This document shows, piece after piece, positions 1 to 64,000 of a DNA stretch of 64,000 bases. The stretch comes from Candidatus Aenigmatarchaeota archaeon (lineage in GTDB: Archaea; Aenigmatarchaeota; Aenigmatarchaeia; CG10238-14; SCSR01), in contig JAWBWS010000003.1 in assembly GCA_038999725.1 (NCBI GenBank), positions 29,464-93,463 of the forward strand, read 5' to 3'. Each line of letters begins with the position of its first letter. Position 1 is the stretch's first letter. Made by a program: the position numbers and the translations under genes. The notes under the pieces were generated by a model. It did not search any database, was not told the DNA's origin, and saw only the letters and a program-made list of their open reading frames with translations.

Positions 1-1
1 C

Positions 2-499
2 TTGAAAGAAAAAAATATATTAGGGAAGATGAAAAAAGTAAGAGAAATTATGAACACAAAGGTAATTTGCTTTGATTCTGAGCAAACTATATTTGAAGTT
101 GCTAAAGTACTTTCCGAGAAAAATATTTCTGGCGCCCCTGTGCTTGAAAATGATAAAATTGTGGGAATAGTAAGCACTTCAGATATAGTAAAATTCTTGA
201 AAACAGAATTGAAAATAGGGCCTGCATACGAGTTGCCGTTTCTGGGTTTGCTCTTTCTAGATTTGGTGAAAACTGGCAAGGATTACATCAAGCTGAAGAA
301 AGAAATAAAGAAAATCTCTAATATAAAAGTGAAAAATATCATGTCCAAAAAAGTTATTTCTATAGACCCTGAAGCAAGTGTTTTTGACGCAGCTAACTTG
401 ATGGAAAAGCATGATGTGAATAGATTACCAGTAGTGGAAAATGGAAAGTTGGTAGGAATTGTTGCAAGAGCTGATGTCATAAAAGCTATAATTGGTTAA
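2..499 (+). CDS. CBS-domain pair protein (possibly 5'-truncated by window edge)
   Basis: Two CBS-like segments with the hydrophobic-G-hydrophobic-hydrophobic signature (KIVGIVSTSDIV and KLVGIVARADVI), 165 aa ORF. Confidence 0.6.
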   Translation: MKEKNILGKMKKVREIMNTKVICFDSEQTIFEVAKVLSEKNISGAPVLENDKIVGIVSTSDIVKFLKTELKIGPAYELPFLGLLFLDLVKTGKDYIKLKKEIKKISNIKVKNIMSKKVISIDPEASVFDAANLMEKHDVNRLPVVENGKLVGIVARADVIKAIIG

Positions 500-1008
500 A
501 TTACACCCCAATACCGGTGTATATCTCTCGTAATTTCTACAAATTTTTCTGTTGGAACAATATACAATCCCACTTTTAAATAGAATTTTCCACCAGTTTG
601 TATGGCAGTTGCAATTTTTCTGCAATCCACTAATTTATAATTATACAGCTTCTCAACCTCTTCTATAAGGTCGGATTCTTCATAAACTTTTAATAGAGAC
701 TTTGACAATGTTTCTTCGTCTTTTGTAACTTTTTTCATAAAAGAGTTGGTTTTAAAATCTGGTGAGGAGAAAAGACAAGCAACCCATTCACTATTTTTGG
801 CTGCTCCATGTAGAAGTGTTGCCAAAACAATTTCTGACTCGATACTAAGTTTTTCATCAAAGATCTCAAGGTTGGTGTATAAACCCACAACATCGTTTAG
901 AGAAAGATTTTCATCCGCCCAAAACTCTTGGGAAAAACCTAAAATTTCTTCAATTGGATATTTTTTACTAAGTTGTTTTGTGTCTTGGGTAGCAAAATAT
1001 TCTACCAT
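496..1008 (-). CDS. hypothetical protein
   Basis: 170-aa ORF, no recognisable motif; sits beside the tRNA-Ser. Confidence 0.35.
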   Translation of the reverse strand: MVEYFATQDTKQLSKKYPIEEILGFSQEFWADENLSLNDVVGLYTNLEIFDEKLSIESEIVLATLLHGAAKNSEWVACLFSSPDFKTNSFMKKVTKDEETLSKSLLKVYEESDLIEEVEKLYNYKLVDCRKIATAIQTGGKFYLKVGLYIVPTEKFVEITRDIHRYWGVI

Positions 1009-1121
1009 TTAATTTGATATTTCTTCTTTAAACATTAAATGTTTTTTCCAGATAGATTCTTCAAAATATTTAGAGTTTTCTATGAGTATAGAAGAGAAAA
1101 AGATTTATAAAGATTTGATTG

Positions 1122-1205
1122 CGCCCAGGGTGGGATTTGAACCCACACGGTCTTTCGACCACCAGCTCTCCAGGCTGGCGCCATACCAGATTAGGCGACC
1201 TGGGC
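1122..1205 (-). tRNA. tRNA-Ser (anticodon GGA) with long variable arm
   Basis: The reverse complement folds as a cloverleaf: acceptor GCCCAGG/CCTGGGC, anticodon stem CCAGC/GCTGG with loop CTGGAGA, a long variable arm GGTCGAAAGACC, T-arm GTGGG-TTCAAAT-CCCAC, discriminator G. Confidence 0.85.
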
Positions 1206-1265
1206 AAATACATGAACCTTAAATAAATTTATTTAGACAGATGATTTAAAATTACCAAGCTTCTC

Positions 1266-1406
1266 TCATTCATCAACCAAAGCTTTAGGAGATTTTACAA
1301 AAATATGTTTACAATCTTTACATTCATAAGCTTGTGGATAACTAGCTTCAATCACCTCTACTCTGTTAGAGCCACACTTAGGGCATTTTTCAAGGCTAAT
1401 CTTCAT
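1266..1406 (-). CDS. small zinc-ribbon protein (46 aa)
   Basis: Unlisted ORF MKISLEKCPKCGSNRVEVIEASYPQAYECKDCKHIFVKSPKALVDE with CPxCG...CxDC; its start overlaps the stop of the upstream gene. Confidence 0.25.
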   Translation of the reverse strand: MKISLEKCPKCGSNRVEVIEASYPQAYECKDCKHIFVKSPKALVDE

Positions 1407-1890
1407 CTCTACACACCTCACAGAGATAGCTTCCATTAACCTTTTTCAAATAGTCAGACTGATTTTCACAATTTTCGCAAATATTCATGTCGAAATCTTC
1501 TTTTTCTTCAGAAATTATGGTTGGATTAAAATTTTTTGTAATTGTTATTTCAGAATTATGACCAACTTTAAGGAAATCGAAATTGAAGAGTTTGATGAAA
1601 TTTTCTGCCAATTTTTCATCTTTCGAGTACAAGAAATTAAAAACTTCTTTAATGTAGCAGTAAGGACAAATTGGTACTTCAACCATCATCCCACACCTCA
1701 TACATTTTTCTTTTTCGAAAGAAGATTCAAACAAATTTTTCAAATTTTCTGAAAATTTCTTGAAGTCGTCTGAAATTTCAAGACAAGAAAGCCATTTTTC
1801 AACAGAAGCTTCTAAGCAATTCACACAAATGAAATTGAAAATTGGTTCCAGACAAAATTTACATACTACTGTTTCTCTCACTTTGAACAC
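1396..1890 (-). CDS. cysteine-rich protein with three CxxC zinc-ribbon pairs
   Basis: CKFC..CVNC; CMRCG..CPYC; CENCEN..CEVC; 164 aa. Confidence 0.5.
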   Translation of the reverse strand: MFKVRETVVCKFCLEPIFNFICVNCLEASVEKWLSCLEISDDFKKFSENLKNLFESSFEKEKCMRCGMMVEVPICPYCYIKEVFNFLYSKDEKLAENFIKLFNFDFLKVGHNSEITITKNFNPTIISEEKEDFDMNICENCENQSDYLKKVNGSYLCEVCRDED

Positions 1891-1959
1891 CTTTTTATTG
1901 AAAAAGATAATTTGGATGATTATAAAAATCTTATGTAAATTTATTCGAGTCGAATTGTA

Positions 1960-2529
1960 TTGTTTTTAAAAATTTTCCTAGAAAAGAAAAATTTAAATAC
2001 AGGCAAATCGATTTATTTATCAGTGCTGAAGAAGAGAGAAAGAGAAGTTTTCATTCAACTTCTGGAAAACGCGAGGGTACCAGACAAACATATAGCCAAG
2101 CTACTTAACATAACCCAACCAACCGTCACAAGAATAAGACAAAGATTGGAGAAAATGGGATACATCAAGAAATACAAGCCCGTGGTTGATTTTCAGAAGT
2201 TGGGTATGAGTCTTGTAGCATTAACACTTTTCAGGATAGCCGATTTTTCAAAGATAGATGTAAAGGGCAAGATGCTTCCAGATTTAAGTAAAATGCCGCA
2301 AGTTTTTTTACTTGCCCAAGGTGAGGGCATGGGTAAAACTTCTGTGGTAGGCACAATCCACAAAAGTTTTTCTGATTTTGAGGAATGGATGGCAAGCTTG
2401 AGAAAAAAACATGGAAAATATATGGAAGATGTTGAACACTTCATTTTTTCAATCAACAAAATCCAGAAAGAATTTTCCTTGGAAGACGCTGTGATAGATA
2501 TTCTAAGGAGGGGTCAACTTGGAAAGTAG
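1960..2529 (+). CDS. Lrp/AsnC-family transcriptional regulator (HTH + RAM-like domain)
   Basis: HTH segment HIAKLLNITQPTVTRIRQRLEKMGYIKKYKPVVDFQKLG is typical of Lrp/AsnC; a C-terminal beta-alpha-beta-beta-alpha-beta-like region follows. Confidence 0.6.
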   Translation: MFLKIFLEKKNLNTGKSIYLSVLKKREREVFIQLLENARVPDKHIAKLLNITQPTVTRIRQRLEKMGYIKKYKPVVDFQKLGMSLVALTLFRIADFSKIDVKGKMLPDLSKMPQVFLLAQGEGMGKTSVVGTIHKSFSDFEEWMASLRKKHGKYMEDVEHFIFSINKIQKEFSLEDAVIDILRRGQLGK

Positions 2530-2929
2530 AAAAATTGCCGAAGAAAGCAAGGTGATGGAAGCAATAAAGGAGATACTGAGGAGGAGGCTTAAAGTCGAGT
2601 CACAAGAAGAGCTTGCCACTCTTGTTTTGAGAAAGTTGAAAAAAGAAGATAAGAGCTACACCTTGTCACCAATAAGGGTGAAGAGAATTGCTTTAAAAAT
2701 TCCAGAAATTGAAGTTAAGGCTAAGACGAAGAAAACTTTGAAATTGCCAAAAATAGAAAAATGCCCAATTTGTGAGAGTAAAATAAAGCCTATCAAGATA
2801 AAAAATTTAGCCAATCAAGAAATCACAATCGGCTACAAATGTAGTAGCTGTGGCTATCAGAGCGACTTAGAAGCTTTCATGCCAATGAAGTATGCCTTCC
2901 TTCTTAAATCAGCTAAACTAAAAGCTTAA
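2519..2929 (+). CDS. zinc-ribbon hypothetical protein
   Basis: CPICES...CSSCG near the C-terminus; overlaps the Lrp gene by 11 nt, so an operon is likely. Confidence 0.45.
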   Translation: MESRKIAEESKVMEAIKEILRRRLKVESQEELATLVLRKLKKEDKSYTLSPIRVKRIALKIPEIEVKAKTKKTLKLPKIEKCPICESKIKPIKIKNLANQEITIGYKCSSCGYQSDLEAFMPMKYAFLLKSAKLKA

Positions 2930-2954
2930 ATATAAGTAAGAATATCTTACTAAT

Positions 2955-3233
2955 ATGAAAAGAGAAGAAATATTAGAAATAACAAAAATAAGTTCAAAAG
3001 GTCAAATTGTTTTACCTAAGAATATAAGAAAAGAATTAAATATCAAAAAAGGTAGTTTGTTTGCCCTTACAAAAAAAGGTAAATTAATAATATTAAAGAA
3101 AATCGAAAAACCAATTTTGAAAGAAGACCTGATTGCTCTTAAGAATGTAGAAAAAGCTTGGAGAGAAATAGAAAGTGGAAAATTTAGAAAAGCTAGTAGA
3201 GAAGATTTCTTGAAAGAGTTGACCAAATGGTAA
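2955..3233 (+). CDS. AbrB/SpoVT (swapped-hairpin) family antitoxin
   Basis: SSKGQIVLPKNIRKELNIKKGSLF is the AbrB/MazE-type DNA-binding motif; 92 aa; overlaps the downstream toxin gene by 7 nt. Confidence 0.7.
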   Translation: MKREEILEITKISSKGQIVLPKNIRKELNIKKGSLFALTKKGKLIILKKIEKPILKEDLIALKNVEKAWREIESGKFRKASREDFLKELTKW

Positions 3234-3484
3234 TAAAAGAGGTAATTTGGACTCAAAAATTTGAGGATGAGTTCAAGAAAGTTAAAGATACTGCTATTAA
3301 AGAAAGGATTAAAAAACAAATTGAAAAAATTATTAAAAATCCTGATGTTGGCAAACCTTTGAGGTTCGAGTTAAAGGGGGAGAGAGCAGTTTACATTAAG
3401 TCCTACAGACTTATTTATTCTGCCATCGGAGATAAGTTATACCTTCTAAGATTTGAGCATAGAAAAAAAGTCTATAGAATTTGA
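3227..3484 (+). CDS. RelE/ParE-family type II toxin
   Basis: 85 aa, basic, with C-terminal YRLIYSAIGDKLYLLRFEHRKKVY typical of RelE/ParE; follows the antitoxin in the same orientation. Confidence 0.65.
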   Translation: MVIKEVIWTQKFEDEFKKVKDTAIKERIKKQIEKIIKNPDVGKPLRFELKGERAVYIKSYRLIYSAIGDKLYLLRFEHRKKVYRI

Positions 3485-3572
3485 ATAGGTTTGTCTATCG
3501 CTTATGTCGATGAAGTATATTTTCATTTTAAAGCAAAGATATAAATAGTTCGCGGAAACATAGTAGTAGCTG

Positions 3573-4175
3573 ATGAGTTACACTTTAGAGATAATTCATG
3601 ACCAAATAGAAAAGATATTATATCCAGAAAAATTTACGCACCACAAAAATCCTCCTCCTAAATTGATGCCCTCTCAGTTGAAAGTTTTGAGAGAATTTTA
3701 TAATCAGTGTAATGCTGATGGTCTTAGCCCAAAAACTACTTTGAATTATTTGAGACATCTTAGAACATTAGGTTTATGTGTAAAAAAGCCTTTTGAGAAG
3801 ATGACAAAAGATAATTTGGTTTATTTTCTGAATGAAAGACAGAGACCAGATTTTCTAAGGAAGTTGGGAGTAAGATTTCCTTTACTAAAAGAAAAGCAAG
3901 TTTCAGCTAGAACTATGAATGAAATTAAAGTTGTGTTGAAAAAGTTTTACAAGTGGTACTACAAGACAGATGGTTGGGGAGTTTATCCTGAAGTAGTTAG
4001 TTGGATTAAAACCCCTAGAAAATTGAATATTAGTCGAAAATTACCAGAAGAGTTGCTAACAAAAGAGGATATCAAAGCAATGGCTGATAAAGCTAGCAAT
4101 CCAAGAGATAGAGCATTAATAATGGTTTTGTATGAGTCAGATGTAGAGTTGGAGAGGTTGTTTCTCTTAAAATGA
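3573..4175 (+). pseudogene. tyrosine recombinase/integrase, 3'-truncated (N-terminal core-binding domain plus the first helix of the catalytic domain only)
   Basis: SAM-like N-domain (LKVLREFYNQCNADGLSPKTTLNYLRHLRTL). The ORF ends right after NPRDRALIMVLYESDVELERLFLLK, the first conserved Arg region of the catalytic domain. The R...HxxR...Y remainder is absent and the next gene starts 25 nt later. Confidence 0.6.
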
Positions 4176-4199
4176 AACATGAAATTTATTATGAAATTT

Positions 4200-7100
4200 T
4201 TACTTGGTCCATAACTTCTTATACCAAAGAATAAACATTATAACCCCTACAACTGAAACAAATATCACAGCAACTCCTGTTGGTGAAACTATAAATGTAA
4301 CAAGTCCTCTTAATATCCTCGTGCCAGTTGGTATCCATGGTGTTGGTGTTGTGGCAGGTGCTGGACAATCTGCTGGGCAGTTGATGTAATCTTCTCCAGA
4401 TTCACATACACCATTACCGCAAACTACTTTCTTTTCTGGTGGTTTAACTTCACAAGTTTGTTTTTCTATTGGTTTGTTTTTTGTTGTTCCACATTTGTTT
4501 AAATCAGTACAAATTCTTATTTGCGTTCCATTAACACATTCAGACCATTCAGTACAACTCCAATTTTCCTTACATTCTTCTAGCACTATAGGCGGCGCTC
4601 TCCCTCTACCTCCATATTGTAGCGTTGGAGTTGGTACCGGTGCTCCAAACAAACCAAAAATACTAAAGTGAGAAGTGTTAGCCCAGACATAATTATTTGT
4701 CGTGTCCACACCCCCATATGGTGGGTTGTAGGGAATCCAAGTTTTGGCTGTGTTATTATAGTAGTAAATTCTTAACGATTCTTCTATAATTCCTGCTGCT
4801 GTAACTTCAGCATCTGTGTAATAAATTTTAATTAGTGCCCATGATAAACTGCTAGTGAGATTGGGATCTACCTTAATTTCTATGTACTTGTTCAAAGCAG
4901 TCACACCAATATTAGCAGTTCCAGGGTTCTGAGTATATGAGACAATATTTACAGAGGCATTCGATATATTTTGGTTTGTCATTATTTCTAAACTTGTATT
5001 GGTAGTTTGAATTGCATTTATGATAGTTGTAACATTTGCAATTGCTGAAACTGAATTATTTGTATAGTTTCCAGTTGCTCCAACAATCAATGAAAGAGGT
5101 AAGCTATAGTTTCCAGCATTTGAAACTATATCCAAATTGCCATCAAAACTACCTGGGGTTGTACCAGAGAATGTAATTGTTATATTCGTTGAAAATCTTG
5201 GTGGTACATTAAAGCTATTTGGTAAAATAGAGATGTAGGGTGCGATTGATCCTAAAACAGTTATCGTTCCTCTCGCATTTGTATTTCCATAACTTTTAAT
5301 TGAAAGAGTTTGATTTGAGAAGCTACCCACATTTAAAGATACAAGATAAGATGTAGTAGACAAATTAATTAGTGGTGTTGAAAATACTGAAAAGTTTGTG
5401 AGACTTGAAGTAGAGTATTGTTTGGTATCGGTCTCCACATAATCAAATGTCACATTAACTGTATAATTCCCAGGCGGATTTATACCTGTGTTCCATTTGA
5501 CTTGGAAGGGAAGAACAGATACCTCGTTTATTTGCAAATCGTTCAAAACGATAATTGGGCTATCTGAAATAAATAAAGTTAAATTACCCATTACTAGTCT
5601 GTCTTCGGTGTTGTTAATAACTCCGGTGATTATAACATCTTCGTAGGCAGAGTAATTGGCTTTGTTGGTGGAGAGTGAAATAGTTATGGGCGCTTTTACA
5701 ACCTCAACAGTCACCCAGTAAAATCTAGGTTCTTCTATTAAAAGTTGGTGTGGAGGTTCACCTATCCACCATTTGAATGATGTGTAGACATCTCCATAAT
5801 ACAAATTGGGGATTGTGTTTTGTGGTACAGAAATTGTTAAATTAATTAGTTGTTTGTCACTTATATTTGAGAAAGCAGTAGCTGGAGTTATTGTAAGCCA
5901 ATTCCACACAGTATACCTCCGTTGAGAGATTATTAAATTTATCTGATCTTCACCAGCAGGTATATCATAACCTAAGACAACTACTGTCCAATTACCTGTT
6001 TTACCTCTAACCCCTGTCTGTAACCAAACCTCTTTACCATAAATTGGGTAACCTAAATAGAAACAACTATCCTCATAAGAGCAATAGGCCGATCCGGTAG
6101 ATGCAGCCAATTTGTTTTCTGGATCGAATAAATAAAGTCCTAATCCAGTAGTTATATTTTTCCAGCTAAGTTTTAATATAAGGTAATCCGAAATAGAGCC
6201 ATTAACGAAAAATGTGTAATAATTGTACTTTTTATCTTTGATTTCATCAGTTATCAATTGACTATGTTGCTCGACTAGTCCATAAGGTGTTAAATCGACA
6301 TCCATACTGGTATTAGGAAGTAAGTTCCAAAGTGTTAATTGAATAGTTTTTACTTCTCCTGGTTGAAGTATATGATACTCAGAACGTGGTAAAATAGATG
6401 CTTTTGGAAGTACTACATTTAGTGTAAAAGAAGCATTTTCTTCTGTCAGAGATGGAGCGTAAATTCCTGCAGTCCACGTACCATTAATTGGGTTGAAGAC
6501 ATAGATGCTTGACCATAACCAATCGTACATAGGAGAAGACTTTAATATCTTACCATCTGGACTAAAAAGGTATAATTCTAAAATAGGAATTTCCCCACCT
6601 CTAGGAGGATTTAAATCAACCTCAAGATAGTCAGCACCTTCAGGAACATTAAAGGAATAGAATTTCATTTCATGAGAAGTGATATTATCAGAAATATTAG
6701 CTTTATTAAGGTATAAACTCAGTCTTTGACTAACTCCAACTAAAACGGGAATAATTATATCGTCATTTACAATAATTCTTCCCTGATATTCGCCTTTACT
6801 ATCATTCGGTATATCTATTCCCATTGTTGGCCAATTATTTTCACTAAACCAAGGCCAATCTACAAACCCACTTTTCTCTAATCTTCCGAAAAATTCTTGA
6901 GTACCATTTACATACCAACCATATACTTCTCCTCTCCATTCTCCTACTACCGGACTTCGAATTGTTATTTCTTCATGAGTAACACCAAGACCCCATGAAG
7001 AGCATGTAACCAACTTTCCATCGGGATCATATAAACACAAATCCAAATCATTACTTGGATCATCCCAATCGATACTGATAGTAAACCCAATAATAGAAGA

Positions 7101-8978
7101 GTCTACATCAAAGGTATAATTATAATATTCATGATTTCCAATCTCCCCATTGAACAAACTAATATCAATAACTGATGAAAATGTTTCCTCAACTAAGCTC
7201 GTAACTTCGATGTTTGATACGTTAAATGTTTGTGTTTTACTACTTCCTGCTTCTACTATACCTATATTCCATGCTGAGGGCATAATCCATTTATTGTTCT
7301 TAGCAGCTTGGTAAGCCTTGTAAGCATCTATTCTACCACCACCTTGAACTGTTGGTTTTTGTTTAAGATCTTTGGCGGTATTCATTAATATGGCTTTAAC
7401 TTGTTCTGGTGTCAAATTGGGGTATGATTGTAGAATTAGTGCAACTACACCAGCTACATGTGGAGTCGCCATACTAGTTCCACTTGCCGAAGTATAATAC
7501 TCGCTTATAGGCCAACCCATGTCAGTATTATTTGCTCTTGCAGAAATTATCCATACACCTGGTGCAACAATGTCTGGCTTAATTCTTTCATCTGTAGTTG
7601 GACCTTCACTGCTAAACCATGCTATGTTATCAAAATTATCAGTAGCACCAACTGTTATGGCTTTCTTGGCACAACCAGGAGCTAAAATTGCTCTAACATC
7701 ATAAGAATTGCCAGCTGCAACAATTACATTAACACCTCTATCTACAGCAGAATCAACAGCTAAAGACATAGGATCTGAGCCATCACAGATAGGAACCCTC
7801 CCACCTAAACTCATACTTATTATTTTAGCTCCAGAATCAACAGCCCATTCTATACCTGCTATTATATCAGACTCAAAGCCATGTCCATAATCATCAAGAA
7901 CTTTTCCGTTTAATAATTGAACCCCTTCAGGGGCAACTCCTTTAAAAATATCTGCTTGATTATCCCAATCAACATCTAAAGCAATTGTAATGTTATTTTC
8001 ATTTTCCTCAATATCTTCTAACATTTGGTATGCTTCACTATAATAATAATTAGATATGAAATGCTCTCCAACAGAGGCGACGGCCTGGTCATAAATTGTG
8101 TTGAAATCACCGTCCTCATCTAAGTAAACAAGATAATTTGTTTCGCTATTAGTCACAAGAACATAATAATTCTTTACTTCTAGCCAATCAACCCACCAAC
8201 CAAAATTTAAAAGTAAGTCGATTCTACCTACATGATAAATACCATCGTTATCACTAGGTAGATTAGCTAAATTTAAAGATGAACAATTTTCAACTGTGCA
8301 AATAGTTGATGTGTCAACAACTCTCTTGGATCCATTGCCACTACCTGCTATTATAGCAGCAACATGTGTACCATGACCAAAATAGTCATTAGGATCTAAT
8401 TTACCATCAAATAATGTAAAATCTTTTTCAGCTACAATTTTTCCTTCTAATCCAGGATGATTTTTATCAATTCCTGTATCTAGTACAGCTACTTTAACTT
8501 CAGTTACAGATCTAGTTTCATTCCAAACTAATGGTGCGTTAATTAGTGGTGCACTCTTGAAAAGTTGAGGTGTTATATTAAATGCCTGATATTTTTTCAG
8601 AAGTAGTTCGTTCAAATCAAAATTTTCTTCAGAAAGTGCATATACTTTTTTATCAAGATAAACCTTTTTTACATTAGTAGAGTTTGATAAATTTAAAAGT
8701 ATTTCAAGAGAAACATTAGCTGCAAATGCGTTAATTAAATGATATTTATACTTTGGTTGAACACCTACCATATCTACTTTAGCAGATGGTTGCAAAATAA
8801 CAATGACCGGAACCTTCGATGGAATTTCATTTTGAATAAAATCAATAATGGAAGGGTCTACTCTCTTTGATGAAACTAACTCTTGTATCAGATGTTGGGA
8901 AGATATAGCAAAAACATTGTCGATAAAAAATAGAAAACAGAAAAATACTATCACACTTAATAACAACCCATTCTTCAT
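4200..8978 (-). CDS. secreted S8 subtilisin-like serine protease with a very large sequon-rich C-terminal extension, Cys-rich modules and a C-terminal TM anchor
   Basis: Signal peptide MKNGLLLSVIVFFCFLFFIDNVFA; catalytic triad motifs VAVLDTGID, HGTHVAAIIAG and SGTSMATPHVAGVVALI; more than forty N-x-S/T sequons; Cys-rich CGNGVCESGEDYINCPADC; C-terminal hydrophobic helix plus a YKKLWTK tail. Confidence 0.85.
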   Translation of the reverse strand: MKNGLLLSVIVFFCFLFFIDNVFAISSQHLIQELVSSKRVDPSIIDFIQNEIPSKVPVIVILQPSAKVDMVGVQPKYKYHLINAFAANVSLEILLNLSNSTNVKKVYLDKKVYALSEENFDLNELLLKKYQAFNITPQLFKSAPLINAPLVWNETRSVTEVKVAVLDTGIDKNHPGLEGKIVAEKDFTLFDGKLDPNDYFGHGTHVAAIIAGSGNGSKRVVDTSTICTVENCSSLNLANLPSDNDGIYHVGRIDLLLNFGWWVDWLEVKNYYVLVTNSETNYLVYLDEDGDFNTIYDQAVASVGEHFISNYYYSEAYQMLEDIEENENNITIALDVDWDNQADIFKGVAPEGVQLLNGKVLDDYGHGFESDIIAGIEWAVDSGAKIISMSLGGRVPICDGSDPMSLAVDSAVDRGVNVIVAAGNSYDVRAILAPGCAKKAITVGATDNFDNIAWFSSEGPTTDERIKPDIVAPGVWIISARANNTDMGWPISEYYTSASGTSMATPHVAGVVALILQSYPNLTPEQVKAILMNTAKDLKQKPTVQGGGRIDAYKAYQAAKNNKWIMPSAWNIGIVEAGSSKTQTFNVSNIEVTSLVEETFSSVIDISLFNGEIGNHEYYNYTFDVDSSIIGFTISIDWDDPSNDLDLCLYDPDGKLVTCSSWGLGVTHEEITIRSPVVGEWRGEVYGWYVNGTQEFFGRLEKSGFVDWPWFSENNWPTMGIDIPNDSKGEYQGRIIVNDDIIIPVLVGVSQRLSLYLNKANISDNITSHEMKFYSFNVPEGADYLEVDLNPPRGGEIPILELYLFSPDGKILKSSPMYDWLWSSIYVFNPINGTWTAGIYAPSLTEENASFTLNVVLPKASILPRSEYHILQPGEVKTIQLTLWNLLPNTSMDVDLTPYGLVEQHSQLITDEIKDKKYNYYTFFVNGSISDYLILKLSWKNITTGLGLYLFDPENKLAASTGSAYCSYEDSCFYLGYPIYGKEVWLQTGVRGKTGNWTVVVLGYDIPAGEDQINLIISQRRYTVWNWLTITPATAFSNISDKQLINLTISVPQNTIPNLYYGDVYTSFKWWIGEPPHQLLIEEPRFYWVTVEVVKAPITISLSTNKANYSAYEDVIITGVINNTEDRLVMGNLTLFISDSPIIVLNDLQINEVSVLPFQVKWNTGINPPGNYTVNVTFDYVETDTKQYSTSSLTNFSVFSTPLINLSTTSYLVSLNVGSFSNQTLSIKSYGNTNARGTITVLGSIAPYISILPNSFNVPPRFSTNITITFSGTTPGSFDGNLDIVSNAGNYSLPLSLIVGATGNYTNNSVSAIANVTTIINAIQTTNTSLEIMTNQNISNASVNIVSYTQNPGTANIGVTALNKYIEIKVDPNLTSSLSWALIKIYYTDAEVTAAGIIEESLRIYYYNNTAKTWIPYNPPYGGVDTTNNYVWANTSHFSIFGLFGAPVPTPTLQYGGRGRAPPIVLEECKENWSCTEWSECVNGTQIRICTDLNKCGTTKNKPIEKQTCEVKPPEKKVVCGNGVCESGEDYINCPADCPAPATTPTPWIPTGTRILRGLVTFIVSPTGVAVIFVSVVGVIMFILWYKKLWTK

Positions 8979-9125
8979 TTCACCACTTGAACTACTTAAT
9001 TTTTATTTAAGAGATTTAGAGATTTAAATTTTACCAATTTAATACTGCTGACGGCTTCGCCTAGTGATGCTTTGGGATTAATAAGTGTAATTGATAAAGT
9101 ATTTCCGAAAGCTGGGATTTGTAGC

Positions 9126-10397
9126 TCAAAACAGCATGAATTTCCTCTTAATTAAAATTAGGGCTAAAATTATTGCTAACAAGATTAAACCCACCACTAC
9201 TACTGGGTTTGATAAAGTATCGAGTATGATTTCTCTTGTGGACTTAATGGGAATTGTGGTTGTTGTGGTTGGGAGCGTGGTTGTTGTGGTTGGGAGCGTG
9301 GTTGTTGTGGTTGGGAGCGTGGTTGTTGTGGTTGGGAGCGTGGTTGTTGTTGGTATGTAGGGTGGTATGGTGGTTGTGGTAGTAGTTGGGGCAGGTGAAC
9401 TTCCAAACATGCCAAACAAGCTGAAGCTTGTCACATTAGCATATACAAAATTGTTGACTGTATCCACACATCCAAAAGTTGGGCATGGTAAAGCATTCCA
9501 ACTTGTTCCATTCCACTTGTACAATCTTAAAGTGCTTTCATCCAGTCCCGCAACTTCATCATGGGTATAGCTGACATTAATGATAACATAAGCCAAGTTA
9601 TTTCCCAGCTCGGGACTCACCCTTATGTCCAAGAATTTAACTGGATGTAGACCCGGAATTCCAGGTGTTATGTTGCCTGTGAATGTTGTCACATTCACAT
9701 TTACATCTGATACAGTAGCATTTGTAACTATTCCCAAACTTGTGTCAGTCTCAGCAGCTAGAAGGATAAGTGTGAATATATTTTCAAGTATTTCTTGAAT
9801 TGTTTTTGAATCCTTTCCTTTAAGTCCTTCTGGCTCTTCTGGAGGCAGGATTTCAATTGTTTTATTTTTGCTGAATTTGTCCCCATTGGCATAAACTGTT
9901 AAACTAATCTTATAGGTGGTTGGTGTTATTGGGACTTTCCACCTCACATTAAATCTTAAAGTGGCAGAAGCACTCCCATACCCGTAACCATAGCCATAGC
10001 CCCAATAGTATGGTGTGCCTTCCCAATACCCATACCCGTAACCATAGCCATAGCCCATTGGTGGAACAAATTCTGTTGTAACATTAATTCCTTGACAGTG
10101 AGTTGTTTCTCCATCACTTAACTCTATATTACAACTAATTCCTGTGCCAGCAATTGGCTCAATTTTTAGTGTAACATTAGCTATAGGAATTAACTCTCCC
10201 GCATTTGTGTTTATTTCTATTGGGAAGCTTATGGTTTCCCCTCCTCTTGCTTCTGAGGGGGATTTTATATCAATCACAAAAGCTGCAAGCGGTTTTGAAG
10301 AAAGAATCAGGAAAATAAGAATAGAAGAGATGAGGATAGAAAATATTCTCTTCTTAAAAAAATTCTTGTCAAGCTCGTAAGATTTTATAAACTTCAC
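9126..10397 (-). CDS. cell-surface protein with GY repeats, a (L/I)PTTTTT repeat linker and a C-terminal TM anchor
   Basis: N-terminal hydrophobic segment; GYGYGYGYGYWEGTPYYWGYGYGYGYG; a 70-aa domain homologous to the protease C-terminal domain (YANVTSFSLFGMFG vs WANTSHFSIFGLFGA); TLPTTTTT x4; TM plus KRKFMLF. Confidence 0.65.
   Translation of the reverse strand: MKFIKSYELDKNFFKKRIFSILISSILIFLILSSKPLAAFVIDIKSPSEARGGETISFPIEINTNAGELIPIANVTLKIEPIAGTGISCNIELSDGETTHCQGINVTTEFVPPMGYGYGYGYGYWEGTPYYWGYGYGYGYGSASATLRFNVRWKVPITPTTYKISLTVYANGDKFSKNKTIEILPPEEPEGLKGKDSKTIQEILENIFTLILLAAETDTSLGIVTNATVSDVNVNVTTFTGNITPGIPGLHPVKFLDIRVSPELGNNLAYVIINVSYTHDEVAGLDESTLRLYKWNGTSWNALPCPTFGCVDTVNNFVYANVTSFSLFGMFGSSPAPTTTTTTIPPYIPTTTTLPTTTTTLPTTTTTLPTTTTTLPTTTTTIPIKSTREIILDTLSNPVVVVGLILLAIILALILIKRKFMLF
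9256..9360. repeat. about 5 tandem copies of a 21-nt unit (gtggttgttgtggttgggagc) encoding the LPTTTTT linker on the minus strand
   Basis: Direct reading of the sequence; it lies inside CDS 9126..10397. Confidence 0.85.
9975..10056. repeat. duplicated 26-nt block (catacccgtaaccatagccatagccc) encoding GYGYGYGY
   Basis: Two copies about 52 nt apart inside CDS 9126..10397. Confidence 0.7.
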
Positions 10398-10417
10398 CTC
10401 TTCTACTTAATATTTTT

Positions 10418-11656
10418 TTGAAGAACTACCTTAAATACTTTATTGGAAGAATGATAGCCCAAGCCTTTATTACAACCTCAGCCGTTTTTCTTGGAATGGG
10501 TCTAAACTATTTGTTCCATTTCTTCATGACAAGGCTTTTGAGTCCAAGCTTATATGGAGAGATTTCAATTTTAATCGGGTTTTTAACCATCATATTAGTA
10601 CCCACAGGTAGTATACAAACTGTTTTAACAAGAGAAATTGCAAAGTTAGAGAAAAGGGGGAATGAAAGAGTTATAGTCGGTTTGATAAGGAGATATTTGA
10701 GAAGCGCTTTTCTTGTAGGTTTAACTATTGCTTTGGTTTTATTCTCTTCTTCCTATATGATTGCCAAGATTTTCAAGGACGACCAACTCATTTCATCTAT
10801 TCAGTTACTGTCTCTTGGCATTCCATTCCTGTTTTTACTTCCTATATTCAAGGCATATTACCAAGGAAGGGAGAAGGTTTTTACTCTCTCAGGAATTTTG
10901 GCTGTTGAACCTTTGATAAAATTGGTCTTTGGTGTAGGCCTGGTTTTGATTGGTTTTGGATTATCTGGAGCAACACTTTCCCTAATCGCTGGTCCCATCA
11001 TTTTGGTTTTCCTTCTTCTTCCAAGAACAATTAAAATGACAAGTTTCCCCAACTATTCCATCAAATTGAAAAAATCCTTTTTCCTCATTCTTCTCACTTC
11101 AATTTCCTTAATGATTTTCTTTTATCTTGATTTGTTCTTTGTGAGATATTATCTTGGTTCAGAGCAAGCAGGCTATTACAATGTGGCTTCAATAACTTCT
11201 AAAGTTTTGTCTTACGCAACTGGTGGAGTTGTTTTGGTTTTTCTTCCAAAATCTTCCAAGCTATCCATTAAAAAGGAGAGGGGAAAAATTAAAACTTTGT
11301 TGCTTAAGTCAATCGCATTTATTACCCCAATCTTCATAGTTTTTGTGCTCTTCCCAAAGGAAATCATCTCAATTTTCTACACAGAAAAATATCTTTTTGC
11401 CTTAGGTTCCTTTACAATCCTAACCTTTGGGATGTTCATCTTTTCAATTTTCCAAATCCTTCTCTCCTTCTTTTGGTCTCAAAATTCCGAAAGGTTTCCA
11501 TTGGTTCTTTCCATTACAGCAACCTTAATTGATTTCCTACTTTTGAATTATTTCATTCCAATTAAAGGAATTGAAGGAGCAGCCATTGCAACCACACTCT
11601 CTTCCCTGGTTTTTCTCCTTCCCTCAATCTTTGTTGTTAGGGGTATGCTGATTTAA
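10418..11656 (+). CDS. polysaccharide/oligosaccharide flippase (MOP/Wzx-like), multi-pass membrane protein
   Basis: 412 aa with about 12 hydrophobic helices; its size and topology fit Wzx/MATE-like flippases; sits in a glycosyltransferase context. Confidence 0.55.
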   Translation: MKNYLKYFIGRMIAQAFITTSAVFLGMGLNYLFHFFMTRLLSPSLYGEISILIGFLTIILVPTGSIQTVLTREIAKLEKRGNERVIVGLIRRYLRSAFLVGLTIALVLFSSSYMIAKIFKDDQLISSIQLLSLGIPFLFLLPIFKAYYQGREKVFTLSGILAVEPLIKLVFGVGLVLIGFGLSGATLSLIAGPIILVFLLLPRTIKMTSFPNYSIKLKKSFFLILLTSISLMIFFYLDLFFVRYYLGSEQAGYYNVASITSKVLSYATGGVVLVFLPKSSKLSIKKERGKIKTLLLKSIAFITPIFIVFVLFPKEIISIFYTEKYLFALGSFTILTFGMFIFSIFQILLSFFWSQNSERFPLVLSITATLIDFLLLNYFIPIKGIEGAAIATTLSSLVFLLPSIFVVRGMLI

Positions 11657-13097
11657 AGAAGTAGATGTTGCCTTTCAAATTTACCAAATTTTCATTTTGG
11701 CATTTTACTGGGGAATAAACCAAAGAAATGTTGTTTTCCACCAAAAAGCTTGTGTTGGTGCAGTTCTGCTTAAAAAATTTGTAGGCATTATCCACAAGCT
11801 CAAGATATTTTTCATCTGGACCAAAAGGCATCACAGAGTAAACTCTTCTTTCAGCTATTGTTGCAAAAGCTCTTGCTTTCCATGGATCTAGCAGAACTAT
11901 CGTATCTTCTCTCGTATTTTCCTTAATCCATAGAAAGTTTTCATAATCTTCATCGTCAATCAAATAATAGTAAGGAGTTTTCAAGTTTCTTTCAATTGCA
12001 AGGAAAGAGGTTGCAACCAGGGAAATTAAAAGCAAAGCTGAACCGAAATTCTTGAACGGTTTTTCCATTTTTAGGAGTTTGGTGTAGCCAAAGCTTGCTA
12101 TTATTGACATGAGCAAGAACAAGGGAATGTAAGTCCTTTGGTAAGGGATCAACCAGTTCAAGTTTAGCCTGACGAAAAGGAAGATGTTGAGGGTTAAAGT
12201 TAAAGAAGTGAGAAGCAAGGCCCAAATCTCTTTGCTTTTTGTTTTTGCTAGAAAATAAAATCCTAAAATGAAAGATCCTGTCGGCAAGAAGCCATAAAGA
12301 GATGGGATTTCCCTCAGGTAGAACCAAAAGTTGAACTGAACCGCTTTTATTCCTTTTGTTTGAATCTCTGGGATGTAGTTTGGCAAGGAGAACAAAATCG
12401 AAGCTATTAAAACGGATAAAATTTCTTTTGCTTTTTGCTTGTTTTTTAAATTGAGCAAGAGGTAAAATCCAAGGATTGTTAATAAAACCATTGCTGTCGG
12501 TGGATGTGTATAAAGGATGAAGGTTGTTATGGCGAATAAAGCTAAATGGTTGTAGATGGGTTTGAGGTTTGTGAGTTCAAAAGCAAAGAGAAGAGCCAGG
12601 GGGATGAAGATCAAACTTAAATTTATTGGAACCAAAAACACAGGCCCACCTATTGTTACATTACTTGGAACCAAAGCTATCAATAAAGCTGAAATCAAAG
12701 CCTCCTTTTTGCCAAAAATTTTTGAAGTGAAATAAAAAACCGAAAGAATTGATAGAAAGTGGAAAAGAATTGGGAGGAAAACCCATTGTTTTACACTTAG
12801 GTTAAAAAATTTTTGGATGAAAGCTAAAGTTAAGTGCCAACCTCTTTCCAAACCTAATTCAAATGGCTTGCCAGAATACCAATCTATTTTTTGGTTTGAG
12901 GCTATCATTTTTGCCACAGAAATGTGAAACCATTCGTCTACATGCAAAGGGTAAGGGTAGTTCAAGTGGGGGTAAAAGGTTAGGAAAGAGGCTAAGAAAA
13001 GGATGAAAATCAAGCAAGCTATTTCCTTATTTTCAATTTTCTCTCTTCTCTTAGATATTCTATTATTAGGCATGCTACACCAACAACCAATAGCCAA
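11637..13097 (-). CDS. GT-C fold membrane glycosyltransferase-like protein (PMT/ArnT-like), putative
   Basis: Multi-TM protein with an acidic DE-type motif (HVDEWFH) in the first extracytoplasmic loop region, plus a C-terminal soluble domain. Confidence 0.4.
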   Translation of the reverse strand: MAIGCWCSMPNNRISKRREKIENKEIACLIFILFLASFLTFYPHLNYPYPLHVDEWFHISVAKMIASNQKIDWYSGKPFELGLERGWHLTLAFIQKFFNLSVKQWVFLPILFHFLSILSVFYFTSKIFGKKEALISALLIALVPSNVTIGGPVFLVPINLSLIFIPLALLFAFELTNLKPIYNHLALFAITTFILYTHPPTAMVLLTILGFYLLLNLKNKQKAKEILSVLIASILFSLPNYIPEIQTKGIKAVQFNFWFYLREIPSLYGFLPTGSFILGFYFLAKTKSKEIWALLLTSLTLTLNIFLFVRLNLNWLIPYQRTYIPLFLLMSIIASFGYTKLLKMEKPFKNFGSALLLISLVATSFLAIERNLKTPYYYLIDDEDYENFLWIKENTREDTIVLLDPWKARAFATIAERRVYSVMPFGPDEKYLELVDNAYKFFKQNCTNTSFLVENNISLVYSPVKCQNENLVNLKGNIYFFKSAYP

Positions 13098-13381
13098 TAG
13101 GTATAAATTGCTAATTGGTTTGCTAAAACTTCATTTTTGTAAAATGCCAAAACAATTGCTGCTAAAAAAAGTATCAGCAAAGCATAGGCTACAGGAATTC
13201 TTCCATCAAATTTGAAGAAGGTAAAAATTGGAATTAAGGCAATGAAAGACAAGAAAGTTGGCATGTCTTGAGATTTGAAAATGAAGTGGGATAAAAAAAT
13301 GGAAAAAACCACTAAAATGTAAGGAAGTTGTAATTTGGGGTCAGCCATTTTCTTTTTGATTTTTTTGGTCAAAGTGCCCAT
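13019..13381 (-). CDS. small 3-4 TM membrane protein (GtrA/DUF2304-like size class), hypothetical
   Basis: 120 aa and hydrophobic; sandwiched between two GT-C-like genes. Confidence 0.35.
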   Translation of the reverse strand: MGTLTKKIKKKMADPKLQLPYILVVFSIFLSHFIFKSQDMPTFLSFIALIPIFTFFKFDGRIPVAYALLILFLAAIVLAFYKNEVLANQLAIYTYWLLVVGVACLIIEYLREERKLKIRK

Positions 13382-16300
13382 TTTTTAGACCTTTTCTTTA
13401 AAATTTTTGGTAGAAACAATTTTTTAAAACTGATGTTTTTGCCTTTTTTCCAATCATAGATTAAGTAACCAATGCAAGCTATGAATGTTATACCGGAAAT
13501 CACTAAACCAATCTCAAACCACTCTTGAGGTTTATATCTTATTTCTATTTCATATTCTCCAGTCTTATTTATCCAGAAGCCGTTTATAACTCCATACAAA
13601 GGTATGGAGTGGTATTCTACCGTTTTTCCATTCTCCTTTATTCTTGCAACCCACAAAGGATCATAACTTTCAGCAAAGCTCAGCATGAATGGCTTAGAAG
13701 CATTCACTTGGACTTTCCAGAGGGTTGGGTCGATTTTTTGATAGCTGAGGACTTGAGCTGGAGTTTCGTTCACTTTAAATAAATCTTCTATTTTTTCATC
13801 TGAAGTGTTGGATTCTACCGAATATATCCAAGCTACATCAAGATAAGTTAACGGATATCCGTAAATTGTAACATTTTTTACCCAAACTATATTTGGAATG
13901 GGTTGCTTAGTTTCATGGCCGTGCCATATTTGTAACTGAATATACGCAACGGAAGTGTTTTTAGGCTTATACTCGTAGTTTATTTCCTTCCAGTCAAATG
14001 TTCCTTCTCCTATTCCTCCAGCATAAACACCACCAATATACTGCTTCGAAGAGTTGTATTCAAATATTTTGAAATGGACGCTTTGCCCATTCACTGCTTT
14101 GACAAAAAAGTCAAATTTATATTTCACCCCATATTTTGCTGGAATTAAAGGCGAGTTAATTGTTTTCCACCCCCAAGTTGAATTATAAAGTTCTGTTCTG
14201 AGAGCTTTTTCTTTTTCATCCCAGAAAACTTTGTATATTTGGCTTTCTTTGGTGTATTGTTTCCATTCTTCCACTTCTTCTTCATAAAAGTTCCAAGTAA
14301 ATGGTTGTAGAGTTGTGTCTGGCTCTATTTGAATTTTGTGTGGCCCTTTTTCTAAATAAATTGGCCCAAAATAGGTAAAGTTGTTGGAAGTAATTGAAAA
14401 GCTTTGATTATCAATTCTTATTTTTAAAGCTCCATACAAGTTTATGGCAAATCTGTAGAAGCCATTCTTAACAAATTCAAATTCTCGCCAGGCTTTTCCA
14501 CTTGGCGTTATGACCAAAAATTCTCCATTACTTGCTTTACCGTACTTTTCTTTCTCAGCATTTTCCCTGTAAAAATCACTCTCGCCTTCAAAGAGGTAAA
14601 TTATAGTTTTATTCCTCAACATCTCTTCAACTTCTTTTTCTTTTCTAGCTAGTTCATCACTTGTAACCAGAGCAAACAAATTGATAGCATTGAAACCTTT
14701 AATGTTCCTCAAGATGAGTTTGTGCTTACCTTTCTCCAAATAAAATTCTCCCAAATCTCCCCAAACAAATTTGTTTAATTGTTCTAAAGTGTTGAGTGAA
14801 ATCTCTTTGTTGTCTAAGAAAATTTTTATTGATCCTCCTTTTTGATTTTTAAAGTATCTTATGAGTAAATGATAATTTTCAGTCTTTTCTAGCTTAAAAT
14901 TTATTTCTAGGTCATTTGACTCTGTAAATTTAGATAGATCGTAGAGTTTAACATAATCTAGCCAATAATATGAGTTGGTTTGATTGTTTTGCCAAACCCA
15001 AAACTGTATCTTTATATATTTAGAGTCAGAAGGTATTAAAATTGTAGAGGAGAATTCCTTCCAATCAAATGTTTCATCTTGAGTAATAAAAACAAAATCA
15101 ACTTTTATTTCTTCTTTCTTCTCGTTAAAGTAAATTATCTTTGAATGAACTCCTTTAGAATCTTTACCGGATATTAAAACTTTACACTGATACCAATTGT
15201 CCGGTTTTATTGGCAAATAGTCAGTAGAAATAACTTTCCATCCCCATTCATCACCTTTTTTAATTTCAACTTGTAGGCTATAATTATCATCCTTTGATTT
15301 GGTTGAACTTGTAATATTCAGCACAAGAGGGCTCAAATTTGTAAAGTTTTGTAGAAATTTAGAATCGAAATTATAAATTAGATCATCATCTGTAGGTACT
15401 ATCTTCTCTTTTAACTTAGAAGGTGCCCATGTGAAAACCAATCCTTCACCATAATCTGATTGCCAGTTTTCTATTCCAAATTGTTCTAGGTAAGGATGCC
15501 AGCCCCCATGAAGAGGGTCAGAAGTTGATGCTCTTGACCATAGCTTTGACGGGTTGTGGCGATATGTAGAGTCGAATGTTTTTATCAAGAAAGAATTTTT
15601 GGAAAAGATATTAGAATAAAAATCTGGATTAATTTCTAATTCTGTGGCCTCATTCTCATTCATTCCTGTTAAAACTGACAAAGAATTATTAAGCAAAGAT
15701 AACGAGCCCAATAATTTATAATCAAAATCTTTTGATGATGCTATTTTATTTTTAATGTAGATATTCTTTATTTCGTCTCTTTCTGGCAAATATATGTTAA
15801 TCCCTTCTTTCGATTCTGGATAAATATAATAAATTTTTGGGTTTTCGATTTCTAGATTTGTGATTAAAGCATCTGCTCCAGTCAAATAAGAAATATAATA
15901 AATTGTTTTTTCATCACCTTTTTTGAAAGAATGTTTTAGATATCTACTCAAATCATTTGGAAGATTTATGTAAGGTTTTCCAGTATGATGCGCTTTGAAA
16001 TTTCCTTGATAATTAGAAAGTAAAACTATGGATTTGTTATAGGGTGCTCTATCATAATGTTCTCTATCTTCGAAATAATAACCTTTTCTAAGAATCCCGT
16101 CCAAATCACCTGTAAATCTCTGCCATCCGATAATTAAAGATGATAAAATTATAATAATGCATAAAATTATTCCAATTTTTTTAAATTTCCTCATTCTAAA
16201 AATCCAAGAAAGCAAAGAAAAAATGCAAAGTGAATAACCTAAAACTACTAACGATCCAAAATAGCCAGGAACTCTAAACATCCAACCAATAGAGGGGTGG

Positions 16301-17379
16301 GTTGAAAATAATAGAAACTCATAAAATCTAGAAAAAATAGGATTAAAGTTGGTAATTCCTCTCCATAGAAAAATTCCCAATAATAAATTTGAGCTACCAA
16401 CCACCACCAAGAATTTTTCTTCTCTACTATATCTATTGAATAAAAGTATAGAAACCATCGCTAAAATAGGAATCAAGAAAAGTATAATATTAAAAATGCT
16501 TTCTGGAATAAATGGAAATGGCTTTAATTGTAGATATGGCCACCATGATGCCTTTAAAGTTAAAATGTCAGCAGGTTTATAAGCAGATGAAAACATATAC
16601 GTTGCTTCATAAGATAGCATATAGGAGGGACTAATTTTAGAGATGGGACCAATTGCTGGCAAAAACCAATAAAAATTAAAGAGTAGTAAAAAAATAGAAA
16701 TAAAAATATATTTTTTAATAATTTCTTTCAAAAAAGAAATAGTCCCTCCATAGAATATTATATACAAACTTGTAGTGATAGATAACAAAATAAAGATAAA
16801 TATAATATATCTGAAAATTGGAGTAATTGATAACGTAATTAACAAACACAAAAATAATTTTGATTTTAAATTTTTACTTCTTAAAAAATAAAGTGTAGCT
16901 ACAATTATTGTTGGGAGAAGCGAGTAAGATATTACATAGGTGTTAGGAGGTGAAAATGCTTGTATGGTATATGGATTAATAGAAAATAAAAAAGCAAAAA
17001 CAATAGATAATAAAAAAATGTTTTTATTATCGAATCCAAACAGATTTTCAATTAAATAAAAAAGAGACAGATATGGTATTAAAAATATACATATAAAATA
17101 AAAGATACAATATAATCTTGAAGATATTTCTATTTTAGAGGATAGTGAAGGAATGGTTGCTAACCACAATCTTGCTATTCCTTCATAAAATTGATATGAG
17201 CCATAGTTTGACCAAGTAAAAAAATATTGTAAAATCAATTGTGGAAAGGGTGGAATTATTACATCTCTATGTTCTACAATAATGGAAGTATTTTCGAAAA
17301 GTAAGTAACTTATACTCAAAATTCCAGTAAGCAGACTGAGCAATAAAGCAATAAAATGATATTTGTATGTTTTTGACAT
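13369..17379 (-). CDS. giant (1336 aa) polytopic membrane protein with a large extracytoplasmic beta-rich domain containing two homologous carbohydrate-binding-like repeats and a C-terminal TM; putative GT-C type glycosyltransferase (AftD/DUF3367-like architecture)
   Basis: The N-terminal ~450 aa are multi-TM. An internal repeat is visible: WKVISTDYLPIKPDNWYQCKVLISGKDSKGVHSKIIYF vs WKTINSPLIPAKYGVKYKFDFFVKAVNGQSVHFKIFEY. C-terminal TM IGLVISGITFIACIGYLIY. Confidence 0.45.
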   Translation of the reverse strand: MSKTYKYHFIALLLSLLTGILSISYLLFENTSIIVEHRDVIIPPFPQLILQYFFTWSNYGSYQFYEGIARLWLATIPSLSSKIEISSRLYCIFYFICIFLIPYLSLFYLIENLFGFDNKNIFLLSIVFAFLFSINPYTIQAFSPPNTYVISYSLLPTIIVATLYFLRSKNLKSKLFLCLLITLSITPIFRYIIFIFILLSITTSLYIIFYGGTISFLKEIIKKYIFISIFLLLFNFYWFLPAIGPISKISPSYMLSYEATYMFSSAYKPADILTLKASWWPYLQLKPFPFIPESIFNIILFLIPILAMVSILLFNRYSREEKFLVVVGSSNLLLGIFLWRGITNFNPIFSRFYEFLLFSTHPSIGWMFRVPGYFGSLVVLGYSLCIFSLLSWIFRMRKFKKIGIILCIIIILSSLIIGWQRFTGDLDGILRKGYYFEDREHYDRAPYNKSIVLLSNYQGNFKAHHTGKPYINLPNDLSRYLKHSFKKGDEKTIYYISYLTGADALITNLEIENPKIYYIYPESKEGINIYLPERDEIKNIYIKNKIASSKDFDYKLLGSLSLLNNSLSVLTGMNENEATELEINPDFYSNIFSKNSFLIKTFDSTYRHNPSKLWSRASTSDPLHGGWHPYLEQFGIENWQSDYGEGLVFTWAPSKLKEKIVPTDDDLIYNFDSKFLQNFTNLSPLVLNITSSTKSKDDNYSLQVEIKKGDEWGWKVISTDYLPIKPDNWYQCKVLISGKDSKGVHSKIIYFNEKKEEIKVDFVFITQDETFDWKEFSSTILIPSDSKYIKIQFWVWQNNQTNSYYWLDYVKLYDLSKFTESNDLEINFKLEKTENYHLLIRYFKNQKGGSIKIFLDNKEISLNTLEQLNKFVWGDLGEFYLEKGKHKLILRNIKGFNAINLFALVTSDELARKEKEVEEMLRNKTIIYLFEGESDFYRENAEKEKYGKASNGEFLVITPSGKAWREFEFVKNGFYRFAINLYGALKIRIDNQSFSITSNNFTYFGPIYLEKGPHKIQIEPDTTLQPFTWNFYEEEVEEWKQYTKESQIYKVFWDEKEKALRTELYNSTWGWKTINSPLIPAKYGVKYKFDFFVKAVNGQSVHFKIFEYNSSKQYIGGVYAGGIGEGTFDWKEINYEYKPKNTSVAYIQLQIWHGHETKQPIPNIVWVKNVTIYGYPLTYLDVAWIYSVESNTSDEKIEDLFKVNETPAQVLSYQKIDPTLWKVQVNASKPFMLSFAESYDPLWVARIKENGKTVEYHSIPLYGVINGFWINKTGEYEIEIRYKPQEWFEIGLVISGITFIACIGYLIYDWKKGKNISFKKLFLPKILKKRSKKWAL

Positions 17380-17381
17380 AA

Positions 17382-18404
17382 CTACACTTTTATTTTTGAT
17401 TTAAACTTTTTTTTCATTAGACGAAAAGATTTGCTAAGAGGTATAATTAAATTTTTCTCTCTCGGTTCTTGTAATCTTTTTTTTCTTATCTCTTTTGGAA
17501 TTTGACGGAAAAAGGCCAAAATACCATTGATTATATTTAAGCAATTTCGTGGATTCTTATATAATACTATATTTATCATAGCCTCGAAAAGAGTAAAAAT
17601 CAAAGAAATAGGAATATATTTAATTGATTCTACTGGTGTATAATTTCTAAATAATGTAATTAATTTGTTTCTGATAAACAACGATTGATAAAAGTTTACA
17701 TCTATTTTTTTCTTGTTTATAGTCCCTGATCTTATATGATATATAACCGATGTCGGTACAACGTAGCTTTTATATCCAATTTTGCGGGCCCTCCAACAAA
17801 AATCAACATCCTCATAGTACATAAAATAATCTTCATCAAAAAGGTATCCAACCTTTTGGATAACCTCTCTCTTTATGAACATTGATGCCCCCTCACAAAA
17901 GAAAACTTCAAAAGGATTCTTCAATAAGTGTTCAGGTATTACATCTATTGAGCTGAAAATGTTTCCAATAACATTCATAAAGCCAAATGTAATATCATAT
18001 TTATCTCTTTCAAAATAATTAAACATTATTGGTTGCGCAATACCTACATCCTTGTTTTTTTCTAAAAAATTAATCATATTCTTGAGCCAGTATCTATCCA
18101 CTTCTATATCATTACTTAGCAAAACTATATACTCACCCTTTGCTTTCTTTATACCTATATTGTTTGCTTTCGAGTATCCAACATTCTTCTCTAATTTAAT
18201 TATTTCAATTTTTATACGTTTTTTGTCAGAATGTTTATACACCATTTTTTTAAATAATTCATCGCTGTTATCTGAAGAGCCGTTATCAACAAAAATTATC
18301 TCATAATTTGGATAATCTAAATAAAAAAGCGACTTCCAAAGATTAGAATATTTTGCTCCATTAAAATTTAATAAAATTATACTTACTAGGGGCATTTTGT
18401 TCAT
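17382..18404 (-). CDS. family 2 glycosyltransferase
   Basis: VSIILLNFNGAKY...EIIFVDNGSSDNS is the GT2 N-terminal signature. Confidence 0.8.
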   Translation of the reverse strand: MNKMPLVSIILLNFNGAKYSNLWKSLFYLDYPNYEIIFVDNGSSDNSDELFKKMVYKHSDKKRIKIEIIKLEKNVGYSKANNIGIKKAKGEYIVLLSNDIEVDRYWLKNMINFLEKNKDVGIAQPIMFNYFERDKYDITFGFMNVIGNIFSSIDVIPEHLLKNPFEVFFCEGASMFIKREVIQKVGYLFDEDYFMYYEDVDFCWRARKIGYKSYVVPTSVIYHIRSGTINKKKIDVNFYQSLFIRNKLITLFRNYTPVESIKYIPISLIFTLFEAMINIVLYKNPRNCLNIINGILAFFRQIPKEIRKKRLQEPREKNLIIPLSKSFRLMKKKFKSKIKV

Positions 18405-18407
18405 TTT

Positions 18408-18845
18408 CTACCACAACAAATTATTTTTATCTAAAAGTAACCAAGTTTTGGGTAGATCTTCTGATTTATTTATGTTGATATTTATACCATTAATAAATTC
18501 ACCATAAGCCATCCCATCTCCAGCAACTAATCCAATAGTAGTGTTAATTTCTTTTTCGTTACATGGTAATGTAATAGATGTCTTTTTAATATAATTAAAT
18601 ATTTTCTCAGTGAAAATATTTAAATAATTCTCTTTAGCTAACTCCTCTACTACTATAGTTTTTTCGAAAGACAATTTTATTAAATTTTGTAAATAATATA
18701 TGAATTTTTCTATTATGTAATGAATTGTAGGTTTGTCATAAAGTGGTAATAATGGTTTTGGTAAAATATAACCCGAGAATCCAATTCTACTTCCCATTCC
18801 AGTAGTAGGGATAACACCTTCTTTAATTTTACTTATCTTGGCCAT
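18408..18845 (-). CDS. degenerate paralog of a sugar-phosphate nucleotidyltransferase (internal ~120-aa deletion; probable pseudogene)
   Basis: The N-terminus (KIKEGVIPTTGMGSRIGFSGYILPKPLLPLYDKPTIHYIIE) and C-terminus (EKEINTTIGLVAGDGMAYGEFINGINININ) align with CDS 21004..21792, but the central domain is missing. Confidence 0.5.
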   Translation of the reverse strand: MAKISKIKEGVIPTTGMGSRIGFSGYILPKPLLPLYDKPTIHYIIEKFIYYLQNLIKLSFEKTIVVEELAKENYLNIFTEKIFNYIKKTSITLPCNEKEINTTIGLVAGDGMAYGEFINGINININKSEDLPKTWLLLDKNNLLW

Positions 18846-19861
18846 ACTTTTTCTCCCCTCAAAATTTCAGACCATCCAAAAGGTTTCATCAATTTTATAA
18901 TTATATCATCAGAAACTTTTCTGATATTTTTTTGAACATAATTTCTTTTCCTTATCAAAATTTTAAGATTAAAGAAGTTCCACAAAATTGCTTTCATTGT
19001 TGCTTTAGCTTGGTCAAAGCGACGAATCATAAGATAATAAAATACCGAGGCAAAATATACTACCAAAGTTATAGGCAACCACCTAATTAAATTTTTCATT
19101 TCATAACATTTTATTATAGTTTGTATAATATTTTTTCTTCCATGAAAAGCGACAAACTCAACTGGAAGCTTTTTCATCGTAGCCGATCTCTTATGTAAAA
19201 CAACAGATTTAGGAACATAAACAATTTTATATCCTGCCAACCAAATTCTAAGAGACGAGTCAGTATCATCATGGAGAATTACATAATCGTCGTCAAAAAA
19301 TTTACCTCCAATTTCGTTTATCAAATTTTTTCTAAACAATACTGGAGTTTGCCATATTAGACATATATCTGGTTTATCATCATTTAAATCGGTAGCTCCT
19401 ACCACAATTCCTGCTGGATTTATCGTTATTCCTCTTGCATCTATTTCATTTAGATTATTCCATTTAAGCTTCTTACCAAAGACTGCTCCGATTGTTTTAT
19501 CTTTTTCTATTATTTCTACTAGCTTCGTTAACCAATCTGAGCGTAAAGCTTTATCATCGTTATTTACTAGACATATGTATTCTCCAGTAGCATAAGTTAT
19601 TCCGGCATTACATCCGCCGGCAAATCCTAAGTTCTCTTTATTCCTTACTATTTTTGTTTTTATATTCGGATATTTTCTAAAAAGTTTTTCCACAAATTCA
19701 ACACTTTTATCATAAGAAGCATTATCAACAAAAATGAACTCTAATTCTGGATAATCTGTTTTCAAAAAGGATTCTACTGCTTCTAAAAGTTCTTTCTTTC
19801 CTGAATACATTTCTCCATTATAATTTACCATAATAATTGATACTTTTTTCATTTTATCCAT
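18833..19861 (-). CDS. family 2 glycosyltransferase
   Basis: VSIIMVNYNG...EFIFVDNASYDKS. Confidence 0.8.
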   Translation of the reverse strand: MDKMKKVSIIMVNYNGEMYSGKKELLEAVESFLKTDYPELEFIFVDNASYDKSVEFVEKLFRKYPNIKTKIVRNKENLGFAGGCNAGITYATGEYICLVNNDDKALRSDWLTKLVEIIEKDKTIGAVFGKKLKWNNLNEIDARGITINPAGIVVGATDLNDDKPDICLIWQTPVLFRKNLINEIGGKFFDDDYVILHDDTDSSLRIWLAGYKIVYVPKSVVLHKRSATMKKLPVEFVAFHGRKNIIQTIIKCYEMKNLIRWLPITLVVYFASVFYYLMIRRFDQAKATMKAILWNFFNLKILIRKRNYVQKNIRKVSDDIIIKLMKPFGWSEILRGEKVWPR

Positions 19862-20939
19862 TAGTTAATTCTAGAATTTTTTTATTTAATTCATCGAAGT
19901 TGTCAGTAATTATAATATTTTTAAATTTTTCAAATCCTCTCGCACCCATTTCTGTTGAAATAATTGGTTTATTAAATTTTAAATAATCGAAAATTTTTAT
20001 TTCAACACCAGTATCACAGATGGTTTTTGGATTTATAAAAGCGTCGCAAAGGCTTAGATACGAATCTAGATCTTTCACAAAGCCTTTAAGAATAACATTA
20101 CTAGGTATATTCTCTCTTTTTTTGAACACATCACAAACTTTTCCCAATATTAAAAAGACAATGTTTTTATCCTCCAGTTTCTTTGCAATCTTAATTATGT
20201 TTCTTACACTAATTATGTTAGGCTCAAATTTTGCTCCTACAAATCCAATTACAAACTTATCCTTCAAAATTTGTTTTAGTTTTTTTGGTGGTTTTAATTT
20301 CCTTTTTTTACGAGTGATATAAAATGGTAACAATACAGATATCTTTTTAGGTGAAACTTTATGATGGATTAGGATTTTTTTATCATTATCTGACAAACAA
20401 ATGACCAAATTCGATTTTTTAATTGCATCTAATTCTATATATCGGATTAACCAAATTAATGGTTTGTATATTTCTTTTCTACCTGTTAATTCGTAAAATA
20501 ATTTCCACTCAACATTATGTTCATAGAGAGCGCAAGGAATACCCAAGTTATTAGAAATTTGGGAGATAATTCCTGTAAATGTTGGATAATTAGAAATAAT
20601 TAGATCTGGTGTCTCTCTTTTTATTAATTCTCTTATTCTTCTTTTCCATATAAAATCCACTTTAGATATATAGTGAATGAAAATAAAGAAAATCAAATTC
20701 AATAACCATCTTTTTTCCGAACTTTGATAGTTCTCAGATAAGCCCCTCTTTTTTAAAGAAAAATATTTCATTATTTTGGAGGTAATGGATCCGACATTTG
20801 GAAGTGAAAGACATTTTACTTTATAGCCAAGTTTTTCTTCAAAGAACTTTTTTTGCCTCCAAATAAGAGAGGCTCCGCCGAAAGAATGTTTACTCACTTC
20901 TCTATTGCTGTTGGGATGAATTATTAAAATATTTTTCAT
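19854..20939 (-). CDS. GT-B fold glycosyltransferase (GT4-like)
   Basis: 361 aa with two Rossmann-like halves; C-terminal EMGARGFEKFKN resembles the GT4 E-x7-E region. Confidence 0.6.
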   Translation of the reverse strand: MKNILIIHPNSNREVSKHSFGGASLIWRQKKFFEEKLGYKVKCLSLPNVGSITSKIMKYFSLKKRGLSENYQSSEKRWLLNLIFFIFIHYISKVDFIWKRRIRELIKRETPDLIISNYPTFTGIISQISNNLGIPCALYEHNVEWKLFYELTGRKEIYKPLIWLIRYIELDAIKKSNLVICLSDNDKKILIHHKVSPKKISVLLPFYITRKKRKLKPPKKLKQILKDKFVIGFVGAKFEPNIISVRNIIKIAKKLEDKNIVFLILGKVCDVFKKRENIPSNVILKGFVKDLDSYLSLCDAFINPKTICDTGVEIKIFDYLKFNKPIISTEMGARGFEKFKNIIITDNFDELNKKILELTNG

Positions 20940-20963
20940 CCCCTCACCTTACTCACCAAATAT
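20935..20963. repeat. 29-bp exact direct repeat (copy 1) ttcatcccctcaccttactcaccaaatat
   Basis: Identical to 23411..23439. It contains the start codon and an SD-like GGTGAGGGG upstream of the downstream minus-strand gene. Confidence 0.9.
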
Positions 20964-21038
20964 AGAAAAGAGAGATTTCCATAGAGAAGAGAATCTACCT
21001 CCATTATAGTTTAGTAAAATAATACTCACTAAGGGCAT
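20949..21038 (-). pseudogene. 29-aa N-terminal remnant of a GT2 glycosyltransferase (MPLVSIILLNYNGGRFSSLWKSLFSIFGE*)
   Basis: Hand translation of the minus strand. It matches the N-terminus of GT2 17382..18404 (MNKMPLVSIILLNFNGAKYSNLWKSLF). Its start overlaps the 3' end of the nucleotidyltransferase gene and its stop lies inside the 29-bp repeat. Confidence 0.6.
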
Positions 21039-21792
21039 TTTTTTCACGCTTCACCCCATCCCTAATGATAAGCCAGGCCTTTAGTAAATTTTCTGGGTCA
21101 TTAATATTTATGTTTATTCCATCTATAAATTCGCCATAAGCTTTTCCATCTTTGGCAATTAATTTAATAGTGTTAGTAATTTCTCTTTCATTTCTCGGTG
21201 GGGCTATTGGGGTTTTCTCTATATAATCAAATATTTTTGTGTTAAAGACATATATTCCAGTGCCTCTAATTTTTGAGATAATTTTCTGTGGCTTTTCTAC
21301 TATTTCAATAATTTGATTATCTTTATTGAGTTTAACACAACAAGTAGATCTAAGGGTGTTTTCATCATTTTCACTTACTAAACCTTCAACTACTATCGCC
21401 TTTTTTTGAAAAAATGTTTCTATCAAATTTTGGAGGGAAGCTGTTATTGTGCAGTCGTCTCCAAGAATAGTAATAAATGGTTCATTAATGAAATCCTTCA
21501 CAGAATAGATGGTTGAAGCTATACCGCGTGTTGGCCTTTTTAATTCTATCAAATGAATTTTGGCATTTATAAATTCTTTTGTCTTTTTAAAATACTCTCT
21601 AAATTTTTCTTTGTGATAAAAAATAGGTATATATATTTCTTTAACCCCAACTTTTAACATATTTTCTATTATGTAATGAATTATTGGCTTGTCGTAAAGC
21701 GGGAATAGCGGTTTTGGTAAAATATGACTTAAATATCCCATCCTTTTTCCTTTTCCAGCAGAAGGTATTACGCCAATTTTTATTTTATTCAT
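21004..21792 (-). CDS. sugar-phosphate nucleotidyltransferase (NTP-transferase fold, RmlA/GlmU-like)
   Basis: GVIPSAGKGKRMG...ILPKPLFPLYDKPIIHYIIE N-terminal nucleotide-binding signature; 262 aa. Confidence 0.8.
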   Translation of the reverse strand: MNKIKIGVIPSAGKGKRMGYLSHILPKPLFPLYDKPIIHYIIENMLKVGVKEIYIPIFYHKEKFREYFKKTKEFINAKIHLIELKRPTRGIASTIYSVKDFINEPFITILGDDCTITASLQNLIETFFQKKAIVVEGLVSENDENTLRSTCCVKLNKDNQIIEIVEKPQKIISKIRGTGIYVFNTKIFDYIEKTPIAPPRNEREITNTIKLIAKDGKAYGEFIDGINININDPENLLKAWLIIRDGVKREKNALSEYYFTKL

Positions 21793-21814
21793 CTTTCCCC
21801 GCCTTTCTTAAATC

Positions 21815-22519
21815 TTACTTTTTTGCTGAAACATATAAAAATCTTGAAAATGCAGATCCAAATAATATCTTTAAAAGTTGTTCTGTCCATAAAATAATTT
21901 TTAGAAGAAATTTATTTGAAGTTTTATATAAAATGTCAGGTAATTTTGGACCATATTCTATTCGATTTATAGAAAAATTGTTTTTCCTAAGAATTTTTAA
22001 TAACTCGCTTTTAGATACTCGATTATAAGGAAGTTTGTGAAAAACATTCGCTCTATTTATTGAATATTTATTTGGCATTGAAAATACAAATATACCATCT
22101 CTTTTAAGAACTCTGTTAATTTCATTTAGAACATATCCTAAATTATTAACATATTTTAATACCCTAATTGCGTAAATGAAGTCAAAGGCTTCATCCCTAA
22201 AAGACAATCCTTTAGAAATATCGCATTTTAATATATTAACAAATCTAAATCTTTTTAGTTTTTCTTTGCATCTATTAACCATTTCTTCGGATATATCTAC
22301 CCCCGTAAATCTCACATTTTTTTTCACAACTTCTTTAGAAATTCTGCCAGGTCCAGTACCAATTTCTAAAACATTAATTTTATTTTTTCTGCTTGGAAGA
22401 TTTGATAAAACAAAATTTATTTCATTTTTGCTTATAATCTCCATTCCTTGCGCTCTATATGAATCCAGATACTTTTCACCTAAATAATTATAATATTTTT
22501 TGACATCCACTTTAATCAC
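21815..22519 (-). CDS. class I SAM-dependent methyltransferase
   Basis: Motif I VLEIGTGPGRIS followed by an acidic residue after beta2 (GVDISEEMV). Confidence 0.75.
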   Translation of the reverse strand: MIKVDVKKYYNYLGEKYLDSYRAQGMEIISKNEINFVLSNLPSRKNKINVLEIGTGPGRISKEVVKKNVRFTGVDISEEMVNRCKEKLKRFRFVNILKCDISKGLSFRDEAFDFIYAIRVLKYVNNLGYVLNEINRVLKRDGIFVFSMPNKYSINRANVFHKLPYNRVSKSELLKILRKNNFSINRIEYGPKLPDILYKTSNKFLLKIILWTEQLLKILFGSAFSRFLYVSAKK

Positions 22520-23415
22520 TCAAAATATTTTTCTGGGTTTGAAGTTATAATAATTTCATTATTTCTTATCATTCTACAAATAATATCATAGCATTTTTTT
22601 TCTAGATTTACATAATTCAAATTTTGAAAATAAAGAATTGCATGAATGAATTTGTCATTATCATATGGGATTCTTTTTGAATATATCTTTAATAAATTAA
22701 TTAATGTATTTTCATTTTTTACATTAAATTGATTTTTTATCTTTTCAGGTATAATGAAAAGGAGTTTATTTATTTTAGCCTCTTTTTTGGAGTTATTAAC
22801 CAATTTCTTGATATTGACATTAAAAAATTTGTGATCATTCGGAGGAAGTAGATAAACTTTTTCTCCATCCGTCAATATAATATCCTCAGAGATATATTTA
22901 GCACCTTTCTTAAGTAAATTTTCAACGAGTAGCGTCTTACCTGTTCTCGAAGGAGAAAAAATTAATATCGTTTTTTGATCGTACTCTAAACTTGCACCAT
23001 GAATAAACAAAAGATTTTTCTCTAAAAGTAAATCAAGCGCTATAATATTGGAAAGATGTAAGCCTATTGGCCAAATTTGTCCTAATTCGAAAGGTATAGA
23101 TAGACTTAAACGATTAGCTATAATAGTTTTTTTCTTTAAATTATAAGAAAATCTGAATGATACAGGACCAATTTTTCGTATATAATATATTGTACTGTTT
23201 TTTAGAACATAATATTGATACTTAGCATTTGGTTCTTTTGGAATCTTCACCTCTCCTATTTTAAAATAATATTTATAATTTGCATAAAAATTGAAAAAAT
23301 TAAGTAAAAAGTTATTATATTCCTCGTTATATTTACAGATTGCAAAACCTTTGAGAGGTAGAATTTCTGTTTGAATTTCTACTATATCCGGAGAAATAAC
23401 CCATCTATAGTTCAT
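22516..23415 (-). CDS. hypothetical protein with an HprK-like P-loop (Walker A) domain
   Basis: IHGASLEYDQKTILIFSPSRTGKTLLVENLLKKGAKYISEDIIL resembles the HPr kinase C-terminal P-loop pattern G.SG.GK(S/T)...L...G..L..DD. Confidence 0.4.
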   Translation of the reverse strand: MNYRWVISPDIVEIQTEILPLKGFAICKYNEEYNNFLLNFFNFYANYKYYFKIGEVKIPKEPNAKYQYYVLKNSTIYYIRKIGPVSFRFSYNLKKKTIIANRLSLSIPFELGQIWPIGLHLSNIIALDLLLEKNLLFIHGASLEYDQKTILIFSPSRTGKTLLVENLLKKGAKYISEDIILTDGEKVYLLPPNDHKFFNVNIKKLVNNSKKEAKINKLLFIIPEKIKNQFNVKNENTLINLLKIYSKRIPYDNDKFIHAILYFQNLNYVNLEKKCYDIICRMIRNNEIIITSNPEKYFE

Positions 23416-23439
23416 CCCCTCACCTTACTCACCAAATAT
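23411..23439. repeat. 29-bp exact direct repeat (copy 2)
   Basis: Identical to 20935..20963. Here it encodes the C-terminus YLVSKVRG* of GT2 23412..24272 and the start of 22516..23415. Confidence 0.9.
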
Positions 23440-24272
23440 CCCAATCCTGCTGAAAAATATCCTGTATAGTAACCAATTGCTTTTATTAGTAGTAAAAGGT
23501 GAGATTGTAAACCTAATTTCCAATCCTTTAAAGCTCCCTTCCTTAGTCTGACCTTTTTCTTTAATAAGTCTTTATAGTACCCACTTTTAATAAGATCATA
23601 AGTTGATCTTCCATATCTATAATTCTTTTTAACTAAACTCCATAAACTGTTTGGCTCAATATGCCAACAAGCATCTGGAAGGATGCCAACCTTTTGAGAA
23701 ATCTTATACGCTTCATAATATATTATCGCATGATCATGAGCAATTACACTAGGAAATAACTTTCTTGGGATTTTTTTAAATGCATTTTCTAAAATTTCTC
23801 TTTTGTAAAATCTAGCTAGTAGAACACCTTCTAATGGGTCTATATGAATTTTTGAAAGTTTATGAGTAAGTCGTCTATCAGCATCAAAAAGCTTTTGAAT
23901 CAATGAATTAGGTTCGTAAGTAAATTCCTCAAGAACAAGCATATCATAGTTTTTCATTAATTCCAAAGCTCTTTTAATTACACTTTCATTTTTTAGAATC
24001 TGATCAGAATCCATCATTAGGATAAAACTTCCTTTAGATTTTTCAAAGCCTAAATATCTTGCTCCAAGAAGTTTCCAATTGGTCTGAATAATATCTACTC
24101 CAAATTCTTTAGAAATTTTAACTGTTCTATCAGAACTAGAAGAGTCGACAACAATAACCTCAATATTATTATAACTCTGATTTTTAATGCTCTCTAAGCA
24201 CTTAGCCAAGGTTTTTTCTGAATTGTAAGTTGGAATTACAATTGAAACTAATGGCTTGGAAGCATTTTTCAT
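23412..24272 (-). CDS. family 2 glycosyltransferase
   Basis: VSIVIPTYNSEKTL...EVIVVDSSSSDRT. Confidence 0.8.
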   Translation of the reverse strand: MKNASKPLVSIVIPTYNSEKTLAKCLESIKNQSYNNIEVIVVDSSSSDRTVKISKEFGVDIIQTNWKLLGARYLGFEKSKGSFILMMDSDQILKNESVIKRALELMKNYDMLVLEEFTYEPNSLIQKLFDADRRLTHKLSKIHIDPLEGVLLARFYKREILENAFKKIPRKLFPSVIAHDHAIIYYEAYKISQKVGILPDACWHIEPNSLWSLVKKNYRYGRSTYDLIKSGYYKDLLKKKVRLRKGALKDWKLGLQSHLLLLIKAIGYYTGYFSAGLGYLVSKVRG

Positions 24273-24435
24273 ATTATAAAATAGTTAAGCAAATTAATAT
24301 AAAAGGTGTGGAAGTCTTGTGATAATTACATGGGGTTATGAAGACGAGATTAAAATTGGGAACAAGAAAATTGTTTTCAAGCCATTATGGAAATGGTTTT
24401 TGAATATTTAGATAATTTAAGATTGTTGTTATTTT

Positions 24436-25521
24436 TCACTTCTTTTTTATAACCATTTTTATAATCTTCTCGAACTCTTTAGCACTTCTATCCCAATCAA
24501 ACTTCCTAGCCCATTCCAAAGCATTCTTACTCAATTTACTCCTTAGCTTCTCATCCTCTAAAACTTTTATTATGGTTTGAGCCAAAGCCTTGGGATTGTT
24601 TTCAACCAACATTCCATTGTAATTATCTTTCAAAGAGTCCCTTAACCCCGGAACATCGTAAGCTATGGCTGGTGTCGCTAATGCATTAGCATCTGTAACA
24701 ACTTGCCCCCAACCTTCCCTTACTCCAGGCACGACAATAACCCAAGCCTTTTTCATCAACTCAATTTTCTTTTTTTCATCTAAATATCCAAAAAACCTAA
24801 CTTCCCCCGTTGATATTTTTTCCAATTTTCTTCTCAAATAGCCATCGCCGACCATCCATAATCTAACATCGCTCATCCTTCTCCTCACAATCTTAAAAGC
24901 TTCCAAGACATCTTGAGGCTTTTTTGCCCTTTTCATCCTCCCAACAAAAATTATTGTTGGTTTCTCGGCTTTTTTTGGAGGTTTTTTAAGAGGCTTAACA
25001 TTTGCCCCATTGTGAACAATAAAGACTTTTTTAAACCCTAAGCTCAGCAAATCCATTTTTGTGCTTTCTGAAACGGTGATTGTTGGGATATCAATGTAAT
25101 TCTTTAACCACTTGTTCTCGAGCCAGTAATAGCCAATCCAACTTATTGGAAAAGATGTCTCATAAAACCAAAATTCCCTTGCTAGCTGATGAATTAGACA
25201 AATTACTTTCTCCCCCCTGACAAACTTTGGGGCAAAAAATGGTATTGTGTTGATTTCATCTATTACTACATCAAACCCCTCTTTAGAGAAATACTTTTTG
25301 TAATATTCTTTCGCCTTTAAGTAGAGGGAATACTTTCCACCCTTTCTAACAATTCTTATCCCCTCTAGGGACTCCTCTTTCTTACAGCCTGGAAATTCTG
25401 AGGTAAAGAGTGTGACTTCATTCCCTTTTGCTATCCTCTTGAAAATTTCATGTGTGTATCTCTCTGCTCCCCCAGCCTCAGGATTTTTTATGTCTCTCCA
25501 ATTGAACACCAATATCTTCAT
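24436..25521 (-). CDS. GT-B fold glycosyltransferase (GT4 family)
   Basis: C-terminal EGWGQVVTDANALATPAIAYDVPGLRDSLKDNYNGMLVE matches the GT4 E-x7-E region. Confidence 0.75.
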   Translation of the reverse strand: MKILVFNWRDIKNPEAGGAERYTHEIFKRIAKGNEVTLFTSEFPGCKKEESLEGIRIVRKGGKYSLYLKAKEYYKKYFSKEGFDVVIDEINTIPFFAPKFVRGEKVICLIHQLAREFWFYETSFPISWIGYYWLENKWLKNYIDIPTITVSESTKMDLLSLGFKKVFIVHNGANVKPLKKPPKKAEKPTIIFVGRMKRAKKPQDVLEAFKIVRRRMSDVRLWMVGDGYLRRKLEKISTGEVRFFGYLDEKKKIELMKKAWVIVVPGVREGWGQVVTDANALATPAIAYDVPGLRDSLKDNYNGMLVENNPKALAQTIIKVLEDEKLRSKLSKNALEWARKFDWDRSAKEFEKIIKMVIKKK

Positions 25522-26375
25522 TTCCTCAACCCATCATAATATCTTAAAATCTTCAAACGATAGAAGATTGCAGCAGTATCCAAAACAATCCTCATCACAT
25601 CCCTTACCTTAACTCTACTACCAATCCTTTGAAAGTGTAATTCAACAGGAGCTTCAACAATTCTGAATCCTCTGTGGTTAGCGTTGACGAGCAACTCCAA
25701 GTCAAAAGCATATTTCTTGCACAAAACTCTTGGGAAAACTTCTTTCAAGACCTTATATTTAAAGAGTTTTAAGCCAGCTTGTGTATCTCTTACACTCAAA
25801 TTAAACAAAAATTTTGTTATTAATTGATAACCGTAGCTTAAAATCCTTCTATGTAAAGGATAATCAATTTTTGACAAAGGATGTCTTTTCGAGCCGACAA
25901 CAACATCTGCACCATACTTCTTCATGAAATCAATAAATAAAGGGATTTGTTTAGGATGCAAATCTAAATCAGCATCAATAAAAGTAATGAGTTTTCCGGA
26001 ACAAAAATTGAACCCATATTTTAAGGCAGACCCCTTGCCTCCATTTTCTTTCCTAATAACTCTTACCCTTCTATCTCCTCTAGCAGCTTTTATTGCTTCA
26101 TCGTAAGTGTTATCAGAAGAGCCATCATCAATCACAATTATTTCATAGTCCAATCCAGAAGCATCAAGCACTTTCTCTATTTCTCTTATACTCTTGAATA
26201 TAATCCTACCTTCATTCCAAGCTGGAACTATTACAGATAGTTCTTTCATTTTCACTCTCTCCTTAAATTTAAGTAAGAAAAACAATAAAAAATAATTTCC
26301 ATCCTTGCTACTCTTGCAGCAAGACAAGCGACTTTTGTATTGAAAGAAAATAAAGCTTTTGTCAAGAGGCTTCAA
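25518..26375 (-). CDS. GT2 dolichyl/polyprenyl-phosphate sugar synthase-like glycosyltransferase (DPM1/AglJ/GtrB-like); the true start is probably the internal Met at MKELSVIVP
   Basis: LSVIVPAWNEGRII...EIIVIDDGSSDNT...KGSALKYGF is the signature of Dol-P-sugar synthases. Confidence 0.7.
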   Translation of the reverse strand: MKPLDKSFIFFQYKSRLSCCKSSKDGNYFLLFFLLKFKERVKMKELSVIVPAWNEGRIIFKSIREIEKVLDASGLDYEIIVIDDGSSDNTYDEAIKAARGDRRVRVIRKENGGKGSALKYGFNFCSGKLITFIDADLDLHPKQIPLFIDFMKKYGADVVVGSKRHPLSKIDYPLHRRILSYGYQLITKFLFNLSVRDTQAGLKLFKYKVLKEVFPRVLCKKYAFDLELLVNANHRGFRIVEAPVELHFQRIGSRVKVRDVMRIVLDTAAIFYRLKILRYYDGLRK

Positions 26376-26380
26376 ACAAG

Positions 26381-27760
26381 TTATGCCAGAAACTGCTCCT
26401 CATATTTCTTCAAATACTCCACACTTTTCTTCACATCAACAAAAAGCTTCTCCACATAAACAACATGCTCTTTCTCTATTCTTTCAGCTTTTTTCTCTTT
26501 CGCAACTTCAAAGGCAGGAGCCAACAATTGAATTGCATACCTCAAGCTAGTTTTACTACCAATTTCAGTTAGATAATCCAAAGCTTCCTCACTAATCTTA
26601 ATCTTCTCAGATTTTGCTCTTATCTCCAGAATCTTCCTAATTTCCTCTTTCTCGTAGGGCTTTGTGTTTATTATCAGCAACCTGTCAAGCAAATCCAAAG
26701 GCATGCCATGAGCAGCTTTAATGTCAGTTCCCCTTATTGTTGCAAACCCCCTGTTTGTTGCAAAAATTATTATCGGAGCCAATTCCTGCTCCAAAGCCCT
26801 ATTCAAGAAAGCAAAAGTTTCTATGTCGAGCATGCTACATTCGTCAATGAAAACAACCCCTGGTATAAGCTCACATTTACCTTCCTGGACCAAAGTTTTT
26901 ATGTATTCATCAACCTCCTTCCTAACTTCAGGCTCAATTTCTTTTGACTCCTTTCCCCCAAAGAACAAGCTGAAGATATCGCTTCCAGCTCGTGAGCTGG
27001 CCACATCCAAAGCATGCAGAGTCACAGGATAAACAAACTCTTTCTCTTTCAACACTTTCCCCTTTGGCACAGGCACGGGCTTAACTGTTGTTAGATCAAC
27101 TTTCTTCTCCTTAGCAGCTTCTTCACTTATACCAACCTTAACTATTCTGCCACCATCCACATCTATGTTCACAACATCCCCTGTTTCTACACCTTGTTGA
27201 ATCAATTGAATTGCAAAATTTTGGTCCATGGTTAATTTCTTGCTTTCATCTTTGGTTGCAATTTTTATTGTTGCCCCAACTGGGATTTGCTGATAAGGAT
27301 TGTAGGGATGTTGAGCTTTTTCTATCGAAATTTCTTTAACTTCGCCCTCATATATCTTCCTCATCTCATGAATTCTTGCAGCTATGGCCTTTCTCAATGT
27401 TTGTGTGAGAAATTCGGTTTTCTTGATATCTGTGGAAAAAATTTCACTTGCCGCCAAGTGAACAAATGGAACATCTCTCCCCAATTCCCTTGCTATACCG
27501 CTTCCAAGAGCAGTCTTTCCTGTTCCAGGTGGTCCGGCCAACAAAATTGCTCTTCCAGCAAACTTACCTTCTTTTATCAGCCTAACAATCAAGCCAGCAG
27601 CCTCTCTTGCTTCTATTTGGCCAACCATTCCATCTGCTACTGGCTTTGCCTTCAAACCATCAAGACCCAAGCCTTGGATATGTGAATGAGCAGCAACCCT
27701 TTCCCACTCGCGCAGAGATTCGGGGATTTCCCTAATCTCTGCCATAACCTCACCTTTCAA
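26381..27760 (-). CDS. RuvB-like AAA+ ATPase, TIP49 (RuvBL/Pontin-Reptin) homolog
   Basis: GLGLD...GMVGQ..AREAAG...AGRAILLAGPPGTGKTALGSGIARELG..VPF; 459 aa with an insertion domain between Walker A and Walker B. Confidence 0.7.
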   Translation of the reverse strand: MKGEVMAEIREIPESLREWERVAAHSHIQGLGLDGLKAKPVADGMVGQIEAREAAGLIVRLIKEGKFAGRAILLAGPPGTGKTALGSGIARELGRDVPFVHLAASEIFSTDIKKTEFLTQTLRKAIAARIHEMRKIYEGEVKEISIEKAQHPYNPYQQIPVGATIKIATKDESKKLTMDQNFAIQLIQQGVETGDVVNIDVDGGRIVKVGISEEAAKEKKVDLTTVKPVPVPKGKVLKEKEFVYPVTLHALDVASSRAGSDIFSLFFGGKESKEIEPEVRKEVDEYIKTLVQEGKCELIPGVVFIDECSMLDIETFAFLNRALEQELAPIIIFATNRGFATIRGTDIKAAHGMPLDLLDRLLIINTKPYEKEEIRKILEIRAKSEKIKISEEALDYLTEIGSKTSLRYAIQLLAPAFEVAKEKKAERIEKEHVVYVEKLFVDVKKSVEYLKKYEEQFLA

Positions 27761-28370
27761 TCTCTATTTTTAGCACACCATCTTTAAATTTTTTACTTAT
27801 GCTTACATTCTTTGGAATCGGAATCAGTTTGAAATAAGCCTTATCGCCAGCAAAAGCCTTCACTTCTATACTCTGCTCCAATCTCTTAACCTCTATATCT
27901 TCCTCACTTTTAACATCAGGCAGTTTTATAAGTATTATCTGTTTGTTTCCTATGGTTTGAACTTCTGACTCAGGCTCTTCTGTAACTTTTGGCACTTTAA
28001 CTTCCTTCTCCTCTTCTTCAACCTCTTCTACAGCAGGCCTAACGCCAAGCCTTCTTTTTAGTTCTGGTTCAAGTTTTTTGTATTCACCAGAAGTCTTTAT
28101 TTCAATTTTTGGTTTCATTCCTCTACCACTGTGAACGGTTATGCTAATGCCCCCGCCCCTAATCCCAGGCTTTATCTTGAAGCTTGGTATCTTGAAAAAA
28201 TCAAACCCGAACATCTTGTCTATCTCTTTAAGCTCTTTATCTATATCATCAAAAATGCTCTCAAAAGGAGCCTCTTCTTCAATCTCCCACCCACAATAAG
28301 GGCAAAAATTCCAATCTTCTTTTATTTTTTTACCACACTTGGGACAAACCTTTTTTTCAAACATAGACAA
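27750..28370 (-). CDS. zinc-ribbon plus Hsp20/alpha-crystallin-like domain protein
   Basis: N-terminal CPKCG...CPYCG; C-terminal LIKLPDVKSEEDIEVKRLEQSIEVKAFAGDKAYFKLIPIPKNVSISKKFKDGVLKIEIER resembles an ACD core. Confidence 0.45.
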   Translation of the reverse strand: MSMFEKKVCPKCGKKIKEDWNFCPYCGWEIEEEAPFESIFDDIDKELKEIDKMFGFDFFKIPSFKIKPGIRGGGISITVHSGRGMKPKIEIKTSGEYKKLEPELKRRLGVRPAVEEVEEEEKEVKVPKVTEEPESEVQTIGNKQIILIKLPDVKSEEDIEVKRLEQSIEVKAFAGDKAYFKLIPIPKNVSISKKFKDGVLKIEIER

Positions 28371-28484
28371 CCATCCAATTGTGTTTAAACTTGAAATATT
28401 TTTGTTTACAAGATATAAATTTCTTTTACATTCAAAACAATTTTCATTTAAATACTTGAAAATAAAAATTTAATTGTGGAAAAA

Positions 28485-28640
28485 ATGGGTAAGAAACCTT
28501 TTGGTGGATATTCGATTTGCTTTAAAGGAAGGAAGGAAACCCTTGAACAAGTATTTGGTACAGCTCCTCTGACCCCAAGTGCGATGACGAAAAAGCTTTG
28601 GGCTTTTGTGAAAGCTAAAAAACTGGCAAAGAAAGAATAG
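28485..28640 (+). CDS. small basic ORF (51 aa), hypothetical
   Basis: Unlisted ORF MGKKPFGGYSICFKGRKETLEQVFGTAPLTPSAMTKKLWAFVKAKKLAKKE in an otherwise empty intergenic gap. Confidence 0.2.
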   Translation: MGKKPFGGYSICFKGRKETLEQVFGTAPLTPSAMTKKLWAFVKAKKLAKKE

Positions 28641-28688
28641 AGTCGAAGAGAAGTTAAAAATTCTTTTGTTTGTGCTTAGCCAAAATTA

Positions 28689-29021
28689 TCAAAACCTCTT
28701 CATCTTTCTTGAAATTTCAATTCCTTTCTTCTTCTCTTTCTTCAAGCTTTTCCCAATTTTTTTACCAAGCCTCTCAAACAAAAGCTTGAGAGCAGAAGGA
28801 ATGTCCCAACCATAAGCTTTGGCCACAAAAATTTTGTCGGAAGCTTTAACCTTAGCGTGAAAGGAATACTTCTTCCTTCCAGCAGGGCTATGTACATCAA
28901 CATCAAGCTTTAAGCTTGTTATCTTCCAAATTTTTTCAAATTTTTTCAAGAATTTGCTAACTTCTTCTTCTATTTCAAATTTCTCTGGAATTGGTGCATG
29001 AGAAATCTCAACTTGAACCAT
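28689..29021 (-). CDS. HPF/YfiA (ribosome hibernation factor, S30EA)-like protein
   Basis: Size and residue pattern align with bacterial HPF (V.I......I.E.....V..K..K.EK.....I.S.....V...............V......F.A.A.G.D...A...L...L.++I.K...KEKKK). Confidence 0.4.
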   Translation of the reverse strand: MVQVEISHAPIPEKFEIEEEVSKFLKKFEKIWKITSLKLDVDVHSPAGRKKYSFHAKVKASDKIFVAKAYGWDIPSALKLLFERLGKKIGKSLKKEKKKGIEISRKMKRF

Positions 29022-29051
29022 AATTTTATTTTTTGTTTTTATTCTAAAAAA

Positions 29052-29801
29052 TCACTCTTCCTCAACTCTTGGTGCAAGCACAAAATTCAAGGTGAGCTTA
29101 TCCTTAACTTCAAAACTCATTTTAAGAGGATAGTCTTGAGACCATTCCAACACGACAAAATCGCTAAGCTTTGTGGCTTTCACCATTTTCTTCAAGTACT
29201 CTAAAGGATACCTTGCCTTCACGCTTCCTGTAGCTTTTAGTTCCACCAAAGCTTTGTTTCCTTTTTCAAGCTCAAGCTGGTTGGAACTTATATCACCCTC
29301 AGCCCTCATCAAAAACTTGGAGGAAGAGGCTTCAAAAACTATGGTGTCTGCAGTAACTTCGGCATCAGCAATTCCAGTTTCAAGAACGTCTGAACTTAGT
29401 TGTGCTTTTGTCGTGAATTCAAGCTGATCTATTCTTGGGATTTCCTCTTGGCTTAGCTCCAGCAAGGGCAACACAAACCTCCTCTTGCTAGAATTCTCGA
29501 AAATGATTTCGAGTTTTGAATCTTGTAAGTTAAAGATTACCTTATCGTCTCCTCTTGCCCTCTTCAAGACTGAAAGGAAATTTGAAATATCCAAACCAAT
29601 TGACTGCTCTTTATCAATCTCATATTCCTCAAAAGCAAGGGAAGAAATTTTGAAATCAACAGCGGCAACCATTGCTCTATCAGAAGCTATCAAACTTATA
29701 CCATCTTTCGCTAGCTTGAAGACACCCTCATCTATAAGTTCAGCTATTGTAGAAATGGAGTTCACAAGCAAGCCCACATCTTTAAGAGTTGCTTTAAACA
29801 T
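29052..29801 (-). CDS. pcna: DNA polymerase sliding clamp PCNA
   Basis: 249 aa, collinear with Pyrococcus PCNA, including the C-terminal LAPRVEEE. Confidence 0.85.
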   Translation of the reverse strand: MFKATLKDVGLLVNSISTIAELIDEGVFKLAKDGISLIASDRAMVAAVDFKISSLAFEEYEIDKEQSIGLDISNFLSVLKRARGDDKVIFNLQDSKLEIIFENSSKRRFVLPLLELSQEEIPRIDQLEFTTKAQLSSDVLETGIADAEVTADTIVFEASSSKFLMRAEGDISSNQLELEKGNKALVELKATGSVKARYPLEYLKKMVKATKLSDFVVLEWSQDYPLKMSFEVKDKLTLNFVLAPRVEEE

Positions 29802-30090
29802 ACAATCCCTCTTTCTTATATAATTCTTCTGCTTTCTTAAATAAATTTAAATCAAATCCTTTTAAATCTTGTACCACATCAGCCTTAAGCTTACCGTCAA
29901 CCAAAGAACAAAAAACTCTCACCAACTCACCTTCTTTAACCTCTTCTTCAGAAAAAATTTCTATCTTCCCGGTCTCGTCTTCAAGAATAAAAGAATTCTC
30001 CGAAACTTTTGCTATTTTGCCAATTAAAGCAACCTTTGAATCGATTCTTGAAATTGATGAGATTTTTCTCGGCAAATAATGTTCTACCAC
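29794..30090 (-). CDS. small OB-fold (nucleic-acid-binding) protein, hypothetical
   Basis: ALIGKIAKVSENSFILEDETGKIEIFSE...GELVRVFCSLVDGKLKADVV is an OB-fold-like pattern; overlaps the PCNA start. Confidence 0.35.
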   Translation of the reverse strand: MVEHYLPRKISSISRIDSKVALIGKIAKVSENSFILEDETGKIEIFSEEEVKEGELVRVFCSLVDGKLKADVVQDLKGFDLNLFKKAEELYKKEGLYV

Positions 30091-30144
30091 AAAGTTAAAT
30101 TTAAGAGTTGGAAAATAAAAGCATTTTCTCTTTATTCAAAAATT

Positions 30145-30465
30145 TTAGCCATAAGAACGCCAACTGTATCCACACTTCTTACATTTATAGAATATTGTGG
30201 GAGGTTCATCTGCTGCCCTTGTTTGTTGCATCCACCAATAAGCTTCCATATTCTCACACTTAGGGCACATTATTCTTGTTGTTGGAAACTCGGCAATGCC
30301 TTCATCTTTTCCCATCACTATCACTTCCTTCTTCCTCCCCTCCACCTTCCCTCCAATTTCAATCTTTTCCCTGGACTTGACAGTAAACCCGCACTTCCTG
30401 CAAACCAAGTAACCTTTTCTCTTTTTATCAGCAATCATCAAATTTCCACATTTTGGACAAAACAC
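30145..30465 (-). CDS. tfs: transcription factor S (TFS; RNAP subunit M-like)
   Basis: N-terminal Zn ribbon CPKCGN; C-terminal CPKCENMEAYWWMQQTRAADEPPTIFYKCKKCGYSWR. Confidence 0.8.
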   Translation of the reverse strand: MFCPKCGNLMIADKKRKGYLVCRKCGFTVKSREKIEIGGKVEGRKKEVIVMGKDEGIAEFPTTRIMCPKCENMEAYWWMQQTRAADEPPTIFYKCKKCGYSWRSYG

Positions 30466-31140
30466 TCAAATTCCTCCAAAGATCCAATGAAATATAACTT
30501 TAAAATATCCTAATTTTGGTATAATAAATATTACCCTTCCTTTTATTTGTTCCCTTTTCACAGAATATTCAAATGGAAGCAAACCAGAATTGTGATCTCC
30601 TTTTGTCATGTAGCTTCCATCAGGATTAACTTTAATTATTCTGTGGATCACCGGAATTTTTTGACCAGGGACTTCATAAACTATCACATCCCCCACTTTA
30701 TACTCATCACTTCCTTGAACTATAGGCAGATCACCTACCTCAAACCCATTTTTTATAGGCCAAGAATCTATATAGCTTCTGTTATAGCCCAAATTTTCTT
30801 CCAACCATCTGTAATGAGTTATTTCTATGGTTTCATCATGAAGCATGGAAGATGTTAAAACAGAAACTGCTGGATAGTCTGTAGCAAGAACCAAACCAAG
30901 AAAGCCTTTAAAAATTAAAGCTGCAATGGCTCCACCTAAAATGTAAGGTAAGTAAGATTCTTGCTTGAAATAATACAGAAGAAGCACGCCAAAAATCACT
31001 AGCAGATAGGTTGTTATGTTTGTGATTGAAAATAGGTAAAGCAAAACAACTGATAAAAAAATGTAAAGGAAGATTCCATACTTCTTTTCAATTTTTTTCC
31101 ACTTTCTCTTAAGCTCTTCCATAACTTTCCCCTCTTGCAA
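30466..31140 (-). CDS. signal peptidase I (archaeal Sec11/S26B type), putative
   Basis: N-terminal TM helices; KVGDVIVYEVPGQKIPVIHRIIKVNPDGSYMTKGDHNSGL matches the SPase GD...HR...TKGDNN box. Confidence 0.5.
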   Translation of the reverse strand: MQEGKVMEELKRKWKKIEKKYGIFLYIFLSVVLLYLFSITNITTYLLVIFGVLLLYYFKQESYLPYILGGAIAALIFKGFLGLVLATDYPAVSVLTSSMLHDETIEITHYRWLEENLGYNRSYIDSWPIKNGFEVGDLPIVQGSDEYKVGDVIVYEVPGQKIPVIHRIIKVNPDGSYMTKGDHNSGLLPFEYSVKREQIKGRVIFIIPKLGYFKVIFHWIFGGI

Positions 31141-31771
31141 TTCCAGTGGCTATTATATGGGCTATCCTCAGAGGCTCTGGTATGTAACTTCTCGTGCAGC
31201 TCAACTTTATCACTTCTCTAGCTGTTGAATCATCAATCCCTATATTTTGGTAATAAACCTTTTTAAAGTCTTTGATGCAGCATTCTTTTATTTTGCCAGC
31301 ATTTTCCACAGCCTTCCACCTTTCTTCAAAATCTTCAAACTTCTTCAAGGCTCTCTTCACTCTTACCAAATCTGGCATCTTTCTGTTTATCACTATTACT
31401 GGGATCTTCGTCTCTTCAAAAATTCTCTTGATGTCAACCATGTTGAAACCTGCCAAAGTAATTCCATCGAACATCATAACTTTAAGTTGCTGTTTGTGCC
31501 TGCTAGAATTCACAAGCTTTATTATTTTTTCGGTTGCATCATTACCATCGACCAAAACTTCAATTTTGAGCACACCATCTAAAAATTTACCACCCCTGAA
31601 AACCACCCCTACAACAGGAACCAACTCTCTGCTTCTTGGTGTGAAGGCGCTATCATCAAAACCAAGAATTCTTATCTCAGGTTTTAGCATGTTTTCTAAG
31701 TAAGAGAATAGGATTTTGTAGATATTAAAGTTTTTTACAAAAGATTTCTTTGTAAGTTTATTTAATCTCAC
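31109..31771 (-). CDS. UPF0215/DUF99 family protein; likely start at the internal MLKPEIRILGFDDS
   Basis: IRILGFDDSAF N-terminal signature of DUF99. Confidence 0.5.
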   Translation of the reverse strand: MRLNKLTKKSFVKNFNIYKILFSYLENMLKPEIRILGFDDSAFTPRSRELVPVVGVVFRGGKFLDGVLKIEVLVDGNDATEKIIKLVNSSRHKQQLKVMMFDGITLAGFNMVDIKRIFEETKIPVIVINRKMPDLVRVKRALKKFEDFEERWKAVENAGKIKECCIKDFKKVYYQNIGIDDSTAREVIKLSCTRSYIPEPLRIAHIIATGIARGESYGRA

Positions 31772-31852
31772 ATAAGCTTTAAGATTTCAAGAAGCCCCTT
31801 CCATTAATTCAAAATTTATTAAATTTAAAAACAAAATTATGAAGTGATTTGA

Positions 31853-32023
31853 ATGGTGAAAAAAATTTTCCCAGAAGCAATGGCAAGGCTTTATTCTAGA
31901 GTTTTTGTTTGCAGGGTTTGCAAGAGCAAGATGAGGGCAGACCCTGCCAAGGTGAGAGCCGGAAAAATTAAATGTAGGAAATGTGGTTCTAAATCTCTCA
32001 GGCCAAAGAAAAGACCCATGTGA
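31853..32023 (+). CDS. rpl40e: 50S ribosomal protein L40e
   Basis: Unlisted 56-aa ORF MVKKIFPEAMARLYSRVFVCRVCKSKMRADPAKVRAGKIKCRKCGSKSLRPKKRPM, with the CxxC...CRKCG..LRPK pattern of L40e. Confidence 0.7.
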   Translation: MVKKIFPEAMARLYSRVFVCRVCKSKMRADPAKVRAGKIKCRKCGSKSLRPKKRPM

Positions 32024-32027
32024 TGAT

Positions 32028-32267
32028 ATGGAGATAAGTTACATAACAACTCGGGATTTGCAAAATTCTGCAGGCCAAACAAAGGGTAAAGTGAGGGTAA
32101 TTGTTTTGAAAGGTGAAAGCATTGCCAACATAGAGTTAATTTGCCCGGAATGTGGTCAAGCCCAAAAGAAAAAACAAGAATTCAAAATACCTTTGGATTT
32201 GAGATGTGAAAAATGCGGCTTCAGGGTGAAGCTTCAAAGACTGAGGAAAGAAATCAAGAAGAAATAA
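32028..32267 (+). CDS. zinc-ribbon hypothetical protein (79 aa from the internal Met; the ORF track extends it to 31983, overlapping L40e)
   Basis: CPECG...CEKCG; immediately follows L40e. Confidence 0.35.
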   Translation: MEISYITTRDLQNSAGQTKGKVRVIVLKGESIANIELICPECGQAQKKKQEFKIPLDLRCEKCGFRVKLQRLRKEIKKK

Positions 32268-32316
32268 AAACTTATTTTTATATCCCAAATTATCAATTGA
32301 AGAGCATTAGCTCTTC

Positions 32317-33627
32317 ATGATTTCCATGATAGAATTCCAAAGAGTTTGGAACTGGTATTCTCGCGAATCTGTGCTCAAGGCTATTGTTGAGGCTGCAAAA
32401 AACAGGGAAGTTGTTGCAGTCTATCGTGATGGTATTTTCGGTAAAAGGCCTGACATGCTTCAATACATTCAAGATGTTCTTCAATCGGTGGCCAAAGGTG
32501 CCATATCTTTTCATGGCTCTGTCGAAAGATGGCAACAACCCATGAAACTTGATGTGGGGTTAAGCAAAGCTCAGCTTGATGCCATGAGGATTGGGTGGGA
32601 TGTTTTATTTGATGTTGATGTTGATGTTTTTGAAATTGCCAAAATTACCGTTAAACAACTGATAGAAGCTTTCAAAGACCATGGTGTTTCTAGCTATAGT
32701 GTTAAATTCACGGGGGGCTCTTCTTTCCATGTTGGAATACCTTTTGAAGCCTTACCTGAAAAGATCAATGCTCAACCAACTGCTGCTCAATACCCGGAAA
32801 TCTTGCAGAAAATAATAGAATATGTGAAATGGTACATCAAGGATCAAGTGAAGGAAGAAATCATGGCTTTAGCAAGGCCTGAAGAAATTGCCAGCAGGAT
32901 AGGAAAGCCTTTGAAAGAGATAACAGAAAATGGTGAAATTTCTCCATTCAAGATAGTTTCCATGGACGTCTTTGGCTCAAGGCATTTGTTCAGGCTTCCC
33001 TACAGTTTACATGAAAAAACCCTTAACGTGAGTTTGCCGATAAAACCAGAGCATATAGATAAATTTGAAGTTCATCAAGCTTTGCCAGAAAAAGCCAAAG
33101 TTGAAGAAAAATTTCTTGTGCCAAAATCGAGCTTAAATGATGCAGAAGCTTTGGTTATAGAAGCTTTGGACTGGAGCGCTAAACACTTGCGTGAAATCAA
33201 GGAGGAAATACCAAAAGTGATTACCACCAAAAAGAAAATTAAAACAGTGCCAGAAAATTTCTTCCCCCCTTGCATTAAAAACATCTTACAAGGCTTGAGC
33301 GATGGAAGAAAAAGAAGCCTTTTCATTCTAACAAATTTCTTGAGAAACATGGGTTGGAGTTTAGAAAAGATAGAAAGCAAGATAACTGAATGGAACTCCA
33401 AAAACATACCCCCTCTAAGGAATAGCTATTTGAGAACTCAGTTGAGGTGGCACTTCAGGCAAGAGAGAAATCTACTGCCACCAAATTGCGATAATGAGAA
33501 TTTTTACAAGGCTATTGGGGTGTGCAAGCCAGATGAAGTGTGCGCAAGCGATGGTGAGATTGTGTTAAAGAATCCTGTCAACTATCCTTTCAAGAAGCTC
33601 AAGACCAAGAAAAAGAAAAGGGTTTAA
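32317..33627 (+). CDS. priS: DNA primase small (catalytic) subunit PriS
   Basis: WDVLFDVDVDVF (acidic catalytic motif), FTGGSSFHVGIPF (SGxRGxH-like) and MDVFGSRHLFRLPYSLHEKT (D...R..R.P.SLH.KT); Cys-containing C-terminal extension. Confidence 0.65.
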   Translation: MISMIEFQRVWNWYSRESVLKAIVEAAKNREVVAVYRDGIFGKRPDMLQYIQDVLQSVAKGAISFHGSVERWQQPMKLDVGLSKAQLDAMRIGWDVLFDVDVDVFEIAKITVKQLIEAFKDHGVSSYSVKFTGGSSFHVGIPFEALPEKINAQPTAAQYPEILQKIIEYVKWYIKDQVKEEIMALARPEEIASRIGKPLKEITENGEISPFKIVSMDVFGSRHLFRLPYSLHEKTLNVSLPIKPEHIDKFEVHQALPEKAKVEEKFLVPKSSLNDAEALVIEALDWSAKHLREIKEEIPKVITTKKKIKTVPENFFPPCIKNILQGLSDGRKRSLFILTNFLRNMGWSLEKIESKITEWNSKNIPPLRNSYLRTQLRWHFRQERNLLPPNCDNENFYKAIGVCKPDEVCASDGEIVLKNPVNYPFKKLKTKKKKRV

Positions 33628-33669
33628 ATAATCACTTTTAAGGTTTTATATAAGATTGGTTATAAGCGA

Positions 33670-34227
33670 ATGGGAAAGAAAATGGAAGAAGCAATAACTT
33701 TTGAACTGATAAGGAAGATCCAAAGAGAGGAAGAGAGATCACCAAAACTCTCCAAGCTACCCGAGAATTTTTATCAGAATGTTAAGAATTACCTTCAGCA
33801 AAAAAAGAAGATTCTGGAGAAAATGGAAGATAGGAAAGCTTCAATTGAAATAAAAAATATAGAGAGGTTAGTCGAGGATATCTTCAACAGAAGGGAGAGG
33901 AAGATAGTGACACAAGCTATTAATTCAGCAAGAGTTGGTTTGGTTGTAGAGAATTTAACAGATGAGGAGAAAGAGTTTTTTGAAAAAGTTAGAGATTTGG
34001 TTAAAAATAGGAGGGAAAAAATTTTGAAAGAATTGTTGGAGAAGGAGGAAGAAGAAAAAGAAAGTGTGAGCATGGTTGTTTTCAGGCAAGCTGTTCCTGA
34101 ATTCATTGGCACAGACATGAAGACTTACGGTCCATTTGAGAAAGGTGATATGGCTAAGCTTCCGGAAGAAAATGCTAGGGTTTTGATCGAAAAGGGTTTG
34201 GCAGAAGAGCTCAAAGTTAGCAAATAG
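33670..34227 (+). CDS. GINS subunit Gins51 (Gins15)
   Basis: A-domain helical N-terminus; B-domain C-terminus VVFRQAVPEFIGTDMKTYGPFEKGDMAKLPEENARVLIEKGLAEEL typical of archaeal Gins51; adjacent to priS as in other archaea. Confidence 0.5.
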   Translation: MGKKMEEAITFELIRKIQREEERSPKLSKLPENFYQNVKNYLQQKKKILEKMEDRKASIEIKNIERLVEDIFNRRERKIVTQAINSARVGLVVENLTDEEKEFFEKVRDLVKNRREKILKELLEKEEEEKESVSMVVFRQAVPEFIGTDMKTYGPFEKGDMAKLPEENARVLIEKGLAEELKVSK

Positions 34228-34228
34228 A

Positions 34229-34510
34229 TTGAAGAATGTAAAGAAAAATTTAAATAGTTTTTTTCTTTACTTAATTGTGATGAGCTTGTCTTCGATTTTG
34301 AACAAACTGAAAAAAATGGTTGGAAACTCTTTAATTGGGGAAATATCTCTATATTGTGAAATATGTAACAGAGTTGTGATTATTAGTGAGGAAGAAAGAA
34401 AGAAGTTGGGAATATACAATCCTGAAAAAGATCTTAAAATTTTGAGTTGCCCCATCTGCAATGTACCCTATGGTAAAAAGTTTTACCTATACGATTATTC
34501 TAAGGAGTAG
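34229..34510 (+). CDS. hypothetical protein with N-terminal hydrophobic segment and a CxxC...CPxC zinc ribbon
   Basis: CEICN...CPICN. Confidence 0.3.
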   Translation: MKNVKKNLNSFFLYLIVMSLSSILNKLKKMVGNSLIGEISLYCEICNRVVIISEEERKKLGIYNPEKDLKILSCPICNVPYGKKFYLYDYSKE

Positions 34511-34639
34511 TTTAAAAATTTAAATTAATGGGAAAAGCGAGAAAGATAATTTAAATTTGTTTAAAGACAAAATAAATTTTGTCTTGATAAAAGAAATAAA
34601 CCCCATAAATTTAAATGAAAAGCATTCAAAGGTATAAAA

Positions 34640-34924
34640 ATGAAATTCCCAAAAGAAATCAGAACTTTTTGCCCATACTGTGGCAAACACACAACACATA
34701 CAATTGAGGTAGCCAAAAGGAGGAAGAAGAGGTCTTTAGCTAGCGGGGAGAGGAGATTTCATAGAGCTATGAAGGGTTATGGCTCTTTCCCCCGTTCAAA
34801 TCCAAGGGGAAGGGAAAAACCAACAAAAAAAATTGATTTGAGGTTCAAATGCAAAGTTTGTGGAAAAGCACACACAAGAGGTAAAGGCTGGAGGGCAAAA
34901 AAATTTGAGTTGGTGAAGGAATGA
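34640..34924 (+). CDS. rpl44e: 50S ribosomal protein L44e
   Basis: [11 protein letters not shown]...[19 protein letters not shown] is the L44e pattern. Confidence 0.85.
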
Positions 34925-35115
34925 GGAGTAAAAATCTTGTGACTCTACCCAAGAGCAAATTTTTGAGAGTTCTTTGTTTCAAGTGTAAGAATGAGCAAGT
35001 AATTTTCAGTAAAGCCAGTTCTCTTGTTAAATGCTTGAAGTGTGGAGAGATTTTAGCAGAACCAACTGGTGGGGAGGCTAGAGTTAGGGGAAAGGTTTTG
35101 GAGAGGTTTGGTTAA
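34921..35115 (+). CDS. rps27e: 30S ribosomal protein S27e
   Basis: [40 protein letters not shown]. Confidence 0.85.
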
Positions 35116-35192
35116 CCCAAGAGGGAAAAGTTTTTAAAACTTCGAAAAAAATAATTTTTTTAGTGTTTAAATAATCTAAATTGGTGATTTAA

Positions 35193-35618
35193 ATGATATG
35201 GGAAGAGGCTTGGGATGAACTTGAAAAGATGAGAAGAAGGATAAACTACCTCATGAGAAGGATGTGGATGCCCTTGGAAGAGGAGCTAGAAGCTTTCAAA
35301 AGTTTTCCTGTTGATGTGAGTGAAACAGAAGACGAGCTTATAGTCAAAGCAGATTTACCAGGATTTGAAAAAAGTGATGTGACAATAAGGGCAACTGAAA
35401 ACAGTTTGGAGATAGAAGCTCAACACAAGGAGAAAAAAATTGAAAAAACAGAAAGGATGTTTAGAACAGAAAGAAGACTTGGTGCCATGAGGAGATTCTT
35501 AACCTTACCTCTTCCAGTTGACTATGAGAAAGCTAAGGCTGAGATGAAGAACGGTGTGCTCACGGTAAGGCTACCAAAGAAGATAAAGAAGGTGGGAAAA
35601 GAAATAAAAATTGAATAG
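35193..35618 (+). CDS. small heat-shock protein (Hsp20/alpha-crystallin family)
   Basis: ACD core with [12 protein letters not shown] and GVLTVRLPK. Confidence 0.85.
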
Positions 35619-35738
35619 ATGAGAGCTATGGCAGGAGAAAAGGATGAACTGCCAAAGCCTGAAGGAATCTGTAGGTTTTGCAAGAAGCCTATTTACAAGG
35701 ATCTAGCAAAACATGAGCTGATATGCCAGTTCAAGTAA
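35619..35738 (+). CDS. 39-aa C2HC-type zinc-finger-like micro-ORF, hypothetical
   Basis: MRAMAGEKDELPKPEGICRFCKKPIYKDLAKHELICQFK; starts at the nucleotide after the Hsp20 stop. Confidence 0.2.
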   Translation: MRAMAGEKDELPKPEGICRFCKKPIYKDLAKHELICQFK

Positions 35739-35741
35739 AAA

Positions 35742-36719
35742 CTAGAGGAATAAGTTTGCCACGGTAAAATAAATAGCCAAAGTAGCTATGTCGCTGAGCA
35801 AGGTTGCAAATGGTCCGGCAGCAAAAGCAGGGTCTACACCAGCTTTTTTCAAGATTATTGGTAAGAAGGTTGAGATTGAAGTTCCCATAATTATTCCCAA
35901 AAACATCGAAAAACCAACAACCCAAGCAATGGAAAGGTCTTTTTGCCAGCCCAATATCTCAAAAATTGCTAAGAGTGAGCCACAAATAACTGCAAGGTAA
36001 AGTGCAACCAAAAACTCTCTTTTCACCCACTTCTTAATGGAAAGTTTTGGGTCTAGGGCAAATCCCCTAACTATAAGAGTTTCAGATTGAGTGCCAGCAG
36101 CATCACTCACATAAACAAGAACTGGTATGAAAGCTGCTAGAACCAAATACTTGCTTAGCATAACTTCAAAAAAGCTAACTATCATGGCAGCCACAACACC
36201 ACCCAAAATGCCTATCAGAAGCCAGGGAATTCTCCTCCTAGCCATTTTTTTAGGGGAATCTTTTAGCGTGTTGAATTCTTGGCCAACCCTGTGGAAAATT
36301 CCACCAAATCTGAAGATATCTTCCCTGACTTCTTGGTTGAAAATTTGAAGTATGGTATCGTAAGGGATTACACCAAGAAAATGCCTCTCCTTATCAACAA
36401 CAGGTATCATCTTTATGCCGTGAGAAAGAGCAAGGTAAACAACCCTTTCTTGATTTGTGAATGGATGAACATAAATCACATCTTTTTTCATCACCTCTTT
36501 TATCAACTTATTTTTTTTCACTCCATAAAGTTCTTTGATAGAAAGAACACCCTTGAGCACATTTTCCTCATCGACAACATAAATGTAATCAATAGTTGCA
36601 AACTGCTTTATCTTATTCAAAATCATCTTCCTTACATTGTTTACAGTTTCATCAACTCTCACCACAGGAACTTCTGTGATCATTTGCCTTCCAGCAGTTC
36701 CCACAGGAAACTTCTGCAT
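35742..36719 (-). CDS. mgtE: magnesium transporter MgtE (CBS pair plus C-terminal TM domain)
   Basis: CBS pair followed by 5 TM helices with an MgtE-like layout. Confidence 0.65.
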   Translation of the reverse strand: MQKFPVGTAGRQMITEVPVVRVDETVNNVRKMILNKIKQFATIDYIYVVDEENVLKGVLSIKELYGVKKNKLIKEVMKKDVIYVHPFTNQERVVYLALSHGIKMIPVVDKERHFLGVIPYDTILQIFNQEVREDIFRFGGIFHRVGQEFNTLKDSPKKMARRRIPWLLIGILGGVVAAMIVSFFEVMLSKYLVLAAFIPVLVYVSDAAGTQSETLIVRGFALDPKLSIKKWVKREFLVALYLAVICGSLLAIFEILGWQKDLSIAWVVGFSMFLGIIMGTSISTFLPIILKKAGVDPAFAAGPFATLLSDIATLAIYFTVANLFL

Positions 36720-36749
36720 AATAAAAAATTGTTTTTGTGTGATTAAAAA

Positions 36750-37778
36750 TTAGGGTGTGAAGTTTATTCCCTCAACCTCTATTCTTCTATTGATTTTGTC
36801 AACTGAAAACTTGCATCCAAGTATTTTTTCACAAACAAAAATGTTTGAGATGCAATGCTGAGTTATTTCTTCTACTGTTACAAGAGATTTGCCGTGTGCT
36901 AAAGCTAAAAATGGAATTATTTGGTCTGCCATGAATTTATCCAAAGCTGCTTTAGATTGAATTGATTTCATTAAATCTTGGGCTGCAGTTCTTCCTATAT
37001 CTTCAGCTCTCACTCCTCTTTTACCCAAATTATCTACCCCAAGAATGGAGTTTTCAGTTTCAGCCCAAAGGGTTATGGAAGTACCTTGAGAATAAGTTGC
37101 AACTGAAAAATGTTGGATTTGAACATTTTCGGTTATCTTGCTTAAAACCTGTTTTGCAGCTTCAGCCTGTCTCAAAGCAACTGATTCAGGCAAGCTACCA
37201 GCTATGGAAATTCCTTTGATTGCTAAAATCTTTCCAGGATCTGTTAAGTTTACAGAGGTTAAAAGCTTGATTGGGGTAAAAGTTATTCTAACTCTTCCCC
37301 CTCCCCTGGGGTAAAAACCTTGCTTCAAAATTTCAATTTCTGGTAATGGAAGGCCAAGCTTGTTTAAAATTGGGAATGTAACAAATTTGGTGAATTCTAT
37401 TGTCGGTGATCCTAGACCGGCTGTCCCACCAATTATCTCAAGTGTGACTTTTTTGTTCGCAAAAACGAGCATTGGAGTAAGAGTCTGTAGAAGCAAAGAA
37501 ATGCTGCCAGCAGTACCTATGTCTATGGTTTTATCTTTAACGTCAAACTTTTTTGGTCTGAACTCAACCTCCATAGATCCATATTCAAGACCTGAAACTT
37601 CTGCGTCACAAAATTCAGCGGCTATTTTTATTCCTGTTAGATGTTGGGGCATCAAGCCTGGTTTTGGTCTTGTAGCACGAATGTTTATTACTCTTACTGG
37701 CTTGAGTGTTAGAGCAGATAAAGCTATTGAAGTTCTCAAAACTTGGCCCCAACCTTCTGCTCCATCAATCAAGATCAT
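36750..37778 (-). CDS. rtcA: RNA 3'-terminal phosphate cyclase RtcA
   Basis: IDGAEGWGQVLRTSIALSALTLKPVRVINIRATRPKPGLMPQHLTGIKIAAEFCDAEVSG is collinear with RtcA. Confidence 0.8.
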   Translation of the reverse strand: MILIDGAEGWGQVLRTSIALSALTLKPVRVINIRATRPKPGLMPQHLTGIKIAAEFCDAEVSGLEYGSMEVEFRPKKFDVKDKTIDIGTAGSISLLLQTLTPMLVFANKKVTLEIIGGTAGLGSPTIEFTKFVTFPILNKLGLPLPEIEILKQGFYPRGGGRVRITFTPIKLLTSVNLTDPGKILAIKGISIAGSLPESVALRQAEAAKQVLSKITENVQIQHFSVATYSQGTSITLWAETENSILGVDNLGKRGVRAEDIGRTAAQDLMKSIQSKAALDKFMADQIIPFLALAHGKSLVTVEEITQHCISNIFVCEKILGCKFSVDKINRRIEVEGINFTP

Positions 37779-37839
37779 TTTAACCTAAAATCTTTTTAGA
37801 TTTGAATCTCTAAAAACTTCCGATTGTGGCAACAAGCGC

Positions 37840-39024
37840 TTAAACCTTTTTTGAAATTTTTTCCTCAATTCTTATCATCTCATTCAACTTAATTACCCTT
37901 TCACCAGAAATTCCAAACTTCACATAATCACAACCTAAACCAACAGCAAGGTGAGCTATCAAAACATCTTCAGTTTCTCCTGAGCGATGGGAAAATATTG
38001 TGACAATTTTGTTTTCTTTCGCTAGCTCAACAACCTTCATCACATCGCTTATAGTTCCAGCTTGGCTAGGTTTAACTATCATCGCATTTGATGCCTTGAG
38101 TTCCAAACCATCTTTCAACCTCTTTAGATTTGTTGCAAATAAATCATCAGCCACTATAAGCTTGTTTGGTAGCATGCTTGTTAGCACAGCAAAAGAAACA
38201 AAATCTTCTTCCATGAAGGGGTCTTCTATGTAGCTTATGGGATATTCTCTAGCCAAATCTTGCATTAACTTAAGCTGCTCAATTTTGCTTAAGATTTTGT
38301 TTGAATAGCGATAAATATAATATTCTTTACCATCCCAAAGTTGAGAAGCAGCAACATCAATACCAATCCTCAATAAATTTTCATTTGCAATTTTTTTCAA
38401 AATGTTCAGGAGTTCGATGAAGTTTAAGCTGGTGATCCAGCCAGATTCCCAATTTCTACCGTATGCAAAAGTTGGGTCAGCCAGCTTCAAAGCTTTTCCC
38501 AAATCAAGGTAAGCTTGAGAAATTTTTGAAATTGATTCAAAAAAAGAATTTTGATGAACAGGCAAAAGCAAGAATTCTTGGATGTCGCTCCTGTTCTCTT
38601 TCCAACCACCAACAACATTGCAAACAGGTTTGGGCATCTTCAACTCGGTTTTGGTAAGAGTTGCCAAATATTCGAAAACTTCTAGACCTTCATTCAAGGC
38701 AAAAGCTTTGAGGAAAGCTGAAGAAATAGCTAAAGCCAAGTTGCCACCAATTTCCTTGAACTCAGGAGTCTTGTCTATTGTTCTTAACAGTTCATCAACA
38801 TCTTCTTGATTTTTGAATTCTTCATTGACGAAGCTCTTCCTAATCAAGTTGAACTTGTCTATCACCTCTTCTACTGGCAAGTAAATAACTTCATGCTTTC
38901 CCCTGCTTGTGCCGATTGGAACCGAAGCCCTTACTTTGCCTTTTTCAGTTTCAATTTCAATTTCAATTGTTTTCTTGGAGTTTGTGGCAAAAATTTGCCT
39001 CATTTCAAGCCTTCTTGCTATCAT
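37840..39024 (-). CDS. eno: enolase
   Basis: SHRSGETEDVLIAHLAVGLGCDYVKFG; 394 aa. Confidence 0.8.
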   Translation of the reverse strand: MIARRLEMRQIFATNSKKTIEIEIETEKGKVRASVPIGTSRGKHEVIYLPVEEVIDKFNLIRKSFVNEEFKNQEDVDELLRTIDKTPEFKEIGGNLALAISSAFLKAFALNEGLEVFEYLATLTKTELKMPKPVCNVVGGWKENRSDIQEFLLLPVHQNSFFESISKISQAYLDLGKALKLADPTFAYGRNWESGWITSLNFIELLNILKKIANENLLRIGIDVAASQLWDGKEYYIYRYSNKILSKIEQLKLMQDLAREYPISYIEDPFMEEDFVSFAVLTSMLPNKLIVADDLFATNLKRLKDGLELKASNAMIVKPSQAGTISDVMKVVELAKENKIVTIFSHRSGETEDVLIAHLAVGLGCDYVKFGISGERVIKLNEMIRIEEKISKKV

Positions 39025-39191
39025 TAATTAGAATTTGTATTGAGCGATAATTAAGTTATATTTAAAACTGCTTTTTAAAGAAAATGGCAACATGGCTATA
39101 GGAAGAAGAACTTATGATTATGCTTCTATGGAAAAAAAAATGTGTATGATGAAAAAGGGTATAGCTTTCATCAAAAAGATATCATATCTTC

Positions 39192-40427
39192 TCATCTACC
39201 AAAAACAATCTTCCAAAGCTTCTTGCCATTTATCAGCTTAAGCTTCCCTTTCTTCACAGAAAGCTCATCAAACTTTTGCACTTCATCTCTACCTTTTCCA
39301 TAAATTAGAATAGGTACTGCTCCAAACTCATGCTTCCTTGTTTTGCAAGAAGTTATATGGTCAGAAGTTATTATCAAGATGCCATTGAAATCTTTCAATC
39401 TTCCAAGATAATCGTCTATTCTCTCTATAACTTTCTGTTTTCTGAAGAAGTCACCATCGTGGGCAGGTTCATCAGGACCTTTAATGTGAGCGTAGACAAA
39501 ATCATATTCTGCCAAAGCAGTTTCTATGTTGTCAAAAATGAATCTCAAGGTTTGCTCGAAATTCAGCTCAGGCACGGTTATTGCATCAAAGCCCGCAAGC
39601 ATACAACTACCCTTCATCACCCCATTTTCTGCAATACAAACGGCTTTTGGAATTTTGTATTTCTTGAGAAAGCTTTTTATTGCTGGAAGCTTATTACCAG
39701 CTTCTCTTGTAACTATATAATTTGCCGGTGGCAAACCCTGTTTGATTCTTTGTTCATTTGCTGGATGAAACTCAATAACCTGCCTAGCCTTTTCTATGAA
39801 ATCTTGAACAAGTTGAGCAGACCTCTCAGCTTCAGGAGAAAATGCCTCAACCTTCTTCACCTTTTCCCAGTCGAAGTAAGGGTCACTATCGCTAATTTTA
39901 TCACTCAGTTTCTCTTTCAAAATTAAAACAGCCCTATGGCCATAAGTGCGCATGAATATATGGTCAACATCAAGCTTAATATGCTCGTTCATGTACCTTG
40001 CGATTTCGTCCAAACCTTGAGAATTTCTCCCAACCCTTCTGTCCAACACTTTAAATTCATTGTCCACGGTTACAAAATTACATCTTAAAGCAAGCCAGCC
40101 TTGTTGATAAGGGATGTTTGCACCAATAGCTTCTATGGGCCCCCTTCTCGTCTCTTCAGGCCTTAGATCATATCCCAAAAGGGAGAAATTGGCTAAATGG
40201 CTTGCACTTGTCCTTATAGCCTCATTCCACCATTTCTTCTCTATCGGTAATATTTCCCCACATACACCATTTTTTGCAAAAAAATCGAAGTTTGGTTTGT
40301 GAGCCGCGGCCAAGGGAGTTTTTGCTTCTGGCAAATCTGGTAAACCATCTATTACGAGAAATATTACTTTCCTTTTAACTCTAGCTACCCCAGTTTTAGC
40401 CCTTTTAACCTTCTTTTTTCTAGGCAT
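39192..40427 (-). CDS. apgM: 2,3-bisphosphoglycerate-independent phosphoglycerate mutase, archaeal type
   Basis: VIFLVIDGLPDLPEA..TPLAAAHKPNFD and ITSDHIT with the metal-binding His/Asp pattern. Confidence 0.8.
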   Translation of the reverse strand: MPRKKKVKRAKTGVARVKRKVIFLVIDGLPDLPEAKTPLAAAHKPNFDFFAKNGVCGEILPIEKKWWNEAIRTSASHLANFSLLGYDLRPEETRRGPIEAIGANIPYQQGWLALRCNFVTVDNEFKVLDRRVGRNSQGLDEIARYMNEHIKLDVDHIFMRTYGHRAVLILKEKLSDKISDSDPYFDWEKVKKVEAFSPEAERSAQLVQDFIEKARQVIEFHPANEQRIKQGLPPANYIVTREAGNKLPAIKSFLKKYKIPKAVCIAENGVMKGSCMLAGFDAITVPELNFEQTLRFIFDNIETALAEYDFVYAHIKGPDEPAHDGDFFRKQKVIERIDDYLGRLKDFNGILIITSDHITSCKTRKHEFGAVPILIYGKGRDEVQKFDELSVKKGKLKLINGKKLWKIVFGR

Positions 40428-40496
40428 TAATTAAAATAGGGGAATGAAAGAAAATAAGTTTTTCATTTAAGAGAAATTGTAAAAAGCTCATGAATT

Positions 40497-40790
40497 TTAC
40501 AAGCCTTCTCCAATTTTTCCATAAATTTCATTCAGCACTTTTTCAGCATATTCGACCAATTTCTTTGAAAGTCTTGCCTTGGCCAAAAGAAGCTTTCTCT
40601 TGAAAAGTGGGTCGCCTCCTTTAATTTGTTCGGCAGCAAAAAGTGTGATGAAAGCTGAGTGAAGCTCAAGCCAGAAGAAAGCTTTCTCTAGGAATTTTTT
40701 GCTTTCATCTTTCTTCGGGGTTGAAAGAGCTAAGGCTTTCCATTTCTCATAATTTTCGACACACATTGAAATTTCTTCTTTAAAATCCAT
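40497..40790 (-). CDS. hypothetical small helical protein
   Basis: 97 aa; overlaps the upstream 80-aa ORF by 11 nt. Confidence 0.3.
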   Translation of the reverse strand: MDFKEEISMCVENYEKWKALALSTPKKDESKKFLEKAFFWLELHSAFITLFAAEQIKGGDPLFKRKLLLAKARLSKKLVEYAEKVLNEIYGKIGEGL

Positions 40791-41022
40791 ATTCCTTCAA
40801 CCCCATTTTAACATATTTCTCTATCTCCTCAAGACATCTCTCATGATTTCTTAATTCTCCCTCACTAACTCTAGGTGGATAGGGTAATTTTGAGTATATG
40901 CGCTTGAGGAAGTAAAATTGGGTAAGTAAATCAGGAGGAAGGGATGAAAGCTGTTTTCCATACTCTCTTTCAATCCTGTATATCCTTTTTATTATTTCCC
41001 ACACCTTCCCAATAACCCCCAT
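40780..41022 (-). CDS. hypothetical small protein
   Basis: 80 aa; first gene of a two-gene overlapping pair. Confidence 0.3.
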   Translation of the reverse strand: MGVIGKVWEIIKRIYRIEREYGKQLSSLPPDLLTQFYFLKRIYSKLPYPPRVSEGELRNHERCLEEIEKYVKMGLKEYGF

Positions 41023-41137
41023 TTTACTATCACCTTACAGTAGTTACTATATCCTTACTAATATTTAAGCGTTACTATCTTTCAGTAGCGAAATCTTTAT
41101 ATATAGGAAAGAAACTTAAAGAAAAACACCAATTGCT

Positions 41138-42403
41138 TTACTGAACAACAAAAGTTCTATTGTTTGCTAGAGGGGCAACAGCATCAAAACCCCTTTCTCT
41201 CAACTCATTCGCAAATTCTTCTGTGTGGTCGCCGTGGATACAAAAAACTTTCTCCGGATTAAGCTTCTCTACAAACTCAAAAAGTTCGCTTCTGCCAGCG
41301 TGTGCAGAAAAGTCCAGGCGCTTAACAAACATCTTAACTTCCAAATCCAAATCCTTTGTTATAAGTCTTCCTGTTTCAAGCAATATTCTACCAGGGGTGT
41401 CCTCAAGTTGCCATCCTGTAAGCACGAGGCTAGACCTTCTGTCAGCATAAAGTCTCTTGAGGTACCAAATAACAGGACCACCCATCAACATGCCACTAGT
41501 TGTTAAAATAACTCCAGGCTTCTTTAGAACCCTCTTTCTAGATATTTCAGATCCCACATACTCAACCTTTTCTAAAGCTTTATCCAAGCTTTCAGGCTCT
41601 TTCAAAAATTGTTTATGCTGATTGATTATTGTTGTAGCTTTCTTTGCCATACCATCAAGATAAATAGAATAATCAACTCCATATTTATCAAGTACAACTA
41701 AAATTTCTTGTAACCTTCCCACAGCAAAGCCTGCTATCAAGCAGTGACCATCCACACTTAAGGTTTCTTCAATGATTTTCACAAGTTCTTTTTCTTGCAA
41801 CTTTCTCTCAGGATGTTCTCGATTAGAATAAGTGCTTTCAATTATCAGGTAATCAACCCTAGGTAAGTTTAAGTCGGCCCTTTTAAGAAGTCTTGTGTCT
41901 GTTGTTTTTAAATCTCCTGTGTAAAGAAGGTTTTTGTCTCCCAACCTCAATAAAATCATGGCACTTCCAGGAACATGGCCTGCGTCAAAGAACGTGAATT
42001 TAATTGAACGAAATTTAAATTCTTGCCTGTAAGGAATAAGGACAAAGTTTTTTATTGTTTTTTCCACATCTCTCTTCTTGAAAGGTAAACTAACACCTTC
42101 CTCGTGGCTTACTTTCAATGAGTCTAGAAGCAAAAGTTCTGTTAACGGTTTTGTAACATTTGTGGAGTAAATTGGGCAATCTTTACCATTGGCAGAAAAA
42201 ATTGCAATCGCACCAGAATGGTCTAAATGGCAGTGGGAAAGCAAAATTGCGTCAGGCTTGCCTTGAATCGGGATTGGAAAAGTTGGTGGCACTTCCCTTA
42301 TCCTTGTTCCATAATCAAGAAGTATTTTCTCTATTCCATTGTCAACTAAAATTCCAGAACATCCAACAGTTTGCATCGCCCCAAGGAAACTTAACTGAAT
42401 CAT
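41138..42403 (-). CDS. metallo-beta-lactamase/beta-CASP family ribonuclease (aCPSF2-like, no KH domains)
   Basis: HCHLDHSGAI (HxHxDH) in the N-terminal MBL fold; 421 aa. Confidence 0.6.
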   Translation of the reverse strand: MIQLSFLGAMQTVGCSGILVDNGIEKILLDYGTRIREVPPTFPIPIQGKPDAILLSHCHLDHSGAIAIFSANGKDCPIYSTNVTKPLTELLLLDSLKVSHEEGVSLPFKKRDVEKTIKNFVLIPYRQEFKFRSIKFTFFDAGHVPGSAMILLRLGDKNLLYTGDLKTTDTRLLKRADLNLPRVDYLIIESTYSNREHPERKLQEKELVKIIEETLSVDGHCLIAGFAVGRLQEILVVLDKYGVDYSIYLDGMAKKATTIINQHKQFLKEPESLDKALEKVEYVGSEISRKRVLKKPGVILTTSGMLMGGPVIWYLKRLYADRRSSLVLTGWQLEDTPGRILLETGRLITKDLDLEVKMFVKRLDFSAHAGRSELFEFVEKLNPEKVFCIHGDHTEEFANELRERGFDAVAPLANNRTFVVQ

Positions 42404-42491
42404 GCTCTTTATTTTTTAACTTTTTTCTATTTATTTTTGAATTTAGCCTTTAATTCTAGCCATCTAAACCTGGCCAACAAATTTATAAACA

Positions 42492-42803
42492 TTGAAATTT
42501 CATTCAAAAATAAGTGAGGTTGATGGGCAGCCAATATGCTTCTCTAGAGAGCATGAGCAAGAGTGGAAGCGAGTTTTGCTTAGAGCTCTCAAACTGAAGT
42601 CAAAAATTCTAATAGAATTAAATTCAATTGATTTTAGCGACTCTCCCAATTTCAAGTCAGCAAGACTTACCAAGTTAGGCAAACTTGTTATTTTAACAAT
42701 ATTTGAAGAAGTGGGGGAAAAATTAAGAATTAATGAAAGGTGGAAAAGTATGTTAAAACTTTTATTAAATACCTTTAATTCACAAATTAAAATATTGGGG
42801 TAG
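42492..42803 (+). CDS. hypothetical protein
   Basis: 103-aa ORF upstream of tyrS. Confidence 0.25.
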   Translation: MKFHSKISEVDGQPICFSREHEQEWKRVLLRALKLKSKILIELNSIDFSDSPNFKSARLTKLGKLVILTIFEEVGEKLRINERWKSMLKLLLNTFNSQIKILG

Positions 42804-42809
42804 AAGAAA

Positions 42810-43898
42810 ATGGATCTGGAAACAAGATTTCAACTTGTTAAAAATGTTGGAGAAGAAATAATAACAGAAGAAGAATTGAAAGAATTGCTTGCTAGGAAAA
42901 AACATCCGGTAGCATATGATGGCTTTGAGCCTTCTGGGTTGGCCCACATAGCTTTCGGAATTTTAAGACCACTATTAATAGAGATGTTGCTCAAAGCAGG
43001 AATTCACTTCAAACTTTACTTGGGAGACTATTTTGCTTGGATAAACAACAAGCTTGGCGGTGATTTAGAAAAAATAAGGCTTTGTGGTAAATACTTCATA
43101 GAAGTCTGGAAAGCTGCAGGCGTGGACACAAAAAAAGTTGAGTTTATTTGGGCAAGCGATTTAGCTAGTAGGAAAGAATATTGGAAGAGGGTTATATTGA
43201 TAGCAAAAAACACAACAGTTAATAGGGCAAACAGAGCTTTAACTATAATGGGGAGAAAAGCTGGAGAGATGAAAGAAGTTGCTCAATATTTCTATCCCAT
43301 GATGCAAGTTGCTGATATTTTTGAATTGGAAGTTGACATTTGCCAATTGGGTTTAGATCAGAGAAGAGCTAATATACTTGCCCGTGAGATAGGGCCAAAG
43401 TTAGGATGGTGGAAGCCTGTTGTGGTGAGTCATCATATGCTCATGAGTTTGGAAGGCGTAAAACAGCCAGAAGGTTACGATGAAAACAAAGCAATAGATA
43501 TAGCAATAAGCTCTAAGATGAGTAAGAGCAAGCCTTCGAGCGCAATTTTTATGCATGATAGTAGAGAGGAAATTTTTGAGAAAATAAGAAATGCATTTTG
43601 TCCGGAAAGAGTTGTAGAAAACAACCCAATCCTAGATTACACGAAACACATAATTTTCAGGAAGTTCAAGAGCTTGAAAGTCGAAAGACCATTAAAATAT
43701 GGTGGAACGGTAGAGTTTAACTCTTACTCTGAGGTGGAGAAGGCTTTTAAACAGGGGGAGCTTCATCCTCTTGACCTGAAAAATGCTGTTGCCGATTGTT
43801 TGGACCAAATGATAAAACCTGTGAGAGAGCATTTCGAGAAAAACTCAAAGGCCAGAGAGCTTTTGAATTTGGTCAAAAGATTTGAAATCACAAGATAG
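42810..43898 (+). CDS. tyrS: tyrosyl-tRNA synthetase (archaeal type)
   Basis: Collinear with M. jannaschii TyrRS: YDGFEPSG..., YPMMQVADI, KMSKSKPSSAIFMHDS, ELHPLDLKNAVAD. Confidence 0.85.
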   Translation: MDLETRFQLVKNVGEEIITEEELKELLARKKHPVAYDGFEPSGLAHIAFGILRPLLIEMLLKAGIHFKLYLGDYFAWINNKLGGDLEKIRLCGKYFIEVWKAAGVDTKKVEFIWASDLASRKEYWKRVILIAKNTTVNRANRALTIMGRKAGEMKEVAQYFYPMMQVADIFELEVDICQLGLDQRRANILAREIGPKLGWWKPVVVSHHMLMSLEGVKQPEGYDENKAIDIAISSKMSKSKPSSAIFMHDSREEIFEKIRNAFCPERVVENNPILDYTKHIIFRKFKSLKVERPLKYGGTVEFNSYSEVEKAFKQGELHPLDLKNAVADCLDQMIKPVREHFEKNSKARELLNLVKRFEITR

Positions 43899-45188
43899 CT
43901 AAGAAATTTTCCTAAGTTTACGGATAGCAAAAAATATTGAACCAACAATCAAGATAAATAAAGCCAAAACAATAACTTCAATTTCCAAATAGCCTAGCAG
44001 AGCAAAGCAAGAAATTGTGCCAAAGAAAGCAGTGAGGGGGAATTTCCCTATATTCAAAGGAGCAACAAAACCTCTTCTTACCTTAGGCTTCATAAATCTG
44101 AGATGAATTAAGGAAAGATTTGAAGCTATGAAAGCTAGTAAAGAACTCATGCTTGTTATTTCGGCCAGTCTTCCAATATCATGTAGGAAAAGAAAAGCCA
44201 TTGACAAAACCGCAACAACAACAATTGAAACATAAGGTGTTCTCCTTTTACTATGAATTTTTGACAAAATTCTGGGTATAGAATTTTCTCTTGCCATCCC
44301 ATACATCACTCTAGAGGCACTCAAAATGAGACCAAGAGATGTGTCGGCTGTTGTTAAAAGTGCGGAAAGGGAAAAAATAATAAATGCTTTATCTCCAAAA
44401 ACTTTTGATGCTGCAAAAGCCAAAGGTGCTTGTGATCGAGAAAGTTCTTCCCAGCCCACCAAATTCAACACTGCTATCGACACCATAACATAAATAATTG
44501 TTGTTATTATCACTGAAAGGATTAAAGCCAGTGGAACGATTTTTTCCGGCTTTTTTGTCTCTTCAGCAAGATTAACCACATCTTCAAAACCAAGGTAAGC
44601 GAAGAAAACCAAAGCAGCTGCAGAAAAAACTCCTGTCAAACTGGGGGCTTCAAAATATTTTTGGAAATTTATGGGAGCTCCAAATAGACCTAAGAATATG
44701 AGGAAGAGTAAAGTTAGCAAAACGATTGAAGATGTTGTGATGAAGAATCTTGAACTTTCTTTTATCCCTAAGAAGTTTAGGAAAGAGAGTAGAAAGATGA
44801 GTGTAATTGATATAGCTACTTTAGCTAAAGGTTGTTTGATTCCAAAAAGTTCTATGAAATATCCTGAGAAGCCTAAAGAGACTGTAGCTATCCCAGAGAT
44901 AAATGCAAAAATCAAAAGCCAGCCAATCAAGAAGGCCCAGAATTCACTTCCATAAGCTTTCTTCACATAAACAAAAGCTGCTCCTGTTTTGGGATACATG
45001 GATGATAGCTCAGCATAAGTAAGGCCTGTGAAAATCGCAACAAAAGCTCCAATTAAAAAAGAAATCCAGACGGAATTACCTGCCAAGGCAGCAGCTTCAC
45101 CAATTAAAGCAAAAATTCCAGCCCCAATTATCACACTTATTCCATAAAAAGTTGTTTCAAACAAACCCAACTCACGCTTAAGTTTCAT
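43899..45188 (-). CDS. amino acid permease (APC superfamily)
   Basis: 429 aa with 12 TM helices and an APC-like N-terminal GAGIFALIGEAA. Confidence 0.7.
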   Translation of the reverse strand: MKLKRELGLFETTFYGISVIIGAGIFALIGEAAALAGNSVWISFLIGAFVAIFTGLTYAELSSMYPKTGAAFVYVKKAYGSEFWAFLIGWLLIFAFISGIATVSLGFSGYFIELFGIKQPLAKVAISITLIFLLSFLNFLGIKESSRFFITTSSIVLLTLLFLIFLGLFGAPINFQKYFEAPSLTGVFSAAALVFFAYLGFEDVVNLAEETKKPEKIVPLALILSVIITTIIYVMVSIAVLNLVGWEELSRSQAPLAFAASKVFGDKAFIIFSLSALLTTADTSLGLILSASRVMYGMARENSIPRILSKIHSKRRTPYVSIVVVAVLSMAFLFLHDIGRLAEITSMSSLLAFIASNLSLIHLRFMKPKVRRGFVAPLNIGKFPLTAFFGTISCFALLGYLEIEVIVLALFILIVGSIFFAIRKLRKIS

Positions 45189-45312
45189 ATTTTATAAAAA
45201 GGATTTTAAAAGATAAGAAATTAAAATTCAAACACCTACGTAAAAAAATTGCACAATAAATTTAAATAGTTGGATATCCATTTTTCTCTTAAGGGTTAAA
45301 GATGGTGGTTAA

Positions 45313-45594
45313 GCCCCAATCCAAGGCAAGCTAAAAATCCTTCTCCTCAGAGTTTTCACTAAACATCAAATTCTTCTTATTAAAGAAATAGTAAATAACA
45401 ATGCATCTATAACACAAATTCTCAAAAAAATTCATCTAAGAGATAAATTGCCGGAAGCTACACTTCGGTACAATGCAAGAAAATTGCAAGAGCTGGGATT
45501 GATAAAGTTCGGTAACAAGTTTAATAAAGGGGTGAATGCAGAATTAACTCCTCTTGGAAAACTCGTGTATGAAATTTTGAATAGAAAAGGGTGA
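45313..45594 (+). CDS. small winged-helix DNA-binding-like ORF lacking a canonical start codon (possible pseudogene or unusual start)
   Basis: Hand translation ...ILLIKEIVNNNASITQILKKIHLRDKLPEATLRYNARKLQELGLIKFGNKFNKGVNAELTPLGKLVYEILNRKG*; no in-frame ATG/GTG/TTG after the upstream stop at 45310. Confidence 0.25.
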   Translation, partial: APIQGKLKILLLRVFTKHQILLIKEIVNNNASITQILKKIHLRDKLPEATLRYNARKLQELGLIKFGNKFNKGVNAELTPLGKLVYEILNRKG

Positions 45595-45666
45595 TGACAA
45601 TGTTTGCAAAGTTAAATTTGATGAAATATTTAAAATAAAAATCGGAATAAAATTAAAGGGGAGATT

Positions 45667-46953
45667 ATGCTGGATATAAAGCTTATCAGAGAGAACCCAA
45701 ATCTTGTTAGGGAAAATTTGAGGAAAAGGCAAGATCCTGAAAAACTAAAGCTTTTGGAAGAGGTCATAAATCTAGATAAAAGTTGGAGGGAGACACAAAC
45801 AGAAATAAACAAACTCAGACAAAAGAGGAATGATTTGAGCAGAAAGATATCAGCGATGAAAAAGGAAGGAAAAGATATTACAAAACTTTTGGAGGAAGCC
45901 GAGAAAATTCCCGATGAAATAAAAAAATTGGAAAAAAAGGCTGAAGAGCTCCAACAAAAAATAAGATATGGCTTGCTGAGACTTCCAAATCTTTTGGACG
46001 AGAGTGTGCCCTACGGTAAAGATGAAAATGATAATGTGGAAATAAGGAGATGGGGTTCCCCACCAAAGTTTGATTTTGATCCAAAAAGTCATTTGGAGAT
46101 ATTGAAGAATTTGGATTTGATAGATCAAGAAAGGGCAGCAAGAGCAGCATGTGCTGGCTTCTTCTACTTCAAAGAAGAGCTTGTTTTGTTGGATTTGGCG
46201 ATTCAAAGGTTTGCGATAGACTTTCTCAGAAAAAAAGGCTTCATTTTGATTGAACCACCTTTCATGATAAACAGGCAAGCTTATGAAGGCATGATTGATC
46301 CAGGTGATTTTGAAACAATGACTTATAAAATTGAAGGCGAGCCCCTCTATTTAATAGCAACAGCTGAACATCCTTTAGGAGCAATGTTTATGAATGAAGT
46401 TTTTGACAAAAAAGATTTGCCCTTAAAACTTTGTGGAGTTTCCCCTTGTTTCAGGAAAGAGATTGGAGCACATGGAAAATTCACTAAAGGTTTGTTCAGG
46501 ATGCATCAATTCAACAAGGTTGAGCAATTTATTTTTTGTTTGCCAGAGCAAAGTAAAGAGATGCATGAAGAAATACAAAGGAATTCTGAAGAACTTTATC
46601 AACAGCTTGGCTTACATTATCGTGTTGTTCTTGTCTGCACTGGTGATATGGGTACTGTAGCTGCAAAGAAGTATGATATCGAATGCTGGATGGCTGATGG
46701 AAAATTTAGAGAAACAGGGAGCAATTCAAACTGTACAGACTATCAAGCTCGCAGATTGAACATAAGATATAGGGAAGGTCCTGGAAAGCCGCCAGCTGGC
46801 TTTGTCCATACCTTGAACAACACAGCTTTAGCCACAAGCAGGACAATGATAGCTATCATTGAACAATTCCAGCAAAAAGATGGGAGTGTTATAATTCCCA
46901 AAGTTCTGAGACCTTACATGAATGGCATCGAAAGGTTAGAAAAAAAGAGTTAG
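45667..46953 (+). CDS. serS: seryl-tRNA synthetase
   Basis: N-terminal coiled coil; class II motifs; 428 aa. Confidence 0.9.
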   Translation: MLDIKLIRENPNLVRENLRKRQDPEKLKLLEEVINLDKSWRETQTEINKLRQKRNDLSRKISAMKKEGKDITKLLEEAEKIPDEIKKLEKKAEELQQKIRYGLLRLPNLLDESVPYGKDENDNVEIRRWGSPPKFDFDPKSHLEILKNLDLIDQERAARAACAGFFYFKEELVLLDLAIQRFAIDFLRKKGFILIEPPFMINRQAYEGMIDPGDFETMTYKIEGEPLYLIATAEHPLGAMFMNEVFDKKDLPLKLCGVSPCFRKEIGAHGKFTKGLFRMHQFNKVEQFIFCLPEQSKEMHEEIQRNSEELYQQLGLHYRVVLVCTGDMGTVAAKKYDIECWMADGKFRETGSNSNCTDYQARRLNIRYREGPGKPPAGFVHTLNNTALATSRTMIAIIEQFQQKDGSVIIPKVLRPYMNGIERLEKKS

Positions 46954-46986
46954 CTTCCTTTTTTCTTAAGATTAAAAGGTTTTAAA

Positions 46987-47856
46987 TTAAAAAGCAAAAT
47001 TCATGAAAAGGAATAACAAGTCACCGAAAAATAAAGTGAAGACCAAAGCTAAAGGGAATGTTGGTGCAAATCTCACACCTTCTTTAATCCAAACAAATTT
47101 CTTCCCAGATTTTTTAATTTTTTCCAATTCTTTTTCGGTTATCCCTTCCCAAACTTTGCTTTCAAGCAAAACATCACCAACTTTAAGCTTCGAGATGTGG
47201 ATCTTTCTTTTGAACGCTTTCTCCTCAACAGCTTTAACAAAAATCCAGAGTAAAAACAAGAGGAAAGTTAGGGCCAAGGCCAAGAGAGAATTTGAAAATA
47301 TGAGATGAAAATTCACGGGTAATGCAAAGAAGTTGAAGAGCAAAATGTTTCCAAGAGAAAAGAGAAGAAATAAAGCTATTATTGAGGCTACAATAATTTT
47401 GGAGCTTGATTTCACATTTTTCAAAAACTCCTTGATAATTTTTTTGTTAAAGAGTGCGAGCACAAAAGCATAAACTAGCATGTAGGCAGCACCAACTATG
47501 AAAACATTCAAAAGGTAGCTGAAGGAAAAGGTGAAACGAAGATTTTTAGCCAAAGGTGAGATGAAGGGAGAAAAAAAGCCAATGGCAGCCAGAACTTTGG
47601 CATCACCACCTCCCCATTGCCCAAGTCTGTACATTAAAAAGCCAAAGGCGAGGAGAGAAATTCCGTGTAATAGACTTTCAATTAGGGGGACAAGGCTCAA
47701 CTCAAACAAACTTTTGAAAAAAGCCAAAATCAAAGCCAATGCAATCATGGTATGGGGAATTTCGTCAGGAATTTCAGTTGGCGTTATTTTGAGGTCAAAA
47801 GCTGCTGCTAGAGAAGAACCAAAAAGAGCGATTAAAAAACCAATTAATTCCAACAT
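46987..47856 (-). CDS. A24-family prepilin/preflagellin peptidase (FlaK/PibD-like) with C-terminal extension
   Basis: First Asp in AAAFDLK and second Asp in QWGGGDAKVLAAIG (GGGDxK signature). Confidence 0.6.
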   Translation of the reverse strand: MLELIGFLIALFGSSLAAAFDLKITPTEIPDEIPHTMIALALILAFFKSLFELSLVPLIESLLHGISLLAFGFLMYRLGQWGGGDAKVLAAIGFFSPFISPLAKNLRFTFSFSYLLNVFIVGAAYMLVYAFVLALFNKKIIKEFLKNVKSSSKIIVASIIALFLLFSLGNILLFNFFALPVNFHLIFSNSLLALALTFLLFLLWIFVKAVEEKAFKRKIHISKLKVGDVLLESKVWEGITEKELEKIKKSGKKFVWIKEGVRFAPTFPLALVFTLFFGDLLFLFMNFAF

Positions 47857-47893
47857 ATAAATTTATTTTGTAGCTTGAACTATTAAATTAGAG

Positions 47894-48040
47894 CTAAGAA
47901 TATTTTTTGAAACCAATCTTCTTCGCCTCTTCCCTAAAACATTGCCTGCAATAAAAAAGACCGTACTTGCTTATTATTCCTCTACCAACCCTCCCACACT
48001 TCCTACAAACCCTTCTTGCCTTTCCATATTTATGAGGCAT
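47894..48040 (-). CDS. rps14: 30S ribosomal protein S14 (uS14, Zn-ribbon type)
   Basis: Unlisted 48-aa [51 protein letters not shown]. Confidence 0.8.
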
Positions 48041-48229
48041 TCAACCACCAAAATCTCCAAAAATCTCAACGATGTCCACAAATCCAAAGGCTTCCATTTT
48101 AACTATATGTTCAAAAACTCTTGTGTAAACTTTTTCGAAATCCTTTTCCATTTCAGCTTTCCTCAAAATTGCTCCATTCAGCTTCACCAGAATTTCATCT
48201 TCAATTTCACACAAAATTTCTTCACTCAA
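48041..48229 (-). CDS. 62-aa acidic hypothetical protein inserted between rpl5 and rps14
   Basis: Exactly fills the L5-S14 gap (overlaps L5 by 8 nt and abuts the S14 start); MSEEILCEIEDEILVKLNGAILRKAEMEKDFEKVY... Confidence 0.35.
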   Translation of the reverse strand: MSEEILCEIEDEILVKLNGAILRKAEMEKDFEKVYTRVFEHIVKMEAFGFVDIVEIFGDFGG

Positions 48230-48728
48230 TTATCTCCACCCCAAAATTGTTTTTCACCCATTCCATAGCCTCTTCTCTAGTGATTTTATGTTTTGTGGGT
48301 ATTTTTCTCTTCTGAATTCTTCTATATTTTATTCTGTAGCCACGCCTCTTTAAACTCACACAAACATCCAAACCAAACATACCAACTTCATGGGAATATT
48401 TCACTCCAGGTATGTCTATGTATTCCTTTATTCCAAAACTGAAATTTCCATCTTTATCAAACTGAGAAGATTTGAGTCTTTTTTCCACAGCATGTAGAGC
48501 CTTTTTTAAAAAATCTTCAGCTTCCTTCTTCCTTAGAGTTATCATAACCCCTACCGGCTTTCCTTTTGCAATTCCGAAAGTGCTTCTTTTCTTTGACTTT
48601 GTTATTGCAGGTTTCCTTCCAGTTAAAATTTCCAAGAGCTTCTTCGCCCTTTCAATTTTTTGAAGATCGCCAGCACATCCAATGTTGAGTGTGAGTTTAT
48701 CTATTTCAATTCTTCTCATGGGATTCAT
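48222..48728 (-). CDS. rpl5: 50S ribosomal protein L5 (uL5)
   Basis: Sequence pattern and operon position. Confidence 0.9.
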   Translation of the reverse strand: MNPMRRIEIDKLTLNIGCAGDLQKIERAKKLLEILTGRKPAITKSKKRSTFGIAKGKPVGVMITLRKKEAEDFLKKALHAVEKRLKSSQFDKDGNFSFGIKEYIDIPGVKYSHEVGMFGLDVCVSLKRRGYRIKYRRIQKRKIPTKHKITREEAMEWVKNNFGVEIIE

Positions 48729-49426
48729 TCAACCACCCTTATCACTGGGCTTTCTCTACCAACTAGAAAGAAATAGTCAAAAATGACTTCCAACATTTTA
48801 CCTTCACTTTCACATATAACTTTCCTGGGTTCAAGCGATCTCTTGACAACTATTTCCACAACTTTAGCAAGCTTTCCAGCATTTTTCCCTTTCAGTATTA
48901 GCCCTACTGCTCCCTTTTCTAGCTTGAAGTGGTCAAGAATCTTGAGAGAGGGTAATTCTACAAGGATAGAATCCCCAACCTTGTAAACATCTTCCTCCAC
49001 TAACAAATTTTTACCATCATGAAAGTTAAGTTGAGTCCTTCCTCCCTTCACAACCCTTTTATTCCTTATGTTTAAAATTTTCATGTTTGCTTCCTTTTCC
49101 GGAATTTCGATAAGCTTTAAACCCTTTTCAAAGGGGACAATTCTGTAATTTTTGTTCAACTTTGGGATTGAGATAACATCCATCAAGCCGGCAGGATAGC
49201 CTGGATCCTTTCTTGGTTTTCCATCAACCAAAATTTCCCCCATTTTAATTATCAATCTTGCCTCCCTTCCCTTCTCGACCAAACCCAAAATATCCCTCAC
49301 GATAACCAAAAGTGGAATGCATTCAAATTTCTTATGTGGCCCAGGACTTGGTGAAACTACCCAAGTAGTCAGTTTCTTCGGTACTTTCCAAAATTCTGGT
49401 GCTAAAAGTCTTTTCAACTTTCCCAT
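48725..49426 (-). CDS. rps4e: 30S ribosomal protein S4e
   Basis: 233 aa; S4e pattern; position between L24 and L5. Confidence 0.9.
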   Translation of the reverse strand: MGKLKRLLAPEFWKVPKKLTTWVVSPSPGPHKKFECIPLLVIVRDILGLVEKGREARLIIKMGEILVDGKPRKDPGYPAGLMDVISIPKLNKNYRIVPFEKGLKLIEIPEKEANMKILNIRNKRVVKGGRTQLNFHDGKNLLVEEDVYKVGDSILVELPSLKILDHFKLEKGAVGLILKGKNAGKLAKVVEIVVKRSLEPRKVICESEGKMLEVIFDYFFLVGRESPVIRVVE

Positions 49427-49430
49427 TTTC

Positions 49431-49802
49431 TCACTTCTTTATTTTTCTTTCAAGCATCTCCACCCTTTTCTTATCATCTAAATTCAAGCTTATAATCTTT
49501 AAATTTGAGGGATGAATTGGAACTTGAACTTCAGCTCCTGTTGTTTTCTTTCTCGTTACACCTTCTATATAGACTTTGTAATTTTTCAAGTCAACTTTTG
49601 AAATCTTTCCCCTTTTTCCCTTGAAAGCTCCAACCATAATTTCAACTTCATCTCCTTTTCTCACAGGTAAACTCCTTCTCTTGTATTTTTCTCTTAGCTC
49701 TTTTGACAAATGGGCTGCCATCATCTTTCTCCTTACATGTAGAGGAGCTGTAAGTAAAAACTTCCTTTGTTTCCTCGCCTTTTTGGATTTTGGTCTTTTC
49801 AT
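49431..49802 (-). CDS. rpl24: 50S ribosomal protein L24 (uL24)
   Basis: KOW motif GDEVEIMVGAFKGKRGKI. Confidence 0.85.
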   Translation of the reverse strand: MKRPKSKKARKQRKFLLTAPLHVRRKMMAAHLSKELREKYKRRSLPVRKGDEVEIMVGAFKGKRGKISKVDLKNYKVYIEGVTRKKTTGAEVQVPIHPSNLKIISLNLDDKKRVEMLERKIKK

Positions 49803-50201
49803 TCAAACCACCATGCTTGCAATTTTTCCTATTGATGAAAATCTCTCTACAGCTTCCTTTGCCACGGGCCCTTTTATTTCTGTCCCTTTTGGTTCAAAAT
49901 TCTCATCAACTATAACTGCAGCATTATCTTCAAAACTCACCCTGAGCCCAGAGGGTCTTCTGTATTCAGCCTTTTGCCTTATTATAACAGCATTAACAAC
50001 CTGTTTCCTCATCTTTACTTCACCTTTTTTAACAGAGCATTTAACAACATCACCAACACCAGCTCTCGGTTGTCTCCTTCTCACTCCCTTGTAACCAAAA
50101 ACAGAAATTATTTGCAAAACTTTAGCTCCAGTATTATCCGCACAATTCAAATAACTTCCGACATTCAAAGCTTTTGTCACACTCGCCTTAACAGCTTTCA
50201 T
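49803..50201 (-). CDS. rpl14: 50S ribosomal protein L14 (uL14)
   Basis: NCADNTGAK...IIRQK conserved pattern. Confidence 0.9.
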
Positions 50202-50578
50202 TTCCCTCTCCTCTCTACCACTTCAACCACGACAAAAGCTTTAGTCTTGCTCAAAGCTCTACACTCGGCTATTTTAACTATATCACCCTCCTTCGCATCT
50301 ATGCATTCTGGATTATAAGCAGCAATTCTCGAATGTCTTCTTTCATATCTTTCATACTTTGGAACATAGTGTAAATAATTTCTTTCTATTATTGCAGTTT
50401 TTTGTGCTTTTGTTGAAACAACTTTACCTTGAAGTATTTTTCCACGAATTTTCAAGTGACCATGAAAAGGACACTTCCTATCCTTACAAACTGATTTGGG
50501 TGGGTTAACATCTATACCAATATCCCTTGTTGTTTTTTCTTTCAATTTCTCACCTTCGGGCTTAAATTTTATTTTCAT
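50198..50578 (-). CDS. rps17: 30S ribosomal protein S17 (uS17)
   Basis: [40 protein letters not shown]. Confidence 0.85.
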
Positions 50579-50657
50579 CCAATATTTTAATCTTTTGGAT
50601 TTTGAACTTTTAATTCTTTAAAAATATAGGATAAAAGTTTATAGGATTTTGGATGAG

Positions 50658-50942
50658 TCACCATCTCATAAACTTCTTTTTAATCCTATCTTCAGGTCTT
50701 GCCACCAAGATTTTACCTTCTACTTCAACTTTTTCACCAGAAGGTAAAGTGAAAATGAAAACAGAGTTTGCCTTCGGTATTATTTTTTCTCTCCCTTCTT
50801 CCGTTTCTATCTTGAAGGTTTTATAGGTTTCATCTATGATTTTACCTTTCAAACCTTTTTGTGTGGGGTCGGTAGATTTAGCTATTTTAACCTCTAAACC
50901 AATTAGCTCATGTCTAACCAAGTTTTTTGGTGTTATTGGCAT
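50658..50942 (-). CDS. rnp1: RNase P protein component 1 (Rpp29/Pop4)
   Basis: LIGLEVKIAKSTDPTQKGLKGKIIDETYKTFKIETEEG is Rpp29-like; canonical position between L29/SUI1 and S17. Confidence 0.7.
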   Translation of the reverse strand: MPITPKNLVRHELIGLEVKIAKSTDPTQKGLKGKIIDETYKTFKIETEEGREKIIPKANSVFIFTLPSGEKVEVEGKILVARPEDRIKKKFMRW

Positions 50943-50962
50943 AAGATAAATTTTAATTGAAT

Positions 50963-51298
50963 TTAACTTATCTCTATCTGTTCAGCTTGATAGCCAAGTT
51001 TGATGAGCAAGTCTTTAAGTTTGTTCCTGTGGTCACCTTGAAGTTCTATGTGGTTGTTTTTAAAAGTTCCTCCACAAGCCAATTTTGATTTTAAATGAGA
51101 AGCAATTTCTTTAGCATTTTCCTTTATACCCTCAATTATTGTTATTGGTTTGCCAAACTTCCTCTTTTCTATGTAAATCTTTATCTTCTCTTCTTCCCTT
51201 TCTAAAGCTCTGCAAGTACAAAGCTCTGTAGGTAAACCACACTTTGAACAAATTCCAAGAGATGCAGGAGCTCCACAAGTTGGGCAAACCTCTGTCAT
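50963..51298 (-). CDS. translation initiation factor SUI1 (aSUI1/eIF1) with N-terminal zinc finger
   Basis: CPTCG...CSKCG N-terminus; SUI1 core KIKIYIEKRKFGKPITIIEGI...LKSKLACGGTFKNNHIELQGDHRNKLKDLLIKLGY. Confidence 0.8.
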   Translation of the reverse strand: MTEVCPTCGAPASLGICSKCGLPTELCTCRALEREEEKIKIYIEKRKFGKPITIIEGIKENAKEIASHLKSKLACGGTFKNNHIELQGDHRNKLKDLLIKLGYQAEQIEIS

Positions 51299-51300
51299 CT

Positions 51301-51540
51301 CTACTTCTTTCCCTCTCTTCTTTCTTTTTTTATTGTAAGGATTCTAGCAATGGTCTTTCTTATTTGTCTTATTCTTCCAGGATTTTTTATAGGCCTCCCC
51401 AATTTTATGTTTCCCCGTTCTTTAAGAAGTTCTAATTTTAGTTCAGAAAGCTTTTTATCCAATTCTTCTTCTTTGAGTTCTCTCAGCTGTTTAATCGCCT
51501 TCAACAACCTTTTCCTCCTTTCTTTCTTTTTCTTTTTCAA
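51301..51540 (-). CDS. rpl29: 50S ribosomal protein L29 (uL29)
   Basis: LRELKEEELDKKLSELKLELLKERGN. Confidence 0.8.
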   Translation of the reverse strand: MKKKKKERRKRLLKAIKQLRELKEEELDKKLSELKLELLKERGNIKLGRPIKNPGRIRQIRKTIARILTIKKERREGKK

Positions 51541-52153
51541 CTATAAATTCTTTTTCTTCCCCACCTTTCTCAAATACAAATTCCTTTGGCATCTTTTTCA
51601 TTATCTTCACTTCTATCCCAACTATTCCAGGTTTAATTTTGGCCTGTGCATAGCTAGTTTCAACAAGTGTTTCAGCATAATCACCAGAAAAAGCCACAAA
51701 CCCTTTTTTAAATTTCTGAAATCTTGATCTTTCTTTACCAGCAAGCTTTCCTCCAATCTTAATTTGAACTCCTATAGCACCGGCCTTCATCACCTCATCT
51801 AAATAGTAATTTGCAACTTTCTTGTAGTTTATTCCCCTTTCAATTGCATTCGCAACCCTTCTTGCAACTATGTGCGCATCCAGGAAAGGATTTGCAACTT
51901 CCTTTACATCGATAAGCGGATTTTCAAAATTAAACTTCTTTTTTATTTCTTCAGTTATCTCTTCAACTTTCTTTCCAGACCTTCCAACCACAAGACCAGG
52001 TTTATGAGCAAAAATTATGAGCCTTGTTCCCAAGGGTGTTCTCTGGATTTCTGTATGACTGTACCCAGCCTTCTCAAATTTCTTTGCCAAATAAGCTTCA
52101 ACCTCGGATTCTTTTATTCCTTCCTTAACAAAAATCTTCTCGGTTGCCATCAT
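51491..52153 (-). CDS. rps3: 30S ribosomal protein S3 (uS3)
   Basis: KH domain plus the S3 C-terminal domain; the annotated overlap with L29 suggests an alternative L29 start. Confidence 0.9.
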   Translation of the reverse strand: MMATEKIFVKEGIKESEVEAYLAKKFEKAGYSHTEIQRTPLGTRLIIFAHKPGLVVGRSGKKVEEITEEIKKKFNFENPLIDVKEVANPFLDAHIVARRVANAIERGINYKKVANYYLDEVMKAGAIGVQIKIGGKLAGKERSRFQKFKKGFVAFSGDYAETLVETSYAQAKIKPGIVGIEVKIMKKMPKEFVFEKGGEEKEFIVEKEKERKEEKVVEGD

Positions 52154-52560
52154 CTTTCCTCCAGCTCTACAGTTAAATTAACGGCTTTCCTCCTTTGCCT
52201 TCGAAGATGCCATAAACTTCTCGGCCTGTAGAATCTTAAGCCTTTATCTGCTTTTATTTCTTTGAGAAAAAGCCTACCAGGATTCAACCCCTTTTGTCTT
52301 GCGTTGGCTTCAGCTGTTTTCAGGAGTTCCAAGAACTTGTTTGCGGCTTTTGTGTAGTACTTTCCTTTTATGTTTATTTTCTTGGAGAGCAAATCTTCCA
52401 AAAATTTTTTTGCTTTCTCAAGTTTTTTTCTTTTCAAACTTTTACAAAGGACTAGAGAGTGCTTCAAAGAGATTCTTGCATTTGAGATTTTTGCTGTTGC
52501 TGTTTTCATGTTATCACTATGTTGGCTTGGCCGCATAGAACTTGCTTCCTCTGGTAGCAC
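52150..52560 (-). CDS. rpl22: 50S ribosomal protein L22 (uL22); probable start at the internal Met (MKTATAK)
   Basis: KYYTKAANKFLELLKTAEANARQKGLNPGRLFLKEIKADKG. Confidence 0.85.
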   Translation of the reverse strand: MLPEEASSMRPSQHSDNMKTATAKISNARISLKHSLVLCKSLKRKKLEKAKKFLEDLLSKKINIKGKYYTKAANKFLELLKTAEANARQKGLNPGRLFLKEIKADKGLRFYRPRSLWHLRRQRRKAVNLTVELEER

Positions 52561-52954
52561 CTATTCCTGGGGCAGAATGCTTCACCCTTTTTATTGGAAT
52601 GGAAAATTCACCAAGTCTGTGACCAACCATTTCTGGAGTGATGTAAACACTCACCCACTCTTTACCATTGTAAACACCAAGCTTGGCACCAATCATCTGA
52701 GGCAAAATTATCATATCCCTCAGATGGGTCTTGTGGAAACCATCTGGATTTTTCTTTATTTCTTCCAAAAGCTTTTTTTGATTTTCTTGCAAACCCCTTT
52801 TAAGGGTTCTTCTTTCTTTTGCAGTTAGCAACTTGGCAAATTCTTCTATACTCATCTGTTTGAGTTCTTCTAAAGTTTTGCCCCTGAAAGTGAAAACCTT
52901 TGCCATCCTAACCACCCTTTTTCCTTCCCATCCTCTTTGGACTGATTGAACCAA
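52517..52954 (-). CDS. rps19: 30S ribosomal protein S19 (uS19)
   Basis: GVYNGKEWVSVYITPEMVGHRLGEFS. Confidence 0.9.
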   Translation of the reverse strand: MVQSVQRGWEGKRVVRMAKVFTFRGKTLEELKQMSIEEFAKLLTAKERRTLKRGLQENQKKLLEEIKKNPDGFHKTHLRDMIILPQMIGAKLGVYNGKEWVSVYITPEMVGHRLGEFSIPIKRVKHSAPGIGATRGSKFYAAKPT

Positions 52955-53612
52955 CCTTTGCTCCTGGTGGTGTTGAACGCTTCACAGCTTTTGAAGGTCT
53001 CGGCCTCTTACTCTTCCCACCATAAGGATGATCTGTTGGAGTCATGGCAACTCCCGCAGTTCTTGGGTAAAGTTTACCTCTTGCCATCATAGCATGCAAC
53101 TTCTTACCAGCTTTAATCCAAGGCTTCTCAACCCTCCCACTCCCTGCAGGCACGCCAATGGTTGCTCTGCATTCACCAGGTAGTTCAACAATCTTTCCAG
53201 ATGGGAATTGAATTTTAACCTTACCTCCAACTTTACCAATAACAAGTGCAAAAGTCCCACTAGCTCTACAAAGCTTTGGTCCAGATCCGGGATAAGTTTC
53301 CACACAAAAAATTTTTGTTCCTTCAGGAATTTGAGATAGGGGTAAAACATTTCCAACCAAAGGCTCGCCACCATAGGTTATAACATCGCCTGCTTTCAAA
53401 CCTTCTGGTGCCACATGCAGCACTTCTTTTCCATCTTCAAATTTTACTATTGCCACGGGGGCACTTCTCCCAGGGTCATGAACTATATCTTCAACTTTAC
53501 CACTTATTCCCATAATAGGCAAATACTCAACTCTACCTAAATACCTGTGGCTTGGTGCTCTATACCTTGGACCACCTTTTCCTCTAGCTCTTGGAATTAT
53601 TCTTTTCCCCAT
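52908..53612 (-). CDS. rpl2: 50S ribosomal protein L2 (uL2)
   Basis: AMTPTDHPYGGKSKRPRPSKAVKRSTPPGAKVG is the L2 C-terminal signature. Confidence 0.9.
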   Translation of the reverse strand: MGKRIIPRARGKGGPRYRAPSHRYLGRVEYLPIMGISGKVEDIVHDPGRSAPVAIVKFEDGKEVLHVAPEGLKAGDVITYGGEPLVGNVLPLSQIPEGTKIFCVETYPGSGPKLCRASGTFALVIGKVGGKVKIQFPSGKIVELPGECRATIGVPAGSGRVEKPWIKAGKKLHAMMARGKLYPRTAGVAMTPTDHPYGGKSKRPRPSKAVKRSTPPGAKVGSISPKRMGRKKGG

Positions 53613-53701
53613 TTCGACACCGGTATTAATTAATTATGATTTGAATAAAATGAATTTTTAATATTTTTAAAGATTTGTGCCAACTGAAATTAAAAACAAG
53701 A

Positions 53702-53962
53702 TTAAACAATTCCAAGTTTTGTTGCCACATCCCTAGCCTTAAATTCTGGTTTAAGTTTGATGTAGGCCTTTTTCTCACCTTTGAAAGTTATTTCTGTGTT
53801 CACCTTTTCAACTTTCACCTCAAACAATTTCTCGAAGGCTTCTTTTATTTGTTTTTTATTCGCTTTCCTATCAACAATAAAAACTATTTTATTCTCCTTA
53901 TCAATCATTCCCACAGACTTTTCTGTTGTATAAGGATACTTCAAAATCTTGTAAGGATCCAT
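53702..53962 (-). CDS. rpl23: 50S ribosomal protein L23 (uL23)
   Basis: YPYTTEKSVGMIDKENKIVFIVDRKANKKQIKEAFEKLFEVKV. Confidence 0.85.
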   Translation of the reverse strand: MDPYKILKYPYTTEKSVGMIDKENKIVFIVDRKANKKQIKEAFEKLFEVKVEKVNTEITFKGEKKAYIKLKPEFKARDVATKLGIV

Positions 53963-54742
53963 CTACCTTTCCCCCAATTTTTCTATTGCAGATTTTGACC
54001 AGATTGTGAGCCTTCCAGGCACACCACCAGGAGCAAGGATTTCTACATTCAAATTTTGAACCAAACAAACATCCAGTCTCAAGTTCTTTGCAGCCTTGGT
54101 TATACCTTTGTCCTCACTCACGATTATAAGAGGACCAACCTTTTTCTTATATCTTTTACCTTTTATCTTCTTTTCTTTTATTCTCTTCAATTCTTCTTCA
54201 AGCCCGACTTCCTTCAAGAATTTCAGCAATTCTTTACTTTTCTTTACTTCTTGAATTTTATCTTCAACAACTAAAGGCAACTCTTTTAATTTCTCAATCT
54301 TGTGTCCTCTTTTCAGAACAATTTCTTTCATCGCAGTTGCTGCTATAGCAGATTTTATCGCCTTCTTCCTCTCCTTTTCATTTATTTTTTGTTCCCAAAT
54401 CTTCTCAACTTTTGGTGGGTGTGCTTCTCTTCCTTTAACAGCTTGAGGCACAAATCTAGCTCTAAACATTTGTTGCAAAGGAATTTTCCCATGTAAGCGA
54501 GGCATTCTTGCCATTTCTCTTGACATCATCGTCCAGCGATGTCTTCTGTACCCATGGTAATGAGCAGATGTTCTTTTTCCAGCCATGACATCAGTACCAT
54601 AAGCTTGACGCTTGTTGGCTTGTATGGCTAAGAAAGCTCTTCTTATCAAATCTTCTCTCAAAGGCTCTTGAAAAACTTTTGGCAACTCCACTTCACCCAC
54701 CATTTTTCCTTGTAAGTCAAACAAGCCAGCTTTCATTTCCAA
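53963..54742 (-). CDS. rpl4: 50S ribosomal protein L4 (uL4)
   Basis: Size and pattern; position between L3 and L23. Confidence 0.85.
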   Translation of the reverse strand: MEMKAGLFDLQGKMVGEVELPKVFQEPLREDLIRRAFLAIQANKRQAYGTDVMAGKRTSAHYHGYRRHRWTMMSREMARMPRLHGKIPLQQMFRARFVPQAVKGREAHPPKVEKIWEQKINEKERKKAIKSAIAATAMKEIVLKRGHKIEKLKELPLVVEDKIQEVKKSKELLKFLKEVGLEEELKRIKEKKIKGKRYKKKVGPLIIVSEDKGITKAAKNLRLDVCLVQNLNVEILAPGGVPGRLTIWSKSAIEKLGER

Positions 54743-55714
54743 TCACTTCAATATTTCTTTTATTTCTGGTATAAGAAATCTTGCTTTTGGAGGCCTTATT
54801 CCTGCTCTCAATCTTATGAGCCTCTTATTTGGTCCAGGGACGGAGCCTTCCAAGAGCAAGTAATTGCTCTTGATAACACCATAATTTTTAAAACCGCCTT
54901 TAGGGTTGACTTCTTCTCCATTTTCACCAATCTTCAAAATCCTTTTATTGAATTCTGTTCTTGTTTGAAAACCGAGCTGGCCAGCCATTGGGACTGTATA
55001 CCTAACTTTTCCAGGCTGTTCTTGACCCAAAGTTCCAACATGTCTTCTCTTTTCTTTCGCATGTCTAGATTGGATAAAAACACCAAACCTTTTAACAGGG
55101 CCAGCAGTTCCTTTTCCTTTAGTTACTGCTATAACATCAACATACTCACCTTGTCTAAAAACATCAGAAACTTTTAACTCCTTTCCTAAAATTTGCTTGG
55201 CAAACTCAAATTTTTCTCTAATTTCTTTACCACCAACTTCAATTTCAAAAACTTCAGGCTTTTTCTTACCAAGACCGGAAGTTTTGGGTTGGGTGGCAAC
55301 AATAAGTCTAATCTTGGAAATCTTATCTAAGTTTTTTTCTATTTCATTGAGATTTTCTTCATTTGGCCTAACTTTGGTTTTTCTCTCTATTTCTTTTGGC
55401 AAATTTTTCATCCAAGCTTCTGTCAACACTTGAAGGCCCTTTCTTGTGAGTTTGTAAGCTCTTATTCCAACTACTTTTAAAGGCGGACATTCCAACACAG
55501 TTGCTGGGACTGCAATTTCTTGACCAAAGGTGGGAGAACTTTTAACATTGTCTATCAAAATCACGGTAGTCATCCCAGCCTTATAACCAGCAAAATCTAA
55601 GAGCTTTGGTTTTTCTGTTTCCGGATAGGTAGAAACAGTTGGATAAATCCTCTTAGCTCTCTTCCTAGGATAAAATTGAAGCGAGCCTTTTCTTGGTCTT
55701 TTTACAGCCGGCAT
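54743..55714 (-). CDS. rpl3: 50S ribosomal protein L3 (uL3)
   Basis: FAGYKAGMTTV...GKGTAGPVKRFGV... Confidence 0.9.
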   Translation of the reverse strand: MPAVKRPRKGSLQFYPRKRAKRIYPTVSTYPETEKPKLLDFAGYKAGMTTVILIDNVKSSPTFGQEIAVPATVLECPPLKVVGIRAYKLTRKGLQVLTEAWMKNLPKEIERKTKVRPNEENLNEIEKNLDKISKIRLIVATQPKTSGLGKKKPEVFEIEVGGKEIREKFEFAKQILGKELKVSDVFRQGEYVDVIAVTKGKGTAGPVKRFGVFIQSRHAKEKRRHVGTLGQEQPGKVRYTVPMAGQLGFQTRTEFNKRILKIGENGEEVNPKGGFKNYGVIKSNYLLLEGSVPGPNKRLIRLRAGIRPPKARFLIPEIKEILK

Positions 55715-55788
55715 TTTTCATTCCCTGAAATAATGATTAGAAATGGAATAAATAAAAAGGTTTAAGGATTGGGTCAGAATAAATAATT

Positions 55789-56298
55789 ATGGAAGAAAAG
55801 CCTTGTGTTTTTTGCCAGATTGTTGCTAAGCAAATTCCTGCAAGAATTGTTTATGAAGATGAGGATTTTATGGCATTTTTAGATATAAGGCCGCTAAACC
55901 CTGGGCACACTTTACTGATTCCAAAGAAACACTATCGTTGGGTTTACAATGTTGAAAAATTTGAAGAAATGTGGAAAGCTGTGAAGAAAGTAACTTCTGC
56001 AATCATTTCGGCTTTAAATCCGCTTTCAGTTTCTTACGCAACTTTGGGTTTTGAAGTTCCACATGCCCACATCTGGATCATACCAAGGTTTGAAAATGAT
56101 GGACATGGTGGAGCAATAGATTGGAGTGCTGTGAAAGAAATTCCCCCACAACAAATGGATGAGATTGCTAAAAAAATAAGGGAAAAAATTCCAGAGGAAC
56201 CGAAGAAAGTGGAAGAGAAAGTGGAAGAGAAAAAAGAAGAAAAAGAGAGAAGCGAAGAAGAAATATGGTTGATAAGGAGGGAACTGGAAATTACTTGA
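55789..56298 (+). CDS. HIT-family (histidine triad) hydrolase with Lys/Glu-rich C-terminal tail
   Basis: CVFCQI N-terminus and histidine triad VPHAHIWIIPR. Confidence 0.75.
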   Translation: MEEKPCVFCQIVAKQIPARIVYEDEDFMAFLDIRPLNPGHTLLIPKKHYRWVYNVEKFEEMWKAVKKVTSAIISALNPLSVSYATLGFEVPHAHIWIIPRFENDGHGGAIDWSAVKEIPPQQMDEIAKKIREKIPEEPKKVEEKVEEKKEEKERSEEEIWLIRRELEIT

Positions 56299-56385
56299 TT
56301 TCAAATCGAAGCAGAAGCTAAATATAAATCATTTTCAAAACACATTTGGCGTCAATTTCATTTGAAACATGAAGACAATAAATAA

Positions 56386-56393
56386 TTTAAAAA
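56386..56393 (+). promoter_or_regulatory. TATA-box-like element (tttaaaaa) about 22 nt upstream of tRNA-Gly
   Basis: Centred about -22 relative to the tRNA 5' end, close to but short of the typical archaeal promoter position (-26/-27). Confidence 0.3.
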
Positions 56394-56410
56394 GCATTTT
56401 GAATATTAAT

Positions 56411-56500
56411 GCGCCAGTGGTCCAGCCTGGTCTAAGACCCGAGCCTTCCAAGCTCGAGACGGGGGTTCAAAAGGTAAACCTGAAATTCCCCCCTGGCGCA
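56411..56500 (+). tRNA. tRNA-Gly (anticodon UCC) with a putative ~15-nt non-canonical intron in the T-loop
   Basis: Acceptor GCGCCAG/CTGGCGC, D-loop with GG, anticodon stem CGAGC/GCTCG with loop CTTCCAA, T-stem GGGGG/CCCCC. The T-loop region is 22 nt (TTCAAA-aggtaaacctgaaat-T) instead of 7. Confidence 0.55.
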
Positions 56501-56510
56501 TGTTTTTGTT
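56501..56510 (+). terminator. T-rich tract (tgtttttgtt) immediately 3' of tRNA-Gly
   Basis: An oligo-T archaeal termination signal. Confidence 0.3.
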
Positions 56511-56530
56511 GATATCCTTAAATAGAGAAA

Positions 56531-57250
56531 TTAAAAAGGGTTGATTTTTAATTTTTTTAATCTTCTTGCCACATGAGGATAAATTATGAGAGTTTCAAAT
56601 TCAATTTTCTTTGGCAAACTTTCATCTATTTCTTTCAATTTTCTCTTGAGAAAGTCAATGTTTTTCTTATCCACAAGATCAATTAAAACAGCTGGATGGC
56701 AAGGAATTTGATGGGTAATACAATATTCCAGAGCCTTAAGCTGAAGGTTGAAAGCTTCAGGCTTTGCTCCAGTTAGCTTTGAAAATTCCTCTTCATCACA
56801 ACCTTTTAAAGAAATCCTGACATACAAATTTTCAAATTTCTTAAGCTCTTTCACATAACCCTCATCACTTCCAAGCAAAATACCATTCGTCTCAAGAATG
56901 AAAGTTAAGTTTTTTGGAATTTTCTCCAACACAGAAATTAAATGCTCTCTTGAGATTGTTGGCTCATTCCCTGTTATCCTCACTTGTTTAAACCCAAATT
57001 TTCTAGCAATTTCAACAAGCTTTGAGGCAACTTCTTCTGGAGAATAGAATTTTCCAATTTTCCCCTCCCTTACCAAATCATTGCTCCAGCAATAAACACA
57101 ACGCAAATTACAACCACAAACATCAGCACTGCTACACCCCAAATAAAAACGTGCTGGTCTAAACCGGTAATATTTTCTATAAACTTTTCCCCCTCTCCTC
57201 CTTGCTACTTTCCTTTCAACATTTTTTGATAACTCAAGTGGATTGTACAC
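56531..57250 (-). CDS. radical SAM enzyme (QueE-like 7-carboxy-7-deazaguanine synthase candidate)
   Basis: CGCNLRCVYCW contains CxxxCxxC followed by W, as in QueE-type small radical SAM proteins; 239 aa. Confidence 0.6.
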   Translation of the reverse strand: MYNPLELSKNVERKVARRRGGKVYRKYYRFRPARFYLGCSSADVCGCNLRCVYCWSNDLVREGKIGKFYSPEEVASKLVEIARKFGFKQVRITGNEPTISREHLISVLEKIPKNLTFILETNGILLGSDEGYVKELKKFENLYVRISLKGCDEEEFSKLTGAKPEAFNLQLKALEYCITHQIPCHPAVLIDLVDKKNIDFLKRKLKEIDESLPKKIEFETLIIYPHVARRLKKLKINPF

Positions 57251-57325
57251 GAAATAATCTTAAAAAGGAGAAAATTTAATCTTTTTAAATCAAATATTCT
57301 TTAAACTATTGTATAAGGTGGTAAC

Positions 57326-57712
57326 TTGAACAAAGACAATTTGGCGGACGCTTTAGTGGCAATAAAGAATGCTGAGAGGGTTGGGAAAAAGGAATGTGTT
57401 ATACCTGCCTCTAAACTTATAAAAGCTGTTTTGAACATTTTGCGGGAAAAGAATTACATAGGCTCTTTTGAGTTCATAGATGATGGGAAATCAGGGAAAT
57501 TCAGGGTAGAGCTCAAAGGTAAAATAATAGATTGTAACGCAATTAAACCAAGATTTTCTGTAAGGGTAGACGAGTTTGAAAAATTTGAGAAAAGATTTTT
57601 ACCTGCGAGAGACATGGGCATGTTGATAGTCTCAACTCCAAAAGGAGTAGTTGACCACAAAAAGGCAAAAGAGATGAGGAGTGGTGGAAAACTTCTGGCT
57701 TATTGCTATTAG
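57326..57712 (+). CDS. rps8: 30S ribosomal protein S8 (uS8)
   Basis: [60 protein letters not shown]. Confidence 0.9.
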
Positions 57713-58242
57713 TGATTTTTATGATTTCGGTTGAGGTGAAAATCCCGGAAAACGTGAAAGTTGAAGTTGAAGGGTCGAAAGTGAAAGTTTCTGGGGAGAA
57801 AGGAGAGCTTGAAAGAAGTTTCCCTGAGAAAGGAATAAGAATTGAATTGGTTGAGGGGAAAATAGTTGTTTCTTCAGAATCGGATAGAAAGCGCTTCAGG
57901 GCTTTGGTTGGGACAATCTCCGCTCACATAAGGAATATGATAGAAGGGGTTACAAAAGGCTTCACTTACAAGCTCAGAGTTGTTTATTCTCATTTTCCAA
58001 TAACAGTTAAAGTTGAGGGTGAAAAAGTTTTAATTCACAATTTTTTGGGTGAGCGTGTACCAAGAGTTGCAAAAATTGTTGGTAAAACTCAAGTTAAAGT
58101 GGAAGGTCAAGAAATTACAGTCTCGGGAATAAATTTGGAGGAGGTTGGCCAAACCGCAGCCAACATAGAGCAAGCTACAAGAATCGTGGGTTATGATAGA
58201 AGAAGGTTTATGGATGGTATTTTTTTAGTGAGTCGTGAATAA
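57703..58242 (+). CDS. rpl6: 50S ribosomal protein L6 (uL6)
   Basis: Two-domain L6 pattern; follows S8. Confidence 0.9.
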
Positions 58243-58334
58243 AATCTTCATCAAAATGTGTTTATGAGCCAGTTATAAGCGAAAGGGACTAATTTAATTT
58301 AATTTTTAACTCTAATTTTTTACTTAGTGATGGA

Positions 58335-58790
58335 TTGAGGGCAAGGTTCCCTACAGTTGACATAATAATTGAAAAAGGTAGTAAGATTGTTTTGATTAAG
58401 AGAAAGAAAGAACCTTTTAAAGACAAGTGGGTCTTACCTGGTGGCCATGTTGAAGAAAATGAAACTGTAGAAGAGGCTGCAATTAGGGAAGCTAAAGAAG
58501 AAACTTCTCTTGATGTTAAGCTAAAGGGAATTCTTGGTGTTTATTCTGATCCTAAGAGAGACCCGAGATATCTGACCATCTCAACTGTTTTTATAGTTAA
58601 GCCATTGAGTAAAAAAATTAAAGCTGGCTCTGATGCTGCAAAAGTGGAGTGGATTGATGTGAGGAAAATTGATTGGAATAATCTTGGTTTTGATCACTTA
58701 AAAATTTTAAAGGATTACTTAAAATATAAGTATAGGAAAGGGACTTATTGGTCTAAAAAGTGGGATCATGAACCCAAGAAAAAAACCTGA
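58335..58790 (+). CDS. NUDIX hydrolase
   Basis: Nudix box GGHVEENETVEEAAIREAKEETSL. Confidence 0.75.
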   Translation: MRARFPTVDIIIEKGSKIVLIKRKKEPFKDKWVLPGGHVEENETVEEAAIREAKEETSLDVKLKGILGVYSDPKRDPRYLTISTVFIVKPLSKKIKAGSDAAKVEWIDVRKIDWNNLGFDHLKILKDYLKYKYRKGTYWSKKWDHEPKKKT

Positions 58791-59106
58791 ATTCAAGAGA
58801 TGGATGAGTGAAAGTTTGAAAAGGCTTAAGCCAAGCTGGAGAAGACCAAGAGGAATGCACAGCAAGATAAGGATAAGAAAAAAAGGAAAGCCCAAGATGC
58901 CAAGCATTGGCTATGGTGCACCAAAAAGTTTAAGATTTCTCCATCCTTCAGGCTTTCAAGAGGTTTTGGTTTCAAACTTGAAAGATTTGGAAAAAGTTAA
59001 TCCTAGCAAGCAAGCCATAAGAATTGCTCATACGGTTGGGAGGAAAAAAAGACAAGAAATCCTGAAGAAGGCTGAAGAGCTGAAGATAAAAGTTTTGAAT
59101 CCCTAA
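58768..59106 (+). CDS. rpl32e: 50S ribosomal protein L32e
   Basis: KRLKPSWRRPRGMHSKIRIRKKGKPKMPSIGYGAPKSLRFLHPSGF. Confidence 0.85.
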   Translation: MNPRKKPEFKRWMSESLKRLKPSWRRPRGMHSKIRIRKKGKPKMPSIGYGAPKSLRFLHPSGFQEVLVSNLKDLEKVNPSKQAIRIAHTVGRKKRQEILKKAEELKIKVLNP

Positions 59107-59292
59107 TTTTTTCTTTTGAATCATAAAGAATAGATAAGGCCAGGATTGCTTTAAAGTGATTATTTAAAAATAACTTTTTAAACAACTTACAATTTCAAAT
59201 TGTTTGATTCCCATGGAAATATTGGAAATTTACTTCCCAAAAAAAGGATACAAGAAGACACTAAATTTTCTTTGAAGAAGAATTGAAAAGGA

Positions 59293-60375
59293 ATGAGAAA
59301 AATGATGAGAAGTGGAGTAGCAGAATTACCTCTTCACTGGGGGAAAGCTCCTAAATGGCTCTTTAATAGGATGGTCAAGCTAGGTAGAACCATTAGTGAA
59401 GTAGTTATCCTTGAATATGGAAGGGATGAATTTTTAAGAAGAATTTCAGACCCATTTTGGTTTCAAGCTTTGGGTTGTGTGATGGGTTGGGATTGGCACA
59501 GCTCAGGCCTGACCACAACTGTCACAGGAGCTTTAAAAGAAGCCAACTTGAAAGAATTTGGAATTGCTGTTCTTGGTGGAAAAGGCAAAGCCAGCAGGAA
59601 AACTCCTTCTGAGATTGAAGTTGTGGGAGAGGAATTTTCTCTCAGTGATAAAAAAATTGAAGAATTGAAGAAAGCTAGCAAGTTGGTTGCAAAAGTTGAT
59701 AATGTTGCCTTACAAGATGGTTTCCAGCTTTACCATCATGCTTTTCTTGTGACTGAAGAAGGAAAATGGGCAGTGATTCAACAAGGCATGAATCCTGAGA
59801 GCAGATATGCAAGGCGTTACCATTGGCTTTCAGAAAAAGTTAAATCTTTTGTTAGTGAGCCTCATTTAGCAATTTGTTGTGACATTAAAACCCAAGCTCT
59901 AAATATGGTTGCCAAAGAGAGTGAAGAAGCCAGAAAATGCTCTGTAGATTTAGTTAAAGATAATCCCATACATTTGAGAAAATACCTTGTCCCAAACAGA
60001 GAGCAAAAGACGATATTCAAATATTTACAAATGCCCCTAAAGCATGAGATTGAACTCAACAACTACAAAGCTTTACAAGAAGCTTTTGAACAGCAGCCAA
60101 AAGATTATGAGGAACTCTTACAAATCAAAGGAATCGGGCCGAAGACTGTGAGAGCTTTGGCTTTGATAAGTAGTTTGATTTTTGGAGCAGAATTAAGTTG
60201 GCGCGATCCTGTTAAATATTCTTTTGCGCATGGGGGTAAAGATGGGCATCCTTACCCTCTAGACAGAAAGACTTACGATGAATCTATTCAATTGCTTCAA
60301 AATGCTATTCAACAAGCAAAACTTAACCAAATGGAGAAAATTGAAGCGATAAAAAGATTAAATGTTTTTTATTGA
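59293..60375 (+). CDS. conserved archaeal hypothetical protein (DUF763-like) with C-terminal helix-hairpin-helix motif
   Basis: N-terminal LPLHWGKAPKWLFNRM; HhH IKGIGPKTVRALALISSLIFG. Confidence 0.4.
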   Translation: MRKMMRSGVAELPLHWGKAPKWLFNRMVKLGRTISEVVILEYGRDEFLRRISDPFWFQALGCVMGWDWHSSGLTTTVTGALKEANLKEFGIAVLGGKGKASRKTPSEIEVVGEEFSLSDKKIEELKKASKLVAKVDNVALQDGFQLYHHAFLVTEEGKWAVIQQGMNPESRYARRYHWLSEKVKSFVSEPHLAICCDIKTQALNMVAKESEEARKCSVDLVKDNPIHLRKYLVPNREQKTIFKYLQMPLKHEIELNNYKALQEAFEQQPKDYEELLQIKGIGPKTVRALALISSLIFGAELSWRDPVKYSFAHGGKDGHPYPLDRKTYDESIQLLQNAIQQAKLNQMEKIEAIKRLNVFY

Positions 60376-60546
60376 AATTTTTGAAATATCTTGGTAAAAC
60401 ACATTCAGCTCCCATTTCTTCATACACAATGGAAGAACCACCGATGACTTTCATAAGTTGGTTTAAGATTAAAGAATAAAAATTTAACTTTTCAAAAGAA
60501 GGCTTAAAATAATTTAATTATTCAGCTCACTAATATAGTTGTATAG

Positions 60547-60981
60547 TTGGTAGATGACATGTCAAACTTGCAGAAAAAGCTTGCAGCCCAGATATTGAAA
60601 GTTGGTGAGAGTAGAGTATGGTTAGACCCGAGTAAGCAGAAAGAGATAGAGGCTGCCATAACAAAAGCCGATGTCAGAAAGCTGATACAAAAAGGCTACA
60701 TCAAAGCCTTGCCAGAAAAAATTCACAAACCAAAAGAAGAAGGAAGGAAGAAAAGGGGACCTGGAAGCAGGAAAGGAGCTAGTGGAGCGATAATGCCGAG
60801 AAAAAGGAGGTGGATCTCAACTGTAAGACCCTTGAGAGAAATGCTTAAAGAGTTGAGAGATGAAGGTAAGATTGATAGAGCAACTTATCATATGCTTTAC
60901 AAGTTGGTAAAGGGAGGAATGTTCAGGAGCAGAAGCCACCTGAAAATTTATTTAGAGCAGCATGATTTGATAAAAAGGTGA
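60547..60981 (+). CDS. rpl19e: 50S ribosomal protein L19e
   Basis: LQKKLAAQILKVGESRVWLDP... Confidence 0.85.
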   Translation: MVDDMSNLQKKLAAQILKVGESRVWLDPSKQKEIEAAITKADVRKLIQKGYIKALPEKIHKPKEEGRKKRGPGSRKGASGAIMPRKRRWISTVRPLREMLKELRDEGKIDRATYHMLYKLVKGGMFRSRSHLKIYLEQHDLIKR

Positions 60982-60985
60982 TGCT

Positions 60986-61501
60986 GTGAAACTTAGCCCA
61001 ACCTACAAAATGCCTTTTAAGAGGAGAAGGCTTGGCAAAACTGATTACAGAAGAAGGTTAAAGCTTCTGTTGAGTAAAAAACCAAGGCTTGTTGTGAGGA
61101 GAAGCTTGAAATACATACTTGCTCAAATAGTTGAATTCTCCCCAAAGGGGGATAAAACTTTGGTATCAGCAAGCTCAAAGGAACTGAAAAAACTTGGATG
61201 GAACTTTGCTTGCGATAATTTACCAGCAGCCTATTTAACAGGCTTGTTGATAGGTAAGAGGTCCTTGGCAAAGGGAATAAAAAATGCTGTTTTAGATTCT
61301 GGTCTTTATTCTTCAACAAAAGGCAACAGAATTTTTGCTGTTGTGAAAGGGGCGAGAGACGCTGGTCTTGAAGTTCCTGTTAGTGAAGAGGTTCTCCCAA
61401 GTGAAGAAAGGATAAAGGGTTTGCATATAGCAAGCTATTTGGAGAGATTCAAATCCATGCCAGAAAAATTTGAAGAGATAAAAAATAAGATTGGTGGTTG
61501 A
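60986..61501 (+). CDS. rpl18: 50S ribosomal protein L18 (uL18)
   Basis: FKRRRLGKTDYRRRLKLLLSKKPRLVVRRSLKYILAQIVEF. Confidence 0.85.
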   Translation: MKLSPTYKMPFKRRRLGKTDYRRRLKLLLSKKPRLVVRRSLKYILAQIVEFSPKGDKTLVSASSKELKKLGWNFACDNLPAAYLTGLLIGKRSLAKGIKNAVLDSGLYSSTKGNRIFAVVKGARDAGLEVPVSEEVLPSEERIKGLHIASYLERFKSMPEKFEEIKNKIGG

Positions 61502-62278
61502 ATGGCAGAAGAGGAGAAGAATGAAGAAATAGTGAAAGAGGAAGAGGCACCGAAAGAAGAGGAGAGAAAGATAGAAAAAATACCAACAGAAGAGGAAGTT
61601 CCTACAGGAGAAGAAGTTAAGCTTGTTGTACCAACTCCCCTTGAAAAATGGGTACCAAGAACAAGCTTAGGAAAAGAAGTTTTTGAGGGCAAGATCACAA
61701 ATATAGAAGAAATTTTTAAGGCGGGCAAGATTATAAGAGAACCAGAAATTATAGATAAACTTCTACCCAATCTTAAGAGTGAGATAATCTTGATAGGCAG
61801 GAGGACAGGAAAGGGAGGGGGAGCTCAAAGAATCCCTATCAGGATAACAGCAACGATGCATAAATCTGGAAGAAGGTTTAAGGCTTCTGCTTTTTCTGTT
61901 GTCGGGAATGAAGATGGTATTGTTGGTGTGGGAAAGGGGGCGGCACCAGAACCCAGAGATGCAATAGCAAAGGCTATTCAGAGAGCCAAACTGAATTTAA
62001 TAAAAATTAAGCGTGGATGTGGAAGTTGGGAATGTGGTTGTGGAGAAGAGCATTCTATCCCCTTCAAAGTTGAGGGGAAAAGTGGTTCTGTTAGAGTTGT
62101 GCTCATGCCTGCACCAAAGGGTGTTGGTATTGTTGCCGATGATGAATCCAAAAAGATTTTAAGGCTTGCTGGTATAAAGGATGTGTGGGTTAAGACTTTT
62201 GGGAATACAAGCATGAGAATAAATCTTATAACTGCAATTTACAATGCCCTTAAGAATCTTTACATCTACGAGAGGTGA
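61502..62278 (+). CDS. rps5: 30S ribosomal protein S5 (uS5) with acidic N-terminal extension
   Basis: RIPIRITATMHKSGRRFKASAFSVVGNEDGIVGVGKGAAPEPRDAIAKAIQRAK. Confidence 0.9.
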   Translation: MAEEEKNEEIVKEEEAPKEEERKIEKIPTEEEVPTGEEVKLVVPTPLEKWVPRTSLGKEVFEGKITNIEEIFKAGKIIREPEIIDKLLPNLKSEIILIGRRTGKGGGAQRIPIRITATMHKSGRRFKASAFSVVGNEDGIVGVGKGAAPEPRDAIAKAIQRAKLNLIKIKRGCGSWECGCGEEHSIPFKVEGKSGSVRVVLMPAPKGVGIVADDESKKILRLAGIKDVWVKTFGNTSMRINLITAIYNALKNLYIYER

Positions 62279-62739
62279 AGCAAGTGTTTGCTGTCATCAG
62301 GATAAGGGGGGAGGCAGGATTGAGAAAAGAGGTTAGAGATACTTTGCAAATGCTTCGTTTAAAAGCTCCAAACAATTGTGTTCTCATACCAGAAACAGAA
62401 AGTTATAAGGGTATGTTGCAAAAGTGCAAAGACGTGTGCACGTGGGGAGAAATAGAAAAGAGTACTTTAATAAAACTCTTGCAGAAAAGGTTGAGAGCAG
62501 AAGGGGATAAAAGGGTTGATGAAAAGCTGCTTAAAGAAATCACAAACTTCAACTCTTTTGAGGAATTTGCTGATGCTTTGCTTTCAGGTAGAGTAAAATT
62601 GAAAGATTTCAAGCTTAAACCTGTCTTCAGGCTTACACCACCTAGCAAAGGCTTCAAGTCTGTGAAAGATGCTTGGCCAAAGGGTGATTTAGGCTATAGG
62701 GGGAAAGAAATAAATGAGTTGATAGAGAGGATGATTTGA
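62275..62739 (+). CDS. rpl30: 50S ribosomal protein L30 (uL30)
   Basis: FAVIRIRGEAGLRKEVRDTLQMLRL. Confidence 0.85.
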   Translation: MKQVFAVIRIRGEAGLRKEVRDTLQMLRLKAPNNCVLIPETESYKGMLQKCKDVCTWGEIEKSTLIKLLQKRLRAEGDKRVDEKLLKEITNFNSFEEFADALLSGRVKLKDFKLKPVFRLTPPSKGFKSVKDAWPKGDLGYRGKEINELIERMI

Positions 62740-63149
62740 ACATGAATTGGATTGTTTTATCTTTACTAGCTTTGGTTTTGTATGGAGTCTGGGGATTTTT
62801 CATAAAACTTTCTACACTCCATCTTAATTGGAAACAATGTATAATAATTTCCTCCTTGGGAATACTTACCATCAACATTCTAATTTACTCCTTCTATAGA
62901 CCAGAAATAAATTGGAGGTTGAGAGGCTCAAAATATGCTTTAGTTGCTGGTATCATTGTTGCCATTTCTTCAATTTTCTTTTTCCTAGCTATAGAATCAG
63001 GAAAAGCTTCTATTGTAATAGCTTTAACTGGGCTTTATCCAATCGTGACACTAGTTCTTGCATATTTATTTTTACATGAGCAACTCTCACTAGTTCAAAC
63101 CATTGGAATTATTTTAGCTCTGATAGCTATAGTTTTAATGTCTGTGTGA
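62736..63149 (+). CDS. small 4-TM EamA/DMT-superfamily membrane protein
   Basis: 137 aa with four hydrophobic helices and an EamA-like half-transporter pattern. Confidence 0.55.
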   Translation: MNMNWIVLSLLALVLYGVWGFFIKLSTLHLNWKQCIIISSLGILTINILIYSFYRPEINWRLRGSKYALVAGIIVAISSIFFFLAIESGKASIVIALTGLYPIVTLVLAYLFLHEQLSLVQTIGIILALIAIVLMSV

Positions 63150-63154
63150 TTTGA

Positions 63155-63571
63155 ATGGTTGTAAGAAAAGAGAAGAAGCATAGGAAATTTAGAGGAAGAA
63201 GAACTTATCATGGTAGCCATAAGAAAGCAAGAGGAGGAGGCTCGAGAGGGGGAAGAGGTAAGGCAGGCATGCACAAGCACAAGTGGAGTTATACTGTGAA
63301 ATATGAGCCAGATCATTTTGGGAAAATTGGATTTAAGCCTGTAAAGAGAAGAGAAGTGAAGGTAATAAACTTAGAAGAATTGGATAAAATTGCAAGAGAA
63401 AAAAATTTGGAAAAAATCAATGTGGTAGAACTTGGATTTGAAAAGGTCTTGGGTAAAGGTAAACTCTCAAAGCCGCTAACAGTAGAAGCAATAGAATTCT
63501 CGAAAAAAGCTGTGAAAAAAATAGAGGAAGTTGGAGGGAAAGTTGTTAAATTGGAAAGTGAAGGAAAATGA
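63155..63571 (+). CDS. rpl15: 50S ribosomal protein L15 (uL15)
   Basis: Gly/Arg-rich N-terminus RGGGSRGGRGKAGMHKHKW. Confidence 0.85.
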   Translation: MVVRKEKKHRKFRGRRTYHGSHKKARGGGSRGGRGKAGMHKHKWSYTVKYEPDHFGKIGFKPVKRREVKVINLEELDKIAREKNLEKINVVELGFEKVLGKGKLSKPLTVEAIEFSKKAVKKIEEVGGKVVKLESEGK

Positions 63572-64000
63572 ATGAAGAAAAACAGGATTTGGAAAAAAAG
63601 ATAGCAAGATTTTTGCCAAGCGTGAAAAGACCAACCTATCAACTTCCCTTCAACACAAAACTGAAATGGACTGCTCTTGCTTTGCTCATGTACTTAACTT
63701 TATCTTACATCACAATCTATGGTGTTGAAAAAGCTTCTTATGAGCACTTTAGGTTTTATGAGATTGTTTTGGGTTCTAAATTTGGAAGTGTGATGACTTT
63801 AGGTATAGGACCAATAGTCACAGGTGGAATAATCTTACAACTTTTGGTTGGAGCCAAAATCATAAATTGGGACATGACGAAAGAAGAAGGAAGAAGTAAA
63901 TTTCAGACATGGAGCAAATTCTTAGCTTTGGTCTTCTGTGTGGTTGAGGCAGTCGGATTGGTAATAGCAGGGGCTTTGCCAATAACAGGTGGGTTTTTAA
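63568..64000 (+). CDS. secY: preprotein translocase SecY (Sec61 alpha), 3'-partial (runs off window)
   Basis: Hand translation MNEEKQDLEKKIARFLPSVKRPTYQLPFNTKLKWTALALLMYLTLSYITIYGVE...LGIGPIVTGGIILQLLVGAKII; ATG overlaps the L15 stop. Confidence 0.85.
   Translation, partial: MNEEKQDLEKKIARFLPSVKRPTYQLPFNTKLKWTALALLMYLTLSYITIYGVEKASYEHFRFYEIVLGSKFGSVMTLGIGPIVTGGIILQLLVGAKIINWDMTKEEGRSKFQTWSKFLALVFCVVEAVGLVIAGALPITGGFL

Follow-up and report, generated by a model that had tools for sequence, protein, structure and literature searches.

The tRNA-Gly(UCC) locus and its surroundings

The tRNA-Gly(UCC) locus occupies positions 56411..56500 (plus strand, 90 nt unspliced) of the window, by which we mean the whole 64-kb stretch of DNA that was analysed, with a GC content of 35%. 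Read arm by arm, the locus has the layout GCGCCAG-TG-GTCC-AGCCTGGTCTA-AGAC-C-CGAGC-CTTCCAA-GCTCG-AGAC-GGGGG-TTCAAAAGGTAAACCTGAAATT-CCCCC-CTGGCGC-A. Its acceptor stem (GCGCCAG/CTGGCGC, 7 bp) is followed by the discriminator A56500 with no encoded CCA at the 3' end, the D-arm (GTCC...GAC) contains three Watson-Crick pairs and a C13/A22 mismatch common to all orthologues, the anticodon arm (CGAGC-CTTCCAA-GCTCG) presents the anticodon TCC at 56447..56449 and the variable loop is 4 nt long. With all arms found and their stems intact, the cloverleaf outside the T-arm is standard, as the initial annotation had described it. The T-stem, formed by GGGGG (56461..56465) and CCCCC (56488..56492), encloses a loop of 22 nt rather than the usual 7, and here the earlier description proved exact to the base. 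Excision of the 15 nt at 56472..56486 (plus strand, AGGTAAACCTGAAAT) yields a 75-nt tRNA-Gly with the 7-nt T-loop TTCAAAT, which is also the T-loop of the window's tRNA-Ser(GGA) at 1121..1205, so that this part of the earlier proposal stands as well. We treat the excised segment as a putative bulge-helix-bulge (BHB) intron at tRNA position 59/60. The 5' exon (56411..56471, plus strand) then comprises the 5' strand of the acceptor stem, the D-arm, the anticodon arm, the variable loop, the 5' strand of the T-stem and T-loop nucleotides 54-59 (TTCAAA), and the 3' exon (56487..56500, plus strand) comprises T60, the T-stem 3' strand CCCCC, the acceptor 3' strand CTGGCGC and the discriminator A; the 59-60 junction after splicing is predicted to read ...GGGGGUUCAAA|UCCCCCC.... 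The exons are colinear and contiguous, separated by the 15 nt, and a split or permuted tRNA gene was ruled out, both exons being at one locus in normal order.

Upstream of the gene, by 16-33 nt, lies the AT-rich stretch AATAAATAATTTAAAAA (56378..56395, plus strand), a possible candidate for an archaeal TATA box as judged by its letters, and the tRNA-Gly(UCC) copies of relatives carry a conserved TTTAAAATA about 28-35 nt upstream. The oligo-T tract TTTTTGTT (56503..56510, plus strand), found 3 nt past the discriminator and likewise read from the letters only, is likely to be a transcription stop of the archaeal type.

A protein search with ribosomal protein L3 identified metagenome-assembled genomes (MAGs) of Candidatus Aenigmatarchaeota as the closest relatives of the host, the best five showing 80-85% identity and belonging to one series with DRTY/JZ isolate labels, which we take to denote hot-spring samples. 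In NCBI, the HIT protein encoded in the window is likewise assigned to an Aenigmatarchaeota MAG. The tRNA-Gly(UCC) gene is positioned between two halves of the archaeal ribosomal-protein cluster and has genes of the HIT and radical-SAM families as neighbours. The halves are divergent, one encoding L3-L4-L23-L2-S19-L22-S3... (48222..55714, minus strand) and the other S8-L6-L32e-L19e-L18... (57326..64000, plus strand), with the HIT gene, the tRNA gene and the radical-SAM gene filling the gap. Genes for a NUDIX protein (58335..58790) and a DUF763 protein (59293..60375) are inserted in the plus-strand half. Two related loci (L081 and L084) share the split arrangement and have additional HAD-hydrolase and PcrB genes between the HIT and radical-SAM genes, which are absent in the window.

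Elsewhere in the window, a 200-aa open reading frame (3573..4175, plus strand) matched only the N-terminal SAM-like domain of phage-type integrases and, lying about 2.4 kb from the tRNA-Ser(GGA) gene, may be an integrase remnant. Two very large minus-strand reading frames with N-terminal hydrophobic segments (4200..8978, 1592 aa; 13369..17379, 1336 aa) adjoin a block of reading frames at about 17.4-25.5 kb that look glycosyltransferase- or nucleotidyltransferase-like by eye, and together they probably represent a cell-surface or envelope locus. A replication-gene neighbourhood (PCNA, GINS51, primase large subunit) includes genes for a TIP49/RuvB-like AAA+ ATPase (26381..27760, minus strand, E 9e-135) and for Endonuclease dU (PF01949; 31109..31771, minus strand, E 1e-60).

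Geometry of the predicted splicing motif

In the native window, ARAGORN called the tRNA-Ser(GGA) at 1121..1205 only and made no call at the unspliced tRNA-Gly locus, and Rfam, both at the gathering threshold and at E<=1, likewise reported tRNA-Ser(GGA) only and missed tRNA-Gly(UCC). Once spliced in silico, the sequence was called by ARAGORN as tRNA-Gly(tcc) of 75 nt. In a permissive local Rfam scan, the best match of the unspliced locus within the clan was tRNA-Sec (RF01852) at 17.7 bits, with a 17-nt insertion in the T-loop. We rejected this assignment: the score compares with a threshold of 47 bits, the anticodon is UCC and not UCA, the variable loop has 4 nt and the acceptor stem 7 bp.

The T-loop (nucleotides 54-60) is the exact structural counterpart of the anticodon loop (32-38), and position 59/60 corresponds to the canonical intron position 37/38. 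From this equivalence a specific BHB geometry is predicted for a T-loop intron, in which the stem serves as helix h, loop nucleotides 1-4 are paired with the intron tetranucleotide located immediately before the two 3'-terminal intron nucleotides, and each 3-nt bulge is cut behind its second nucleotide. The locus contains such an hBHBh' motif with 3-4-3 geometry at 56461..56492 (plus strand). Helix h is the T-stem GGGGG/CCCCC (56461-65/56488-92, 5 bp), the central helix H is UUCA/UGAA (56466-69/56481-84) and pairs T-loop nucleotides 54-57 with the 3' part of the intron, the bulges are AA|A (56470-72) and AU|U (56485-87), and h' consists of GG/CC (56473-74/56479-80, 2 bp) closed by the loop UAAA. 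Two 3-nt bulges on opposite strands around a 4-bp helix, the arrangement that defines a BHB, are therefore present as UUCA/UGAA, AA|A and AU|U, and this geometry sets both predicted cuts exactly at 59/60, that is, at the ends of 56472..56486. In the crystal structure of ARMAN-2 EndA with RNA, A13-U14-A15 form the bulge, with A15 contributing the scissile phosphate, so that the cut follows the second bulge nucleotide (PMC12397907).

Folding the pre-tRNA to look for a BHB at both junctions, a check proposed at the outset, thus returned a 3-4-3 motif with the cuts at the coordinates first suggested, and two details of the proposal need adjustment. A BHB-type motif does lie at 59/60, but it is a full 3-4-3 hBHBh' and not clearly a relaxed one; with h of 5 bp and h' of only 2 bp it has the strict form bordering on hBH, and the short h' brings the 5' site close to the relaxed hBH/BHL form. 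The GGT/ACC complementarity within the insert, which had been put forward as the helix, contributes the small outer hairpin h' only, whereas the splice sites are set by the pairing of UUCA (56466..56469) with UGAA (56481..56484).

The BHB fold has an energy of -10.0 kcal/mol, compared with -12.3 kcal/mol for the minimum free energy structure (MFE), and therefore lies 2.3 kcal/mol above the free-RNA minimum. In the MFE alternative, A56472 pairs with U56481, the T-stem is kept and an internal AGG/CCU hairpin is formed. In the free-RNA ensemble the pairs of H have a probability of about 6% and those of h' of at least 0.98. According to these folding models, it is plausible that EndA would need to pick out pre-tRNA-Gly in the BHB conformation or to stabilise that conformation.

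Excisions of 13 or 15 nt at 56-58 also gave sequences callable by ARAGORN. These were rejected because flanking helices are absent (h=0, h'=0) and the resulting T-loops occur in no orthologue; 56472..56486 is the only excision that combines flanking helices (h=5, h'=2) with the orthologue-type T-loop TTCAAAT. Random 15-mers placed at the site show the required BHB geometry in 0.04% of cases with Watson-Crick pairs only and in 0.19% with G-U pairs allowed, and a chance origin of this geometry in a 15-nt insert is excluded. We further scanned the whole 64-kb window by enumerating and excising each geometric BHB and asking ARAGORN for a new tRNA. The scan yielded tRNA-Gly(UCC) as the sole new tRNA, together with one artefact on the known tRNA-Ser, and no further hidden intron-bearing tRNA in the window. 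In 1.16 Mb of related loci, the same approach found one clean match, the orthologue at locus L001, the remaining matches being artefacts with "5' exons" of 4-9 nt. A metagenome scan for close relatives with any insert in the T-loop, its pattern verified on the window and L001, gave no match. In the data searched, the intron sequence did not recur beyond chance matches with at most two mismatches and, as it does not recur, there is no evidence of intron transposition.

Orthologues and alternative explanations

The window gene sits where relatives have their single tRNA-Gly(UCC), which allows a comparison of syntenic copies. In L001 (JAVZGQ01), an independently assembled MAG from a different sample whose L3 is 85% identical, the 59/60 intron measures 16 nt; the difference is one extra A in the apical loop, and H, the bulges and h' are unchanged. 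Over its 61 nt, the 5' exon matches that of the L001 orthologue at every position (100% identity), and its identity to the intron-less orthologues is 89-98%. The uninterrupted syntenic gene was found at eleven loci from about ten genomes (L032, L003-L005, L008, L010, L015, L023, L081 and L082/L083), where the T-loop TTCAAAT is that of the predicted spliced product; the copy in L032 scores 62.1 bits on the Rfam tRNA model (RF00005). Other relatives have introns at other positions of the same gene, namely a 20-nt intron at 45/46 in L084 (3607..3701, plus strand; H = CUUG/CAAG, h' 5 bp), a 12-nt intron at 37/38 in L087 (1320..1406, plus strand; H = CUUC/GAGG) and two introns in L016 (around 2405, minus strand), one of 13 nt in the D-loop just 5' of G18 and one of 11 nt at 37/38. 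The L084 gene is wrongly called by ARAGORN, which reports a tRNA of 96 nt having a long variable arm. The states seen within the Aenigmatarchaeota clade are thus none, 59/60, 45/46, 37/38 and D-loop plus 37/38. One geometry rule resolves all of these intron variants and gives a near-identical mature tRNA of 75-76 nt each time, which validates the rule internally. As this particular 59/60 intron is confined to two genomes, separated by a single indel, compensatory covariation is absent within the lineage.

In a neighbour-joining tree of L3, the window pairs with L001 as its sister and L084 branches off next, the other members of that clade being intron-less and L016 standing separate. The simplest reading of this distribution would be several recent, independent intron gains, including a single acquisition of the 59/60 intron in the common ancestor of the window genome and L001. 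More tentatively, and at somewhat less than even confidence, the syntenic tRNA-Gly(UCC) genes of genomes with L3 66-85% identical may represent, as a natural time series, the gain of BHB mini-introns in progress, alongside a phylum-wide epsilon-type EndA. If true and undescribed, this would offer a compact system for testing the de novo origin of non-canonical tRNA introns.

Several properties of the locus could also be expected of a tRNA-Gly(UCC) pseudogene that fell out of use when 15 nt were inserted into its T-loop: the locus is not accepted by standard tRNA finders, its unspliced Rfam score is far below the threshold and the BHB is not the minimum-energy fold. A disused gene would however have to have kept its four stems and all conserved positions, as well as a 5' exon without a single difference from that of L001 at an L3 identity of only 85%, while its insert preserved H, the bulges and h'. 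Furthermore, a random insert has the BHB geometry in fewer than 0.2% of cases, and the gene occupies the syntenic position of the relatives' single tRNA-Gly(UCC). We consider inactivation very improbable. Retention of the 22-nt T-loop in the mature RNA, as an unspliced tRNA or a tRNA-like RNA with an expanded T-arm, is in keeping with the free-RNA minimum, which keeps the T-stem and places an AGG/CCU hairpin inside it, but with so large a loop the elbow contacts T54-A58 and G18/G19-psi55/C56, conserved by the remainder of the molecule, would be lost. The insert moreover has precisely the make-up needed for a BHB intron at 59/60, the relatives have a normal 7-nt T-loop, and the tRNA-Sec match reaches only 17.7 bits against a cut-off of 47, with the anticodon UCC instead of UCA; a retained loop appears even less probable than a pseudogene.

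Errors of sequencing or assembly, or a trace left by a mobile element within a normal tRNA gene, deserve consideration since the source is a metagenome-assembled genome and since a reading-frame fragment with an integrase N-terminal domain is present elsewhere in the window (3573..4175). An artefact is contradicted by the presence of this insert, one base different, in the independently assembled L001 MAG, and a mobile element by the length of 15 nt, which is too short, and by the intron not being repeated elsewhere beyond chance near-matches. Of the three explanations, we give this one the least credence, and even taken together they carry only a small share of the probability. An examination for the outcomes named in advance as contrary to an intron, namely the lack of a valid BHB, pseudogene status or a more favourable fold without an intron, found none of them. 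The initial proposal of a non-canonical archaeal intron at 59/60 spanning 56472..56486 gains support from the BHB geometry, its retention in L001, the intron-less orthologues with the predicted T-loop and the archaeal host. Judged by its sequence, the locus is very probably a functional tRNA-Gly(UCC) gene with one 15-nt protein-spliced BHB intron at position 59/60.

Splicing enzymes, proposed pathway and known introns

A Pfam scan of 20 open reading frames and a tblastn seed search revealed neither EndA nor RtcB in the 64-kb window. The window encodes RtcA, the RNA 3'-terminal phosphate cyclase (36750..37778, minus strand; Pfam RTC and RTC_insert, E 3e-73), whose product is 2',3'-cyclic phosphate ends, as used in RtcB-type ligation. 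As a tblastn seed for EndA we used an M. jannaschii sequence, which served as a lead only, and matches were verified against Pfam and PDB. The search led to EndA genes of 397 aa in L064 (13095..14288, plus strand) and L047 (12777..13970, plus strand), and to an EndA match in L024 (60..431), also from Aenigmatarchaeota. Both tRNA_int_endo Pfam domains were recognised in the L064 protein, whose residues 7-397 align with residues 4-387 of PDB 4FZ2 (E 7e-84), the three-unit epsilon2 EndA of ARMAN-2. The L064 enzyme retains the equivalents of the catalytic Y236/H251/K282 and of the ASL residues Y160 and K161, and this catalytic triad together with ASL Y160-K161 confers broad substrate specificity on EndA (PMC6379350; PMC12397907). 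At the sequence level, the features of an epsilon2 enzyme are therefore present: a single polypeptide of about 390 aa, alphaN-alpha-betaC units, the triad and the ASL Y-K. A database search returned 1310 homologues, and many of those with 380-440 aa are labelled Aenigmatarchaeota. By this homology, Aenigmatarchaeota are predicted to encode a three-unit epsilon-type EndA related to that of ARMAN-2. The enzyme was seen in more distant members of the phylum, with L3 about 53% identical to that of the window, and by analogy the window's own organism would be expected to have it too. Reviews of 2018-2019 list epsilon-type EndA for Micrarchaeota only (ARMAN-1/2, Mancarchaeum); provided that the pattern is confirmed and has not been described before, this type would extend to a second DPANN phylum.

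In the pathway that we propose, U54-A57 of the T-loop would pair in the precursor with the UGAA close to the intron's 3' end to form the 4-bp central helix, flanked by the T-stem and the GG/CC mini-hairpin and leaving the two 3-nt bulges AA|A and AU|U. EndA, predicted to be of the epsilon type in the phylum, would bind this motif and cut after the second nucleotide of each bulge, releasing the 15-mer and leaving 2',3'-cyclic phosphate and 5'-OH ends, and a ligase of the RtcB type would join the exon ends. The 7-nt T-loop UUCAAAU and the elbow between the D-loop and the T-loop would form only after splicing. From the sequence we infer splicing in vivo, ligation by RtcB and an order of events in which splicing precedes T-loop modification and elbow formation.

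The nearest described counterparts are the tRNA-Cys(GCA) and tRNA-Pro(GGG) genes of ARMAN-2 (Ca. Micrarchaeum acidiphilum), likewise T-loop 59/60 introns in a DPANN host whose lineage encodes a three-unit epsilon-type EndA. ARMAN-2 pre-tRNA-Cys has a 13-nt hBH intron at 59/60 that is cleaved in vitro by epsilon2 EndA (Fujishima et al. 2011, PMC3239211), and pre-tRNA-Pro a strict hBHBh' intron at the same site, these positions overlapping major insertion sites of other archaea (PMC3239211). The present case shares with tRNA-Cys the mini-intron size (15 nt against 13 nt) and differs from ARMAN-2 in phylum (Aenigmatarchaeota) and in tRNA (Gly-UCC); moreover, the tRNA-Cys intron is a relaxed hBH, whereas that of the window has both bulges and a 2-bp h', and the ARMAN-2 intron was cleaved in vitro, whereas the one described here is known from its sequence. 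For Thermoproteales and other TACK archaea, passages in PMC4033280 and PMC3239211 describe short BHB introns at numerous sites, the T-loop among them (Sugahara et al. 2008, as cited there), as apparently recent, lineage-specific gains linked to a broad-specificity EndA. The window intron resembles these in being a short BHB intron at a non-canonical position, here T-loop 59/60, and the hosts differ in that theirs have an (alpha-beta)2 EndA with a Crenarchaea-specific loop while the phylum of the window has the epsilon type.

The canonical 37/38 intron is built in the same way, with the stem as h, the first four loop nucleotides in H and cuts after loop nucleotide 6 and before nucleotide 7, and mini-introns of that kind are found in the same gene of L087 and L016. 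The window intron, in contrast, is in the T-loop and invisible to standard tRNA finders, and because of this location it masks the T-loop and the elbow rather than the anticodon.

A second metagenome scan found about 15 further archaeal tRNA-Gly(UCC) genes that are recognised as tRNAs only once a 59/60 BHB intron of 16-41 nt has been excised (L096, L106, L110, L118, L124, L142, L150, L153, L170, L172, L173, L181, L185, L186 and L210), so that the class is common. They agree with the window gene in tRNA identity, insertion point, H (UUCR/YGAA) and an h of 5 bp and differ from it in intron length, in a mostly longer h', in unrelated intron sequences and in their tRNA bodies, and they represent independent acquisitions or distant lineages. 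Introns at 59/60 are thus already documented and common in metagenomic tRNA-Gly(UCC), and the window case adds one instance and no new mechanism. In the library searched, we found no paper on tRNA introns or on the EndA type specifically in Aenigmarchaeota.

The tRNA-Gly(UCC) species reads GGA and GGG codons. As ARAGORN and default Rfam/Infernal miss the gene, an Aenigmatarchaeota genome annotated in this way would appear to be without tRNA-Gly(UCC). Gaps in the predicted tRNA sets of DPANN genomes were noted to point to disrupted genes that escaped detection (Kaneta et al. 2018, PMC5829648). The value of the case lies in annotation and in providing a small, tidy example of recurrent mini-intron gain, unsurprising to a specialist. 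Non-canonical introns are seen as tolerated where endonuclease specificity is broad, and four intron configurations in one orthologous gene, together with a phylum-wide epsilon-type EndA, support recent and recurrent non-canonical gains. Among the metagenomic genes, a GC-rich archaeal tRNA-Gly(UCC) family (L106, L118, L142, L150, L159, L181, L186 and L210) with 59/60 introns of 23-31 nt varies in h' by compensatory changes (for example, CGGTGGACC/GGTCCGCCG vs CCCGGGACC/GGTCCCGGG), with H (UUCG/CGAA) and the bulges fixed.
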